This document shows positions 1 to 64,000 of a stretch of 64,000 nucleotides of DNA, one piece after another. Numbering within the stretch: position 1 is the stretch's first letter; each line of letters starts with the position of its first letter. The stretch is from Marsupella aquatica (Eukaryota > Plantae > Marchantiophyta). Under the pieces are notes generated by a model. It ran no database searches. It was not told the DNA's origin and saw only the letters and a program-made list of their open reading frames with translations. The stretch is from contig OZ316892.1 of NCBI GenBank assembly GCA_973895155.1, positions 3,103,223-3,167,222 on the forward strand. The letters run 5' to 3'. Both the position numbers and the translations under genes were made by a program.

Positions 1-376
1 AGAGGTAGTCTTCGCTAGGGTTGTGATTTAGACAACATCGCAAGTGTTGCGATGCGTTTCTCCTCGGAATTTTTGCGATACGTTCACCGTGGCTCTTTGA
101 GATGGGGGTTGGTTCCCAAAAGCTTCGCAAAATGTCTATTTCATGGGTTTTTGTGTATTTGGGTTAGGGTGAGGGAGACCATTCATGGGTTTTGAAGGAG
201 GGAGGAAAGTGATGTTGACCCAGTCTGCCGCAATTAAAATGGCATTACTGAAAAAGTACAAAAGTTACAAAATGGAAGGGTAAAAACCCTTAGGTAAAGC
301 GCCACGGCCATGCATGCTGATCGCTATACATGTGAACTCGATGTAAGTGCTCTAGCTACAACCTGTCTACATCGAG

Positions 377-2545
377 CTAGAAAGGAGTGTTCCTGCCCCT
401 CCTTGCCTTCTTCCCCTTGGCCTTCTCCTTGCCCTTGTGTGCTCTTGGGGGGGGTGCAACCTGGACTTCCTCCTCCTCTTGGTCACCCTCCTCCTCATCC
501 TCATCCTCATCCTCATCCCCACCTCCACCGCCCTGGCTTGCCGCGCTACCACCCCCAGCACCACTGGAACGTGCTGATGCAAATGACTGGTCTCCAGTGC
601 TAGTTGGCCTGGCTTGAGTAGCAGGAGCTGTGCTCCCCTCCCCTATCCCCTCCACATCCTCATCACTACTATCGGTGCCACCCTCGGTATGGGAGTCACC
701 ATCCTCCCCTCCCTGCTTCCATTAGCAAACCAGGGTGTCTGTTAGTCTCATATTCTTTACAAGTGTGAACAAAAGAGATATTCATTCAAAATTGCAATGA
801 ATGTAATAACCTAAAAATTCTCACCAATAATTCATCAACTTGCTGAAAGAGATGCTCCTTCCCATGTTTCTGGCCCACCTCCATCTCAGCCGCCGTAATC
901 TTCCTCTTGTACCTCTTGTACTAAGCCAAAACAAAACCAGCACAATTGGGTTAACACCAACCCATAACCCGATTCACATGGCTTCTAAAAATTAGGGGGT
1001 TTGTTGGGGCTGGTGGGGTGGTGCATCAAGGTTTTGGGGTTATGGAGGGTGGCATATATGGGGAAGACCCTCAAAGAACACTTAAACAATCGGAAAATTT
1101 AAAAATTCAAATTTTTGAAATTTTGCGAAGGCGCCAGCTTCGCAATCATAAGGACAATTACATTTGCGAAGCTGGTTGTGATGCGAACGTCTTCGCAATG
1201 CCTTCGCAAACATAAGCAAAAAAAGGGCATAATAAGGTTTGCGAAGGATTTGCGAAGCTACCCGCATCGCAAATGTATTGCAAACTCTGTCATGGCAAAA
1301 ACCCGAGAGGGAAGCAACTGTACGTGACCTAATCTGACACAACAAGTCTAATTGTAACTACTTGGTGGAAATGCAAGAAAGAGTTGGCTCATTGCAGGTG
1401 TGTTGGAATAGGAATTGGAGTAGCAAGAAGTCAAGGGAGGAGAGGGAGGTGCACTCACGAATGCTGCTTTGAGGCCGGGGAGGCCACCTTGACCCAGCCT
1501 GTGGGTGATGTTGGGCTTGTCTCGGACTCGCTCAGCTGCCTTCAGGAACTTGTTGGGTGGATCGCCTACTTCTGCTACAACCTGCTGGAGCTGGGCTACC
1601 TTCTGCTCCATCACCTTCAGGTCCCGGTCAGACTTCCCGGCCTCCTTTGCCCTTTGAGCCTTTGCCAGCTTCTCTGTGAAATCATTGAGGAGCCTGGCTG
1701 CTTTCAACTTCACCTCTGTTTGGTAGAAGGCCTGCCAGATATCTTTTGAGAATTGCAGCGGCCTCTGCAAATTCCTATACTCCTCCAAATCTCTAAGGTG
1801 AGACCTGATCTTCATTCTATCATGGTATCTAGCTTGTGACATGGAGTTTGAAATTTTGTCAGCAAGCCACTGTGAATCCATCTCTCCTCCATTTCGAAAT
1901 GCATCTTTCACCTGATTGATGACTCACTTTTGCTCTGCCTTTGAGCGAGTGCCCCACTCGACTCCTCTTGCAAAATTTGTGGATACAATGTGCCTGATTG
2001 TGCTCTTCGCCCCATTGTAAGCAAGCTCGGTGGGAATCCCCTCATCCTCTAAAGTAATCAGAGGCAGCTTCCTCCTTGCTACCTCCTTCTTTCTTTGCTC
2101 CTCCCTTTGTTTCCTGATCAGGTCTCTCTCATCTTTCCTCCTCTTCTTTTCCAATGCTTGAGGCGAGAGCACTCCAGCCTGAGCTCTCTCGTCCCTCTTT
2201 CGCTTCCTCTCAGCAGCCGCCTGCTCTGCTGCCTTCCTTGCATCCTCCTCCACTGCTGCTTGCCCTGCAGTGAGACCTGCTTGCAAGGCTTGGCCCAGAA
2301 GGGCACTCAATGATGCCAGCCCTGCTGGACTGGTGAAATCAATTTGACTCAACTGTGCAACCAAAAAATGCTCATCCACAATCGCCTTCAATCAATCCCC
2401 CCCCTCGGTTGCCTCCGTTGCTGCCAGAAGCTCCTCCATCACCACCAGTCCCCTCTCCGCTCGCCATCGCTCCGTCCTTGCCCTCGTTGCTCTCCTCAGG
2501 CCTGAATGAACTGAATCCGCCTTGTCCGCGCTCGGCAATCCATAA
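377..2545 (-). pseudogene. CACTA TnpA/ORF2-like (Ptta/En/Spm-type) spliced gene, disrupted
   Basis: ORFs 2392-2655, 1924-2391 and 1348-1911 share one frame, broken only by TGA codons. The motif HRLGQGGL resembles the H(H/R)LGxGGY motif of CACTA ORF2 proteins. Donor TTC|GTGAGT after 1459; in-phase exon 920-825 (YKRYKRKITAAEMEVGQKHGKEHLFQQVDELL); acidic/basic last exon ~738-377. Start codon position is uncertain. Confidence 0.65.
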
Positions 2546-3199
2546 GGATTCAAAATATTAGGCTTTGCGATTCGTTTCGCATCGCAGTTTGCGATGCATC
2601 GGCCTTCGCAAAAAGCTTCACAAATTCTATCTTTGCGAAGCTTCAAGATTCGCAAAAGCCTTCGCTATTTGGTTTTGCCATAACCCCCGTCTCGCATGCG
2701 TATTTGATGTGTTGTTAGGGATACTAAGGGGGCTTATGAACATTAAATGGGGTAGATGTAGAGGATTATGTTGCATTTTAATGGGATGTGATGAGATAAG
2801 GATTGGGGGGTTAGAAAATTGAAGGAGTTATATTGGAGGGTAAGAGGAGGGGGTTTGGCCTGGTTAGGGGAGGGTTTCTTTTGTGAAGGTTGGGCTTAGA
2901 TTGGCTTAGATACGAGGGGTTTTATGTTTTGGGTTTGCAGGGGGGTTTTATTTATGAAGGTTGGGGTTATATGTATTGGAGGGTAAGAGCTAGGAGGGGT
3001 TTTATGTTTTGGGTTTTGGGGTTTAGGCCAACTTAGGAGGGTTTGAAAGAGAGGTTTCAGTTTTATAGTATCTTGGGTTACTTTTATGGTATCTTAGGAG
3101 GGTAACCAAGAGGGGTGGCATATAATTATGGTAGAGAGAAGCATAGGATGGTTGAAGGGAATTGACCATTTAGGTTTTTGCTAACTTCATTGGCTTACG

Positions 3200-4250
3200 C
3201 TTTTAGAGTTCCCAAGGGTCTATGGTGGGTTTTTATTGCATGACACTCACCTTTCACTTGAAGCGGGATGAGGTTTTGGTTTTTATGCTAACAATTGAGG
3301 GAAATCCCATGTAATCATGATCCAGTGCAGGACCATCACTGCTTCCTCAACTTTTGTCTAATGCATATGCATTGTGGGAACCCGGACATCTAAAAGGTAT
3401 ATTTAAACATGTATGTTAGCAGGGTTTGATAAAGAGATTGTTCATAAACCTTGCCCTTCTTTGTTGTGCAAGAATATCTATATGCACATGTTTGGGGGTC
3501 TACAACTTGAGAGAAGCTAATGGCTATCCAAACTTACTTTTTTGTTTCCAGTATTTTCCTCGTGCTTCTAGATTCAGCTCATGTTCAATGCGCCACATGA
3601 CCTACAAGCACTATTGAGTCCGGATCTCATTCAGGTAATTATTGTCCAACTTCATTCTGGGCTTAGGCCTTTAGAGTTTTCCCAGGGGTCTAGGGTGGGT
3701 TTTTATTGCATGACACTCACCTTTCACTCGAGGGGGGATAAGGGTTTAGGGTTTAGGGTTTTATGCTAACAATTGAGGGGAAAACCCATGTAATCATGAT
3801 ACAACGCAGGGCCAACACTACTACCTCAACTTTTGTCTAATGCATATGCATTGTGGGAACCCGGGCATCTAAAAGGTATAACATCATGTATACAGTCAAT
3901 GTTGTTAGTACAGATTTTTATGCTTGCCCTTCTTTGTTGTGCCATGATATATGTGGGTAAATGTCTAAGATTCCACAACTTGACGGCTGCTAATTACCAT
4001 CCAAACTTACATTTTGTTTCCAGTATTTTCCTCCTACTTCTAGATTTGGCAAATGTTCCAAAAGCCACGTGACCTATAGGCACTGTTGAGCCCGGGGTCT
4101 CATTCAGGTAATAATCTAACCTCACTTAGGACATAGGGTATTACAATTTTCCCAAAGGTTATAATGTGGTTTCTTCTTGCATGACACTCACCTTAATTTG
4201 GGTTTCATGCTAACAAATATAAAAGGGTAATAAAACCCCATGTATAAACC
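3200..4250. repeat. Diverged ~470-480 bp tandem duplication (about 2.2 copies) in the intergenic region of the CACTA element
   Basis: GCATGACACTCACCTT recurs at ~3238, ~3708 and ~4179. CCTCAACTTTTGTCTAATGCATATGCATTGTGGGAACCCGG and TCTCATTCAGGTAAT each recur twice with ~470-480 bp spacing. Confidence 0.85.
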
Positions 4251-4317
4251 AACCTAATTGTTTTTTGAGTTCATTTTTTTGAAAATCGCTTTATATATGG
4301 CCTAATTTTTCCTAATC

Positions 4318-4575
4318 ATGCCCTACATGCAATGTAATGTGGCAGTGGATATGTCCTCTTCCTCTGAACTATCCAGTAGTGAGTACTCCTCCTATGATTA
4401 TAGACCCCCTCCTCCTCAGCCCGAGGTTACCGGTCCTCGTGGTCCACCCCGAAGACTTTGTGACTGCACCAGATGTGTGGGCCAAATTTCTCAAAAATCT
4501 TATGTGTGTGCTCAACATATCGAGAGATATGGACGTCATTGAGGTCTTACTCCCGGGGCTTCTTCATCCCATATG
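4318..4575 (+). pseudogene. First exon of the CACTA transposase gene (transposase-associated Cys/His domain, PF13963-like)
   Basis: RRLCDCTRCVGQISQKSYVCAQHIERYG fits the CxCxxC...H...G pattern. One in-frame TGA at 4540. Phase-0 donor ATG|GTAAGT at 4575/4576. Confidence 0.7.
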
Positions 4576-4985
4576 GTAAGTTTGTTTCAATTGATTGCCG
4601 TTCTTTACTGTTATTTTTAGAGGTGAATCAATGTTTACACATATGATTTACACATTTGGTTGTTTGTGGGTGTTTGCATGGAATAGCAGTATGCGTAGAT
4701 TGGTGACACCACCACCCTATGTCCCATCACAAGGAGTTTTAGATGCTATAGGCAATGCACTTTCACAAGCCTTGGGTTTGGGAATTAGTACCAGTCATGG
4801 GACAGAAGGGGAACACCCTCATGTGCCCACTGAGACACGAAGACCCCGGTCCAAGCCCCAATCCAACAGGAGGCCACGAGCACCCAATGACCCATCTAGA
4901 ACACTAGTTCGGTAGGTGGGGTGTTTGTTCATTCACTGGCAAGTGTGCCTCTATCATCAAGGATTGGGAACCTATCACTCTTGGC

Positions 4986-5510
4986 TTGCCTTATTTTACA
5001 GATTTTGATGAGGAGATTGTGGTTTGGGGTAGACGTTGGATTGTGAAAACTTCCACACTTGGAGAGAGACATGGATATGGAGTATTTGCTTGTGAGGATA
5101 TCATCATGGATGAGGAGGGTGAGTCAAATGTTCATGGTAGAGAGGGTCCTACTTTGTTCCCATACGGTGGACCCATCTACAAGAGAAGACATTGGAACAT
5201 GATCCTTGCACAACATCCTGAGTGGAAAACATATGCTCTAGAGATGGATACTTTTGATGGTAGCACTAGAAGGTATAGTGAGCAGCGGGTGATAGACGGT
5301 GATCCCATACGTAATGGGAATATTGCTGGTTTCATAAATAGTACTGTGGGGACTCGGCCCAAGCGTAGGGCCAATTGTGAGTGGGTTTTTACTGATAGTC
5401 CAATGCCGACACCATATGGCACGACATATCATAAGGACCATTGCTTAGTTCTTGCTACTAGGACCATTAGAGCAGGAGATGAGTTATTCACACACTATGA
5501 GTGGGATTAG
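4986..5510 (+). CDS. SET-domain (lysine methyltransferase-like) ORF carried inside the CACTA element
   Basis: SET motifs in canonical order: HGYGVFACEDI (GxG/motif I), FPYGG (YxG/motif II), GNIAGFINST...ANC (motif III-like, NHS replaced by NST) and LATRTIRAGDELFTHY (motif IV, ELxxxY). The frame is open from 4908. The ORF lacks an ATG at its 5' end, so it is probably a spliced terminal exon. Confidence 0.88.
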   Translation: MPYFTDFDEEIVVWGRRWIVKTSTLGERHGYGVFACEDIIMDEEGESNVHGREGPTLFPYGGPIYKRRHWNMILAQHPEWKTYALEMDTFDGSTRRYSEQRVIDGDPIRNGNIAGFINSTVGTRPKRRANCEWVFTDSPMPTPYGTTYHKDHCLVLATRTIRAGDELFTHYEWD

Positions 5511-5723
5511 GAAATCATGTCCTTTATCCTCTTGCATCTATTTTGGACTTCCCATTTACTATTATATATATATGGCCTTTGGGCTCATTTTGGAGTAATA
5601 AGGTTTTAGCCCATGCATTTACTTTAATTCTTAATGTCTTGAATGAATGGTGTTAAGTCTATTTTAATTTGTTGTACTTGGTCAAATATACATGAGGAGG
5701 TTTTTTGGTTGTAATGTGCATAG

Positions 5724-8700
5724 AATACGCAACCATCTCAACAAATGTTACCACAAAGGTTGAGAGCAACATATCGGGAGATGGGTATGCCAGAAGAGGG
5801 AGAACCATCAGAGGGTGATTCCTCATCAAGTAATGATGTAGGTGGTGCTGATGAGGAAGCCGCACCTCGGACTGATGACCAGGTCATGCATGATCAAGAT
5901 AGAGCCATGGATGACTTCATGGTTGATTGGTTTGGTGTCGATGTTGAGGATGATGTGCCTCACATTGGTCATGAGGTTGGCCCTTCAAATGACCCACGGC
6001 CACAACATACTCCAGAGGGACAACAACAATGGAAAGAGGCAGAGGAACATGCTCGAACACCTATTTTTGAGGGTGCTCGGTTGAGCCATCTTTCTGCCAT
6101 ATTGGGGCTCTTGAACATTCAAGCCAAACACAAGACAAGCAATTCTATGTTATCAGACATATTTGAATATTGTCATGACTTGATGTTACCCTCGGAGAAT
6201 GTGTTGCCAGGGACTTGGAAGGATGCAAAGAAGGTTCTCTCATCCATTGGCATAGATTACCATATTATTCATGCCTGTGTGAATAATTGCATGTTATTTC
6301 ACGGGGATACAGCCCATATCACAGAATGCACAATGTGTCATGAGCCACGGTATGAGCCAAACATGCTAACCCAGAAGGTACCAAGGAAAGCAGTTCGTTG
6401 GTTCCCCATAATTCCTCGCTTGTTGCACATGTATAGATGTTCTGACTTGGCCGAGTTGATGGTATGGCACAAGAAACATCGTTCGGAGCCCGGTGTCATG
6501 TGATTACCAGTTGACTCTCCTGCTCATAAACATGTGGAATCAACATGGCCAGATTTTGAGCGTGACCCTCGGCATGTGCGACTGGGGTTGGCATCAGATG
6601 GAGTTAGCCCTCATTCACTTGGAGGGAAGGGGAGACCTACATCGGTCTGGCGTGTGGTTCTCATGAATTACAACCTTCCACCATGATTGTCCATGAAAAA
6701 GGGTTTTTTGTTGCTATCTTTGATTATCCCAGGGCCAAAGAAGGTGAAGAACATGGACACCTATTTGACATTACTGGTTCAGGAACTCCAGAAATTATGG
6801 GAAGGAGTATGGGCATATGATGGTCGAAAGACTACAGGGGGTACCCCACGGGTTTTCAAACTCAAAGGGGTTTGTATGTGGACCATGCATGACTACCCAG
6901 GTAAGAACTTTGTTGTTTAAATGCATCATATTCTAATGCATGGTATCCCCTCATTTCCATCATGTGCTAATCCTAACATAATGTGTGTTTATATGACCAG
7001 GATTTGGCTTTGTGAGTGGGTTGCAAACCCAAGGCTACAAGGCTTGCTCCACTTGTGGCCCAAGCCTTGGTGACGTAGCCAAGTATTCATCACATCTTCG
7101 CAAGATTGTTTATCTTGGGCATACAAAGTTTCTTCCAATGGGACATCAGATGAGGCATGACCCACTACTATTTTCCTCTATTGATATGCCCTTGCGAGCG
7201 TGATGTACCTGAGCCAACAACTTTTACACACTGGAAAGACATGGCTGCAAGAGTGGCAGACCCAGAGGATCCCATGCAATTTGACGGTAGTGGCTTGACA
7301 AGGTGGAGTATATTAACCACTTTTCCCTATTGGGGTGAGTTGAAGATCCGCCATCTATTAGACCCCATGCACATTGAGGGAAATGTGGGAAAGGCTTTGA
7401 TAAAGGCTTTCTATGGAGAGAAAGACACTAACTTCAGGGAGGCTTGTGAGGATCTTGAGATGCATCCAGACGTGTGGGTCATAAGTGATCCTATCACAGG
7501 GATCGAGCATCGACCTTCAACTCCATGGGTGCTTCCTATTGGCCAGAGAAGGGAGTTTCGGAATCGCATAGGAGACATGCGGTTTCTTACTGGTTATGGT
7601 GCCAATCTCCGAAAGGCCTTTGGGATGGAGGACAATCATAAGTGGCCAAGGTATCTCAAGACACATGACTACCATAGGTTATTGCAGCACATATTGACTG
7701 TGGCCATAATAGGTTTGGCAAGTGAAGAAGTGCAAGATGCCCTTTGGTCATTGGGAAAACTATTGAGATGGGTATGCTCTAAGGAGATATATACTGATGA
7801 GATCCCTGGGATGGAGGTTTTGGCAGCAGAGGTGGTATGCAAGTTGGAGAAGGCCCTTCTTCCTTCCTTTTTTGACTGTCAAGTGCATTTACTTGTTCAT
7901 CTTGTTCATGAGGTGACCATTGCAGGTCCTGTGCATTGTCGGTGGATGTATTGGCTAGAACGATACATGGCAGTGTTAAAAGGTTATGTACGTAACCGTG
8001 CACGGGTTGAGGGAAGCATGGCTACAGGATACTTAGCAGCTGAGAGTATGTTCTATTGTAGTAACATATTGGCCACAATTGATTGTACCTCTCCCCGTAC
8101 TTGGGTAGAGGAGAGGGAAGATGAAGAGGATCGTTTAACAGGTGCTAGGAAAACTCGCATGTTGACACCAGTGGAGGTGAAACAACTGACCACATTCATG
8201 TTGAGTAACAACACTATCATGGAAGAATGGAGGGATTTCTATGAGGATGCCAAAAGTAACAGCACAAGACCAAGGATTTTTCCAAAGTACCTTGACTATA
8301 TGAAGGAGAAGTTAGTTGAGGTGGATGACATGGTGGTCAGGGGAGAGTGTATTACATTTTCCGGCTATCACAGATGATGTTCGTACCATTGTTCATGGTC
8401 CCTTGAGAGTGGTTACAACAAGGACAGCAATGTGGACACAAGGAAGATATTTCAGGTGATCTCCATCTACCTTAGTAACCTTTGATTTGAATCACTTGGT
8501 TTAATTTAATTCATTTGTAATACAAGCACGTATATTGAAGAGGCAGATTCTTGGTGTGTTCAATTAATTGGAATATGTTTGTGTATATTTTTGTGTAACA
8601 TATCCTTATGGTTTGATGGATTTTAGGATTTCTTCCCTTGATGAGAAGAGGGGTCGTACCTTTGATTGTGGAGTTCAAGGACAATTCTCTCAAGATTCCC

Positions 8701-9114
8701 GCAACAGTCGCCATGACACAAATATTATTCGAGATGTTGTGCCACATTATGGAAAGGTAGAAGAGATTCTAGTGATATCTTATGATGCACAGTCAAAGTT
8801 TGAAGAGTATGTCTTCAAGTGCAAGTGGTTCAAAGTGAACCTTGCAGGTAACAATCCTATTGTGGTTCAAGATGAGTGTGGATTTACACAACTGAAGACG
8901 TCTGCCACTAGTTTCCAGCCATCTCATTGGCAAACATCAGAGCCGTTCACTTTTCCAAGTCATGTGGAACAATGTTTCTATATTCCATACCCCCCCAAAC
9001 CCAGAGGAATGGTCACTTGTCATCACATATGTGCCACGGTCTCGTTCAATCGTTGGGGAAAAGCCTGATATTCTGGTTGTGTCCCAACCTGAAGATGATG
9101 AGGACCAAGTTTGA
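5724..9114 (+). pseudogene. CACTA TnpD-type transposase (Transposase_21 + DUF4218 + DUF4216), disrupted
   Basis: Motifs IHACVNNCMLF, WFPIIPRL, RHVRLGLASDG, NYNLPP, LSLIIPGPK, WTMHDYPG, HLLDPMHIEGNV, LKTHDYHRLLQ, GPVHCRWMYWLERYMAVLKGYVRNRARVEGS and YGKVEEI...FKCKWF. Acceptor at 5723; introns 6901-7000 and ~8456-8626. Stops at 6501 and ~6684; frameshifts near 7170, 8360 and 8995. Confidence 0.95.
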
Positions 9115-10558
9115 GGGGTCTGTGTTTGTGGATATATAGCTACACGGATATATAGTTAGATTTGATGATATGAAGAATTCTCTTCTCGGTAGAATGGAGA
9201 AATATGTGCTTCTCAATTATCAATAAACTTATGTTTTGTAAGTATATCATTTTCAAATGTTGTTTTCTATATCTCCCATCCCTACCCCACACTCACCACA
9301 CCTTTTGGTAGACTTTATGCAAAGAAAACTCATGTTGCTTGTAGTCCTCTATCCTCCATGCTTTCCTAATCCCCCCCTAGCCGTTCTCCTTATTACTTGT
9401 ACCCACCTCCCTCCTCCTTTCTTTCATTGTCTGTCCCTCTTATTAAACCCTCCTTCCTCCTTCCTCCCCTTGTCCCAACCCCTTTCTATTTCAACCCTAT
9501 ACTTTCCTTACTTTCCACCCCTGTCCCCCACTCTTACCTATACAACCTAGCTTCTCTTCTCCCTCCTAAACCTATACCCTTAAACCTCCCTCATTTCCTT
9601 GTCCCTCTCTAAACCAATACCCTCCCTCCTTTACTTGTCCCTCTCTAAACCCTAAACTCCCTCCTTTTTATTTTCACTCCCTAAATCCAAACCCTCTCTA
9701 AAACTATATCTACATACCCTTCCTCCTCCCTCATTTCCTTGTGCCCCTAAACCTGTATCCTCCCTCTTGGATCCCTCCATTCCTTGTCCCTCCTAGCCCC
9801 ATTCCCTTCCTCCTCCTTTTCATTGTCCCTCCCTAAAAATTACATGTATCCACCCTCCTTTACCCTCCCTCCCCAATCCCATTCCTTTTCCACCTCTTTG
9901 AAGCGTTCATAATATTTTGCGAAACATCTTGCGAAACCCCTACACCCGCAAACTCATCGCTACATTTGCGATACTTAACTGCTCGCTAACTGCCATCATA
10001 AACTCATCACAAACTTCCGAAGATACCACCATCTCAAAGTTGCGAAACCAAAACATTCACAAAATGAGACCCTAGACAGGCACAGGATTTGCGAGCCTAT
10101 TACTATCGCAAGTTAGCCATTTCCTAAACATCGCTCATTTGCGAGACAAGAAGACTCGCAAAATATTTTGAGATGCTAGAATATTCGCAACTATTTAGTT
10201 TTCCGGCGCATCTCAATGAATTTGCGAAGCGGTAAAGATTGCTAAATCGTTCAATGATAATTACTTCGGAAATTTTTTGCGATAAGTGAAGTGTCGTAAA
10301 ATGTTGCGATCGTCTAAGTTTCGCAATTACGTGTTGCGATGTGGGTAGATTCGCTAAGTGCGATGCGTATCGTATCGCAAGTTTAGCGATGAGATTAATC
10401 TTGCAAAGCTTTCTTCCTCTTGTAAAACGCCTTCGCAAAATTGGCAAATATGTAGTAGTGTGAACATAAAGAATCTATTATGTTCACAAAGGTTTTTGTC
10501 CTCACCTCTATGTGTGTCACCTCTATGGGTACTCAGGCTAGTCTCTCTAGTTTCTCAT

Positions 10559-10911
10559 TGTTAGGATTTACTCTTAGGTCTAGAGTCATGACTGTACCGT
10601 AGTTAAGGCTAACCTTAGTTGCAGATTTGGTTAGGTTAGTCATGCTGTGCACACTCTATAACCAAGCGGTGTTTGCTTAGTTGGAGAGTGCAAACTCAAG
10701 GCTGCTCATTGTTACAGAGCTAGTTGAGAGATAGAGAGAGCTTGCGCTATGGATGCTTGGTATGGCCGGTTGGCCTAGAGTGCAATAAAGCTTGTGTGTG
10801 TTCCCGTGGACGTAGCCTCATGTGGAGGTGAACCACGTATCTCTCTGTGTCGACTCTTGCGCGTTGGATGGTTGATGGGCTTGCGGTTGCGATTGTTGTC
10901 TATGCTCAACA
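10559..10911 (+). mobile_element. Solo LTR (353 bp) with perfect 5-bp TSD
   Basis: TGTTAG...TCAACA termini flanked on both sides by CTCAT (10554-10558 and 10912-10916). Contains TATAA and AATAAA-like signals and the plant-LTR motif CCCGTGGACGTAG...GAACCACGTA. Confidence 0.92.
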
Positions 10912-13900
10912 CTCATCTCAATAGTCTAAATTTCTAGTTTTTATTTTTCCCATAAAAGGGCAGACCTGGGCAGGACCTTAATTTACTAGATGGGGAGTAG
11001 TTTGTATCCTAGTTTATTTCTTCTTGGATGATGGATAGAGTCCAAAAAATTGGTAACTGCTGGCTGATGTTCAACAAAAGTTTTGGTTTTAAGGTTCACT
11101 TTCCTCCTCAGCATTTGTGGGCTCAAACACTCTGAAAACTGATTCATGTTGGTTGGAAAGTAAGCTTATATACATGAGGGGTGTCTGGTTAGGACATGTG
11201 GTTATAACCATGGTTAGTCTACTGGGGTTGTAACAACCCAATCAATCTCCTATGCCAGGCCTTGTTGAGTAAATAACCATTACTCAAAGACAACATTACA
11301 AGAGATACAAGGTTCACCTCTCCAGAGACTATGTCCACGGGAACATGCAAATGAGCTTTGCCAAGTCCACGGACTAAACTCTCCTTATCTCCTAGGTGGC
11401 TCCATAACAATGAGCCTTCCAATCACTAACTTAACCCTACTAGTGAATATAGTAGTGAAACATCTAACCTTAGCCAAGCACTTGACTATGGTTATATCAA
11501 CTATGGTTACATAGTAGCTCTAGACCCAAGAGTAAATGTCTTATAGTGCATGCCTTGTCTCAACAATCTGATCTTGTTCAATTTGGATGGGCATTTGGAG
11601 CAGGATGTGAACATCTAAATTGGGGGATAACTTTTTCTCCACAATAGCTACCTGCATGGCATCCATTGTTTGAAAATTTACACAAGCTAGTAGGCTGTTA
11701 AACTGGAATAGCAAAGGTTCTGATTGGACTTCATGGATTATGGCTACCTCCCTTCTTGGAAGTCTCCTAAGCGCCAACTTGGCAGCCCTTTGTTGTCCAA
11801 CCCTCAACTTAACTGATGGCATTCCAACATTGACAAAGAACTATATGCCTCAAGCTCCTCACCATGCAGGCCTGTCAAATAGATAGTGGATACCAAGCCA
11901 GGGCAAGAGCTGGAAACTTTCCGGTGCTAGAGGTCTGGTACTTTGAAATGACAATCAAAATCAAAACCAGCCTTTGGAAGGTCTTGTAAAAAGGCTCTAT
12001 ATTGTGGAACAGTGAGATATCATTTGCTTTTTTGGCAGTTCAGGGAGTGCTAAGGGCTAATGTCTTGAGGGCGGTCCAGATGCAAGTTGGCTCTAAAAGT
12101 CATTCAGTTTGGAGAACACCCTCTGGGGAAAGCTTTACCTTGCACTTTAAATTGAGTTTTGTCAGTTTCTATGTGTAGTTGAGCATGTCTCTTCTTTCCA
12201 CAATTGCCAGTCTTTGTATGATTCATTGATATAGATGAACTGTAGATGTTCATTGTCTTAGGCTACTGTCTAGAACATCTACAGTTGTGGCTTAGAGTTT
12301 TTGTCCCTGTTTTTGTGAGGTGGTCTATCTTGCCTTAATATCCAAGCATGGAAGGAGGCAAGATGTTGGAAAAAAATAGTTTTTGCTTGGTGAAGTTTAG
12401 GAAACTTAGCTCAGGGCATTTTTCCTACTAATTCATGCATGCTAGGGCGAAGAGTTTTCATGCAGAACCTTAAGGCACCTACTATCTTTTTATAGGACAA
12501 AAATAAATATTTAAAATGCCTGAATTTAAAAATGTAATAAATTAGGCAAGACAAAGAAATTGTGTCAAAGACATTTGTTTCATGCAAATTAGTGCACAAT
12601 TAGTGGTAAGGGTTAACCATGATGGGTCAAACCCAATCCTGTACAAAACAGATGTTAGCATGGGGTCTCTTTCCTTCGGCAGTTTCTATCACCAGACAGT
12701 TGTAGGACATTTCTACAGAAAATCACCTAGACATCTCACCCAATCAGCCTGCAACACATGGAGGTCAAGTTAACCCCAGTAACCATATACAAAAAGCATA
12801 ATACTACAACAAATATGATAAAAATGGAGAAAATAAAGTTCAGATGGACCTAGGGGTTTGCTTGAAGCTAGGTTCAATTTGCAAAGCTCGGAACTGGCAT
12901 AGAACATCCTAATAGACTTCAATAGCACCTTTTACAGTTTTGATAGGAATTTGACCTGTAAACCAGCTCCTGACCCCTTTGCACGTAATATCTAGCTCAA
13001 CCGGTGGGAAGTTGATCCTCATGCCCAAACCACTTGAGAACACTTATAAACACTGAAGCAATCTTTCACAAAAGTGGTAATTGAGGCAATATAATGATAA
13101 TTTACACACAGATCTTTAGGTGGCGTCGTTATTCAAAACTGTTTAAATTTGTGTTTTCATGGTAGATCAAACCATTGAGTTATTTGCGTAGATGTAGATT
13201 CGGTCAATCTTCTTGGTTTTTGTTTGGTTGTCCCCTACCTGGGGCAGAATCTATGCGCCGAGCGTTAGGGACAACGGAGAGCTCAGGGGGGAATCGTCCA
13301 AAATAATACAGAGATAATTAGTTAAAATTATATATAAGTCCACAATAAATCAGTGGGGGCGAACAAGATAACGCCCCCGTACTGTCCCACTCCATCTTTA
13401 CCGGTACCGAGCTTTTTAGATCCCGCTTGTCCGTCCAAACGGGCCCATCCCCAATATCTTCCATAGCATGAAAAAGTTTTAGAAATGCTACAGTAGCACT
13501 GAATCAAAGAAAGTGTGACATTCGCGGTGGCATGGCATGACGGCATGATGGTGTGCCGTGCCTCCATGCCCATGGGAGGTTATTTTGTTCGTTTTGTCCG
13601 ATGCTTGCCTTTAGCCTTATCCATCAGCTATCCAGTTTTACTCTTTCAACCGCCAACCTACTTTTTCGCCCTCTCGGGAGTTACTACGTCGTACTTGTTT
13701 GTCCTCCGTGGTACAGATTACTTTCACCCTGCGTCCCGTCAGATAAAGGTGTGAACCGTCGGATTTCCGCCCTGCCGGTTACTGTAGCGCGTTACTCGGG
13801 GAAGTTACTGAAGTGAGAAGCACTGCGTGACTGACTCTGTGACGGGTGAGAACTGAGAACCGCCAATTACAAGGCGAGGAGCGATAGATGGGGTTCTGCA

Positions 13901-15159
13901 TTTCGTCATGTCCGACTCATCACTCAGCTACAGCACTCATCATCCCTCCCTAGGAGTTTGCGGTTTATTGTTATCTTATTCGCATTAATCTGTTTAATAA
14001 TAATATAGTGTGCTCCAAAGCACTCCCGACGAGTTTCGGTTTAATGTTAATTTATTTTATGTCTCCAATAAAGTGCGCTCGGAAAGCACCTGAGATAAGG
14101 GTCTACTCTGTAGAGTGAAGCCGGCCACTAAACCCCGACTAGAGTAACTGGTCATGTAGAGCGTCTCAAATCTGCTCTTTCTCTCCCCCCCCCACCCCCA
14201 CCCCACAAAAACCCAACTTTTGACATAACACAGAGTGTTTTTGGTTTGAGAGGGGTCTAAATACACTCCTGTGGGTCAATTGGGCACAACAAAATTTGAA
14301 CAGGCAGCAATGGTTCTTGAAAGGCACCAACTGATACCAATTTTTTGCGGAAGCTGGTGCCCTGACCACCCAAGTTGCTGATCACATTTTGTGGGAACTG
14401 CTGGATTTTGGTATGTGACCCAGCCCAGAAAAATTTTCGTAACAGGAAACCTCAGAAAATGAGCTGCTTTGGGATGCCCTATTATATTGGGGGGAAAGTG
14501 GTACTTATCATCTATTTAGCACGGCATTCATGTTAGTCTATATTATAAATTGAGATCAAAGTCTAATGTTCATGGCCTACGCATAAAGCGAAAATCCCAG
14601 TACCTAATTTATCTAATAACAATTTTTCTGACATTAAATTAAATTTATGTTTAGCTAATCTATATTGCTTTTCACGAGCAAAGTCTATGACCTATTGCTA
14701 GGAGTGAAACCATATACTATAATTTCTATGGTAACTGAAAATCCTCATACTTAGCCTGTGAATAGGGACAGGCATGGGGGCCCTTCCTATGCATCCGCAT
14801 TGGAATTTGAGCTAGTAAAGTAAACAATATCAGCTAGGGGGGGATAATAAATCAAGGTCCTGGCCTGGCACACAACCATATGGGCATTTAATGGTCACAA
14901 TCCAACACGGCCAACTCACTATGACGTTTGTTTGGTCAAGGATTTCGAAGAATGCCCTTAGAATAACAACATAATAAAAAATGAGAAAACCAGGATTGAC
15001 CACAATGTTTGACAAAGAACATGGCAAGCCAGATGGACCATTTTCAAACATTGATTTGAATTCAAATGGCATCTTGCCATTGTATAAATGGTCACTTTTG
15101 GGGCCCAAAATTTCACTAGGTCCATTTGAGCTGTGTGGTTACTTGTAATGAGTTAGTAG

Positions 15160-15640
15160 AAACAAAAGTTCATCAACCCCAATGCAATGTCAGGGGAGAA
15201 GTAAAGGCCAAAGCACTTACCTCGAGGTAGAGAGGTTGAAAAGCCCTGCCTATAATCACACGCCTCAAAATGTGGTAACATATGGTGTGTACTCATCGAT
15301 TTAAAGAAAATAATTAGATTTATCATGATATGGAGTGATGTAGACACCATATATGTCATACTTTGATGTGCAGTTACCAAGACCTTTTTTTGTTTTTTTT
15401 GTTTTTTTTTGTTTTGGTTTTTTGAAAGGGAGATGTTTACAATGGCTAAAATTCATCATCCCTGATGCAATGCGAGGACAGTTGTAGGGAGATTGAAAAA
15501 AGGGATGTTTACAAGTATAGCTGAAGTTCATCAACCCCAATGCACAGTCAGGAGAGTACAATCACGGCAAATAGCAAAGGAAGGGAGGGTGGAAAAAAGG
15601 GTGCTTACGTATTTAGGCCAAGGACACTACCTCGAGGAAA
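15160..15640. repeat. Local dispersed direct repeats
   Basis: AAGTTCATCAACCCCAATGCA at ~15167 and ~15524, with a diverged copy at ~15449. A GGCCAA...TACCTCGAGG block occurs at ~15207 and ~15616. Confidence 0.65.
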
Positions 15641-16212
15641 GGTGGTTCTTTCTCTGAAAGGGGAATCCCTCCGAGCAAGCTGCACAACTACACTGTTCAG
15701 ATTGATTAGTGTTACACTAATTTGAGGGCAGAAGTTGTTGGGCTCTAGTCATGAATGAGTGTTACTCAGACTAATTCACAGCAAACTAGTGGTACTTTGG
15801 ACCCAAAAGCGGAAAATAGCAGAAAAGAACTATTTTGGCACACTCACAAGAATGAGTGCTATTTTGGGCTCAAGATCACCCAATTACTAGCAGGTATAAG
15901 AAAAGTGGAAAAAACTATTTGAAAAACCAACATGAATTTGTGCTATTTGGATTTGTGCTATTGAATTCACCTAAATTAGTGTTCTAGAACCAATTCTTGT
16001 ATAACATTAATCATCGTGATCAGTTTAGCTTGCAGTAAGGGAAAACATGTGTTTTATATATTTCCTGCAACTACAACAAGTGCGCACAACATATTCTACC
16101 TGCCTGAATTGGTTTGGCATAGAACCCACACACTTGACCCATCTGAAACGGTTTGGCACATAACCCATGTACATCGGGAGCAGAAGCTGGAGCTGAACTG
16201 GCTGGTCCCCGG

Positions 16213-16285
16213 GGTCTAGTCAAGGATTGAACTTGAGACCTTCTGGTCACAAGACACCCTTGCCACCTAAGCTGACAACCAGACC
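16213..16285 (-). mobile_element. tRNA-derived sequence (SINE head or tRNA pseudogene)
   Basis: 73 nt on the minus strand. Acceptor-like stem GGTCTGG/CTAGACC, perfect T-arm TCAAG-TTCAATC-CTTGA (B box) and A-box-like AGCTTAGGTGG. The anticodon stem does not pair, so it is not a functional tRNA. Confidence 0.6.
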
Positions 16286-18556
16286 TACCCAGGTTGTTCA
16301 GGGTGGTCTTATGCTTTGTGCTTGTATTGACAAACAACAAACTAGTTTTCTTTTGAACCAAAAAAACGGTTGTGTTTTGGATCTGTCCGTTTTGGACCCC
16401 CTGTGTATTGTATCCTGTCCTCTTTTATTCTTTTATAGGAGTATAGGATTTCATGGGCAAATAGTTCCAGCAAAGACGATCCATTATAGGGATGTTCTTG
16501 GAGGACACGAAACTTGCATACCTACACAAGAGTCTCCGCAAACATGGCTGGCGTTAGGACAAGGTCTCCTTTTAGTTGAACAAAATCATAAAAGAAAAGT
16601 TTCCCAAAACACAAAACACAAGCCAGTCATACTCTAAAGAGTTAGTGAGAGAAATATATGATTACCGTGTAGGTTGGTTTTTTTCAGGACCTCACATGTG
16701 AGTTGCTTCTAAGATACTGTGAAGCTATAATAATCTAGATTTTGCTGGATGTTGAATGATCCCGTCAGCTAAGTGCCTGTGAAGCCATTGTTTTAGACTG
16801 TTCATAAAAAATACTACGTACGTGGCCAAAGTGAACAGTGTACTGCTGCATGGGTTCAATTGTCTTGTACTATTATTCCACTTCACCTAATGTGTCTCAG
16901 CCTTTCCTTTACGTTGGAGTAAACGAGGTTGAACCCAGTTGGATGATTGTATGGTGAGTTCCTTAAAAATAATTGTGTGTGAAGAAGAATAGTTTGGTGA
17001 CAATGGAGAACTTCAAAGGAGCAAAGTTGGATGAGGACCAGGTCTCACCCTTGTGGATCCCATTGTGAATTTTTCTATGCTGAAATTGTTTGGCATCCTG
17101 TACGGGACAATAGTTGTCAATTTTGCATGGGTCCATGCTCGAAGTAAGTTTACAATGGGTGCATGCCATGGCTCAAGATCAAAGAGTTCCTGAGCAAGTT
17201 GCGCCATGATTGGTGTAGTAGGGCTTGTTAGTGAAACCACCTGCTTACTAACAACTATAGTTCCATGTCGAAGACACGGGTAATGAGATAGTTTGCTCAA
17301 CTTGGAGAAATGCATCTACTAGAAACAGCCCAAATCCCTGTGTCTTTCCAGTACAAGAGAGGGCATGCTGTAACCAATGTTGAAGACAATGGATAGAGCA
17401 CTAGTGCCAAAACTCTCTATCTCTCCTTCTCAACCTTAATTGAAACCACCATTGGCCATATAGAAGCCAGAAATGCCAAAACTCATGTACCCCATCACCC
17501 CCTCTGCCCCAGAGCACTCTTGCACCAATTATACCATAGTTTACCGTCCTATCTTAGAAACCTGGTGGATCCAATTTTAGAGATGGACAGTGGCGGTGTA
17601 ATAACAACCATGCATAGCTCATGTTGACGAAGACAAAATGCGCATTCAAGCAAGAACGTAAATGCCAATGCTCTCTATCGCTCTCTAACAAAATATTCTT
17701 AGTTTTGGATTTATGTTGAATTTCTCAAGGCCCCAAAAGTCACAAGTGCCCCCTAGGTCTTGCAAAGTCACCCCACCTAACTAAGGGTTTAACTAGTACT
17801 GATATTTGGCATATTTCGTCTGGCCCTTACTTTCACTTTCTTCACTTCTTTTGATGGTGTTGTCACGTAGCCAAAATCAAACAAAGCATAGAAAGTGAGA
17901 AACACAAGAAATATGCCAAACCCACAAATTTGGCAAGGGAGCAAAGTGGAGAATCTAATTCCATAATGGAGATGTGGACCTACTCTTCTGGGCCTAAGGC
18001 CCAGAGTGAAATCTCTAGACCATGACTAGAGGGTGTAACCAAAAGTTGGGAGTGCGGGTGAAAAGCGAGGATTGTGGGCGGGGTGAGTCTCTGACTATGG
18101 TGTAGTATGTGAGGAGACACTGGAAACCAATTCAACATAAATTCATGAACCCTGGCAGAACAAACTGGCTTGTGAGAATAGATTTGGAAACCAATTGAAC
18201 CCAAATTGGTGAAGGTGCAATGGGCTTGAATATCTTCACCTCAATGGGCATCAGTATGGTCACCTCCAGTTAGTATAAAAAGAAGGGCAGTCAGGCTAGT
18301 AGGGAGTCCTCCTCATATCATGTCATGGAGTTAAAAATCAAATGAAGAGGAGGAATACCCTGAAATTGGCCACACCCTGAAATGTGGCAAGCAAAGCGAG
18401 AGCTGGAGCATAGAATTGGGAAGGTCGCAGGCTAGAGAGGAGTTGAAGCAAGGAAATGGAGAGCTCCAATGAAAGGCAGCTGAATCGAACGAACACGATT
18501 GTCTAGCGAATGCTCTGGAATGCTGCGAAAGAACGCACCGTGTGAATCGGGGCAAG

Positions 18557-21500
18557 ATGGGGAAGAGAGCATTTCTCTCCGAGTTCGACACAGCTCAGAT
18601 TTTGAGGAGGTGTGTTTTTTTTCCTTACTGTCGTCCATCCTCTCAATTTCCGCTTTGCCTTGTTGCTTTGACTTTTGCTTTGAGCTTTCATGGTGGAGGG
18701 TTGGGAACTAGCCCGTCCTCTTGCTGCCGCATGAAGCCTTCTTGCTCCCTCCGCGCATGGCGAATTGAGATGGTGGATTGAATAGCTCACAAGCTCCGGC
18801 CGTGATGGACAGTCATGGTTGTGCGCGCGTCTGGCTCTTTGTCCAAGGTTTAGGGCTTTGGCTGGACGCTCGGTAGCCAACCTAATCTGTCAAGCGAATG
18901 GGCCTGGCAAAGAATTTGCATCATCTGAGCTGTAATTGTTTGTTTGGTTGGAGGAGTGAAGTGGGCTGATCGCCGCGCGTTGATCAATGCAATGCAGGTA
19001 TAGCGCGGTGACGGTAATGGGGTTGCTGCGGGAAGTGGCGAAATGCAGCGACAGTTCGAGGCTGGATTGGAATGTTGTTATGAAGAAGTTGAACTCGAGC
19101 ATCAGCAGTGCCAAAGAGTGCCAGGCGCTTTGGCGGCATATAGCGTATCGGAAAGAATTGGCTGATTTCTATCCGGACGACGAGCAGCCCTCGGTATGTT
19201 GCAATTGAAGGAGAGTATCGAAATTAGGTTTCTAAAGATCATCATCTAGTTTAGCTTCAGTGTCTAAGGATGCCTCATTTTTAAATGATTGTGCATTCGA
19301 AGATCTCTAGTGACTTTGGGGACAAAATGATTGCAATGCCATTGCAGGATGATGAAAGTGATCTGGAGTTTGAGCTATTGCCCTCACCGGCTGTGAGTTC
19401 TGAGGCCAATGCCGACGTTGTTCGATGGGTGAAGGTAGGATTCTTCCACTCTCTTTTACCCGCAGCGTCTGTCGGGTCTTTGACCAGTCCTTCAGTTGCT
19501 GATACTCGTTCTCTTCTCAAGTAAATGTAGAGCTTTAGTTGTATCAGGAGTTGCGGAGCAATTTTGGTTAAAGGAACCGATGAAATTGCTTAATCTATTT
19601 TCAGGCGACTTATATTTTACTTCTGTTTCACTATTTGAATAAACCTTGATTTAGAACTTCATGTGATAAGAGTTCTCCTGTGTGGTCCTCACACTCAATG
19701 AATGTCTATCACGGATGCAGACAGATATGCAGCGGTTTAACATACCTGTGGGTGGGAAGAAGAAAGGAGAAACAAAGTCAAAATCCCGGGATGTAAGCCT
19801 TCTAGCCGATTCCAATCAGGTTCGTCAAGTACTATGATGCCCAATGTAATCGTTATACCCCTATGAATTCCTGTGACAGCATGGAGTCGACGAGCACTGA
19901 TAGCATAGCCTTTGTCGATGTGTCAGTCGCGATCTAATCTCGATATGGAAGCAGGTTCAAGTGTGGCAACGCATCACTTGGTTCTTACATTGCATTGGAC
20001 CTGGCCACTATTTCACCGCGAAATCCCCATTCGCTGGAAAGTTGACGTACATCGATTGTTGCCCTCGGTTTTATTATGGAAAGTTTATGAAAACTTTTTC
20101 AATTGTCAAATCTGAAAACCTCTTCCCCATTCCTGCTGTGATGTTCTGCTTTACAAACAGTTGTTCTTGGCTTGCAGTGCATGTTGTTCCCCTTTTCGCA
20201 CAGTTCCTTACCTTGCTGACCAGGCCTGAACTATGGTAAGCATTAACAACGAAGATGGCAAATGCCTGCTAGGATGCCAATTTTGGTTACGATTGCAAGC
20301 CTTCAATAACCGAGTTTTCCAAGGGGCTTACATCAGCTTCTACTTTGCTTGGAACTACCAGGACAGAAGTGTTCTCAGCCAACCACAAGCAGTTACAGGT
20401 TTTTGGGAACTCTGGCTTGGCTGTCACAGGTACTGACTCGGCAATGGTTTTGGACTGTGTTTCAACCAGGGTTTATCTGCCGGCAGGGATGGAAGTGATA
20501 AAGGGGCAAATGGCGTAGGTGTTATTGCTGGGGATTCTGGTACAGCTTCCCCGCCTCGTGGTACTGCTTGTCAAATCCCCTTGGCCAATCCTGAATGTAC
20601 ACTTTCCAAGGCAGCTTTGGGGCAATCAGAAAGGAAAAAGAGAAAGCTTTGGTCACTGGAGGAAGACCAGGAGCTTATTGCAGCTGTAGAGAAATTTGGT
20701 GAAGGCAACTGGACAAATATCCTGAAGGGTTCCTTCACTCATGAACGCACTGCAGCACAATTGTCACAGGTACTGTCTGTCTGTTTGACTTTAGTCTCCT
20801 TGGCTCAACTTGCATCCAAACTTTGGGAAAGCAAGTCTTACCTCATCTGGGGGACATAAGTACCTTGAGCTGTTACGATGAAGATACTACTCTTGAACAA
20901 GATTGGGCTACTACATATGATCTGCTTGTATTCTACCAAAGTAGAGCTCGTGGCAACTCTCCACAAGTTTTTTCCTAAATCTGGTGGTCAACGCTTTAAA
21001 ATAGCAGGGAGCTCCCCACCAAGTACTGACACGGAGACTCTCATTACCTTGACTTCTGAATGGAGTTGTAGTCACTCTTCGTCATTTAAGGTTCTTTATG
21101 GACAACTTTGAGGCTGAACTGAAGAGTCTGACTCATTGATATTACTTTTTCCTCATCTAAGCGACAGGTTTGGCCTGTCGGCCCGTACTTTGATGTCTCT
21201 AGGCAGTGCCATCTCTTCAGGTTAGCCAGTAGTATTCCTGCATCCCTTATGTTGATTATTAGTCTAGCATCAGTAGACTTTAAATTTGCCGTCAGTCTTC
21301 GGACCCAAGCTCTGTTCCTAAAGTACGATTTATGCGAAATCCTGCTCAGCTCTGTAGGTCTCCTCAGAATATTTTCCTTTCCAAGAAACCGTTCACTGCT
21401 TGTCCCTTTGAGGATCATTCTTTTTCATCGAAACGCATGTTGCACATCTTTAGAATATCTATTTAGTACATTCCGACAATGGACGACCTACAGTTGCCAT

Positions 21501-22980
21501 AACTTTGGTAGTGCTATCTTCTTCGTGTGTTAAACGGCAGGGTTGGAGTCTACTTCGTCTCTGCCGTTTGTACTTTGCAAATGTGAAGCTGCAGCAATCC
21601 GTAACTTAGTTTGTTTTAGAAACGAGGATTTGACAAATTTTATCGTGGGACATGTGGTCCCATGTTGATGGTGCTGCTGTTTGCCTTTGTACTTCTGTCG
21701 GTCTAGTCTGCATGGGCAAGTATGTCATAATCTGGTCAGCAACTTACTGGCCGCGTCGTTTGGATACCTATTTCAAATCCTTGATGTAGTTGATGATCTT
21801 CCAGCACTTATCGAGTGATGATAATTCTAGTCAGTCAATCTAACAAGATTTACCGCCCATTTTTTTGCAGAGATGGGCATTAATACGAAAACGCAGAGAT
21901 ATACGAGCAGCCGCAAGCAAACCAACTTCTGCTCCATCGGCTGAGCAAGGAAATGGTGTTCAAACCCCTGCTGCTGACCAGAGTCTTCCAACAACCCCTG
22001 CACAAAATGGAGGCACCTCTGCCAGTGTGTCACCCATCGTGCCTCCAACTACGATTGCTCAAAATGGCGGTATGGATGATGGTATGGATGATGCTGTAGC
22101 GCCTAGCACAACCACGGCATCAGTCCCATCATCTTCTGGCTGCCAAAGTCAGGATCATGCTAGCAGTCCTCCAACGACATCTCTGAATAATGGCGTCAAT
22201 GGTGCTCCCAATGGCTCAGTAGTAGTCTCTGGTGCTATGGACAGTGTTTCTCTTAAGGGGGGAGTTGGAACATCGACACGAATAGCAGCAAATGGTGGCC
22301 AACGGCAGGCCTCGGCTGGTGGTTCTGCTCGGACTACAGCAGGGGCTTCCGCAGTTGTTACAGCCATGGCTGTAGGCCAGGCCCGCAGTACCAGTGCCAA
22401 GAGTCCAGGTGCTAGTGTTGGAGCAGGCCGCCTTATTACCCCTGGCGCAGTTGTGAGGAGTGCCGCTGCAGCCCAGGTTGCCTCAGTTGGGCAGGCAGCA
22501 ACACCGCCAACAGCCGGAGCACCGACTTCAGGTTCCAGTAAGTACAATGTTCGGAGTAATTCAGGAGCAGCTGGGAGCCGTGGCGGTTCTTCAAAAGCAA
22601 TGACAGGGCCTGATCCAGGTGTGCAAGCAGCAGCAGTTGCAGCAGGTGCGAGGATTGCTCCAGCTTCAGCTCTTTTGAAAGCTTCACATTCTGGGAATGT
22701 GGTGCACATTAGGCAAGGTGGGGTCCCAGTCACAAAGGGGTTACAAAGTCAAACAGGAATGAATGGTGGTGGAGGTTCACGGGGCACATCTGGGGCCATT
22801 GTGCACTACATAACCACTGGTGGGGGTGGAACTCCTTCGACCCTGCTTAGTGCTCAGAGATCCGCTCAGCAAACGAAGAATCAAGCAACAAAGGCATCGA
22901 GCATCCCTCAGACGACAAGTAGTGCAACACCCAATGACTCAGTTTCTCCAACCACATCAAGTCCAACACCTCCCAAGTAA
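18557..22980 (+). CDS. DRMY1: DRMY1-like single MYB/SANT-domain protein (AT1G58220/AT1G09710 family), multi-exon
   Basis: Exons 18557-18609, 18998-19193, 19348-19434, 19721-19819, 19880-19954, (a probable exon near 20180-20290), ~20470-20769 and 21871-22980, with GT-AG borders. Family motifs LDWNVVMKK...AKECQALWRHIAY, DDESDLEFEL, KRKLWSLEEDQELIAAVEKFGEGNW...RTAAQLSQRW and QAAAVAAGARIA. Confidence 0.85.
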
Positions 22981-25067
22981 TTCCCATTGGCCTATTCTTT
23001 AACGGAATGCAAACTTCTTTGGAAGACCTTGGTTGATCCTTTGTCGGTATCATGTGAATGAGCCCCGATCCGGATCCCTAGGGGCAAAGTCAGATACGAC
23101 GACTGTAGGGGTTTATTGGCCCATACCGTATAACGTCGAACCAGTTTGTGGTGGACATGCTAGGTCTTCAGAAAATCTTGGTACATATATTGAGGGAGCA
23201 AAAGCTCAGTATATTTCTGAGTGTTCCAAAGTTTTGTCAGTGTGATAGGGTGATGTTCTTGACTGTACATGTTAATTCAGTGGAGGGAGTGATATATTCT
23301 CCAATGCTAGGAAGTCAGGTGAGCATGTTCATGTATGATGTATATACACTTTGAACCTGACCAGAGTCGGCTAGGATTGTAATCATCTCTGAGCACTGTA
23401 ACTGTGGAGCAATCTTGATACACGCCTTCGTGATCGGGCCTCCTCCTCCTCGCCCGCGTCTCTTCCAGACATAGATTGGCTAGCTACTCGCAATCTTGCC
23501 ACTCCGTTGACGGTGTTCTGTCATTGTGAATTCAGTGATACACCAATTTGCTGGTATTTTGGAATATGTAAATAGTAGGTGTATACAACAATTTCAATTG
23601 CAATAAAGGTAACTTTAAACGGAGAAAAAGAGTGGACGGCACATGGACTAATATACTTCTGATGAACACAGCACATTCATCATTTCCGTCCAATTTTTTC
23701 AAGATGCAGTCCAATGCACATCTTTTTATGTTATCTTTTTTCAAAAACGGTTTCCAAGATCTACTACATTGGAATGGATGACTGTCAATCCAACACAACC
23801 CGCAAAATTGTAGGTACCGTATAGATACGGAATGGACATGCCACCACCAATTGAGAATAGACAGTGATACTAAATCTTTGAAGGATGAGCCTGGACTCTG
23901 ATATATTTACTGGCTGTCTCCAACATCAATTTTACATGAACTCTACATCTGTGGCAGAGTTGATGTATTGGGGATCTGGACTTGCCCATGTCGAACCAAG
24001 CAATCAGCACTCTTAGTTGTTTTTCGCCCGCAATTGCTGTGAACCAGCCTTAACTTCGTACGTACACTACAGAATTCCATCCTCTCCAACTGTATCTTTC
24101 CTCGTCTTATCTATATATTATCATTATCATGACCAGGTCATTGCCACCTAGCAGTACGCAATGAAAGATGTCATGTAGTTATGCCAACGTTCAAGTCCAA
24201 CGCAATTGACTGATGAAATGTTTTCTTGCTGCTTGTCCTTATATATGCTGTCCATTTGGCAATAAGGTCCATATCTCAGAATCTTGCCGTTATGGAATGA
24301 GCGAATGACAATTTCACCACAACTCATGTTGTCAGGAGGACAAACTTAGATTCCACAAAAATCAAACCTGCCTATAGGCAATGAGCACGTCCTGTGCTTC
24401 TGAATTCTGCGCCTCAGTTTTTAGATTAGGAAATTCAAGTACATCGTAGCATTTGAAGGTAGGCCACGGGGTCAGTTCCCCAGTTCATAAACCGGGAATG
24501 ATTTAAACAACCTCTCAAAACAAAGTTGCAACTACACTCTGATTTGTCTGCTATCCAACTGAAGAGTAGTCATTCACATTCACTAGCTTAACCTATGGTG
24601 GGTGTCCATTGCTATTTGATAGGTTTTGCAGCAGCCCTCTTAACATCCCGTTTTCAAATTCGCATTTGACTCTGTCCGAGGCTGAGAATTTGATACTTAT
24701 ATCAAAACTCACGGCTCAAACGCTGAAACTCGCACAATTGAAGTATACTAGCATTAGAGCCTGGTAGGCAACTGCACAGAGTGCTGAAGCTGCATTGAAA
24801 ACGGTATACTAACCACAGCACATATGTAAGTCTCATCGAAAGAGGGCAAGGGACTAAAAAGGAGGATACACTATAGTTATTTTTATTTCTGGGCACGCAC
24901 TTGAACCAACCACTACCAAGGAATTCTGAGACGGAACCCTCAATTGCAACGATGTGAACCTCGTTCCACCAGACAACATTTCAACAGCACAGCTGATATG
25001 GAGTGGTGGTGGACAACTCAGACCATGACAAAAGAACTGCAAAACTGAACCACCATTGACATTACTG

Positions 25068-28000
25068 TTATTGCTCTTTCTTTAAAGATTCTAACAAAAA
25101 AATCTCTCCATAATCTAGCCAGTCTTGATTTGCAGGACATGGGTCCTCAATTTTCTTTTGAGTGTCCATAGTTTGTCCATAGCCGTAATTTTCATCTCCA
25201 GAAACGGGACTCCGCTTCCTTGCTACCATCTCCTCTGCTTCTTGAAATACTCTCTGCATACCATAAGATGAGAACTATTACAGTTTGCTCGTTTTTTGAT
25301 CAAACATGCATTCGTAAATGAAAGAACTCAGAAAATAATTTATAAACATTCTGAGCATGTCACAGAAACTCAGATTAAATTCAGAACAAAATGACAAACG
25401 ATTTGAGACTATAATTGAAAAGTTTGTGGTTCTAAGTTTGATACAATTTTGTATGATCATAATTTAAGGGAAGCATTACCTTTTTATCTTTGAGCATCAG
25501 TCCTTGGCTACTTTCCAAATCAGCGGTGCTACACAACACAGAGAAAGCCGTCGAAAAAGTCAATTTTGGTATAACGCTAGGTAAAGAACCAATATTCGGA
25601 GCAGCGTCACAAGCATGTGCTGGGTTGAGAGGGATTTGTGTACTTTGCTTTCTCCTCGCTCTACAAGGTCTTCCATGGAGTTTCAGACAATCATTCCCAG
25701 ACATGTACAATGCAGACTTGAAAATTTTTACTGACGATCTTTACCTCAATCCAATCCTGCGCGGATTGCCAGATTCGATTACCAAAGCTTTCACCTTCTC
25801 CCCTGCCGTGAATATAGACCTAATATCTGGAATGTAACAACGAGATATGTTGGATATATGCAGCATCGCCCTGCAAGTAAGGGAAAGCCGCACACCAATT
25901 GGCAACACAACTGTCAGTATCTGAATAGAATCCGTAGGCGGCCACCATTAAAATTGAAGTTAATAATGAGCCTGTCCTTTCCATTCTTGTTTCGATCCTC
26001 AAACATAACCCTGAAATTTAAGCTTCAAGTCTAGGCATTGCACGAGATAGGAGCCCTGCCTACACATTTGAGTTTCAGAAGTGAAGAGAACTCCTTCGTA
26101 CAGATGGAAACCATCTTCAATCCACTATATCATTACGACTGCGTAACGGAATATCGTATTACAGTAAGGAGTAAAGAAAGGTACCGTAATGATGTCCCAT
26201 CGACGATGATTTCAACTCCAAACGGAAGTATCCGGTCGACAGTTCCGACAACTAAAGATCCTAATTTAAGATTCCTCCGGCCCTGGAGAAAATGAATGAT
26301 TGCATTAATTTCACTCTTTTGACAAAAGAAGCTTGCTGTACCTTTCAAAAGCCAAATTCTTGGGCACAAACAAAGTAGTTCTGATGAGGATAGACCAAAC
26401 CCAGGGGGTTTAGCTCTATCCGAGGACTAAGATAAGAACATACCCATGCTCGTTTTTCACTCACAAGCAGCTTTCCTGAGGCTTCATCGACATCTGTAAT
26501 CAAAATATTTTTCCATTCCCCGACCTACATAAACAAAAGTCCAGACGAGGATAGACAAGTCAGACAATGCTGATTTCAAAAGTAAGTTCTCCAAAAACAC
26601 ATGACGCCCTTGGCTTTAAAAAAATCTTCCAAATCTGACTCTTGTAATTCAAACAATATGAATATTTTCCAGACAATGACAATTACTGCTTCTGAAGAGC
26701 TCCAAACAACATGCTTCACAAATCTCCTTTTACGCACGTAAAATGGTTTAATAATTCGACTCATGTAGGGATCCATTTCAAAAGCTCTAGGTTCCAACTG
26801 TCAATTCACTTACGTCATTCTTGGGAGACTTGAGAAACTTCGGTCGGTTCAGGAACTCGTTTCGCGGTAAAATAGCTCGTAGGCCCTACAATGAAGACAA
26901 TAAAAACTCAATGTTTTAGGAAACGAAGCGATTCAGTAAACTGCCCGAAATTCACCCGGGCAAAGACACAACAATACAAATTCTAATCCCTCTCCCAGCA
27001 CGCAGAACTAAGGAGTCACAGCTACGAACCTCAATCTTGAAAACCAGCCCTTCAGAGTTCCACGCCACGCACTGGGCTTCGATAGCTTCATCCTGTTCGT
27101 GAATCTGTGCGATGGAAGGGCAGGGACCATTAGGCTTTGCGAGTAAATCCGAAAAATTTCCAACCTTCCACCTTCTGTAACCATTCATTGAATTTGCAGA
27201 GGACAATCCAACTAAACCACAGTTCCTCTACTGAAAGACAACAGCCCACCTGTCTCACACGCTGCCAAGCAATGCACGTGGCGATTTTCCTGGCTGAGAG
27301 CACTGCTCTTCCACTCAGAGTCACACCTAAAACTTTCAGTGTAATAACTGTTCCGACAGGGGTCAGCGGATATGTGGGCTTCAGGGCTTCTCTATCGCCT
27401 AGAAACCGAAATTGCCCTGGTGACATTGCCGGCATTGAAGAACCAGATTCATCCAGCTCCCAGAAGAGTTCGTCAGCCCTAAATACATCAAACGGCTTCA
27501 AATCCTTTGAAAGCATTCGCCCCAGCTGCTTTGCTCCAATGTCAACGTCCAGCTGATACTCACTCCCAGAAACAACTACCCCAGTCACTTCATCACCGAC
27601 CTTTGGGATGTAATATTCCAAATCCTCTTGTAGTTGCGGTTCAGGTTCGGGTTCAGGCCGTTCATCATGCTTCTCAGAATTGACCTGCCTCGCTCTTGGC
27701 ACCGGGTCGAATGTGGCTGGAGGTTCTTGAGAGGGTTTCCGGACGCCCAGATGGCTCCGCTTCTTAATCTCAAGCAGTTCTATGGGAGGTTGTTCCTCAG
27801 TGACACCGTCTTGGGCCGACACTAACACGGCCCCTTCCTCCTCATCCTCTTGGGCTTCAGTTACATTATTAATTTCTTGATGATGAACGATCTTTCCATT
27901 GTGCAATCCCCTATTCCTTAACCCTAAACCCTCCTCATCTGCTGTACCACCTTCGTGATCTACAGGCCATTCTACGTCTTGAATCGCTTCAAAATCTGTT

Positions 28001-28575
28001 GCTCCCAAACTTACGGTCCCTAGGCCGTTGTTGAATGCCACATGTCCACTTCCTCCTCTGGTCGATGATGATGTACTGAGGCGTTCCACTCCTCCATCTC
28101 TCCCGAGACTTTGCCATTCTCCGTCTTGCACCGCAGCCTCGGCACCGTTTGAAATCAAGGCGGCGGCAGACTCATGGTGAGCAGTCTTCACGTCAAAGGC
28201 TGGACTAGGACTGCTGCTGCTGCTATCAACAGCAGATGAACCCTCCACTTCAGCAGCCGAGCTCGGGGCGACCCTGCACGAACGCAATTCATTGTGCCTG
28301 TTCTTCCCTGCCTCTCCTCGTCCTCGTCCTCCTCTTCCTCCTCTTCCTCCTCTTCCTCCTCGTCCTGCTGCGGGTCTCTCAACATGCCTGCTCCTGCTGC
28401 TGCTTCGGCATCGCAGTCGACAAGTGTGAGCGAATCTACCTCGCCCTCGGCGGGTAGGGTTTTCGACCAGATGCAAAACACCCACGGAATTGAACGCACG
28501 AGGGCCCAACGAGTGCTGGACAAAGTGATCAACGTGGGATTGACATGACACCACTCGAGGAGGATGAGCTAACAT
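25068..28575 (-). CDS. PDE338: Plastid S1-domain RNA-binding protein, PDE338/RLSB/BSF-like (AT1G71720 family), about 8 exons
   Basis: Exon 1 28575-27250 (transit-like N-terminus, YYIPKVGDEVTGVVVSG...LDVDIGA, TLSGRAVLS...AWQRVRQ). Further exons 27104-27030 (IEAQCVAWNSEGLVFKIE), ~26885-26813 (GLRAILP), ~26525-26444, ~26282-26184 (GTVDRILPFG), ~25871-25745 (LHISNISR), ~25528-25479 (ADLESSQGL) and ~25253-25068 (VFQEAEEM...ANQDWL). Confidence 0.88.
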
Positions 28576-29039
28576 CGCGATTGAGCAAACTCCTTGCCCC
28601 TCGAGGCTGGGCAGACACAATCGCAGCGACTATGGCGCTTCGAGCCTAGTTTTCCTGAATCGAGCCTAGATTTCCTGAATCCTGCCGTCTTCTTTAGGAT
28701 CGAAAAGGGAGCAGAATCGGATGAGCTCGCCCTCGGGCCAGCTCGTGGCCGTAGCAATTACAGAATCATGGTGAGCAATTCAATCGATCACACGAAATCG
28801 AAACGATGGAAAATGCAGAACACGGCATGTTGTGATATCCTGGAAATGGAAATGCAGAAAGGCGGAGAAGGGGGAGATGGAACTCCTAAAACCCTAGCTG
28901 GGGTTTGGGGATTGGTTTGCCCAGTGGAGGGGAGAGATGCTCTACCTCGTTGCTTTGTCGTGTGGTGGGTCCCCAAAATGCCTTCACATCAGGGACACCA
29001 AAATTGTATCTAAGTCAACCTTGTGAATTTATTTTGTAC

Positions 29040-29430
29040 CAGATCAATCAGATGATCTCGGGTAAAAGATGTTGGTGCTAGAAATATATGGTTAAATAAA
29101 ATATGTTGTTGCCTAAACCATGTCATTAAGTTAAATAAATCATTGTGTAAAATGACATCTTTACAAGACATTTTACATTTAACCACATTTTTAAAGCTGA
29201 ACAATCATTGTTTTAGTGTAAAGATGTCTTTACACAAAAAATGTGGTTAAATGAAAGAGGAAATGTGGTTAAATGAAAGAGGTTGTTGCACAAAAGATGT
29301 TGTTAAGCAAAACATGTAATTTATGGAAAAGATGATGTTGTGCAAAAGATATTGAAGCGTAAAAGATAACACTAAGCAAAAGATATCTTGGTGCAAAAAA
29401 TATAGTGTTATAAAAGATGTTGTCATATGT
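29040..29430. repeat. Degenerate AT-rich short-period repeat (AAAGATGT-like units), TE remnant
   Basis: Many A(A)AAGATG(T)T units. Similar tracts occur at ~29980-30130 and, inverted (ACATCTTT), at ~39220-39640. Confidence 0.5.
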
Positions 29431-30463
29431 GGTGGTCCCCATGCCTAAACCGTGCCACCCCGGCAGAGTAGCTTGGCCCCCAATTGCATGTTGTTTCATC
29501 CAAATACATATATTTTGTTAAGTGTGTTTGTTTTCATTGAATGTAGTTTACATAGAATGTACTCATTTTCCTTTCCTGGGAGTACCAAGGGGAGGGGCTA
29601 GTACACTCTCCTTGCATGGCACATGGGGACTACATTGGGACAGGGGCCAATACAAACAAGACAATGGTTGGATAGAGAATGTACTTGCAAGTAGAGTGAC
29701 TAGGAGGATCAAGAAGGATTCTTCTCCCTCCACTTATAGCTGTGGTTTGATATTTGTTACCTCTTTTATATATCAAAGTGCCAGAAAGCACAAACGCTTT
29801 GCTTTCAGTATTTTCCTTGGCAGAGAAAACTGTGTGTTTTGAAACTACCATTGTAAAAAGTGGCAGACCTTATGTTATAGTTTTTAATAGCTCAATACCT
29901 CTGCATACAAGATGTAGTACCCTGGGTTCTGCCAAGGTACAAAAAAGACCCAAGTTCTTCTAAAGCCACATATATTGTGCCAAAGATGACATTGCATAAG
30001 GAATGTGGTTGCAAAAACAATGTTGTTTTGTAAAAGAAATTGTCGATGTGGTTGCTTAAAAAAAAACCATTGCTGAAAAGGTGTTGCTTGTAGAGTTTCA
30101 TTACCAAAAAGGACATCATTGCATAAATGATGCTATAATTTAATCTCAATCTTGAATCTAAAGCCCGGATGGATCGAGACATTGCCTCTGCCCATCCCCA
30201 TGGACTGCGTAAAGCAAGCGTTGCTTTTACACCAGAAAGGAACCGGTCACGGATCACAATTGACTACTTTGACTACTTTGTGGAGAAAGTAGTCAAGTCA
30301 GATGAACATTTTAAAACAATGACCTCAATTCAATGTAATGGCTCTGTCAACAATGTTGCCAAAAAGAATGGAGCTTCTTTGTCTTGAAGCTATAATCTAA
30401 GTGAGTCCAATTTAATTCAAACAAAATGGATGAATGAGATGAAAGATGTGATTGAACACATTT

Positions 30464-30795
30464 TGTTAAGGATTTCTCGTAGTCTTGTGACTCATACGTT
30501 ATGGCAGTTAGCTTAACCAAAGTTAGGGACTTAGCTGAGGTTAGGTTAGTTGTATGTGACCTTGCATATACCAGGGCTAGTGTAAGCTGCTGGTACATGG
30601 TGCTTGCTCATTGTAACGAAATAACTTGAGGAAGAGAGAGAGCTTGTGTGTTTGACGACTCTTGAAGTAAAATTGTTGTGTTCGTGTGGACGTAGCCTTG
30701 GAGAAGAGGCGAACCACATATGGATTGTGTCGACTACGTGTGCATGGTATGAATCATGATTGTATCATCATAAAGGAAGACGTTATACTTCAACA
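30464..30795 (+). mobile_element. Solo LTR, older relative of the 10559-10911 element
   Basis: TGTTAAGGATTT...TCAACA termini. Shares TGCTCATTGT, GAGAGAGAGCTTG, GTGGACGTAGCC...GAACCAC and TGTGTCGACT with the first LTR. Flanks CATTT/CGTGT match only 3/5. Confidence 0.8.
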
Positions 30796-32718
30796 CGTGT
30801 GCCTCCCACATCATGGATTTGAGACACCATTTAAGAAAATTGTCAAGTTGTCGTGAACCTTAGAAGTACATAGCACATTTTCAAAATGTGTGTGATGTCT
30901 TGATAGCTTACTTTATAGGGGCGTCAAAGTTGTCAACTGTTAGTGATGTAAAGTAACCTTACCTTTGATTTTGGCAAATTGGGTTGATTTATTTGAAGAG
31001 CTTTTTAATCTCCATTTAAGTTGAAAATTTTCCTGCATGGCCTGTGATGTCCAATCTATTGTTTGACAAGTTTGAGACTTTTCGAAATCATTTGCTTCAC
31101 TTCCAATGAACACAGAGATGGTCAAATATTCTAAATCATGATTTCACTTTACACTTGGGAAAATTTCAAGTGGGTCAACTGAAAATGAGCGTTCATGAGT
31201 AATGACATGACGTCTTGCCATCTTTCAAGTTCAAGGTTGTCAAGTTATAGGGGGGACCAGTTCAATAGTGTAACTAAAACCGGTGCAAACGGTTAGGAGA
31301 CCGTCTACAGGTCGCATTTCAGTCAATAGTGTACACAATGTTACCTAAGTCAATTTAAATGTTCGGAGCAAGACCATCTGGGCTTCATAGACAAAGTGGA
31401 GGTCCATCTGGGTTTTGGTTTCCCCAATCTTTCCCTAACATGGAAAGTGTCAAATTTAGTAATACGACCATGGGATTCTTTATCGCAGTTAGTGGTTGTG
31501 GACGTTTCATCATTTCGGATGGTTGTTGTTATTGCGGAAATCTTATCACTTGGCCATTATTGTTGTTAATGGTGTGTTGTTGTCAGGGAGGACTAAGGTT
31601 AGAGCACAGGGACGCAAGATGGGTGACTGTGGATGCTGCATTGCAGGGTCTATGCATGATTGCACAGTAGGAGGGAGTATTTTTAATTTTTAATTTTGTA
31701 ATTTCTTTATGTTACATAATTTCGAACTTAAAGCCGGGATAGACACAAACGTTTGTAGGGACAACCCGGATGGACACAGCCTGTTGACACTGTAACACCA
31801 ATCCCTAATGACACCCAAAATGGATTACAGGTGTCTTATGAACGGAAGCTAACCAAGATTTAGACATTAAGTTAAGTATGTCTAACCTCCTCCGTTGCTC
31901 CTGCCTGGATAGACTATGGGAAGAAACAACCAAAAACCTCCTGCTCCTGGTCCGACAGCTCCTTACAGGTCACCATTGGAGCACAAGTGAAAAGCATGTT
32001 ATACAAGCACAATCTTAAGTTTATTCTGTGTTTGTCCATGGGGGCTTTTTCTCAAACGTTTGTGTCTGTCCCAACTTTAAGTTCCATAATTTTCAGTTTA
32101 TATATTCATTCAGAGTTTTTCAGAATTTTCAATTTTGTTTTTCAATCTAAATTTCAAACTTTCATTTTGGGCAGGTATGCAGGCAGGTTTAGGGCAGCTC
32201 AGGCAGACATTTGAGATAGGAGGAGTCTGTGTATTTGGGGGTCTGATGCTGCAAGAAAAATTCATGTCTTGATGAAGGACCAGGAATGATTGGCTGCCAC
32301 TTTTTCTCATTTTGTAAATGGACTGGGTGTGTTTTTGCCAAGATAGGGTACTATACTGTTTGCTTTCTACTAGCCCAAATGCCAAGGGGTTGGAGACTAT
32401 TATCAATAGTAAGTTATCTAGTGTTTTGTGGAATGTTGTCAAGCATCACAGAATTTTCTTGAGAGTAAATGATGTTGAGTGGAAGGGTTGTCGAGTATAA
32501 ATGAAATGACCTGACAATGAACTGTGGCAACTGGATTTTAAGGAATGTGTGAACTATGGGGAGAGTGATGGGTTAAGCACAGGAAAGGTGCATAAGGACA
32601 ACCTTAGGTCCATCTCAAGATGCAAGATCACCATAATTGAATGGCCAAATCAAGTACTATATAGGCTTCTCATCACAATGACATTTTGTGTTCTTGAGCG
32701 ACTGCATATTATAGTGTA

Positions 32719-33300
32719 CTAGCCCGATTTACCCGTTCCTTGAATGGAAACAGATATGAAGAAAAAAAATCTTGCACAATAATATTTCTATCTTGTTTCA
32801 TTAATCCTCATTTTAGTGTTTTTTAATTGAGATTCATGATCACTTTTGTATGTACTGGTTACCGTGCTTCACTCTAGACCCTAGGCCCTTAATAGTAGAC
32901 TTCCTTTGTGCTTTTATAATAAGATTAAAATAATTCCTAGTAAAAAGTGTAATTCAACAGTCAAATTTTAAATGCAAGGGCCATGGACAGGCTCTTATCG
33001 CAGGCCACAAAATTGGTGAACTACAATAAAGTCTCGAGACGCCGTGGGCTCTGCAGGGGCATTTTTTAATGGCAACAGTTTGCCAGATTACACCTCCCCA
33101 AAAAAACCTTTTGCCACTTTTGACAAAAAATTGCTAGTTTTTTCCCCTCACGGGCAACAATTAGCCACAATCTAATGGTCAGCCTTAAATCTAGGGAGAT
33201 CTGTCCCGATCCGTCCCACGCCCAATTGTCTCCCCCTTAAATCTAGGGAGAGATCCGTCCCACGCTCAATTGTCTCCCCCTTAAATCTAGGGAGATCTAA
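32719..33300 (-). mobile_element. Helitron-like non-autonomous element (3' end at 32719; other boundary uncertain)
   Basis: The minus strand reads hairpin CCATTC-AAG-GAACGG, 10 nt, then CTAG|T. Three tandem CTTAAATCTAGGGAGA units lie at 33184-33297. Confidence 0.45.
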
Positions 33301-33414
33301 CAGCCAGAAAAATATTCTAATACAATCATAAGGGTATTTTGAGCATCATCTACTTCAACATTCGCCACTCTGGCGTAAAAGTAAAAACCTTAGAGATTAC
33401 GCTGCTCTGGAGAC

Positions 33415-35838
33415 CTCGCAAGCTGAATGTACATTCTCCACATGAGATTCGTCACACTGCCCACAAATCTGACAGTGACCACCTCCTCAATTGTGCCTCT
33501 AAATCCTTGCCTAAGATGGTTCGAAGGGCACACTCCCACCCACCTTCGCAACCACCTAAATTGGAACATGGAGCCCATGCCTGCAGACCTCTCTGTATTC
33601 TCCTATTCCAATTCGAGAAAACTTGACCACAACTGCATCTATTGCAACCATGACGAGGTGCCACGCTTGTGAGTGCCCATCCTCAGCTCATCATCCCCGC
33701 CCTTGCGCTCATGCCACGACATTCTTTCACGGCATGGTGCCAACTCCACCAGGAGGAGGAATTGACTGCCATCCTGGGGAGGGGAAATCATTGGCATCGC
33801 ATGGAGCCAATTCCACAAGGAGAGGAATTGACTGCCATCCTGGTGAGGGGAAGACGTAGAACCTAAGTACATATCACTGACTCGCTGCTAACTTGAGACG
33901 AGAGTGGTAATTTAGAAGTGTTTAACAAACTGTTGTAAGTTAGGGTCGGTCGCCACGTTGCCCCCCAAGACAAAAGAGCCTGATTTCATTGTTAGGCGAT
34001 GCACATTGTCTGAACGAATGACCTACATGTCAGTAACTATATTCAGGCACTCGCGTTGTTTCGTGCATTTTTAAGAAATTCATGAACTCAAGAGTCACAA
34101 AAGGTATCACTTCCCCTCTCTAGTCATCTCTATGATGCTCACTGCCAGCAATTTCTTTTTATTTTTCCTGTTGAGTCCTTCATGACCCTACGGATTTTTC
34201 AACAATCCTTTGTACTGACCCGTCCAACGTGTGCAGGTCATGATTTATATGCCCTGTGTGTCGATCTATAGGTGACTCACACGGAGGCCCTAGGATTCAT
34301 GAATTTTTTGCTTTGTAAGAAATTTTGATTTGTGACCATGGACAGCATGCTTACTAGCTTTTTCACCAAGTCTTTCAGATATCCAAACCAATGAAACTGC
34401 AAGATTCACATTCTGACAAAATACTCAGTCCTTGTCAGTGATGGTAAATCACCTAGAGTCAAGGTTTGAGAATACTGGTACAACCCATGTTCCAAGATTG
34501 GTAGGCACATCACTCCTGACAAGGCTTGCTGAAACGTGGACCCTCGTTTGTTATTTATGATGCACAATGTATGTATGTCCTTTTCATTTGGACATTTTGT
34601 GGCAGTTTCCCATGTCATTTCCACGATTGAGCTACATCGCTCTCTCTAAGTTTCGTCTTAATATTTGGTATAAAGTTGTCCATTCATAATGTCCGTCCGT
34701 GGCATGTGCTGAACCCCACCTTCGATCCTTGATGAAGATGCAATCAGACATTCACTTCCGGATAAGTGACAACAACAACTTATCCTTTGAGTAGAAAATG
34801 CGTCTTGGAGCCTGTCACAATCCGATCAAGCGAATAGGTTATTACACGTCTGAAAAGGGTAGGCTTCCTGGAAAGTGATGTCGCTGCCCCATTTGGAAAA
34901 GTCGAGGTTGCAGAGTTGTGTATAATTAACGCCCCCGTCGGTGAATTGGCCATTCAACGCAAAGCGAGCGTTGATCCGGTAGAAAGCCTCAGTGAAATGA
35001 ATGCCGTCCCAGCATATGTGCTGCTCTGGGTTGGAGCACTTGTTCGATCCCAGAGATGGGTTCCCGCATGTGATAGCCGGATTGTAGTTCAAAGTCCCCA
35101 CTCCAGGAGCTCCACAGCAAGCCGTCTTGGTTAGGGCAGGGTCGAAACCTGTCATGCAAGGGCAGACAGGAGGGCACGAGATTAATTCTGTAACGGTGGG
35201 TAATGCTCTGCTGTTTTCACCATCCGCGTCTATGAGCACATCTTAGTGACGAGTATATGAAACTCTGGTGAATGATTGAATCTTACTCATATGTGAGAGA
35301 ATCCTTCAAAGGCTCCGAAAAGGAGTTTCCGTACTGAAGCCAAGCCAAAACGCTTTCTCGAGCGGTTTCTATTAAACCCAAAAATTGGTACCTTAAATCA
35401 CTTATAAGATTTCTTCTTTGTTTTTTCCAGACCTGATCTGACAGATTTGTGTGGTTTGTTATGAAAGCATTGGTAAGATTAGAAAGTGAAAATGTCAAAG
35501 TTATTGTTCTTCAAATTAATGTTTCGCTTTCCTTAATGTCACTGCTAGGGGAAAAATCAAGGTTTGTAAAACTCTAGAGTGGTTTAAAATTAATATATAG
35601 CACCATCCTCACATGGCGTTATTATACAGTTGGGAAAGATATGACAAATTGGGAGAAAAAGGAGGAAACTCAAAGTACCGTATTTGGCAGGGTGTGTCAG
35701 AATCTCAAGTTGGGCGCTGTAGGTATCAAAGTAGGCGATGTTGGCTCCAGTTAGATTAAGGCGTAGCAACTTGATCTGCGACAACAGTTGATTGTTAAAG
35801 TTCTGTGAAATTTGGTTCACACCGGTGATGCAGCCCAA
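33415..35838 (+). repeat. Segmental duplication unit (3' part of GDSL gene 1 plus downstream region), direct copy at ~52318-54720
   Basis: Collinear, high similarity over ~2.4 kb, also visible as paired near-identical ORF translations (e.g. 35283-35498 vs 54141-54395). Confidence 0.92.
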
Positions 35839-37981
35839 TGAGTCCGTAGGATGGTTGGCGTTTCTCAGGTAAGTGAGGATGAAAGTCGAACAGCCGCCCA
35901 CGGACAGGCCGGATATTAGAAACTGCCGTGCGCCCCTCTGGTACAAAGTCTGCAATTCAAGTGCATCGCCAAGTCATAGAGCATTTTGAACAAAGTTGGA
36001 CTGTGAAAGAACACTCCGAGTTTGGAAGATCTGTCATACTGGTGAAGCAACACTAAAGTGAGATTAATTACCAGCATACTTCTCGCCAGAAAATTCGAAG
36101 ATATCGGACTAGTTTGTTCAAGACTGCCATTAGAGATGTGAATAAGGGAAGGATTAAAATGAAAGATTACTTTGGGATTTCCGAACTGACCTGCCCCAAT
36201 TTGCTACTGTGAAAAACCAACCTTCGTTTTGGACTGGGCTGGTACCGAACTTGAGGAAAAATGAATAAAACGAATCTGTTCCCGATCGAGTTCTCTGACT
36301 AGTTTTTGTATCGATACTGACTAGAAGGGTTTTCTAACAATTTGAATAGATCAGCCTTGTGTGAAAGTCAGACGAAGATTGATCAATGCAATGCGGAAAC
36401 TTGATAATAGCCTGTTTATCGTCTGTTTGTCCAACGTTACCTGTGTGGATACTCTGACTTATCGACACAAGTACCTCATAATTGATATACTTACAACGAT
36501 TGCAATCATGATCGCATTGACCGTCTGCGGAACAATGGTATCGTTGACGAAGCTGAAAGATGTACCATTTTCAACGGGACGATATATGTCATTACTGCCA
36601 GCGTTGATAGTATACAGCCAACTACACCACGGGTTGTCCAGCGTTGGCAATTCCTGATTAAAATTACGGCAGCCTGCAATGACAATGTACCCAGATAGAA
36701 ATTTTGAGTAAGCCTTCTGGTATAATTTGAACCTCTAGATCAGATGTTGGCCGACGCAGTAAAAGCTGGTTCTGTCTGAGGGAGATCACTCAACTGCGTT
36801 CTAAGTCTCCCTTTTATCCCTAGATCTCATCTTTTTCTACTATTCAGATCGAACCTGATTGGTGACGGGAGGTCGAGCTAAAACAGAAGCTAATTAATGT
36901 TTCGGAAAGCTCTTTTTCCACGGATTACAAGTGACACAATGGTCCAATGAGTGCTAACTGAGCAGACAGTTTTCGATGGCTTTCAGGCCGGACCACAGAC
37001 TAATGAAACTAGCATCATTCAAATCTACCGTCAAGGACGTATAGATAAACGATAGCCTCTCTATCATTGTCTTTGTCATCAAGAATATTCATGGTTTGTG
37101 TTTTGAAAGAATGATCTGGTGGCTCAGACAAATTACAGAAAAAGACATCTGAGATGCAAAGAAATAAGCCGCATGGAAATTTGAATTCAAATGTCAGGAA
37201 ACTCGGAAGGATCCCGCAGGATTGTTTGATCCCTCACCTGCTTGCTTTTGAGAAGCGGCCACGCTGTTCTGGAACCTGATGAATTGAGCCGTCTGGAAAG
37301 GTGTCACGGAGAATGGCGTAACTGCTGCCGGGTTGAAAGCCGCAGTGGCTCCAGAGGTTGCGAAATTGATTCCATTTCTGAAATTGAATGAAGTGACTGA
37401 AAAGTACGCGTCCAGTAGCGGCTTCTGGAAAGCTAGAGCTGTTCACCCGAACAAATAAATTGAAAGAAGATTTTCAGTAGACCCTCGAATTTGAAAAAAT
37501 TCACCAAACTCAAACGAGCTAGGATGATCAGATTGTTCACAAAGATTTGTGAGCTCGCTCTGTCCGAAGCTAAATGAAATTGTGACATTTTTCTTCAAAC
37601 AAACTGCCCTTGCCTTAGTGGATCCCCAATTTCTGTGCTCAGAATGAATGCCTACAGTTCTAAAAACTCGAGGTAATTAAGAAAAGACGAATTATGTCCT
37701 GAGAACGCACAGAAGAAGTCGGGCAGGACGCGCCCATTGCAGAAACGTTTTGCAGGCTTGCCAAAGAATGTCTCGCCGTAGGGAGGTTTTTCTAAATCCG
37801 CTAAGAAAGGGAACGAATCTACCAAATTGCCCGTGTCGGTAACGGAGTCTCCAAAGTTGGCAAAACCTGAAGGGCACAACGGATTCAAATCACTCTTAGC
37901 ATGGATTGAAGTCATAGCTTTCGGCATTACGGTACTGAGAAATAAAAGGACACTGAATGCTCGAAATTGCTCGAGAGACAT
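34826..37981 (-). CDS. GDSL esterase/lipase (SGNH), secreted, 5 exons; copy 1
   Basis: Signal-peptide-like N-terminus; FANFGDSVTDTGN, PPYGETFFGKPAKRFCNGR, NFATSG, LYTINAGSND, LYQRGARQFL, ACCG and CWDGIHFTEA. Exons ~37981-37711, 37438-37238, ~36780-36494, ~35950-35679 and ~35150-34826. Confidence 0.93.
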
Positions 37982-39935
37982 GGCGCTCAGATATCGAGGT
38001 AGCTTGAAGCTTGGGTGGATGTAGGACTTCCTACCAAGCTATAAAAGATTCAAGCCACAAGAGTTATTTTCTCATTCAAGTTTATGACATTTAAAGCGTT
38101 TGAACGAAGCAATTTGCTCAGACAAAACCTAAAAGTATCTGCTAGAGCATAATACATAATAAAAAATACTTGGTAAGACTCGCACGCGTCTGTCGACGGG
38201 ACCGGCGGCCCGGACCTGTATGACTTCGATTGTAGCCTGAATGACCTTTCTCGCACATTGTCAGCATTTCTCTCACATTGTCAGCATTTGCTTTCTCTAC
38301 CTCCGTGACTCTCGCACCTTTTGCTTTGAACTCAGACTCACCTTTCTACCTGTAAATCCTTGTTTCCTTGCTTGTATCTCGTGCCCTGCCTTTTTGTTGG
38401 ATTCTGGCCAATACCCAATGTAGAAATGATGAGGGACGGCATAGAAAACTCTTGATAAACATATAAAAGTCCATGTAATCACAGTGTACTCGCTTGGGAC
38501 CCACGTCCAACGTTTTACCCGTCCGTGAGTCGAATGCACCTTGGTCACGCAGGGCATATCTGTAATGAGGAGCCCTCCGGGTCGTAGATTCAACGAAAGG
38601 ATTGTACCAAAAAAGGGCAACAAAGGACACAAAACAATGGCGTGCAAACGTTGCCGCCGTGTGTTCTTCTGTTAATTGTTTCTCATTTTTTGTCATTGCC
38701 TTACACTATTGTACCAGTAGGAATTATTGCAGCAGTAGGGATTGAAAAGTTAGAAATGTAGTTTAATGTTAGAATTATTTTTGGGGTAGGTGCTCAAAAA
38801 GTTAAAAATGTACTTCAATTTTTCTCAATGTGTGAATTATTTTTTGGATCATGCTGGTGACTCATGTAAAGTTTTTTTTACGGCTAGTCTCTCAATTCTG
38901 CCCTTTAGCCTGCCCTCACCTGCCCAAGATAAAAACTTAATTGCAAAATAATTAAATTGATTTAAATTAAAAATTAAAAAATGGGAAAAAGAATCTTGAA
39001 AATTTTAGTTTTGAATATGAATAAAATATATTGTATTTTTTTGGTCAATAGGTTGTGCTTGGATTCTAAGATGCAATGTACAGATGTTATTTTGTGTCTC
39101 CAATTTCTATGTGTAAGACACAAGTTAGTGAAATCAATTATCACAACAACTATATTACAGGGATCACATATAACATGCCCAACAATTACATTGCAAATCT
39201 TACATTAATGTTTTTGCTTCACCTTGACATATTTTTCTTGTCTAAGTGACAACTTTTTTTAATGTTTACATTGATTTCTCCTCAACAACTTTATCTTGCT
39301 TTGACACCTTTAATTTTCTCATCTTGCCATTTTTTTTCACATTGACATCTTTGTTTCATCACCCCATTTTTTCTCAGCCTCTACATCTAGCTTTCCTCAC
39401 TTTGCTTGACATCCTTTTTCTCACCTGAAAATCTTTATCTCACTACACCATCTTTCCTTCACCCTCAACATCTTTCTCTCCTTAATATTTTCCCCTCATT
39501 TTGGGATCTTTTTTTCACCTTGCCATGTTTTCTCTCTGGGTTGACATTTTTTTCTCACTTCAATCATCTTATTTCTTCACCTTGACATCTTTTTTTCTCA
39601 TCTACATTTTCTTTCACTTCGACATCTTTTCCTTACATAACAACAATGTTTGGCATGCACCCAAAACCTGATCTTGTGCGCATCACACATCTTGAGCTCG
39701 TTTTATTATACTGTAAAGATAGAAGTGTACATAGTTACACTTGGCCATTGATGCTTGAGCTCCATCATTCTCCCTAATATAAACTTGCCCTAAACTAGTC
39801 CACTTCCCATACAAGTCCGTTTTGGCATGCCTTGGGTATGACTAGTAGTAAGCAAGGTATCATTTGGCCATGGGTGAAGATGCAATTATTATACACTAAC
39901 TTCTAAAATAGTGATGGCAGGAACTTGAGCACTAC

Positions 39936-40268
39936 TTGGGCATCTCAAATATGAAAAAAAAAACCATCTCACGGGTGGCCCGCGATGTGCTCAGACGCAC
40001 CAAAATTGGGTACAGCCGGGCCTGGATCTTTTCAGGCAATCAAGTTTGAGGGGGGTTGTGGCACTGTGTGTGAATGACAACCTGAGCCAATGACTACTCT
40101 TAAATTAGGACCTCTTTCCCTGGGCCGTCTGTATCAGTCATGACCTCCAGGCGTGACTGCTCGGGCCTCACATTTGGCGCCCGACCAGTCCTTCCCGCTG
40201 CCCCGGCCCACAACACTCCTGGGCGGGCGTGGTCACGAGTGAAAATTGACCTTAGTTGAGACACCCTA
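39936..40268. mobile_element. MITE-like insertion just 3' of the GDSL copy 2 stop codon
   Basis: Imperfect TIRs TTGGGCATCTCAA / TTGAGACACCCTA around a GC-rich core. Sequence at ~39750-39925 is homologous to the GDSL1 3' region (~34630-34780), which lacks this block. No TSD seen. Confidence 0.5.
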
Positions 40269-40281
40269 GTGGAGATGACCA

Positions 40282-43200
40282 TCAAGCGAACAGGTTAGTA
40301 CAGGTCTGGGAAGGGTAGGCCTCCTGAAAAGTGACATTGGTGCCCCACTGAGAAAAGTCGAGGTCGCAGATTTGGGTATAGTTAACACCACCGTCCGTGT
40401 ACTGGCCATTCAACTCAAAGCGGGCCATGATCCTGTAGAAAGCCTCTGTGAAATGAATGCCGTCCCACACTAAGTACTGGTCTGGGTTGGAGCACTTGTT
40501 CGATCCCAGAGATGGGTGCCCACATGGGATTGCCGGATTGTAATTCAGACTCCCCGCTCCAGGAGCTCCACAGCAAGCCGTCCTCGTCAGGGCAGGGTCA
40601 AAACCTGTTATGCAAGGGCACGAGATTAAGATTCTGTCACGATCGGTAAGGTCTGCTGTCTTCTCCATGCGCGTGACCTGTGAGTTAGCACATCTTGGTA
40701 ACAGGTATCTGAAATTCTGCTGACTGATGGAAACCTACTCATATGTGAGAATACTTCACCGTTCGCGTGCCCTGTGAGCACATCTTAGTAACTAGTATGT
40801 GAAACTCTGCTGACTGATGGAAAACCACTCATATGTGAGAATCAAGAGCTTAAGTAGCAAACGAAGGGAGCCGAAACGCTTGAGGCTCTATCAAACATAG
40901 AATTGGCACCCTCAATCAGTTATAAGATCTTTGTGTTTTTTATGAGGACGATTGATAAGATAAGCAAGTGAAAATGCCACTATCATTGATAGTGATTTTA
41001 GGTCAACTATTGACCAGGTCATTTATCGACTGGGAACCCTGGAAAGACATGAAACAGCGGAAGAAAATCACGAAGGAACTCAAAAATACCATAGGTGGCA
41101 GGGTGTTTTCGAATCTCAATGCTGGCGCTGTAGGTGTCAAAGTAGGCGATGTTGGATCCAGTTAGATTCTGACGTAGCTGCTTGATCTGCGAGAACAGTT
41201 GATTGTTGAAGTTCTCAGTAATGCTGTTCACATCGGCGATGCAGCCCAATGAGTCCGTCGTATAGTTACTCAGATACGTGAGGACGACAGTCGAACACCC
41301 GCCCGGCGAAAGGCCGGAGATCAGAAAGTGCCGTGCGCCCCTCTGATACAGAGTCTGCAATTCAAGTACATCACCAAGTCAGAGAGCACATTGGACAGAG
41401 TTGCTTCATTCAATGATTTTCGGGGTTTGGAAGGCTCTGTCCGAGGTATTGGTTTACTTCTCGTGGATTGAAACAATTACAAGGTGGGTACATTAGTGTG
41501 GCCACGACTGCCATGGGCCATCGGAAACAGGGGATTGGGCCATTGGAAACAGGGGACGGATAAAACCCCAGGATTGCTTCATGAGTTTTAAGGCTTCTAT
41601 TTCAATACTGAGTGACCAGACTGTTAACGATCTAGTCGAAGACGCGTTTACTAACAATTTGAATATTTCATAGATGAGCCACGGAGTGTGAAAGTCAGAC
41701 CAAATTGGTCAATAAAAAGCGGAAAAGGGATAGCTAGCAACACACACTGTGGGCCCGCCCCCAGCAAACAATTCTGACGTTTTCGTCTATCAAGTGTTGC
41801 CCTTCAATTTTGCACATTCAACGAATGTCCCATTCTACATTTTGTACATCTAGTTGATGTCCAATAATGCATATACTTACAATGATTGCAGTCACGACGG
41901 CATTGACCGCTTTGGGTACAACGGTATTGTTGACGAAGCTGAAAGATGTACCAGTTTCAATGGGAGGTAAAATGTCATTACCGCCAGTCTTGATAGTATA
42001 CAGCCAACCAGACCACGGATTCTGAAGCGCTGGTAATTCCACATTGAAATTAATGCAGCCTGCGATGACATTGTACCCAGATAGAACGAGTAAGCCTTCG
42101 AGGTTGTTGAGCCTCTAGATGAGGATGTTGGCCCACACAGTACGCGCTTGTTTCTGTTCAATCTCTTCAGAGGCCGGGCTTAGTTACTGGACTGCGACAT
42201 TTCTCTTTTATCCCAAGACTTCAGAATCTCCACATCGACATCAGGAAGTTATCCAGAAGATAAATGTCTAGGAAACTTATTTCCCACGGACTGCGTACTA
42301 GTGCAGCGATGCAATCACTACGTGACTGACTAAACAATCTTTGATGGTTTTCAGGCCGGGCCACGAATATTTACTAGCATCTTTGAAATCTAGCTCTTAG
42401 GCTAAGGACGTATACCTACAGACGATAGGTTTCATACATTTCTCGCTAAATTATTAGAATAATCATGATTTTATTTTGAAATTTTGAACTGGTAGAGCTC
42501 TATGAGATTTGACCTCGCAGATATGGACATCTACTGCAAGAAATAATTTAGTTGCATGAAAATCTGAATTCAAATAGAAAGTTGTTATGATTCCGCACCT
42601 CCTTGCTGTTCAGTAGCGGCCACGCTGTTCTGGAACCTGATGAATTGGGCTGTCTGGAAAGGTGTCAACGCGAACGGAGTCGCTGCTATCGGGCTGACAG
42701 CCGCATTTGATCCCGCACTTGCGAAGTTTACGCCATATCTGAAATCGAATGAAGTGACGGAAAAGTACGCGTCCAGTAGTGGCTTCCGAAAAGCTAGAGC
42801 TGTTTCACGAGAACAAATAAATGAAAAGGAGGGCTTTAGCTGCACAGCAGAATGGAACAATTTCGCGAATTGACCGAACTGAGGTCTTCGCCAAAGCTTT
42901 GAAACAAAGCTAAGATGCTGTTGTCCTCGGAGAATGATTTGTAAGCTGCAACTGTCCGAAACTAGTAAAGTGAAATTGGGACCTCGATCTTTCTCTAGAA
43001 AAACTCGACACTACTGCACTACAATGTCTGTGCTCAGAATTAATGCCTACAGGTCTAGGAACTCAAGGTAATAAAGAAAGAAAGGATTATATCCTGGAAT
43101 ACAAGCTCACAGAAGAAGTCGGGCACGAGGCGCCCGTTGCAGAAACGTTTCGCAGGCTTGCCGAAGAACTTTTCGCCGTAGGGAGGATTCTCAGGATCCG

Positions 43201-43378
43201 TAAAGAAAGGGAACGCATCTAGCAAATTGCCCGTGTCGGTGAAGGAGTCTCCAAAGTTGGCAAAACCTGAGGGGCAAAACGGATTCCAATCATCTGTAGC
43301 ACTCACTGAAGTCATAGCTATAGGCATTACTGCGCCGAGTACCATAATGATACCAAAGGCTCGAATTGCTAGAGACAT
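40282..43378 (-). CDS. GDSL esterase/lipase (SGNH), secreted, 5 exons; copy 2
   Basis: FANFGDSFTDTGN, PPYGEKFFGKPAKRFCNGRLVPDF, YGVNFASAGS, LYTIKTGGND, LYQRGARHFL and VWDGIHFTEA. Same intron positions as copy 1. Confidence 0.93.
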
Positions 43379-45446
43379 GGCGCTCAGCCACTTCGGCAAT
43401 TTGAAACTGTGGCGGGTTTAGGACTTGCTATGGAGCGTAGCAGTAACAAGTTTCAAAGACAGCAAAAGTTGCTTTCTCAATCTCGCTGATTGGAAAAGAG
43501 TCGAAGCAATTGGCATCAGACCAACGAAAGCTGTCGAGGGCATAAGCCTGAATTTGCTATCTGTCCTGGCTAATGGTAGAAATACGTCGTATCTGATTGT
43601 CTCGCGCGCCTCTTTTAAAGACTCTTTGACGACTGAAGGGCCCGACGAACTGAGCTACATGACTTCTTGACTGGCCTTGCAAACAAGTCACTCGAAGAAA
43701 AAAGCTAAAACTTTCTGTCACTAAACTCTTGCTGGCACCTCCTGCTGGCATCACCAGCTTCTATATCTGACTCTGATTCTCCTCGTATCCAATGTAGTCA
43801 GAAAGTACTTCCGTGATGCTCTCACCTTCTAATTTGAACTCAGACGTTGTACGTGTCTCGTGCCCTGTCGTTTAGCTCCATGCCGGCCACTAAGCAATGT
43901 AGAAGTTATGATATAAAAGACGCTCTTAGAATCCATGCAATCATAGTAGTGTTCTCGCTCTGAAGGAGTTCACAAGCTCACGTCCCACCACCTCCGGGTT
44001 TGACTCGTATGTTAGTCTGCCTCTCGGTCATGGCATCGTGTTTATGAGAAGCCCACCGGGTCTTCAGGTCACTCATTCAGTGTCGATGAAGATAAAAGAA
44101 CGCGGAGAAGAAACTCACTAATAAAGCGCCAACATCTTAGAACAAGGAACGGGGGAAAATTGACACAAAATAAAAATCAACTAGACGTATAAACTACCAA
44201 TATAAATTGGACCTCAAATTAAGAGCATTGATGATCATTCTGGGGATGAATCCCTGCTTGTTACTTTGCTATCTCTTGGCTTCGCTGCTTTAGAGAGTGG
44301 CCCTTTAGGATTCTGTCAATACTGCCTTTGTTTGACATAAGATTTTTCTTGCCTGCCTGGCCAGGACCTTTCTCTGGATCGGGCTGGTGGCTTTTTGGTT
44401 ACGGTCTTCCCTCTCTGGTGGAAGTTGTGCCTTACTGTTTCCATGGATTCTGTCCTGCTTGTTTCCCGTGAGTGGGGCTTTCGGGTTTTATGATACTATA
44501 AAACACATTTGAAAACAATTCCAAGGAAGAGCATTGATGATTTCCATTCAATAAGTCACTAAAGTTTGCCACTTTGGTACATACTATTGCCTGGGATTCT
44601 GGGAACCACTCCTCAAGTGAAATGAATTCATCCAGTACGTGACAGCAGAGCACTCCGCATGTGAAGTTAATTTCATCCAGTTGCAGCATGTCAGGTAGTA
44701 CAGTAGGCTACTTGTTCTGTAGTTGGGTGCCTAATTGTCAGTCTTGTGCGTAGGCAATTGGCTTTCATTAGGAATAGATCGAAAATCTGGAAGTGTAGGA
44801 TAGCGTTATGAATCGTTGGCACGAACCCAAGTCCTGCCGAGATCCGCACTGCAAAGAAGGTAAAGAGCAAAGCCTTGCACCTGACGACAAAGGCGATTGA
44901 GGATAGAATTCTGGCAGGCTAGGAATCCGCGATCCAGGCAAGCGGAACTGTGGGTCGAACCTCGCGAATTGTTCTCAAAAGAAACCTGTTTGTTTGGAAG
45001 CTCTCCGAAGCACCTACCATGTCTGACAACTTGATTTCATGTTACGAATGTGGTGCTGAATCATTAGCTTCTGAAATATTTCTTTCACTGACGAGAAGCC
45101 GCACGGAATAATGATTGATGCTAGCTTTGCCGCTCAGCTGCAAGGCATCTGGCAATGGACGCGATAGCAGGCATGGAAGCAGTTCGCACTTTTTCTCAGT
45201 TCAGAACCTCACACGCGAGGAAGAAGCCCGCCGAGGAGTTATATCTTTTTGGTGTGGATGAAGAAGCTATGTTCGCCATCATGCAAGACCAACCACCCCG
45301 CCAATCGATGGAGCACAAGGTAGTTCTGGCAATGGCGCAGAGACAGAGGCCGTGCTCGTTCTGTCGGGCAGCATCCTGATGTCTGTCACAAAGGCAGCGA
45401 TCCCTTCCACTAAGTCAAAACAGCCCGTTCGAAGGGGTTGAAGACT

Positions 45447-45548
45447 GAATTGAAGCAAGCAGCTGAAACAGGGGTTGGAGAGATTGAAGCAAGCTGCTGA
45501 ACAGGGGTTGGAGACCGAATTGAGCCAGCTGCTGAAACAGTTGAAGCT
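45447..45548. repeat. Short ~33-bp tandem repeat in a decayed ORF-like region
   Basis: ATTGAAGCAAGC(A/T)GCTGAA(A)CAGGGGTTGGAG twice, plus a partial third unit. Confidence 0.7.
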
Positions 45549-45844
45549 ACGCAGAATGCTAATTTGGGCGAAGGGCAAGGGAACACTGAGTACTAGCTAG
45601 ACCACCACTGACCAACGATTCCACCATGACCCGCAACATGACGACAGACCTATGTTCAAGCTACTCCATGGATTGTTAATTTGCTGCAGCGCCAACACTG
45701 ATCCCACGGTGAGATGGCTGGCTTGACCAATTTTGTACCGGTTGCAACCAGCTCCGCCATGGCCACTGGAGGACGGGCATTGGACATCAAGGGTATGGGG
45801 AACTTGATGATTGATGAGAATAGAGTTGAGAACATTTTGTATGT

Positions 45845-47474
45845 CACTAGTAGAAAAAGGCGCCTTTTATGACTCAACTACTTAGTATTCACATGATTTC
45901 CAAATGACATTACATCACTCTCTTAATGACTAATGCTATAGGAGTATAGCTAACTTCAATCATTCTTTTCTATGACTCAAAGTTTCTTGATTTGGATGAC
46001 ATTTGTGTAACTGGCATAGTCCTAGTTACCAATAACTATGTTTGGGAAGGGGAATGCTGATGTGAACAAAGAGCTTTGAAAAGGAGTATTTTGAGGTGTT
46101 GCTTGCCCAACCCAAGTTTAATTTCCAATTACAATTTAGTGTTTAGGGTTTTGGAGTTGTCACGTAGTAAAACATTTCTTTTTCTAATTACAATCTACCA
46201 AACATGACATTCATTTCATATGAAGAGTTTAGTCTTATATAGTGGAAAATATTAGGCGATGGGTAACATGTACAAGTCTAGGGAGGGATTTCATGTTGTC
46301 ACGGGTTTAACCAGGACCATCCCCAAGTGAGTTGTGGATGCCAATCAGTTCCTGATGTGTATCAAAATTGCTCTGGAAGCACAATTGAATTCACCGTGTT
46401 CCCGTAGCGTTTACGTAAATGCCTTTGAAAACCATAGGAATTGCGAGCAGGGTTTTGGAGGCCGACTGTCTCGGGGCCAAAAGGATTCGTGAGTAGGGGT
46501 TTGGAGGCCTATCGTGCCATGTTCCGTTTTCCGATCAGGAATCGCAAGTAGGGCTTTGGAGACCTATCGTTGTTTTTGGGGTTGTTGTAAACATTGAGAC
46601 GAGGTGCTGCGAAATGTTGAGAGGAGCAGGTTGGATTTTGCTGCTGGAGGTCTCTCTGTTGGGGAGATTCATTTCTGTCCCTAATTGGTTCATAATCCAC
46701 CTGCCATGTGCATGCCACTGTAGCACACCCGACGCTGGTGGTCAGTGCTGCTGCCAAGCGATATATTTCCAATCATTTCTGTAAGTCGCAAATACTCTAC
46801 TTAGAGCTTGGAAGCACTTACAGAGATGACAAAGTTTAACGTACTGTGTTTACAAATTGGCGGTTCCTCTGGTTTGGGTGACTGAGTTCTTAGTGGTATA
46901 CATAGAGAGTGTTCTTCGATCCTGAATAGTCCACATTTGAGTCTATCATTTTGACTGATTACTGTCTCTCACGATGCCTTAAAACACTTCTAACATGGCA
47001 TATGAGTTTGGGGTTGGTCCCTGGTCACACCTAATGTATGTTAATCTTGTCCATACCTTAAACTAAAAGCACACCTAACCTACATCTTATATAATGTTGT
47101 CTTGAATTACATCTAATTAATGTCACACTTAGCTTATGCTAATTTTGTAGCTACTCTAATTAAAAACACACCTAAGTCCAATCTTATAAAAGCACACCTG
47201 ATTTAAAGAAGAGGATAACAAATATACTTAATTTTTGTTTTACTCATATTTAGTCCATCAAGGATGCTTTGAATCAATGTACATGAGTCTCCCAAGAGAA
47301 AGACAGGGAAAAAACAAATGACAAAGATTTTAAAAGGCAGAATGACCCCTCCCCTTTTTTTTATCCATCCCCTTCAAATACCTTTATTGTACCAAGCCAC
47401 CACATAACCTCAGTATGACCACATCCAAAACATTCAAAAAATAACATAAGTTTTACCTACAACTATTTTCAGAG
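45845..47474 (+). mobile_element. Putative non-autonomous CACTA-like element, left portion
   Basis: Starts CACTAGTAGAAAAAGG at 45845, a typical CACTA TIR form. Internal blocks ~46283-46680 and ~47225-47474 recur at ~50443-51098, in a segment that ends TTTCTACTAGTA at ~52164. Confidence 0.45.
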
Positions 47475-47615
47475 AATAAAATATAATACTCTTCAAAGAT
47501 GCCGTCCACAAGTGCGGACCCCTTTCCTCTCCTCCCACCCTCTAAGTCCTCGTGACAATCAACGGGACCTAGTTACAACAACTGTACATGCCATACCACA
47601 CACACAAATACTTCT

Positions 47616-47646
47616 TGGGCCCTTTTACGGGCCCGCATCACACTAG
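47616..47646 (+). mobile_element. Helitron-like 3' terminus
   Basis: Hairpin GGGCCC-TTTTAC-GGGCCC, 8-nt spacer, then CTAG|T. Confidence 0.55.
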
Positions 47647-47878
47647 TGCATGAACAAAGTTCAGCCAATCATAAAATCGTGTAAGAAATGGTCCACGTCC
47701 AGATTGGTGGGCGTTAGACCGTGAGGTGTGCCTAGATAGGATCAAGGCCAGCTTTAGACCATGAGGTGTGATACGTAGGATCAATGCCCCGCACATCCCT
47801 AGTAGGCATATCATAGGTTGACTTGCCCATGCCTAGGGGCTGCCACTCTGGTATAAAGTCTCATCCCTCACACAACAT

Positions 47879-48025
47879 CCCACACTCTTGAATTACTCTC
47901 ATCAACCTCGTTCCCATTCTTTTATTTCCCACTCTTGAATTACTCTTCGTTCCCATTCTTTTTATTTCCCACTCTTGAATTACTCTCATCAATCTCGTTC
48001 CCATTCTTTATTTCCCACTCTTGAA
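47879..48025. repeat. Minisatellite, ~40-50 bp unit, about 3.3 copies
   Basis: CACTCTTGAATTACTCT...TCGTTCCCATTCTTT(T)TATTTCC repeated. Confidence 0.85.
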
Positions 48026-48375
48026 TAATGGATTGGGGATTCCTATATCAGTTGGCTGTGGTGACGGTTTGTAGTCAAATGGTTGCTTGGTCCCCTTCGA
48101 TACGGTTTATATCACGAGTGTCAAAGTGGGAGGCAATAGGAAATACGTCTCTTGGCATCACAATTATGATGCTTGTAGTTTACGTGACATGCGACTTTCA
48201 CATATGTGCGCTCTTCGCAAAGACGCGCATGGTAATCCGACGCTTGATTCAACAACATATGCACCACAGCTCCTTGAGATGGGAGATTGACCCCGACGGT
48301 GGCCGAAGACAAGACTGAGGCCTGAGCTAAGAGAGGCTTGAGCTATGATTTTTACTGCATAGTGGTGCATGACGA
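47985..48375 (+). repeat. Duplicated coding-like fragment of unknown origin; second copy ~56155-56556
   Basis: Both copies encode ...NGCLVPF(D/N)T..ITSV..GGN(R/K)KY(V/I)SWHHNY(D/A)ACSLR.M with different stop codons. Confidence 0.8.
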
Positions 48376-49559
48376 TAGTCTTCTGAATCCAGGTCTGTTG
48401 TTCGCAGATGCTTTCATTACCATGATCATCCCTCGAGCAAAGACCGAAAGAGTTTTCGATACAGCTGATGGAGACGTCCTCACATGGTCCTTCAAACTCT
48501 GTGAGCCGTCGGACGTGCACGACTCATAATTGCAACTCTTGCTGAGACGGGGTAATAGGAGCTATGAAGAATGAGTAGAACAGTGACCGTCTCATATATC
48601 CGGATGACGAGTTTATCGGGTTAGAAGAAGAACCATCTCAACGACTTTATCGGGTTACATATCAGGATGAGGAATGTATCGGGTTGCAAGCAAAAGCACC
48701 AGAACAACGACGCCAATTGATGCACGAGGAACACTCTCGGACTTATCTCAAAAATTCATTGCCATCCAGAAGCCCGCCGCCATCAACCTCAATTTCGCAA
48801 CTTCATCGAGCAAGCTGCATAGCATACGGCGACATAGTGTAGGTAGAATAAATAGCCTTTGAGCGCTGCGGACACAGGCACGCAACAGCAGGTGCACTAG
48901 AGACAGAGTTCAATGGCACGCAACGGCAGGTGCACTAGAGATAGAGTTCAATGTCGGGAACAACATTACATTGCACATTTATTATTCTTTTGCACCCAAA
49001 TTACTAGGTGCTGATGAGAAGCGAGAAGTTTGGTTATGACTTCGAATATTGATTATTACGTCGGCACCATGTTTGGGATAGAGGAATTGATGGGCTGGTT
49101 CTGTTAAACCGTTTCATTTAGTCATCATTGTGTTTCTGCGCAGCAGTTCATGTCTGAGGAATTGCAGGGGACCAGTGGGCATCGAACTCGAGGCGAAAAA
49201 CGTGGGCTGCTGTCCTCAGCGAATCGCCTGTCGTTGGCGGCGGCGGAAAACATTCCAAAACTCTTTGACAACCGATGGTGCCTGGCAACCACATTAGAGC
49301 TGCTAGAGCACATGAACGCGTACAAGGTCCGTTGCATTGGCGAGGACGTGGAGAAGACGAAAGCGATCGCGATTCACCTGACCAATCCTCGCGGTCTGGA
49401 GCTGAGAAGACTCGAGCGGAGCTGCATGGTGCTTTCTGTTTCGCTTCACCAAACACCTGAGCTTAGAGTCAACTAGTTTATAAGTTCATGTAGTGTAAGT
49501 ATTTCCAAGCGGGAGTAGAGTATATATCATACTTTTGCTTGAGACAAATGTATATCATA

Positions 49560-50425
49560 CTTTTGCTTGAGACAAATGACAGGCTAGGTAGACTATCAGA
49601 GATCGTACAAGTCGGTCTGATCGACCAGTCTGTGAGATAGTTGCCAGGCTTGGATTAGAAGGCATCAGTTTGAAGTGGATGATTTGAAATAGCTAGTCAT
49701 TTATCACTCATCGCAAGCTGATTGTACTCTGCTCTACATTTGAGATTTGTCACGCGGCCCACAGTGTAAAATATGACAGTGCCCACCTCCTCAATTGTGC
49801 CTTTAAATCCTTGTCTAAGATGGTTTTGTCTAAGATGGTTCGAAGGACACAATCCCACGCACCTTCGCAACCACCTAAATTGGAACATGTACCCCATGCC
49901 TGCAGACCTCTCTGTCTTCTCCTATTCGAATTCGAGAAAACTTTACCACAACTGCATCTATTGGATCCATGACGAGGTGGCACGCTTGTGAGTGCCCATC
50001 CTCAGCTCATCATCCCCGCCCTTGCGCTCACGCCACGACATTCTTTCACGGCATGGTACCAATTCCACCAGGAGGAGGATTTGACCGAGGGATTTGACTG
50101 CCATCCTGGGGAGGGGAAATCATTGGCATAGCATGGAGCCAATTCCACAAGGAGAGGAATTGACTGCCATCCTGGTGAGGGGAATTGAGACGTAGAACCT
50201 AAGTACACATCACTGACTCGCTGCTAACTTGAGACAAGAGTGGTCATTAAGAAGTGTTTAACAAACTGTTGTAAGGGGCGGTCGCCACGTTGCGCCCCCA
50301 AACAAAAGAGCCTGATTTCATTGTTAGGCGATGAACATTGTCTGAACGAATCACTTACATGTCAGTAACTACATTCAGGCACTAGCATTGTTTCTTGCAT
50401 TTTTAAGAAATTCATCCAAGAGCAC
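49560..50425 (+). repeat. Direct duplication of ~52170-53002 (third copy of the GDSL-downstream block)
   Basis: Near-identical from CTTTTGCTTGAGACAAATGACAGGCTAGG to TTTAAGAAATTCAT. Also homologous to ~33415-34100. Confidence 0.9.
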
Positions 50426-51195
50426 AACCCTTCCTGAATTTAGGGTTTTCATGTTGTCAGGGGTTTAACCAGGACCATCCCCAAGTGAGTTGTGGATGCC
50501 AATCAGTTTCTAATGTGTATCAAAATTGCTCTGGAAGCACTATTGAATTCACCGTGTTCCCGTAGCGTTCATACACGTAAATGCCTTTGAAAACCATAGG
50601 AATTGCGAGCAGGGTTTTGAAGGCCGACTGTCTCGGGCCGGGCCAAAAGGATTCGTGAGTAGGGGTTTGGAGGCCTGTCGTGCCATGTTCCGTTTTACGA
50701 TCAGAAATCGCAAGTAGGGCTTTGGAGGCCTATCGTTTTTCGATCAGTTGTTTTTTGGGTTGTTGCAAACATTGAGACGAGGTGCTGCGAAATGTTGAGA
50801 GGAGCAGGTTGGATTCTGCTGCAGCTGGAGGTCGGTCTGTGGGGAGGTTCGTTTCTGTTTAATAATATGAAAAAATATCTTTTAATTTTTTTTTACTCAT
50901 ATTTAGTCCATCAAGGATGCTTTGAATGAGCGTACATGAATCTCCCAAGAGAAACTAAGGAAAAAACAAATGACAAAGATTTTTAAAAAACCCCTCCCCT
51001 CTTGTTTATCCATGATCCCCTTCAAATACCTTTAGGCACCACATAACCTCACTATGACCACTTCCAAAGCATTAAAAAATAACATACTATTTTCAGAGCC
51101 CACAGCCATCAACCCTTTCCCCAAGTACTTATGTGCTTCCCCTTGGCTGTTTGGGTATCTTAGTCACGCTAGATAGTTTTATCAACAACACACAA

Positions 51196-51771
51196 TCACA
51201 TGCGACCCTCCTCAATCTCAACGCCCACATCCCAATCCTCCACATAACCCCTATCACCATTCATATACTTACATTCTCCTGAGTGACATGGACATAACCT
51301 CTTATCAGTTAGGATGCCACGGTCACAGATGGCACCCAAGTGATCTCTTGGCAGACGATCTATTTGCGGACAGCAATTCTCAATTTCCAGTACGCAAGGA
51401 AGTCTGCCTTGTGTGCATGCTAGACTCAAGACATCCAGCACCTCTTGCTCGCTCCTCGTGACCTGGTGAGGGGGGCATGTCATCTCAACCCACTCCGATG
51501 GAAGCCAAATCCACTCATGACACAAATGAACTACGACCCTGTGGACAAATCCTAGGCGTAAGTAGTATAGCAAGCTGTCGAAGCCCTCGTCCCTACGCAT
51601 CAACCATTCCAACTTCGCATACATAACACTAGGCGATGAAATCCGAAAACATCTGCCCTGGTCAGGATACGTGTTCTCATGATTCGTTGTCCATCCGCCT
51701 CCCTCAGCTACAATGTCACTTGCAATATCGTCAGGCAAGGCCTGCATAAATGTAGCGAAGGTGTCACGCAA
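51196..51771 (-). CDS. Uncharacterised Cys/His-rich ORF (191 aa), likely TE-borne exon
   Basis: Long open frame in repeat context, with a possible acceptor TTGTAG near 51794. A near-identical inverted copy at ~58896-59473 is also open. No family recognised. Confidence 0.45.
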   Translation of the reverse strand: MRDTFATFMQALPDDIASDIVAEGGGWTTNHENTYPDQGRCFRISSPSVMYAKLEWLMRRDEGFDSLLYYLRLGFVHRVVVHLCHEWIWLPSEWVEMTCPPHQVTRSEQEVLDVLSLACTQGRLPCVLEIENCCPQIDRLPRDHLGAICDRGILTDKRLCPCHSGECKYMNGDRGYVEDWDVGVEIEEGRM

Positions 51772-53729
51772 TGGGATCTCATTGCCTTCTCCCTACAATA
51801 TGCCATCATAATTATACAACAATGTGTTAGATTTCAGAAATTGCATCAAATCTTACATGGCTTGGAGGCTTTTTACGTACTCAAAATGTAGATCAAATAT
51901 TAATATCAAATATGCTCGTTGCAAGGAATATCAAATATGCTCGTTGCAAGGAATATCAAATATGCTCGTACCTCAAGTATGTTATGCCTCATCAATGCCA
52001 TAACTAATCTCGTGCAATATCGATACAAGTACACCGCCGTATTGCTAGCTAGATTGTTTGTTTACACCTATGGAAGAAATTCGAACAACGTTCTACGCCA
52101 CGCACGGGATGTACCCTACTTTCAAGCAGTTGCCTCGTCGTGAGAGAGCTGCTTTCTACTAGTAAACTCTTTTGCTTGAGACAAATGACAGGCTAGGTAG
52201 ACTATCAGAGTTCGTACAAGTCGGTCTGATCCGCCAGTCTGTGAGATAGTTTCCAGGCTTGGATTAGAAGGCATCAGTGTTAAGTGGATGATTTGAAATA
52301 ACTAGTCATTTATCACTCATCGCAAGCTGAATGTACTCTGCTCTACACATGAGATTCGTCACACGGCCCACAGTGTAGAATATGACAGTGCCCACCTCCT
52401 CAATTGTGCCTTTAAATCCTGTCTAAGATGGTTCGAAGGACACAATCCCACGCACCTTCGCAACCACCTAAATTGGAACATGTACCCCATGCCTCCAGAC
52501 CTCGATCTCTGTCTTCTCCTATTCGAATTCGAGAAAACTTTACCACAACTGCATCGATTGGATCCATGACGAGGTGGCACGCTTGTGAGTGCCCATCCTT
52601 AGCTCATCATCCCCGCCCTTGCGCTTACGCCACGACATTCTTTCACGGCATGGTACCAATTCCACCAGGAGGAGGATTTGACTGCCATCCTGGGGAGGTG
52701 AACTCATTGGCATAGCATGGAGCCAATTCCACAAGGAGAGGAATTGACTGCCATCCTGGTGAGGGGAAGACGTAGAACCTAAGTACACATCACTGACTCG
52801 CTGCTAACTTGAGACAAGTGGTCATTTAGAAGTGTTTAACAAAGTGTTGTAAAGGGCGGTCGCCACGTTGCGCCCCCAAACAAAAGAGCCTGATTTCATT
52901 ATTAGGCGATGAACATTGTCTGAACGAATCACCTACATGTCAGTAACTACATTCAGGCACTAGCATTGTTTCTTGCATTTTTAAGAAATTCATGCAAGAG
53001 TCACAAAAGGTATCACTTCCCCTCTCTAGTCATCCCTATGATGCTCACTACCAGCAATTTCTTTTTATTTTTCCTGTTAGAGTCCTTCATGTCCCTCCGG
53101 AGTTTTCAAGAACCCTTTGTACTGATCGTCCAACGTTTGCAGGCCATGATTTATATGCCCTGTGTGTCCATATATAGGTGACTCACAAGCGCTCTTGGAT
53201 TCATTTTTCAGAATTTTTTATTTGTAACCATGGACAGCATGCTTACCTAGCTTTTTTCACCAAGTCTTTCAGATATCCAAATTAATGAAACTGCAAGAGT
53301 CACATTCTGACAAAATACTCAGTCCTTGTCATTGATGGTAATCATCTAGTGTCAAGGGTTGAGAATGCTGGTTCAACCTATGTTCCAAGATTAATAGGCA
53401 CATCACTCCCGACCAGGCCTGCTGAAACGTGAACCCTCGTTTGTTATTTATGATGCACAATATATGTTTGGACATTTTGTTTCGCTGGGCAGTTTCCCAT
53501 GTTAACTGATGATCTCCCACAACGGACCACGATTGAGCTACATCGCTCTCTCCAAGTTTCGTCTAAAGTTGGTCTAAAGTTGTCCATTCACCATGTCCGT
53601 CCGTGGCATGTACTGAACCCCACCTTCGATCCTTGATGAAGATGCAATCAGAAATTCACTTCCGGATAAGTGACACCAAGAACTTATCCTTTGCGTAGAA
53701 AATACGTCTTGAAGCCTGTCACAATCCGA

Positions 53730-54720
53730 TCAAGCGAATAGGTTATTACACGTCTGCAAAGGGTAGGCTTCCTGGAAAGGCATGTCGCTTCCCCATTTAG
53801 AAAAGTCGAGGTTGGAGAGTTGTGTAACGCCCCCGTCGGTGTATTGGCCATTCAACACAAAGCGAGCGTTGATCCGGTGAAAAGCTTCAGTAAAATGAAT
53901 GCCGTCCCAGCATATGCGCTGCTCTGGGTTGGAGCACTTGTTCGATCCCAGAGATGGGTTCCCGCCTGTGATAGCCGGATTGTAGTTCTAAGTGCCCACT
54001 CCAGGAGCTCCACAGCAAGCCGTCTTGGTTACGGCAGGGTCGAAACCTGTCATGCAAGGGCAGAGAGGAGGGCACGAGATTAATTATGTAACGATGGGTA
54101 ATGCTCTTCTGTTTTCACCATCCGTGTCTGTGAGCACATCTTAGTGACGAGTATATGAAAGTCTGCTCAATGATTGAATCTCACTCATATGTGAGAGAAT
54201 CCTCCAAAGGCTCCGAAAACGAGTTTCGTACTGAAGCCAAGCCAAAACGCTTACTCGAGCGGTTTCTATTAAACCCCAAAATTGGTATTTTAAATCACTT
54301 ATAAGATTTCTTCTGTGTTTTTTCCAGACCTGATCTGACAGATTTGTGTGGTTTGTTATGAGAGCATTGGTAAGATTAGAAAGTGAAAATGTCAAAGTTA
54401 TTCTTTATCAAATTAGTGTTTCGTTTTCCTGAATGTCACTGCTAGGGGGGAAATCAATGTTTGTAAAACTCGAGAGTGGTTTAAAATTAATATATAGCAC
54501 CATCTTCACATGGCGTTATCATACAGTTGGGAAAGACATGACAAATTGGGAGAAAAAGGAGAAAACTCAAAGTACTGTAGGCAGGGTGTGTCAGAATCTC
54601 AAGATGGGCACTGTAGGTATCAAAGTAGGCGATGTTGGGTCCAGTTAGATTAAGGCGTAGCAACTTGATCTGCGAGAACAGTTTTGAGAAATTTGGTTCA
54701 CACCGGTGATGCAGCCCAAT
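53730..54720 (-). pseudogene. GDSL esterase/lipase copy 3, 5'-truncated pseudogene
   Basis: Only part of exon 4 and exon 5 remain. TTG>TAG nonsense at 53988-53990, ~13-nt deletion near 54683 and 6-nt deletion near 53824 relative to copy 1. Homology ends abruptly at 54720. Confidence 0.9.
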
Positions 54721-57700
54721 AAGCAGCCCAATAAGTCATTTTGCCCGTACCCATCTAACCTCGTCTTGGATTACCAACAGATGAGCCATGCCCATCCCTA
54801 CTAACTATTATTGACTAAGAGACAACATCGATCAGTTTACTTCACCTTCAGAAGATCATGTTAAAATTAGTCAGAAGATCATGTTAAAATTAGTCCACGT
54901 GCATATTAGCAAGCCTAGGATTACCAATAGATGATTATGAAGATGCTATATGGTGAATTCACCTTTCAGATTTTGTCTTATTCAAATTTTGTGTTCAGTG
55001 TTTTTATTTTAATGTGCCTTAACTAGGTGAATGGTTTGTATTAATTTGATTTTGAATTAACTTTTGGACCCCTTTTAATTGTAGTGAACTTAGAGTATTT
55101 TGAATATATTTGGCTCCCCTCCTAAATGTTTAATCTTTACTTTTCAATCACTCAGTGAATTATTATTTTTCTCATGAGAAACATGAGTTTGAACTATGTG
55201 CACATTTGGTGTACTAAATTCCCCTCGTGGTTTTTTTTACAAAACTTATGGTTTTAATTGAGTTGATTGTCACTACCTAAAAGCAAGTGAAATTTTGTAC
55301 TATATGTGCACAACTCTTTAGTACCTTTGTATTTGGTCATAATGTGTTTTTCTTTGCAGGTGTCACTCACTCTGAATTAACAAATATTAATTTCTTGACA
55401 TATACTTTACATGTACCTACTTCTTTAGTCATAAAATAAATCAATGAATTACATATCACTACAAGACAAAAAAAAGGGCATATATAGATGAGCCACACCC
55501 ATCCCTATTAACTATTATTGACTAAGAGACAACATAGATCAGTTCCCTTCCCCTTCAGAAGATCATGTTAAAATTAGTCCACGTCCAAATTAGTAAGCTT
55601 GAGACCATATAAGTTGCATCCCATTCACACAGCACCCTACACCCTTTATTTCCCTCGAGTACGCAACTCTTGTATAATAGGCATGGGTCTATATTTTTAC
55701 ATGGACTAAAAAGCTGGCAATACAAAATAATTAAAATTTGAAAAAACCTCGGTTTTCCACTTTTAAAAATTTTCAAGTCATAGAAAAGGTTTGGTTTTCT
55801 TCTTTTTCCATATGAAATTAAAAAATATTCCTATACATGTTGTAATTTTTATTAAAAGATTTTTAAATACTTAATTAAAATCCTAAAAAGCTGTCTAATT
55901 TGGCTGCAGACCCCTGTATTTAAAAAAAACCCATATAATTTGGTTTTGATCAAGATTTTGTATATCAAAACATGTTTGATTTTTTTTCTAATTTACATTT
56001 TTGGATTCTTTTGAGTTGAGAGGTACAAGACTTTAGTAAACTAAAATAAAATCTAAGATTGTCAATTGGATATAAGATCATTATAAGGAATTAAAAACTT
56101 GCCTTATAAAAAGCAGAGTTGTATACCCGGGTTATTTCCACACTTTTCATTCCTCTTATCAATCTCATTCACCATTCCCTGTTCTTCATCCCCCACTCTT
56201 GGAATCCTGTAAATCTTGAAATGGATTGGGAATTGCTATTAATATCAGCTCACTGTGGTGACAGTTTGTGGTCAAATGGTTGCTTGGTCCCCTTCAATAC
56301 GTTTTGTATCACAAGTGTCACAATGGGAGGCAATAAAAAATACATCTCTTGGCATCACAATTATGCTGCTTGTAGTCTACGTTACATGTGACGTTCAGAT
56401 AAGTGCGCTCTTTGCAAAGACGCACATAATAGTCGAACGCATGGTTTGACAACATATGCACAGCTCCTTGAGACGGGATATTGACCCCGATGGCGGCCGA
56501 CGAGAAGACTGAGCCAAGGTCTGAGCTATCCTTTTTGTTGCACAGTGCATGACGGTATGCCGGCCAGATGCTTACCCCTTGAAAGAAAGAACATGACGGG
56601 GAACATGGTAATCAAGGCAAAAGCAAAAGTGAGCTGCCCATAACCATTATGTCCATGCAACCCTAAATGCATTTTTCACCCGTTTAATATTGAAGTATAT
56701 TAATTCATTCAAAAGTGTATGTAAACAGATTGATTTGTATTCTAATTATTATTTCATGTTAATTTGCAGTTTCAACGATTGAAGTATCAATTTTCCTTCA
56801 CTCTATCTATTTTTTGCATTTTATGTACTATGCAATACTGTATACTGTTTATAGTAAATATAATATGTATAAAGGCATTGTCTAAAAAGAAGTTAAAAAG
56901 AGTTGAAGAAATAGAGTATACTATATGTTTGTGGAGACATATATGCACATAATTGTACGCGAAGAATCATGCGGAGAATAACATGCGCAAGAAAAAATTG
57001 GAATCATTTTCGGGCCCCCACCACAAAGCTAAAATTAACTAAGGCAAAGAATTAAATTTTTTAACAATTAAAAAAACAATCCACTTACTTTTTATTATCC
57101 CTTCCCTCTTAAGGTAACCTTAATGCTCCATCCCATCCCAAAGAATCAAAATGTTTTTTTATTCCTCCTTTCCTTAAAGATATCGTTAACTATCTATCCC
57201 TGCCCCACACCAAAGACAGAAAATAATCTAAAAGTAATCATATATGTTTCTTATGCCCACCTTTATCCTAAATAGAAAGGAAGAAAAATGAATAGAAACA
57301 CAAAAAGGTTCCTTAAAAGATGCTCTTATTTAGCCTCTTCAAAAGAGTAGTCTCTCTTCCTGGTGAAGAGTGCTTCTTAGTTTATTAACAATTGCTCCTC
57401 CCTTCCGTTTTTATTCCTCCCCTCTTATTTAGCCCCTTCAAAAGAGTCATCTCTCTTCCAGGTGACACATTTCACCCAAAGAAAAAATAAATTAAAAATT
57501 AAAATAAGGATGAAACAAAGACATGGAATGCTCCACACAAAACAAGTTTGCTCCTCTTATTCAGCCTCTTGGAAAGGGTGTCACATGTGACCCATTTCAT
57601 CCAAAGAAAAAAAATTGAAAAATAATGAAGAAAAAATAAAGACATTGAAAGTTGGAGAGAATAAAGTACAAGAGAGCCATTGATGAAAGTACACACTAAG

Positions 57701-58895
57701 AGGGACATTGATGATAGTATACTGTATATTTCTAGACCTTTTAACAAGAACTTAACTAGTGTTGGAGAGGGTATATTGTATTTTGCAGAATAGTATGCGC
57801 ACAATCAAGAGCCCAGATAGACATGACTTTGTGGTAGCTCACTTGAATAGAGACCGATACATTTTGGGTTTAATTATTGTGGCTGATTCTTCTCTTTTTG
57901 TGGGGTTTAACAAATTTCTCTTAATGTTTTTTAAATAAAATTCCACGACAATCGTATGCAAAGATTTGTATGCGTAGAAAAAAAAATTAGTCAAAGTCAT
58001 TTTGGGCCCTCATCACAAAATTGAACTTAAAGTTCAGCCAATAACAGATGAGTTTTTCCCTCATGCACTCATTATTTGTTTGTCCGTACTAATTTTGGGT
58101 TGATAATAGCTTAGTCTTTCCCTTACGAATCCAATCGGTATTGAAAACGAAAAGAGGAAAATACACCTTTGTTGTCCATTTTTTTCTCTCCAGGTAAATC
58201 ATACCTATTGGTGATTGAATGTAGGTTGTATATATACTAGCCCCAACTACCAGTTCTTTGAACGTGAATAGAAGTGTCACCAAATATATTTCCTATTCAC
58301 ATTCTTTGAATGTAAATAAAATAATAATAAAAAATTATCATGCATGTCATCATTTTAATAATCATAGTTACATACTTCCTCTCTATAGATACACATTCAT
58401 CTTTCTATGCATATATGTTGTGGTGGGGCCATAGAGTACATTTTTTGAATGTAAACAGAAATCATAACAAAAAACATGCATGATAATTATCATTTGACAT
58501 ATATCATAGTCATAAATTTTAATTTCCATTCACATAGTGAGGTGGCCATGGAATTATGGTCTAGAGTCTCCCAACTCTAAATCTAAGTTGGCTCTTTATA
58601 AGTAAAATGATTGAGTGTACACTATACTAACATAACTTCCACTTCCTGTACCACCTGTTAGTGATTGAATGTAGGCTGTATCTATATGATTGAGTGTACA
58701 CTACATATACATAGCTTGTGCTTGTGTACCACTCTTATTAGACATATGCATATGATTGTACTCACTAATATGAATTGTACTGCCCACCATTTAGACATTT
58801 ACTATAATACATGTTCTTTAGTTGATAGTTTGCCCCAATTTTAAGATAATCCCAGCCCCAAGAAAGTCACAAAATAAATCTGAAATCTCTCATAG

Positions 58896-59473
58896 ATATT
58901 GCAAGTGACAATGTAGCTGAGGGAGGCGGATGGACAAAGAATCATGAGAACACGTATCCTGACCAGGGCAGATGCTTTCGGATTTCATCGCCTAGTGTTA
59001 TGTATGCAAAGTTGGAATGGTTGATGCGTCGGGACGAGGGTTTCGACAGCTTGCTATACTACTTACGCCTAGGATTTGTCCACAGGGTCGTAGTCCATTT
59101 GTGTCATGAGTGGATTTGGCTTCCAACGGAATGGGTTGAGATGACATGCCCCCCTCACCAGGTCACGAGGAGCGAGCAAGAGGTGCTGGATGTCTTGAGC
59201 CTAGCATGTACACAAGGCAGAGTTTTTTGCGTACTGGAAATTGAGAATTGCTGTCCACAAATAGATCGTCTGCCAAGAGATCACTTGGGTGCCATCTGTG
59301 ACCGTGGCATCCTAACTGATAAGAGGTTATGTCCATGTCACTCAGGAGAATGTAAGTATATGAATGGTGATAGGGGTTATGTGGAGGATTGGGATGTGGG
59401 GGTTGAGATTGAGGATGGTTGCATAGGATTGAGTGTATTGTTTAGTAAGAATGTCAGTGGACTTTCTGAGTGA
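58896..59473 (+). CDS. Second, inverted copy of the uncharacterised Cys/His-rich ORF
   Basis: Translation almost identical to 51196-51771 from DIASD to DVGVEIE. Homology starts exactly after CTCATAG (acceptor-like). Confidence 0.45.
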
Positions 59474-61454
59474 GGGAAATGAGAGATGTAGACAATCTGT
59501 ATCTCATAACACTAATGAGATACCTTAATCCTATACTTTATTCCTCACACAATGTCTAAGGGATCAGTTCTTGAAGAGATGAACTTGCTGACAAGAAAGA
59601 GGAGACTACAGCATGAAGCAATGAGGGGTAGGAGATCCATATTCAGGCGGGCAGAGGTTGGGAGCCTTCATCAAGACCGGAGATCCAATTTTTATTCCGA
59701 TAAACAAGGTGGATGTGCTTTTCTGAGTCTCCTATCATCAAGAAGGCAGATGCAAATTTTCATTCTATAAACTAGTATGTGGATCCAGCTCAACTTTTTT
59801 TACACACTTGTAATATTGTATTTGTTTATTTTACTAGCTCTCTTTCCTGGTCATTAAGTATGCCAAAATTCTATGATGTGCCCAAATACAGTGCCAAGAA
59901 TTTGGAAGGAGGATTTAGCGTGATATATAATATTGCCATCCTTTGTTTGTCTCCACCTCTCTCATGTTCTTTTCACCTCTTTGTGTAATTCACATTGCAA
60001 CTCCTCATTGTAGTTATCACCTCGCTTATTCCAGTGACAAATTATTCATCACAAAGGTGAGCAACGAACTATCTTGGAGGCAAGGAGCTAGGCAATCACC
60101 TGCACTTCATTGTCTTACAACATTTTTGTGCAATGGATAATTATGCATTGGACTTGTCTATAAATTTATGAGATGTGTTTAAAGTATTTGAAGTTTGCAT
60201 AATAAAAGTTGACATCACTAGCAAACAAATTCATAAACTTAAAAACTATTTACAGCATTGGTTTTTTAATTGTTTTGTGGGGAGACAAGCCTACTTTTTA
60301 TTTGGAAAGTGTGCTTTATTCATCATGATTTATCTAGTAATGACAAAAACAAAATTCTCATCAATTTTAATGACAAATGGAAACAAAGAAAATACCCATA
60401 AGTGTTAAATCATAATGATCATGTTAGGAAGAGAGTAACTTTATATATAGAGCCACCTTCATGAGAAGAGAAACATACTTATTTCATTTGTGTTTTTTAA
60501 ATGTATGTTTTACTAATCAATAGAAAATCATAACCTTACTTTTGTAGAGATTTTATAATAATAGAATAATTTAATGTTTTGAGAATAGTTGGTTATTCTT
60601 GAATGTGTAAATGAATTTTGAGATTGTGCTTATGACTTTTTTGGTGTGTATTCAAGGAATATGTTTGAATAAGGCATAGGAGGAGCTACACTCAAATGGC
60701 ATACAAGATCTTTTTTTAAGATTTCTCATGGTGACTACCATCAAGGTAAATGTTTATATCAGTGAATTTTTTTATGACTAGAATTTGTGTTTATTTGTTA
60801 TTTATGAAATGACTTGATATTTTGTCCATTCAATTGACATGAACAATTTTGTGTGAGTTTGTAGACAAATTTTGGCATCACTACGAAACAATCCTAAGCT
60901 GTCATCTAAGCTTGAAATAGAGGTTTGTTTCTCTCTTTATTCCCCATTGAATAAGTGTGATTGTTAAAGTTGTTCACTCATAAAGCTAAATCAAGTATTG
61001 AGTCTATCTATACTTTAAAATCTAATTTTCACACATGTAATATTTATCATAATAGTGTTTATTTTCAAATAAATAATCATAAAACCTAAAAATTTATAGC
61101 ATTATCATATATGGATGTGCAAATATTAGTATATTAATTATTTACCACAACACTTAGAGCTTTTATTTGAATCAACACAATAGATTTATGCAATCTTAAC
61201 AAAACTATAAGTATTAGTAATTTGCAATTTATTTGTAGAAAGCAATGCTCTTGGTAGGTAGATGAGTCTTTTGTAATTTTGTTTCATATTGTTATGGTTA
61301 TCTTAGCTCATTACATATTAAGAAAGTGAAACTTGCCTTTTGTTGGATTCCAAAAATGGAGAAGTTAGCTCTTTGTACCTAAAGTTATTCACTTAAGTTT
61401 ATTGTCAATCGGGTACTATAATTATAAGGTCCATAATTATCATATTATTCAAGT

Positions 61455-61970
61455 TAAGGCAATAAACTATAGTACACACATATGCAAAGGTAGGTGTAAT
61501 GTTTGACCCTAATTGTAACTTCAAAATCAATATAAGGTTACAAGTTAAGACATTCTGATACACACATCCGCAAAGGTCGGTGTATTGTTCGACCCCAATT
61601 GTAACTTCAAAATCAATATATATTACAAGTTAATGCATCCTGGTACACACATCTGCAAGGGTCGGTGTATTGTTTGACCTCAGTTGTAACTTATAAAATC
61701 AATATAAGGTAACTACAAGTTAAGACATTATGGTATACACATCTACAAGGGTTAGTGTACTACTTGATTCTAGTTGTAACTTCAAAATCAAAATAAGGTT
61801 ATCTGGGAAGGTTAGAAGTCAAGGCATTTGGTACAAGGGTCGATATAATATTTGACCCCATTTGTAACTTCAAAATCAATAACTAAGGTCATAAGTTAAG
61901 GCAATTGTTACATATATTCAAGGGTTTGAGTATTGTTTGACAAGTTGTAACCTAAAAACAAGGTTATAAT
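61455..61970. repeat. Tandem array, ~85-95 bp unit, about 6 copies
   Basis: TACACACATC..CAA.GGT..GTGTATTGTTTGACCC.A.TTGTAACTTCAAAATCAATATAAGGTTACAAGTTAAG repeated at ~61473, 61560, 61644, 61735, ~61832 and ~61908. Confidence 0.9.
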
Positions 61971-62439
61971 ACTTTAGAGTTTACATTCAATACCACTTCA
62001 AAACAATATTTTCATAACTAGAGACTTCCAAATGTTAACATCTTAATAATACTTGCATTAAATTTCAATGTAAGCTTCCCATGATCAAACCTTCGCTTAT
62101 TCACCCCACCTTCCTCATAATCTTTCACCCCTACTTATATTTCTAATGTTCTTTCCCATTTTACTTGTATGGCGTCAAGGGATTGAGAGAATGCTTTCTA
62201 TTTTGCTTACCAAGCTTATTTATTTTATTTTATTTTATTGCAATTAAATTGTCTTTTAAAATATATTTTATACCCAACCTGGAGATTTTTCAAATATTGA
62301 TTTTTCTCAAAGCCCACATACTGCCCAAGTTCTTTTTATTCTTTAGGCACCATAAAGGGCATAATCTAGTTATGTCAACATCCAAACATGGATAGGTTTA
62401 GTTTGTCAATAGAGTTGTTTGTGTCGAGAAGTGACATTA

Positions 62440-62740
62440 CTCTTCACACGAGTCTTTACACACAAAAGTAATATAGATTGTTGGATTCAAAACCTCTAAT
62501 GGTATAAAAATTCTTTTTGAGCTAAGAGACCAGACAAGTATTCACACACAAAATGAATTTGAATGGTTGGATTCATAATATCTAACAATATGAAGTATTC
62601 ACACACAAAATGAATTTGAATGGTTAGATTCATAATATTTAACAATATGAAAGCTCATTTTCAGTTGAGAGGCCACACTAACCTTCACACGAGTTCACAC
62701 ACAAAATGAATGTAATCATTCGATTCAAACCATCTAATGA
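62440..62740. repeat. Short tandem/dispersed repeats (~57 bp)
   Basis: TTCACACACAAAATGAAT at ~62541, 62598 and 62694, with a diverged copy at ~62457. CTTCACACGAGT occurs twice. Confidence 0.8.
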
Positions 62741-62749
62741 TTGGATATT

Positions 62750-64000
62750 TATAGGGTGACATGGAATTTTGACAGAATTTTCAGATTACAAAAGTCTCTA
62801 ACTAGACCCGTAACAAGGATATGTTTTTCTGAGTTTGTGCAAAGTGATAAGGCTGAAGCTGAAAGATTCCTTCTGCCCGCCCTCTTGGGGCGAGGAAGCA
62901 GGTCGCTACGATGGCTTACTCCATTGTCCCTTGCCACAATTCGGGATCTGTGGACTTGGAAGCCGTTTTGTTCACACAAGGAAAACAAATTGCACAACAA
63001 AAAGTAGGAGTTTTTAGAGATTCTAACGATACACTATTGGGATAAATCACTCATCTCTAAGAGAATTCATTGGAGGATCAGTGTCAACAGTCACCTGGTT
63101 GTCGATAACATATAGTGCCCTGCAAGTCTCGGGGATACTTAGGTTACTCTTCCGAACTTAGAAACTCTCGAGGTTTCCTTTGACAAAACCATCAACCAGT
63201 GAATGCCATGAGTGGTCGTTTATTTTGGATCTTGATATTAACCAAGCATGGAATCACCATTCTAGCCTGCTTGTATCTACAGTATAGCCCTCTAACACCT
63301 CACCGAACGTTTCTGGAATAAGATCCCCGTCGCAATTCATTGCCCACCAAGGACTGCTCCGCAGTAGCGTTGGACTTGCCTATCTGCCCCAAAATCCCTA
63401 CACTGACATGAGGACGTCAATGCAATCTAGCGTTGAACATCTTTTGAGTTCAAGACATCCTGCTTTACCTCTAACACCCCTAAAAGCCGAACAGTTCATA
63501 TTTCTCCAACTGATGTAGCGACCCTGCCATTGTCATGGACAACACTGGCCGGTACTCAATATACCAACCATATAAAAGGGGAACACAAGGTTATGCGACC
63601 TATCTGTATTTCCAGAGTTCAGTGGTCTAAAGATTTAGTAACAGGAAAGCCTATACACAATGACAAAGAATGTCAGGAGATCTGATTTCTCAATAACAGG
63701 AAGATGTCTATCTTCCACTCCACTTCCTCTTGCTCGACATCGAAATAACATTACTCATTCTGCACCGAATACGATGATACTTTCTTCCCGCTCAATTTGC
63801 TCAAGCGGGTCGGAAATTATGAAGACACGCTTGCGAATGTGCAAGTTGCAAGTCTCAAAGAATCATTTGATGTGTATAGTGGACTTGCAGTATGCTTGAT
63901 TTCCTGCGCATGCAAGTCGTCAATGAGGATAAGGAACTCAGTGGAGGAGGATACAATTGCGAGATTTGCTTTGACTCAATTTAAGACTCCTTTCACAGAC
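62750..64000 (+). pseudogene. Highly decayed coding-like remnant, possibly LRR-containing
   Basis: Composition shifts to coding-like. Fragments VTLPNLETLEVS, EFLEILTI and LPICPKIPTL resemble LRR units, but many stops and frameshifts intervene. Confidence 0.3.

Follow-up and report, generated by a model that had tools for sequence, protein, structure and literature searches.

Genes encoding SET domains have been described as cargo in several groups of transposons. They occur in the HarbingerS and MuDR families of Phytophthora (cited in PMC12730594), and proto-Helentron-Pi carries one in the form of a separate, intronless ORF of 153 aa with 50% similarity to Clr4 (PMC4067079). Within the EnSpm/CACTA superfamily, the accessory gene PAG2 of the red-algal Plavaka elements holds a SET domain (bioRxiv 10.1101/2025.02.11.637652): in these elements of 17-19 kb, a conserved PF00856 gene described as a putative chromatin modulator belongs to a three-gene cassette, and its SET domain is fused to an N6-adenine methylase. 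The accessible sections of these sources describe no functional test of the transposon-borne SETs of oomycetes and red algae (bioRxiv 10.1101/2025.02.11.637652, PMC12730594, PMC4067079). Plant transposons also encode regulators of other kinds. In the Spm/CACTA elements of flowering plants, TnpA is an accessory product that is alternatively spliced with the transposase in some families, as reported for Arabidopsis Spm3; it belongs to the HTH DNA-binding proteins, recruits host demethylases, seems to be restricted to flowering plants and, in Arabidopsis Spm1, binds clustered CCVTCGCAAA sites (bioRxiv 10.64898/2026.08.24.746577). VANC, the regulator encoded by VANDAL elements of the Mutator superfamily, lacks a SET domain and has a demonstrated anti-silencing activity, and its short motifs are clustered in the non-coding parts of the elements (PMC5735166).

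We analysed a stretch of 64,000 nt from the liverwort Marsupella aquatica, referred to below as the window. Sequence comparisons indicate that a SET-type gene is a conserved part of a cut-and-paste CACTA family of peat mosses and liverworts; the SET block of the window lies within a CACTA element that is a decayed copy of this bryophyte family (Table 1). The right end of the element reads CACTACTAC on the minus strand at position 10460. The left terminus, CACTACAAC, was reached in four of the 14 loci checked (L004, L035, L006 and L037), where three different flanks point to three independent insertions starting with CACTAC. Both element ends together were found in none of these 14 loci, and the left end of the window's copy lies outside the window. 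The transposase is of the TnpD type: the Transposase_21 profile was matched with 57.4 and 51.9 bits (cut-off 28.6) and DUF4218 with 116 bits, above its cut-off, and DUF4216 scored 26.5 bits, below its cut-off of 30.6. The exon starting at 7001 contains CSTC and HQMRH, which correspond to the C(2)C and H(3-4)H motifs of CACTA/EnSpm transposases (PMC12730594). The SET block lies 213 nt upstream of the transposase. The two share their orientation, as an earlier sequence-only reading of this locus had stated.

Table 1. Features of the CACTA copy in the Marsupella aquatica window (strand "." where none applies)
Feature	Position	Strand	Remarks
End of left subterminal TCGCAA cluster	38..130	.	4 copies; left position recurs in related loci
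Internal TCGCAA cluster	1123..1272	.	8 copies, in accessory-gene non-coding DNA; position recurs in related loci
Divergent accessory gene, main exon	1348..2391	-	Helical; stop at 1924-1926 in this copy
TCGCAA cluster upstream of accessory gene	2565..2655	.	5 copies; position recurs in related loci
Unit of ~470 bp	3207..4216	+	Two to three repeats between the two divergent genes
Exon 1	4351..4575	+	Ser/acidic N-terminus and CxCxxC-x13-H finger; donor ATG|GTAAG at end
Intron 1	4576..4686	+	Acceptor AATAG matching related loci
Exon 2, 5' part	4687..4910	+	Conserved PPPYVPSQG-helix segment, Pro/Arg linker
Exon 2, 3' part	4911..5510	+	Conserved segment of ~50 aa, SET domain with inserts; TAG stop at 5508
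AT-rich spacer	5511..5723	+	Likely SET 3' UTR and remainder of long intron
Transposase exon, Transposase_21	5724..6900	+	No conserved start of its own; CATAG|AAT acceptor, phase 0
Transposase exon, C(2)C and H(3)H motifs, DUF4218	7001..8455	+	
Last transposase exon	8627..9114	+	DUF4216 below cut-off; end approximate
Right subterminal TCGCAA cluster	9917..10438	.	16 copies, both orientations
Right terminal inverted repeat CACTACTACATA	10449..10460	-	Left terminus beyond window

All named relatives of the SET protein were bryophytes, namely four species of Sphagnum, Calypogeia fissa and Riccia sorocarpa. A protein search gave 61 relatives out of 73 candidates, the named ones belonging to the four Sphagnum species and C. 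fissa, and a search for longer forms gave four relatives out of 196 candidates and added R. sorocarpa. Annotated SET copies were present on at least five contigs of C. fissa. A scan of metagenomes yielded 39 loci from 110 pattern matches, with the same gene order as in the window; these loci were picked via SET, so that members of the family without SET could not appear among them. The window's subfamily shares only 75-80% DNA identity with Sphagnum-type loci. The transposase was found directly downstream of SET in 25 of the 28 metagenome loci that extend 300 nt or more beyond it; upstream of SET, we found the finger exon in 14 of 18 loci with at least 600 nt of sequence, and 7 of 11 loci with at least 2500 nt showed the divergent accessory gene. 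All seven misses for the transposase (three) and the finger exon (four) were copies whose SET match was itself cut short. The relatives from the protein search and the 39 metagenome loci rule out that SET is confined to this copy. Taken together, the comparisons indicate that SET is a fixed component of the family and not a one-off capture.

Relative to Plavaka, this family has its SET domain behind a Cys/His finger, inside a Transposase_21-type locus of land plants, and SET likely shares the first exon of the transposase, the SETs of the two systems being set apart here by description. In the full-length relatives we found SET alone, with no PAG2-type N6-adenine methylase and no PAG1-3 cassette. 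SET cargo is common to HarbingerS, MuDR, proto-Helentron-Pi and this family, the first three being of other superfamilies and from other hosts than the last; unlike the Helentron SET, the SET of this family matched none of the solved SETs significantly in sequence searches of the PDB. Our search of the literature outside Repbase Reports and the bioRxiv supplements (Plavaka tables and the survey of 962 Spm proteins), which may hold the family, returned no SET gene in a land-plant CACTA element, and the accessible sections of PMC11982613, PMC13317346 and PMC5451076 contain nothing bearing on SET in CACTA. Transposon-borne SET genes are already known as a kind, and the sequence-only reading, which took SET for an unusual CACTA cargo, overstated the novelty, given the SET genes reported from HarbingerS, from MuDR of oomycetes, from Helentrons and from the Plavaka elements of red algae. 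What is new is the TnpD-type host element of land plants, a distinct His-less SET family and a likely shared first exon.

The frame 4908-5510 on the plus strand comprises 200 aa from stop to stop, and its first Met is residue 67, past motif I. The annotated C. fissa relatives (including P0062 and P0068) are 351-359 aa long and match three blocks of the window in three frames: 4351-4575, 4688-4910 (the linker) and the SET block. This three-block match to full-length annotated relatives rules out a stand-alone minimal SET ORF and indicates that the SET gene is about 350 aa long and composed of a Cys/His finger exon, a linker and SET. The frame had been described as minimal, compact and without introns; it has no start codon before motif I, an intron parts exon 1 from the linker, and 4908-5510 is the end of exon 2. 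That reading missed both the exon structure and the breaks of this copy. The finger residues of exon 1 are the Cys at 4459, 4465 and 4474 and the His at 4516. In this copy, a TGA at 4540 cuts exon 1 short, and a deletion of 2 bp at 4910 puts the linker and the SET block out of frame; two additional letters follow 4910 in contigs of all four of four read sets. Because of this TGA and this deletion, the copy is dead. In addition, 5 nt appear to be missing right after the intron 1 acceptor; protein and locus comparison are the basis for this loss and for the state of the 4540 stop in copies that are nearly identical. The transposase of this copy has stops at 6501 and 6684 and frameshifts near 7190, 8340 and 8990, and the accessory gene is interrupted by a stop as well (Table 1).

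Splice sites around the SET block are well conserved. All 13 loci examined have a GT donor at the end of exon 1, and 12 of 13 have AATAG|G as the acceptor of the linker; the acceptor of the transposase exon reads CATAG|AAT in 16 of 16 loci and in the window. All these sites are in phase 0. Blastn similarity between the window and related loci ends at 5512 and resumes at 5717; the CATAG acceptor has thus been kept at the end of a spacer that is otherwise unconserved. The SET exon ends in its own conserved stop. This arrangement is read most simply with the SET exon as an alternative terminal exon within intron 1 of the transposase gene. The conserved phase-0 sites suggest that finger exon 1 would be spliced either to the SET exon or, skipping it, to the transposase exon. 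The Cys/His spacing of exon 1 is reminiscent of the transposase-associated domain PF13963, and exon 1 of the usual N-terminal finger of CACTA transposases; it gave no match to the PF13963 profile at E <= 10 and no usable match in the Atlas. No full-length annotated transposase, in which the exon 1 start could be checked, was present among 1251 candidates. In the annotation of Sphagnum jensenii, the gene model P0063 links the finger to a shortened SET and to the beginning of the transposase. This model shows the adjacency of finger, SET and transposase in a named genome, and the fusion itself is probably a mis-spliced prediction.

The identification of a SET domain was upheld: the window's SET scored 29.1-29.9 bits against PF00856 (E 1.4e-6 at 29.1 bits; cut-off 22.4), which is a modest score. 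The profile was matched at E <= 0.1 by 44 of 46 aligned rows, several intact relatives falling just under the cut-off (P0008 and P0062, both with 21.7 bits). The four SET motifs follow one another as first reported (GYG at 5073-5081, YGG from 5163, the Asn of FINST at 5337 and ELFTHY ending at 5498), and the absence of flanking Cys clusters was equally confirmed. Among the aligned rows, the first and second Gly of GYG (GxG) are kept in 39 and 40 of 41, and the Tyr and Gly of YxG in 44 of 45 and 45 of 45; both are recognized SET motifs (PMC7412744). The motif-III Asn and a second Asn are each present in 46 of 46 rows. The cofactor-binding motif NHxC (PMC4146578, PMC7412744) was not found in the family: its His is present in 0 of 46 rows (Ser in 40), and the Cys at the fourth position is absent from all 46. 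The FINST that had been noticed in place of FINHS is therefore a family trait, and decay of this copy is ruled out as its cause. ELxxxY, the terminal SET pattern, is also conserved (Glu 43/43, Tyr 43/44). Two positions ahead of the terminal Tyr stands a small residue (Thr in 36 rows, Cys in five and Ser in three), which would allow multiple methylation under the Phe/Tyr-switch rule. The role of the terminal Tyr is treated in a legend of PMC4067079.

The residues of the catalytic site (Asn, YxG Tyr and terminal Tyr) are near invariant among relatives down to 39% identity, and from this conservation we consider the enzyme probably active. It is unlikely, though deserving of some weight, that SET is catalytically dead or weak and serves as a reader, decoy or scaffold that would, for instance, bind the methylated tails of histones or titrate silencing complexes of the host. 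This possibility is favoured by the loss of the NHxC His and Cys from 46 of 46 rows and by PR domains and SUVH9, which are discussed as non-catalytic modules (PMC4146578); a pure scaffold, however, need not keep the three catalytic-site residues nearly invariant. The PR/SET domains of PRDM proteins are instructive as SET-like domains without the NHxC consensus, some members of which are active. Indeed, NHxC is important for activity, yet active PR domains without it exist and several that lack many SET catalytic residues are reported as active; the PR domain of FOG1 does not bind AdoHcy, which has been linked to the loss of the NHxC Asn and Cys (PMC4146578). The present family differs in having no match to the PR-specific Pfam model and no C2H2 array. 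Regarding the fold, two AlphaFold2 models reached pLDDT values of 38.9 and 36.8, too low for use, and the Atlas model of P0062 (pLDDT 0.50) aligned only to SET proteins of mixed classes, with TM 0.52-0.63 to those outside the family. Its next structural neighbour in the ESM Atlas (TM 0.74) was a second cluster from Streptophyta (343 aa, 126 members, SET 56%), which was also the top Atlas row for the finger exon and may be a sister family.

Our best reading is that the element encodes a lysine methyltransferase that likely favours expression of the element. Alternative splicing would yield a finger-linker-SET protein from the exon 1 shared with the transposase; this protein would methylate lysines, most likely of histones at the element's own copies, and the methylation would help to keep these copies expressed and mobile. 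Targeting could plausibly occur through the shared finger or through a partner that binds the TCGCAA clusters. We place the entire statement, from the spliced protein to chromatin lysine methylation at own copies that favours expression, just short of an even chance, and we hold tentatively, with less than even confidence, that overall the enzyme acts on chromatin and to the element's benefit. In a wider and somewhat unlikely version, the slot that belongs to the alternatively spliced regulator TnpA in flowering plants would be held in bryophyte CACTA elements by an active, His-less SET of a family of its own, which would have its first exon in common with the transposase and would place a histone mark on the element's own copies; the transposon family may also have crossed between mosses and liverworts. 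The likeness to TnpA is that of an accessory product spliced alternatively with the transposase; the likely alternative product of this family is a candidate enzyme.

If the methyltransferase is active, its target may differ from the one proposed. It is rather unlikely that it acts on a non-histone protein such as the transposase, the accessory protein or host silencing factors. Neither the PDB sequence searches nor the Atlas structure neighbours, which are mixed (TM 0.52-0.63), revealed affinity to any single class of host histone methyltransferases, and a plant SET-type enzyme is known to methylate Rubisco (PMC7412744), both of which agree with such a target; other transposon-borne SETs, however, are described, by homology only, as histone methyltransferases (PMC12730594, PMC4067079). 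We regard it as quite improbable that the enzyme writes a repressive histone mark, thereby curbing its own element or silencing neighbours and competitors. PRC2 represses Marchantia transposons including DNA transposons (bioRxiv 10.1101/2022.10.24.513474), and EZH2 provided the best PDB rows, which were not significant (E 0.95-1.8), but the characterised plant transposon regulators VANC and TnpA activate their own elements (PMC5735166, bioRxiv 10.64898/2026.08.24.746577).

An activating SET writer, if true, would counter silencing by a chromatin mark of its own, whereas VANC and TnpA act via the loss of DNA methylation. The presence of the family in land plants, its purifying selection and its intact-looking annotated copies (P0062 and P0068) make transposon self-marking directly testable, and Marchantia and Physcomitrium are transformable models close to the genera bearing the family. 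If true, a small SET that lacks the His and comes with a targeting exon of its own would also widen SET enzymology. Finally, transposon SET genes inflate the counts of SET genes in bryophyte annotations.

The main product could alternatively be a fusion of finger, SET and transposase, produced via a weak donor just past the terminal Tyr codon. Such a protein would resemble SETMAR, and its splicing could use the GT at 5501 and the AGs at 5758 and 5764, all in phase 2, which occur both in the window and in L001. However, the donor GTGGGA is far off the consensus, a Trp that 43 of 44 rows share would be dropped, the conserved stop and the CATAG acceptor would be bypassed, and the longer-form search yielded one fusion, P0063, which looks mis-spliced and has its SET truncated. 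A main product of this kind is very improbable, and we retain the SET exon as a putative alternative terminal exon.

Selection was estimated with Nei-Gojobori dN/dS on 15 of the 39 loci, those whose SET match is in frame and nearly full. Comparing the window with each locus gave SET values of 0.24-0.30 in 15 of 15 cases, and dN/dS relative to the majority sequence of 14 loci was 0.25 (95% bootstrap 0.15-0.41) for SET and 0.18 (0.10-0.30) for the SET core. The transposase segments gave 0.10-0.15, about half the SET value, the finger exon gave 0.07 over 46 codons, and the accessory gene, which shows 63-73% identity in related loci, gave 0.14-0.17. The copies compared with their own majority presented a dN/dS of 0.84, the near-neutral decay expected after insertion, and stops were found within the SET block of five of the 15 loci. 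The values between subfamilies, far under 1, indicate that SET has been maintained by purifying selection and rule out its neutral evolution between subfamilies; together with the linkage to the transposase in 25 of 28 loci, they bear out the prediction that SET would be conserved at the same position with dN/dS below 1. These patterns indicate that SET was kept up in the lineages that continued to transpose, although under looser constraint than the transposase. A passive and recent capture of part of a host gene that is now decaying, with which the broken state of this copy and the stops in five of the 15 loci would agree, is barely tenable and largely refuted by the selection test, given the same position of SET in diverged subfamilies, a dN/dS far below 1 and no host-type SET among the matches of the protein and longer-form searches. 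The PDB likewise gave no host-type SET; for the recent capture of a host exon, all these searches are weak tests. The CpG observed/expected ratio is 0.27-0.35 in the element versus 0.59 in the rest of the window (0.44 in one host ORF), and this depletion suggests that the copies were probably methylated despite their SET cargo, which speaks against an effective protection.

The element contains 35 TCGCAA sites between 1 and 10460, of which 33 are non-coding and two coding, and they form four clusters that include subterminal ones. In the whole window, 56 sites were observed versus 21.8 +/- 4.8 expected. The motif reads TCGCAAA at 21 of the 35 sites of the element, which is the core of the Spm1 site bound by TnpA. 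As with VANC, short motifs are clustered in non-coding parts of the element, and the likeness is known here from the motif clusters only. These clusters provide circumstantial support for a self-targeting system, and they may also be plain sites of a transposition factor. The accessory ORF matched no convincing family in Pfam and NCBIfam, and Pfam profiles detected no TnpA family in the element; the accessory protein is a candidate TCGCAA-binding factor. Further exons of the accessory gene likely lie near 820-922 and 377-721. The tandem units between the divergent genes vary by subfamily, with ~470 bp here and a motif that recurs at intervals of ~190 bp in another locus (L033, 2432-2901).

The origin of this SET was also searched for outside plants. 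No relative was confirmed among 82 and 23 pattern matches in viral contigs, among 54 in prokaryote genomes or in phage records, by a method that finds close relatives only. Atlas features list a giant-virus SET cluster (0.96), which is a lead only. In a tree of 25 rows, from which partial matches were left out, the window belonged to no well-supported small clade, so that the tree gives no support for a direction of transfer. The SETs of Calypogeia and Sphagnum share 73-77% identity among named sequences, and dS between the window and the loci is unsaturated (0.6 for SET and 0.9-1.3 for the transposase). These values make a crossing between mosses and liverworts possible, and the family may have spread horizontally between them, which we treat as a lead only. 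The dS relative to Sphagnum-type loci was lower for the SET block (4911-5507; 0.61, 0.43-0.86) than for the transposase (5724-9000; 0.91-1.30) and the accessory gene (1.15-1.31). This lower value could reflect the exchange of modules between subfamilies or a constraint on silent sites.

Several additional features were observed in the window outside the element. A high-depth repeat just past the right terminus (10560-10911) is probably another mobile element and represents the insertion context. Host genes include a Myb-domain gene and GDSL lipases, the latter in a tandemly duplicated cluster (33416-43482 and 49560-54723) with flanking repeats in common. An inverted duplicate with 96% identity (51188-51729 and 58895-59436) contains an open frame of ~200 codons that belongs to no Pfam family. 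Finally, a degenerate tandem array with units of roughly 85 bp occupies positions 61450-61958.
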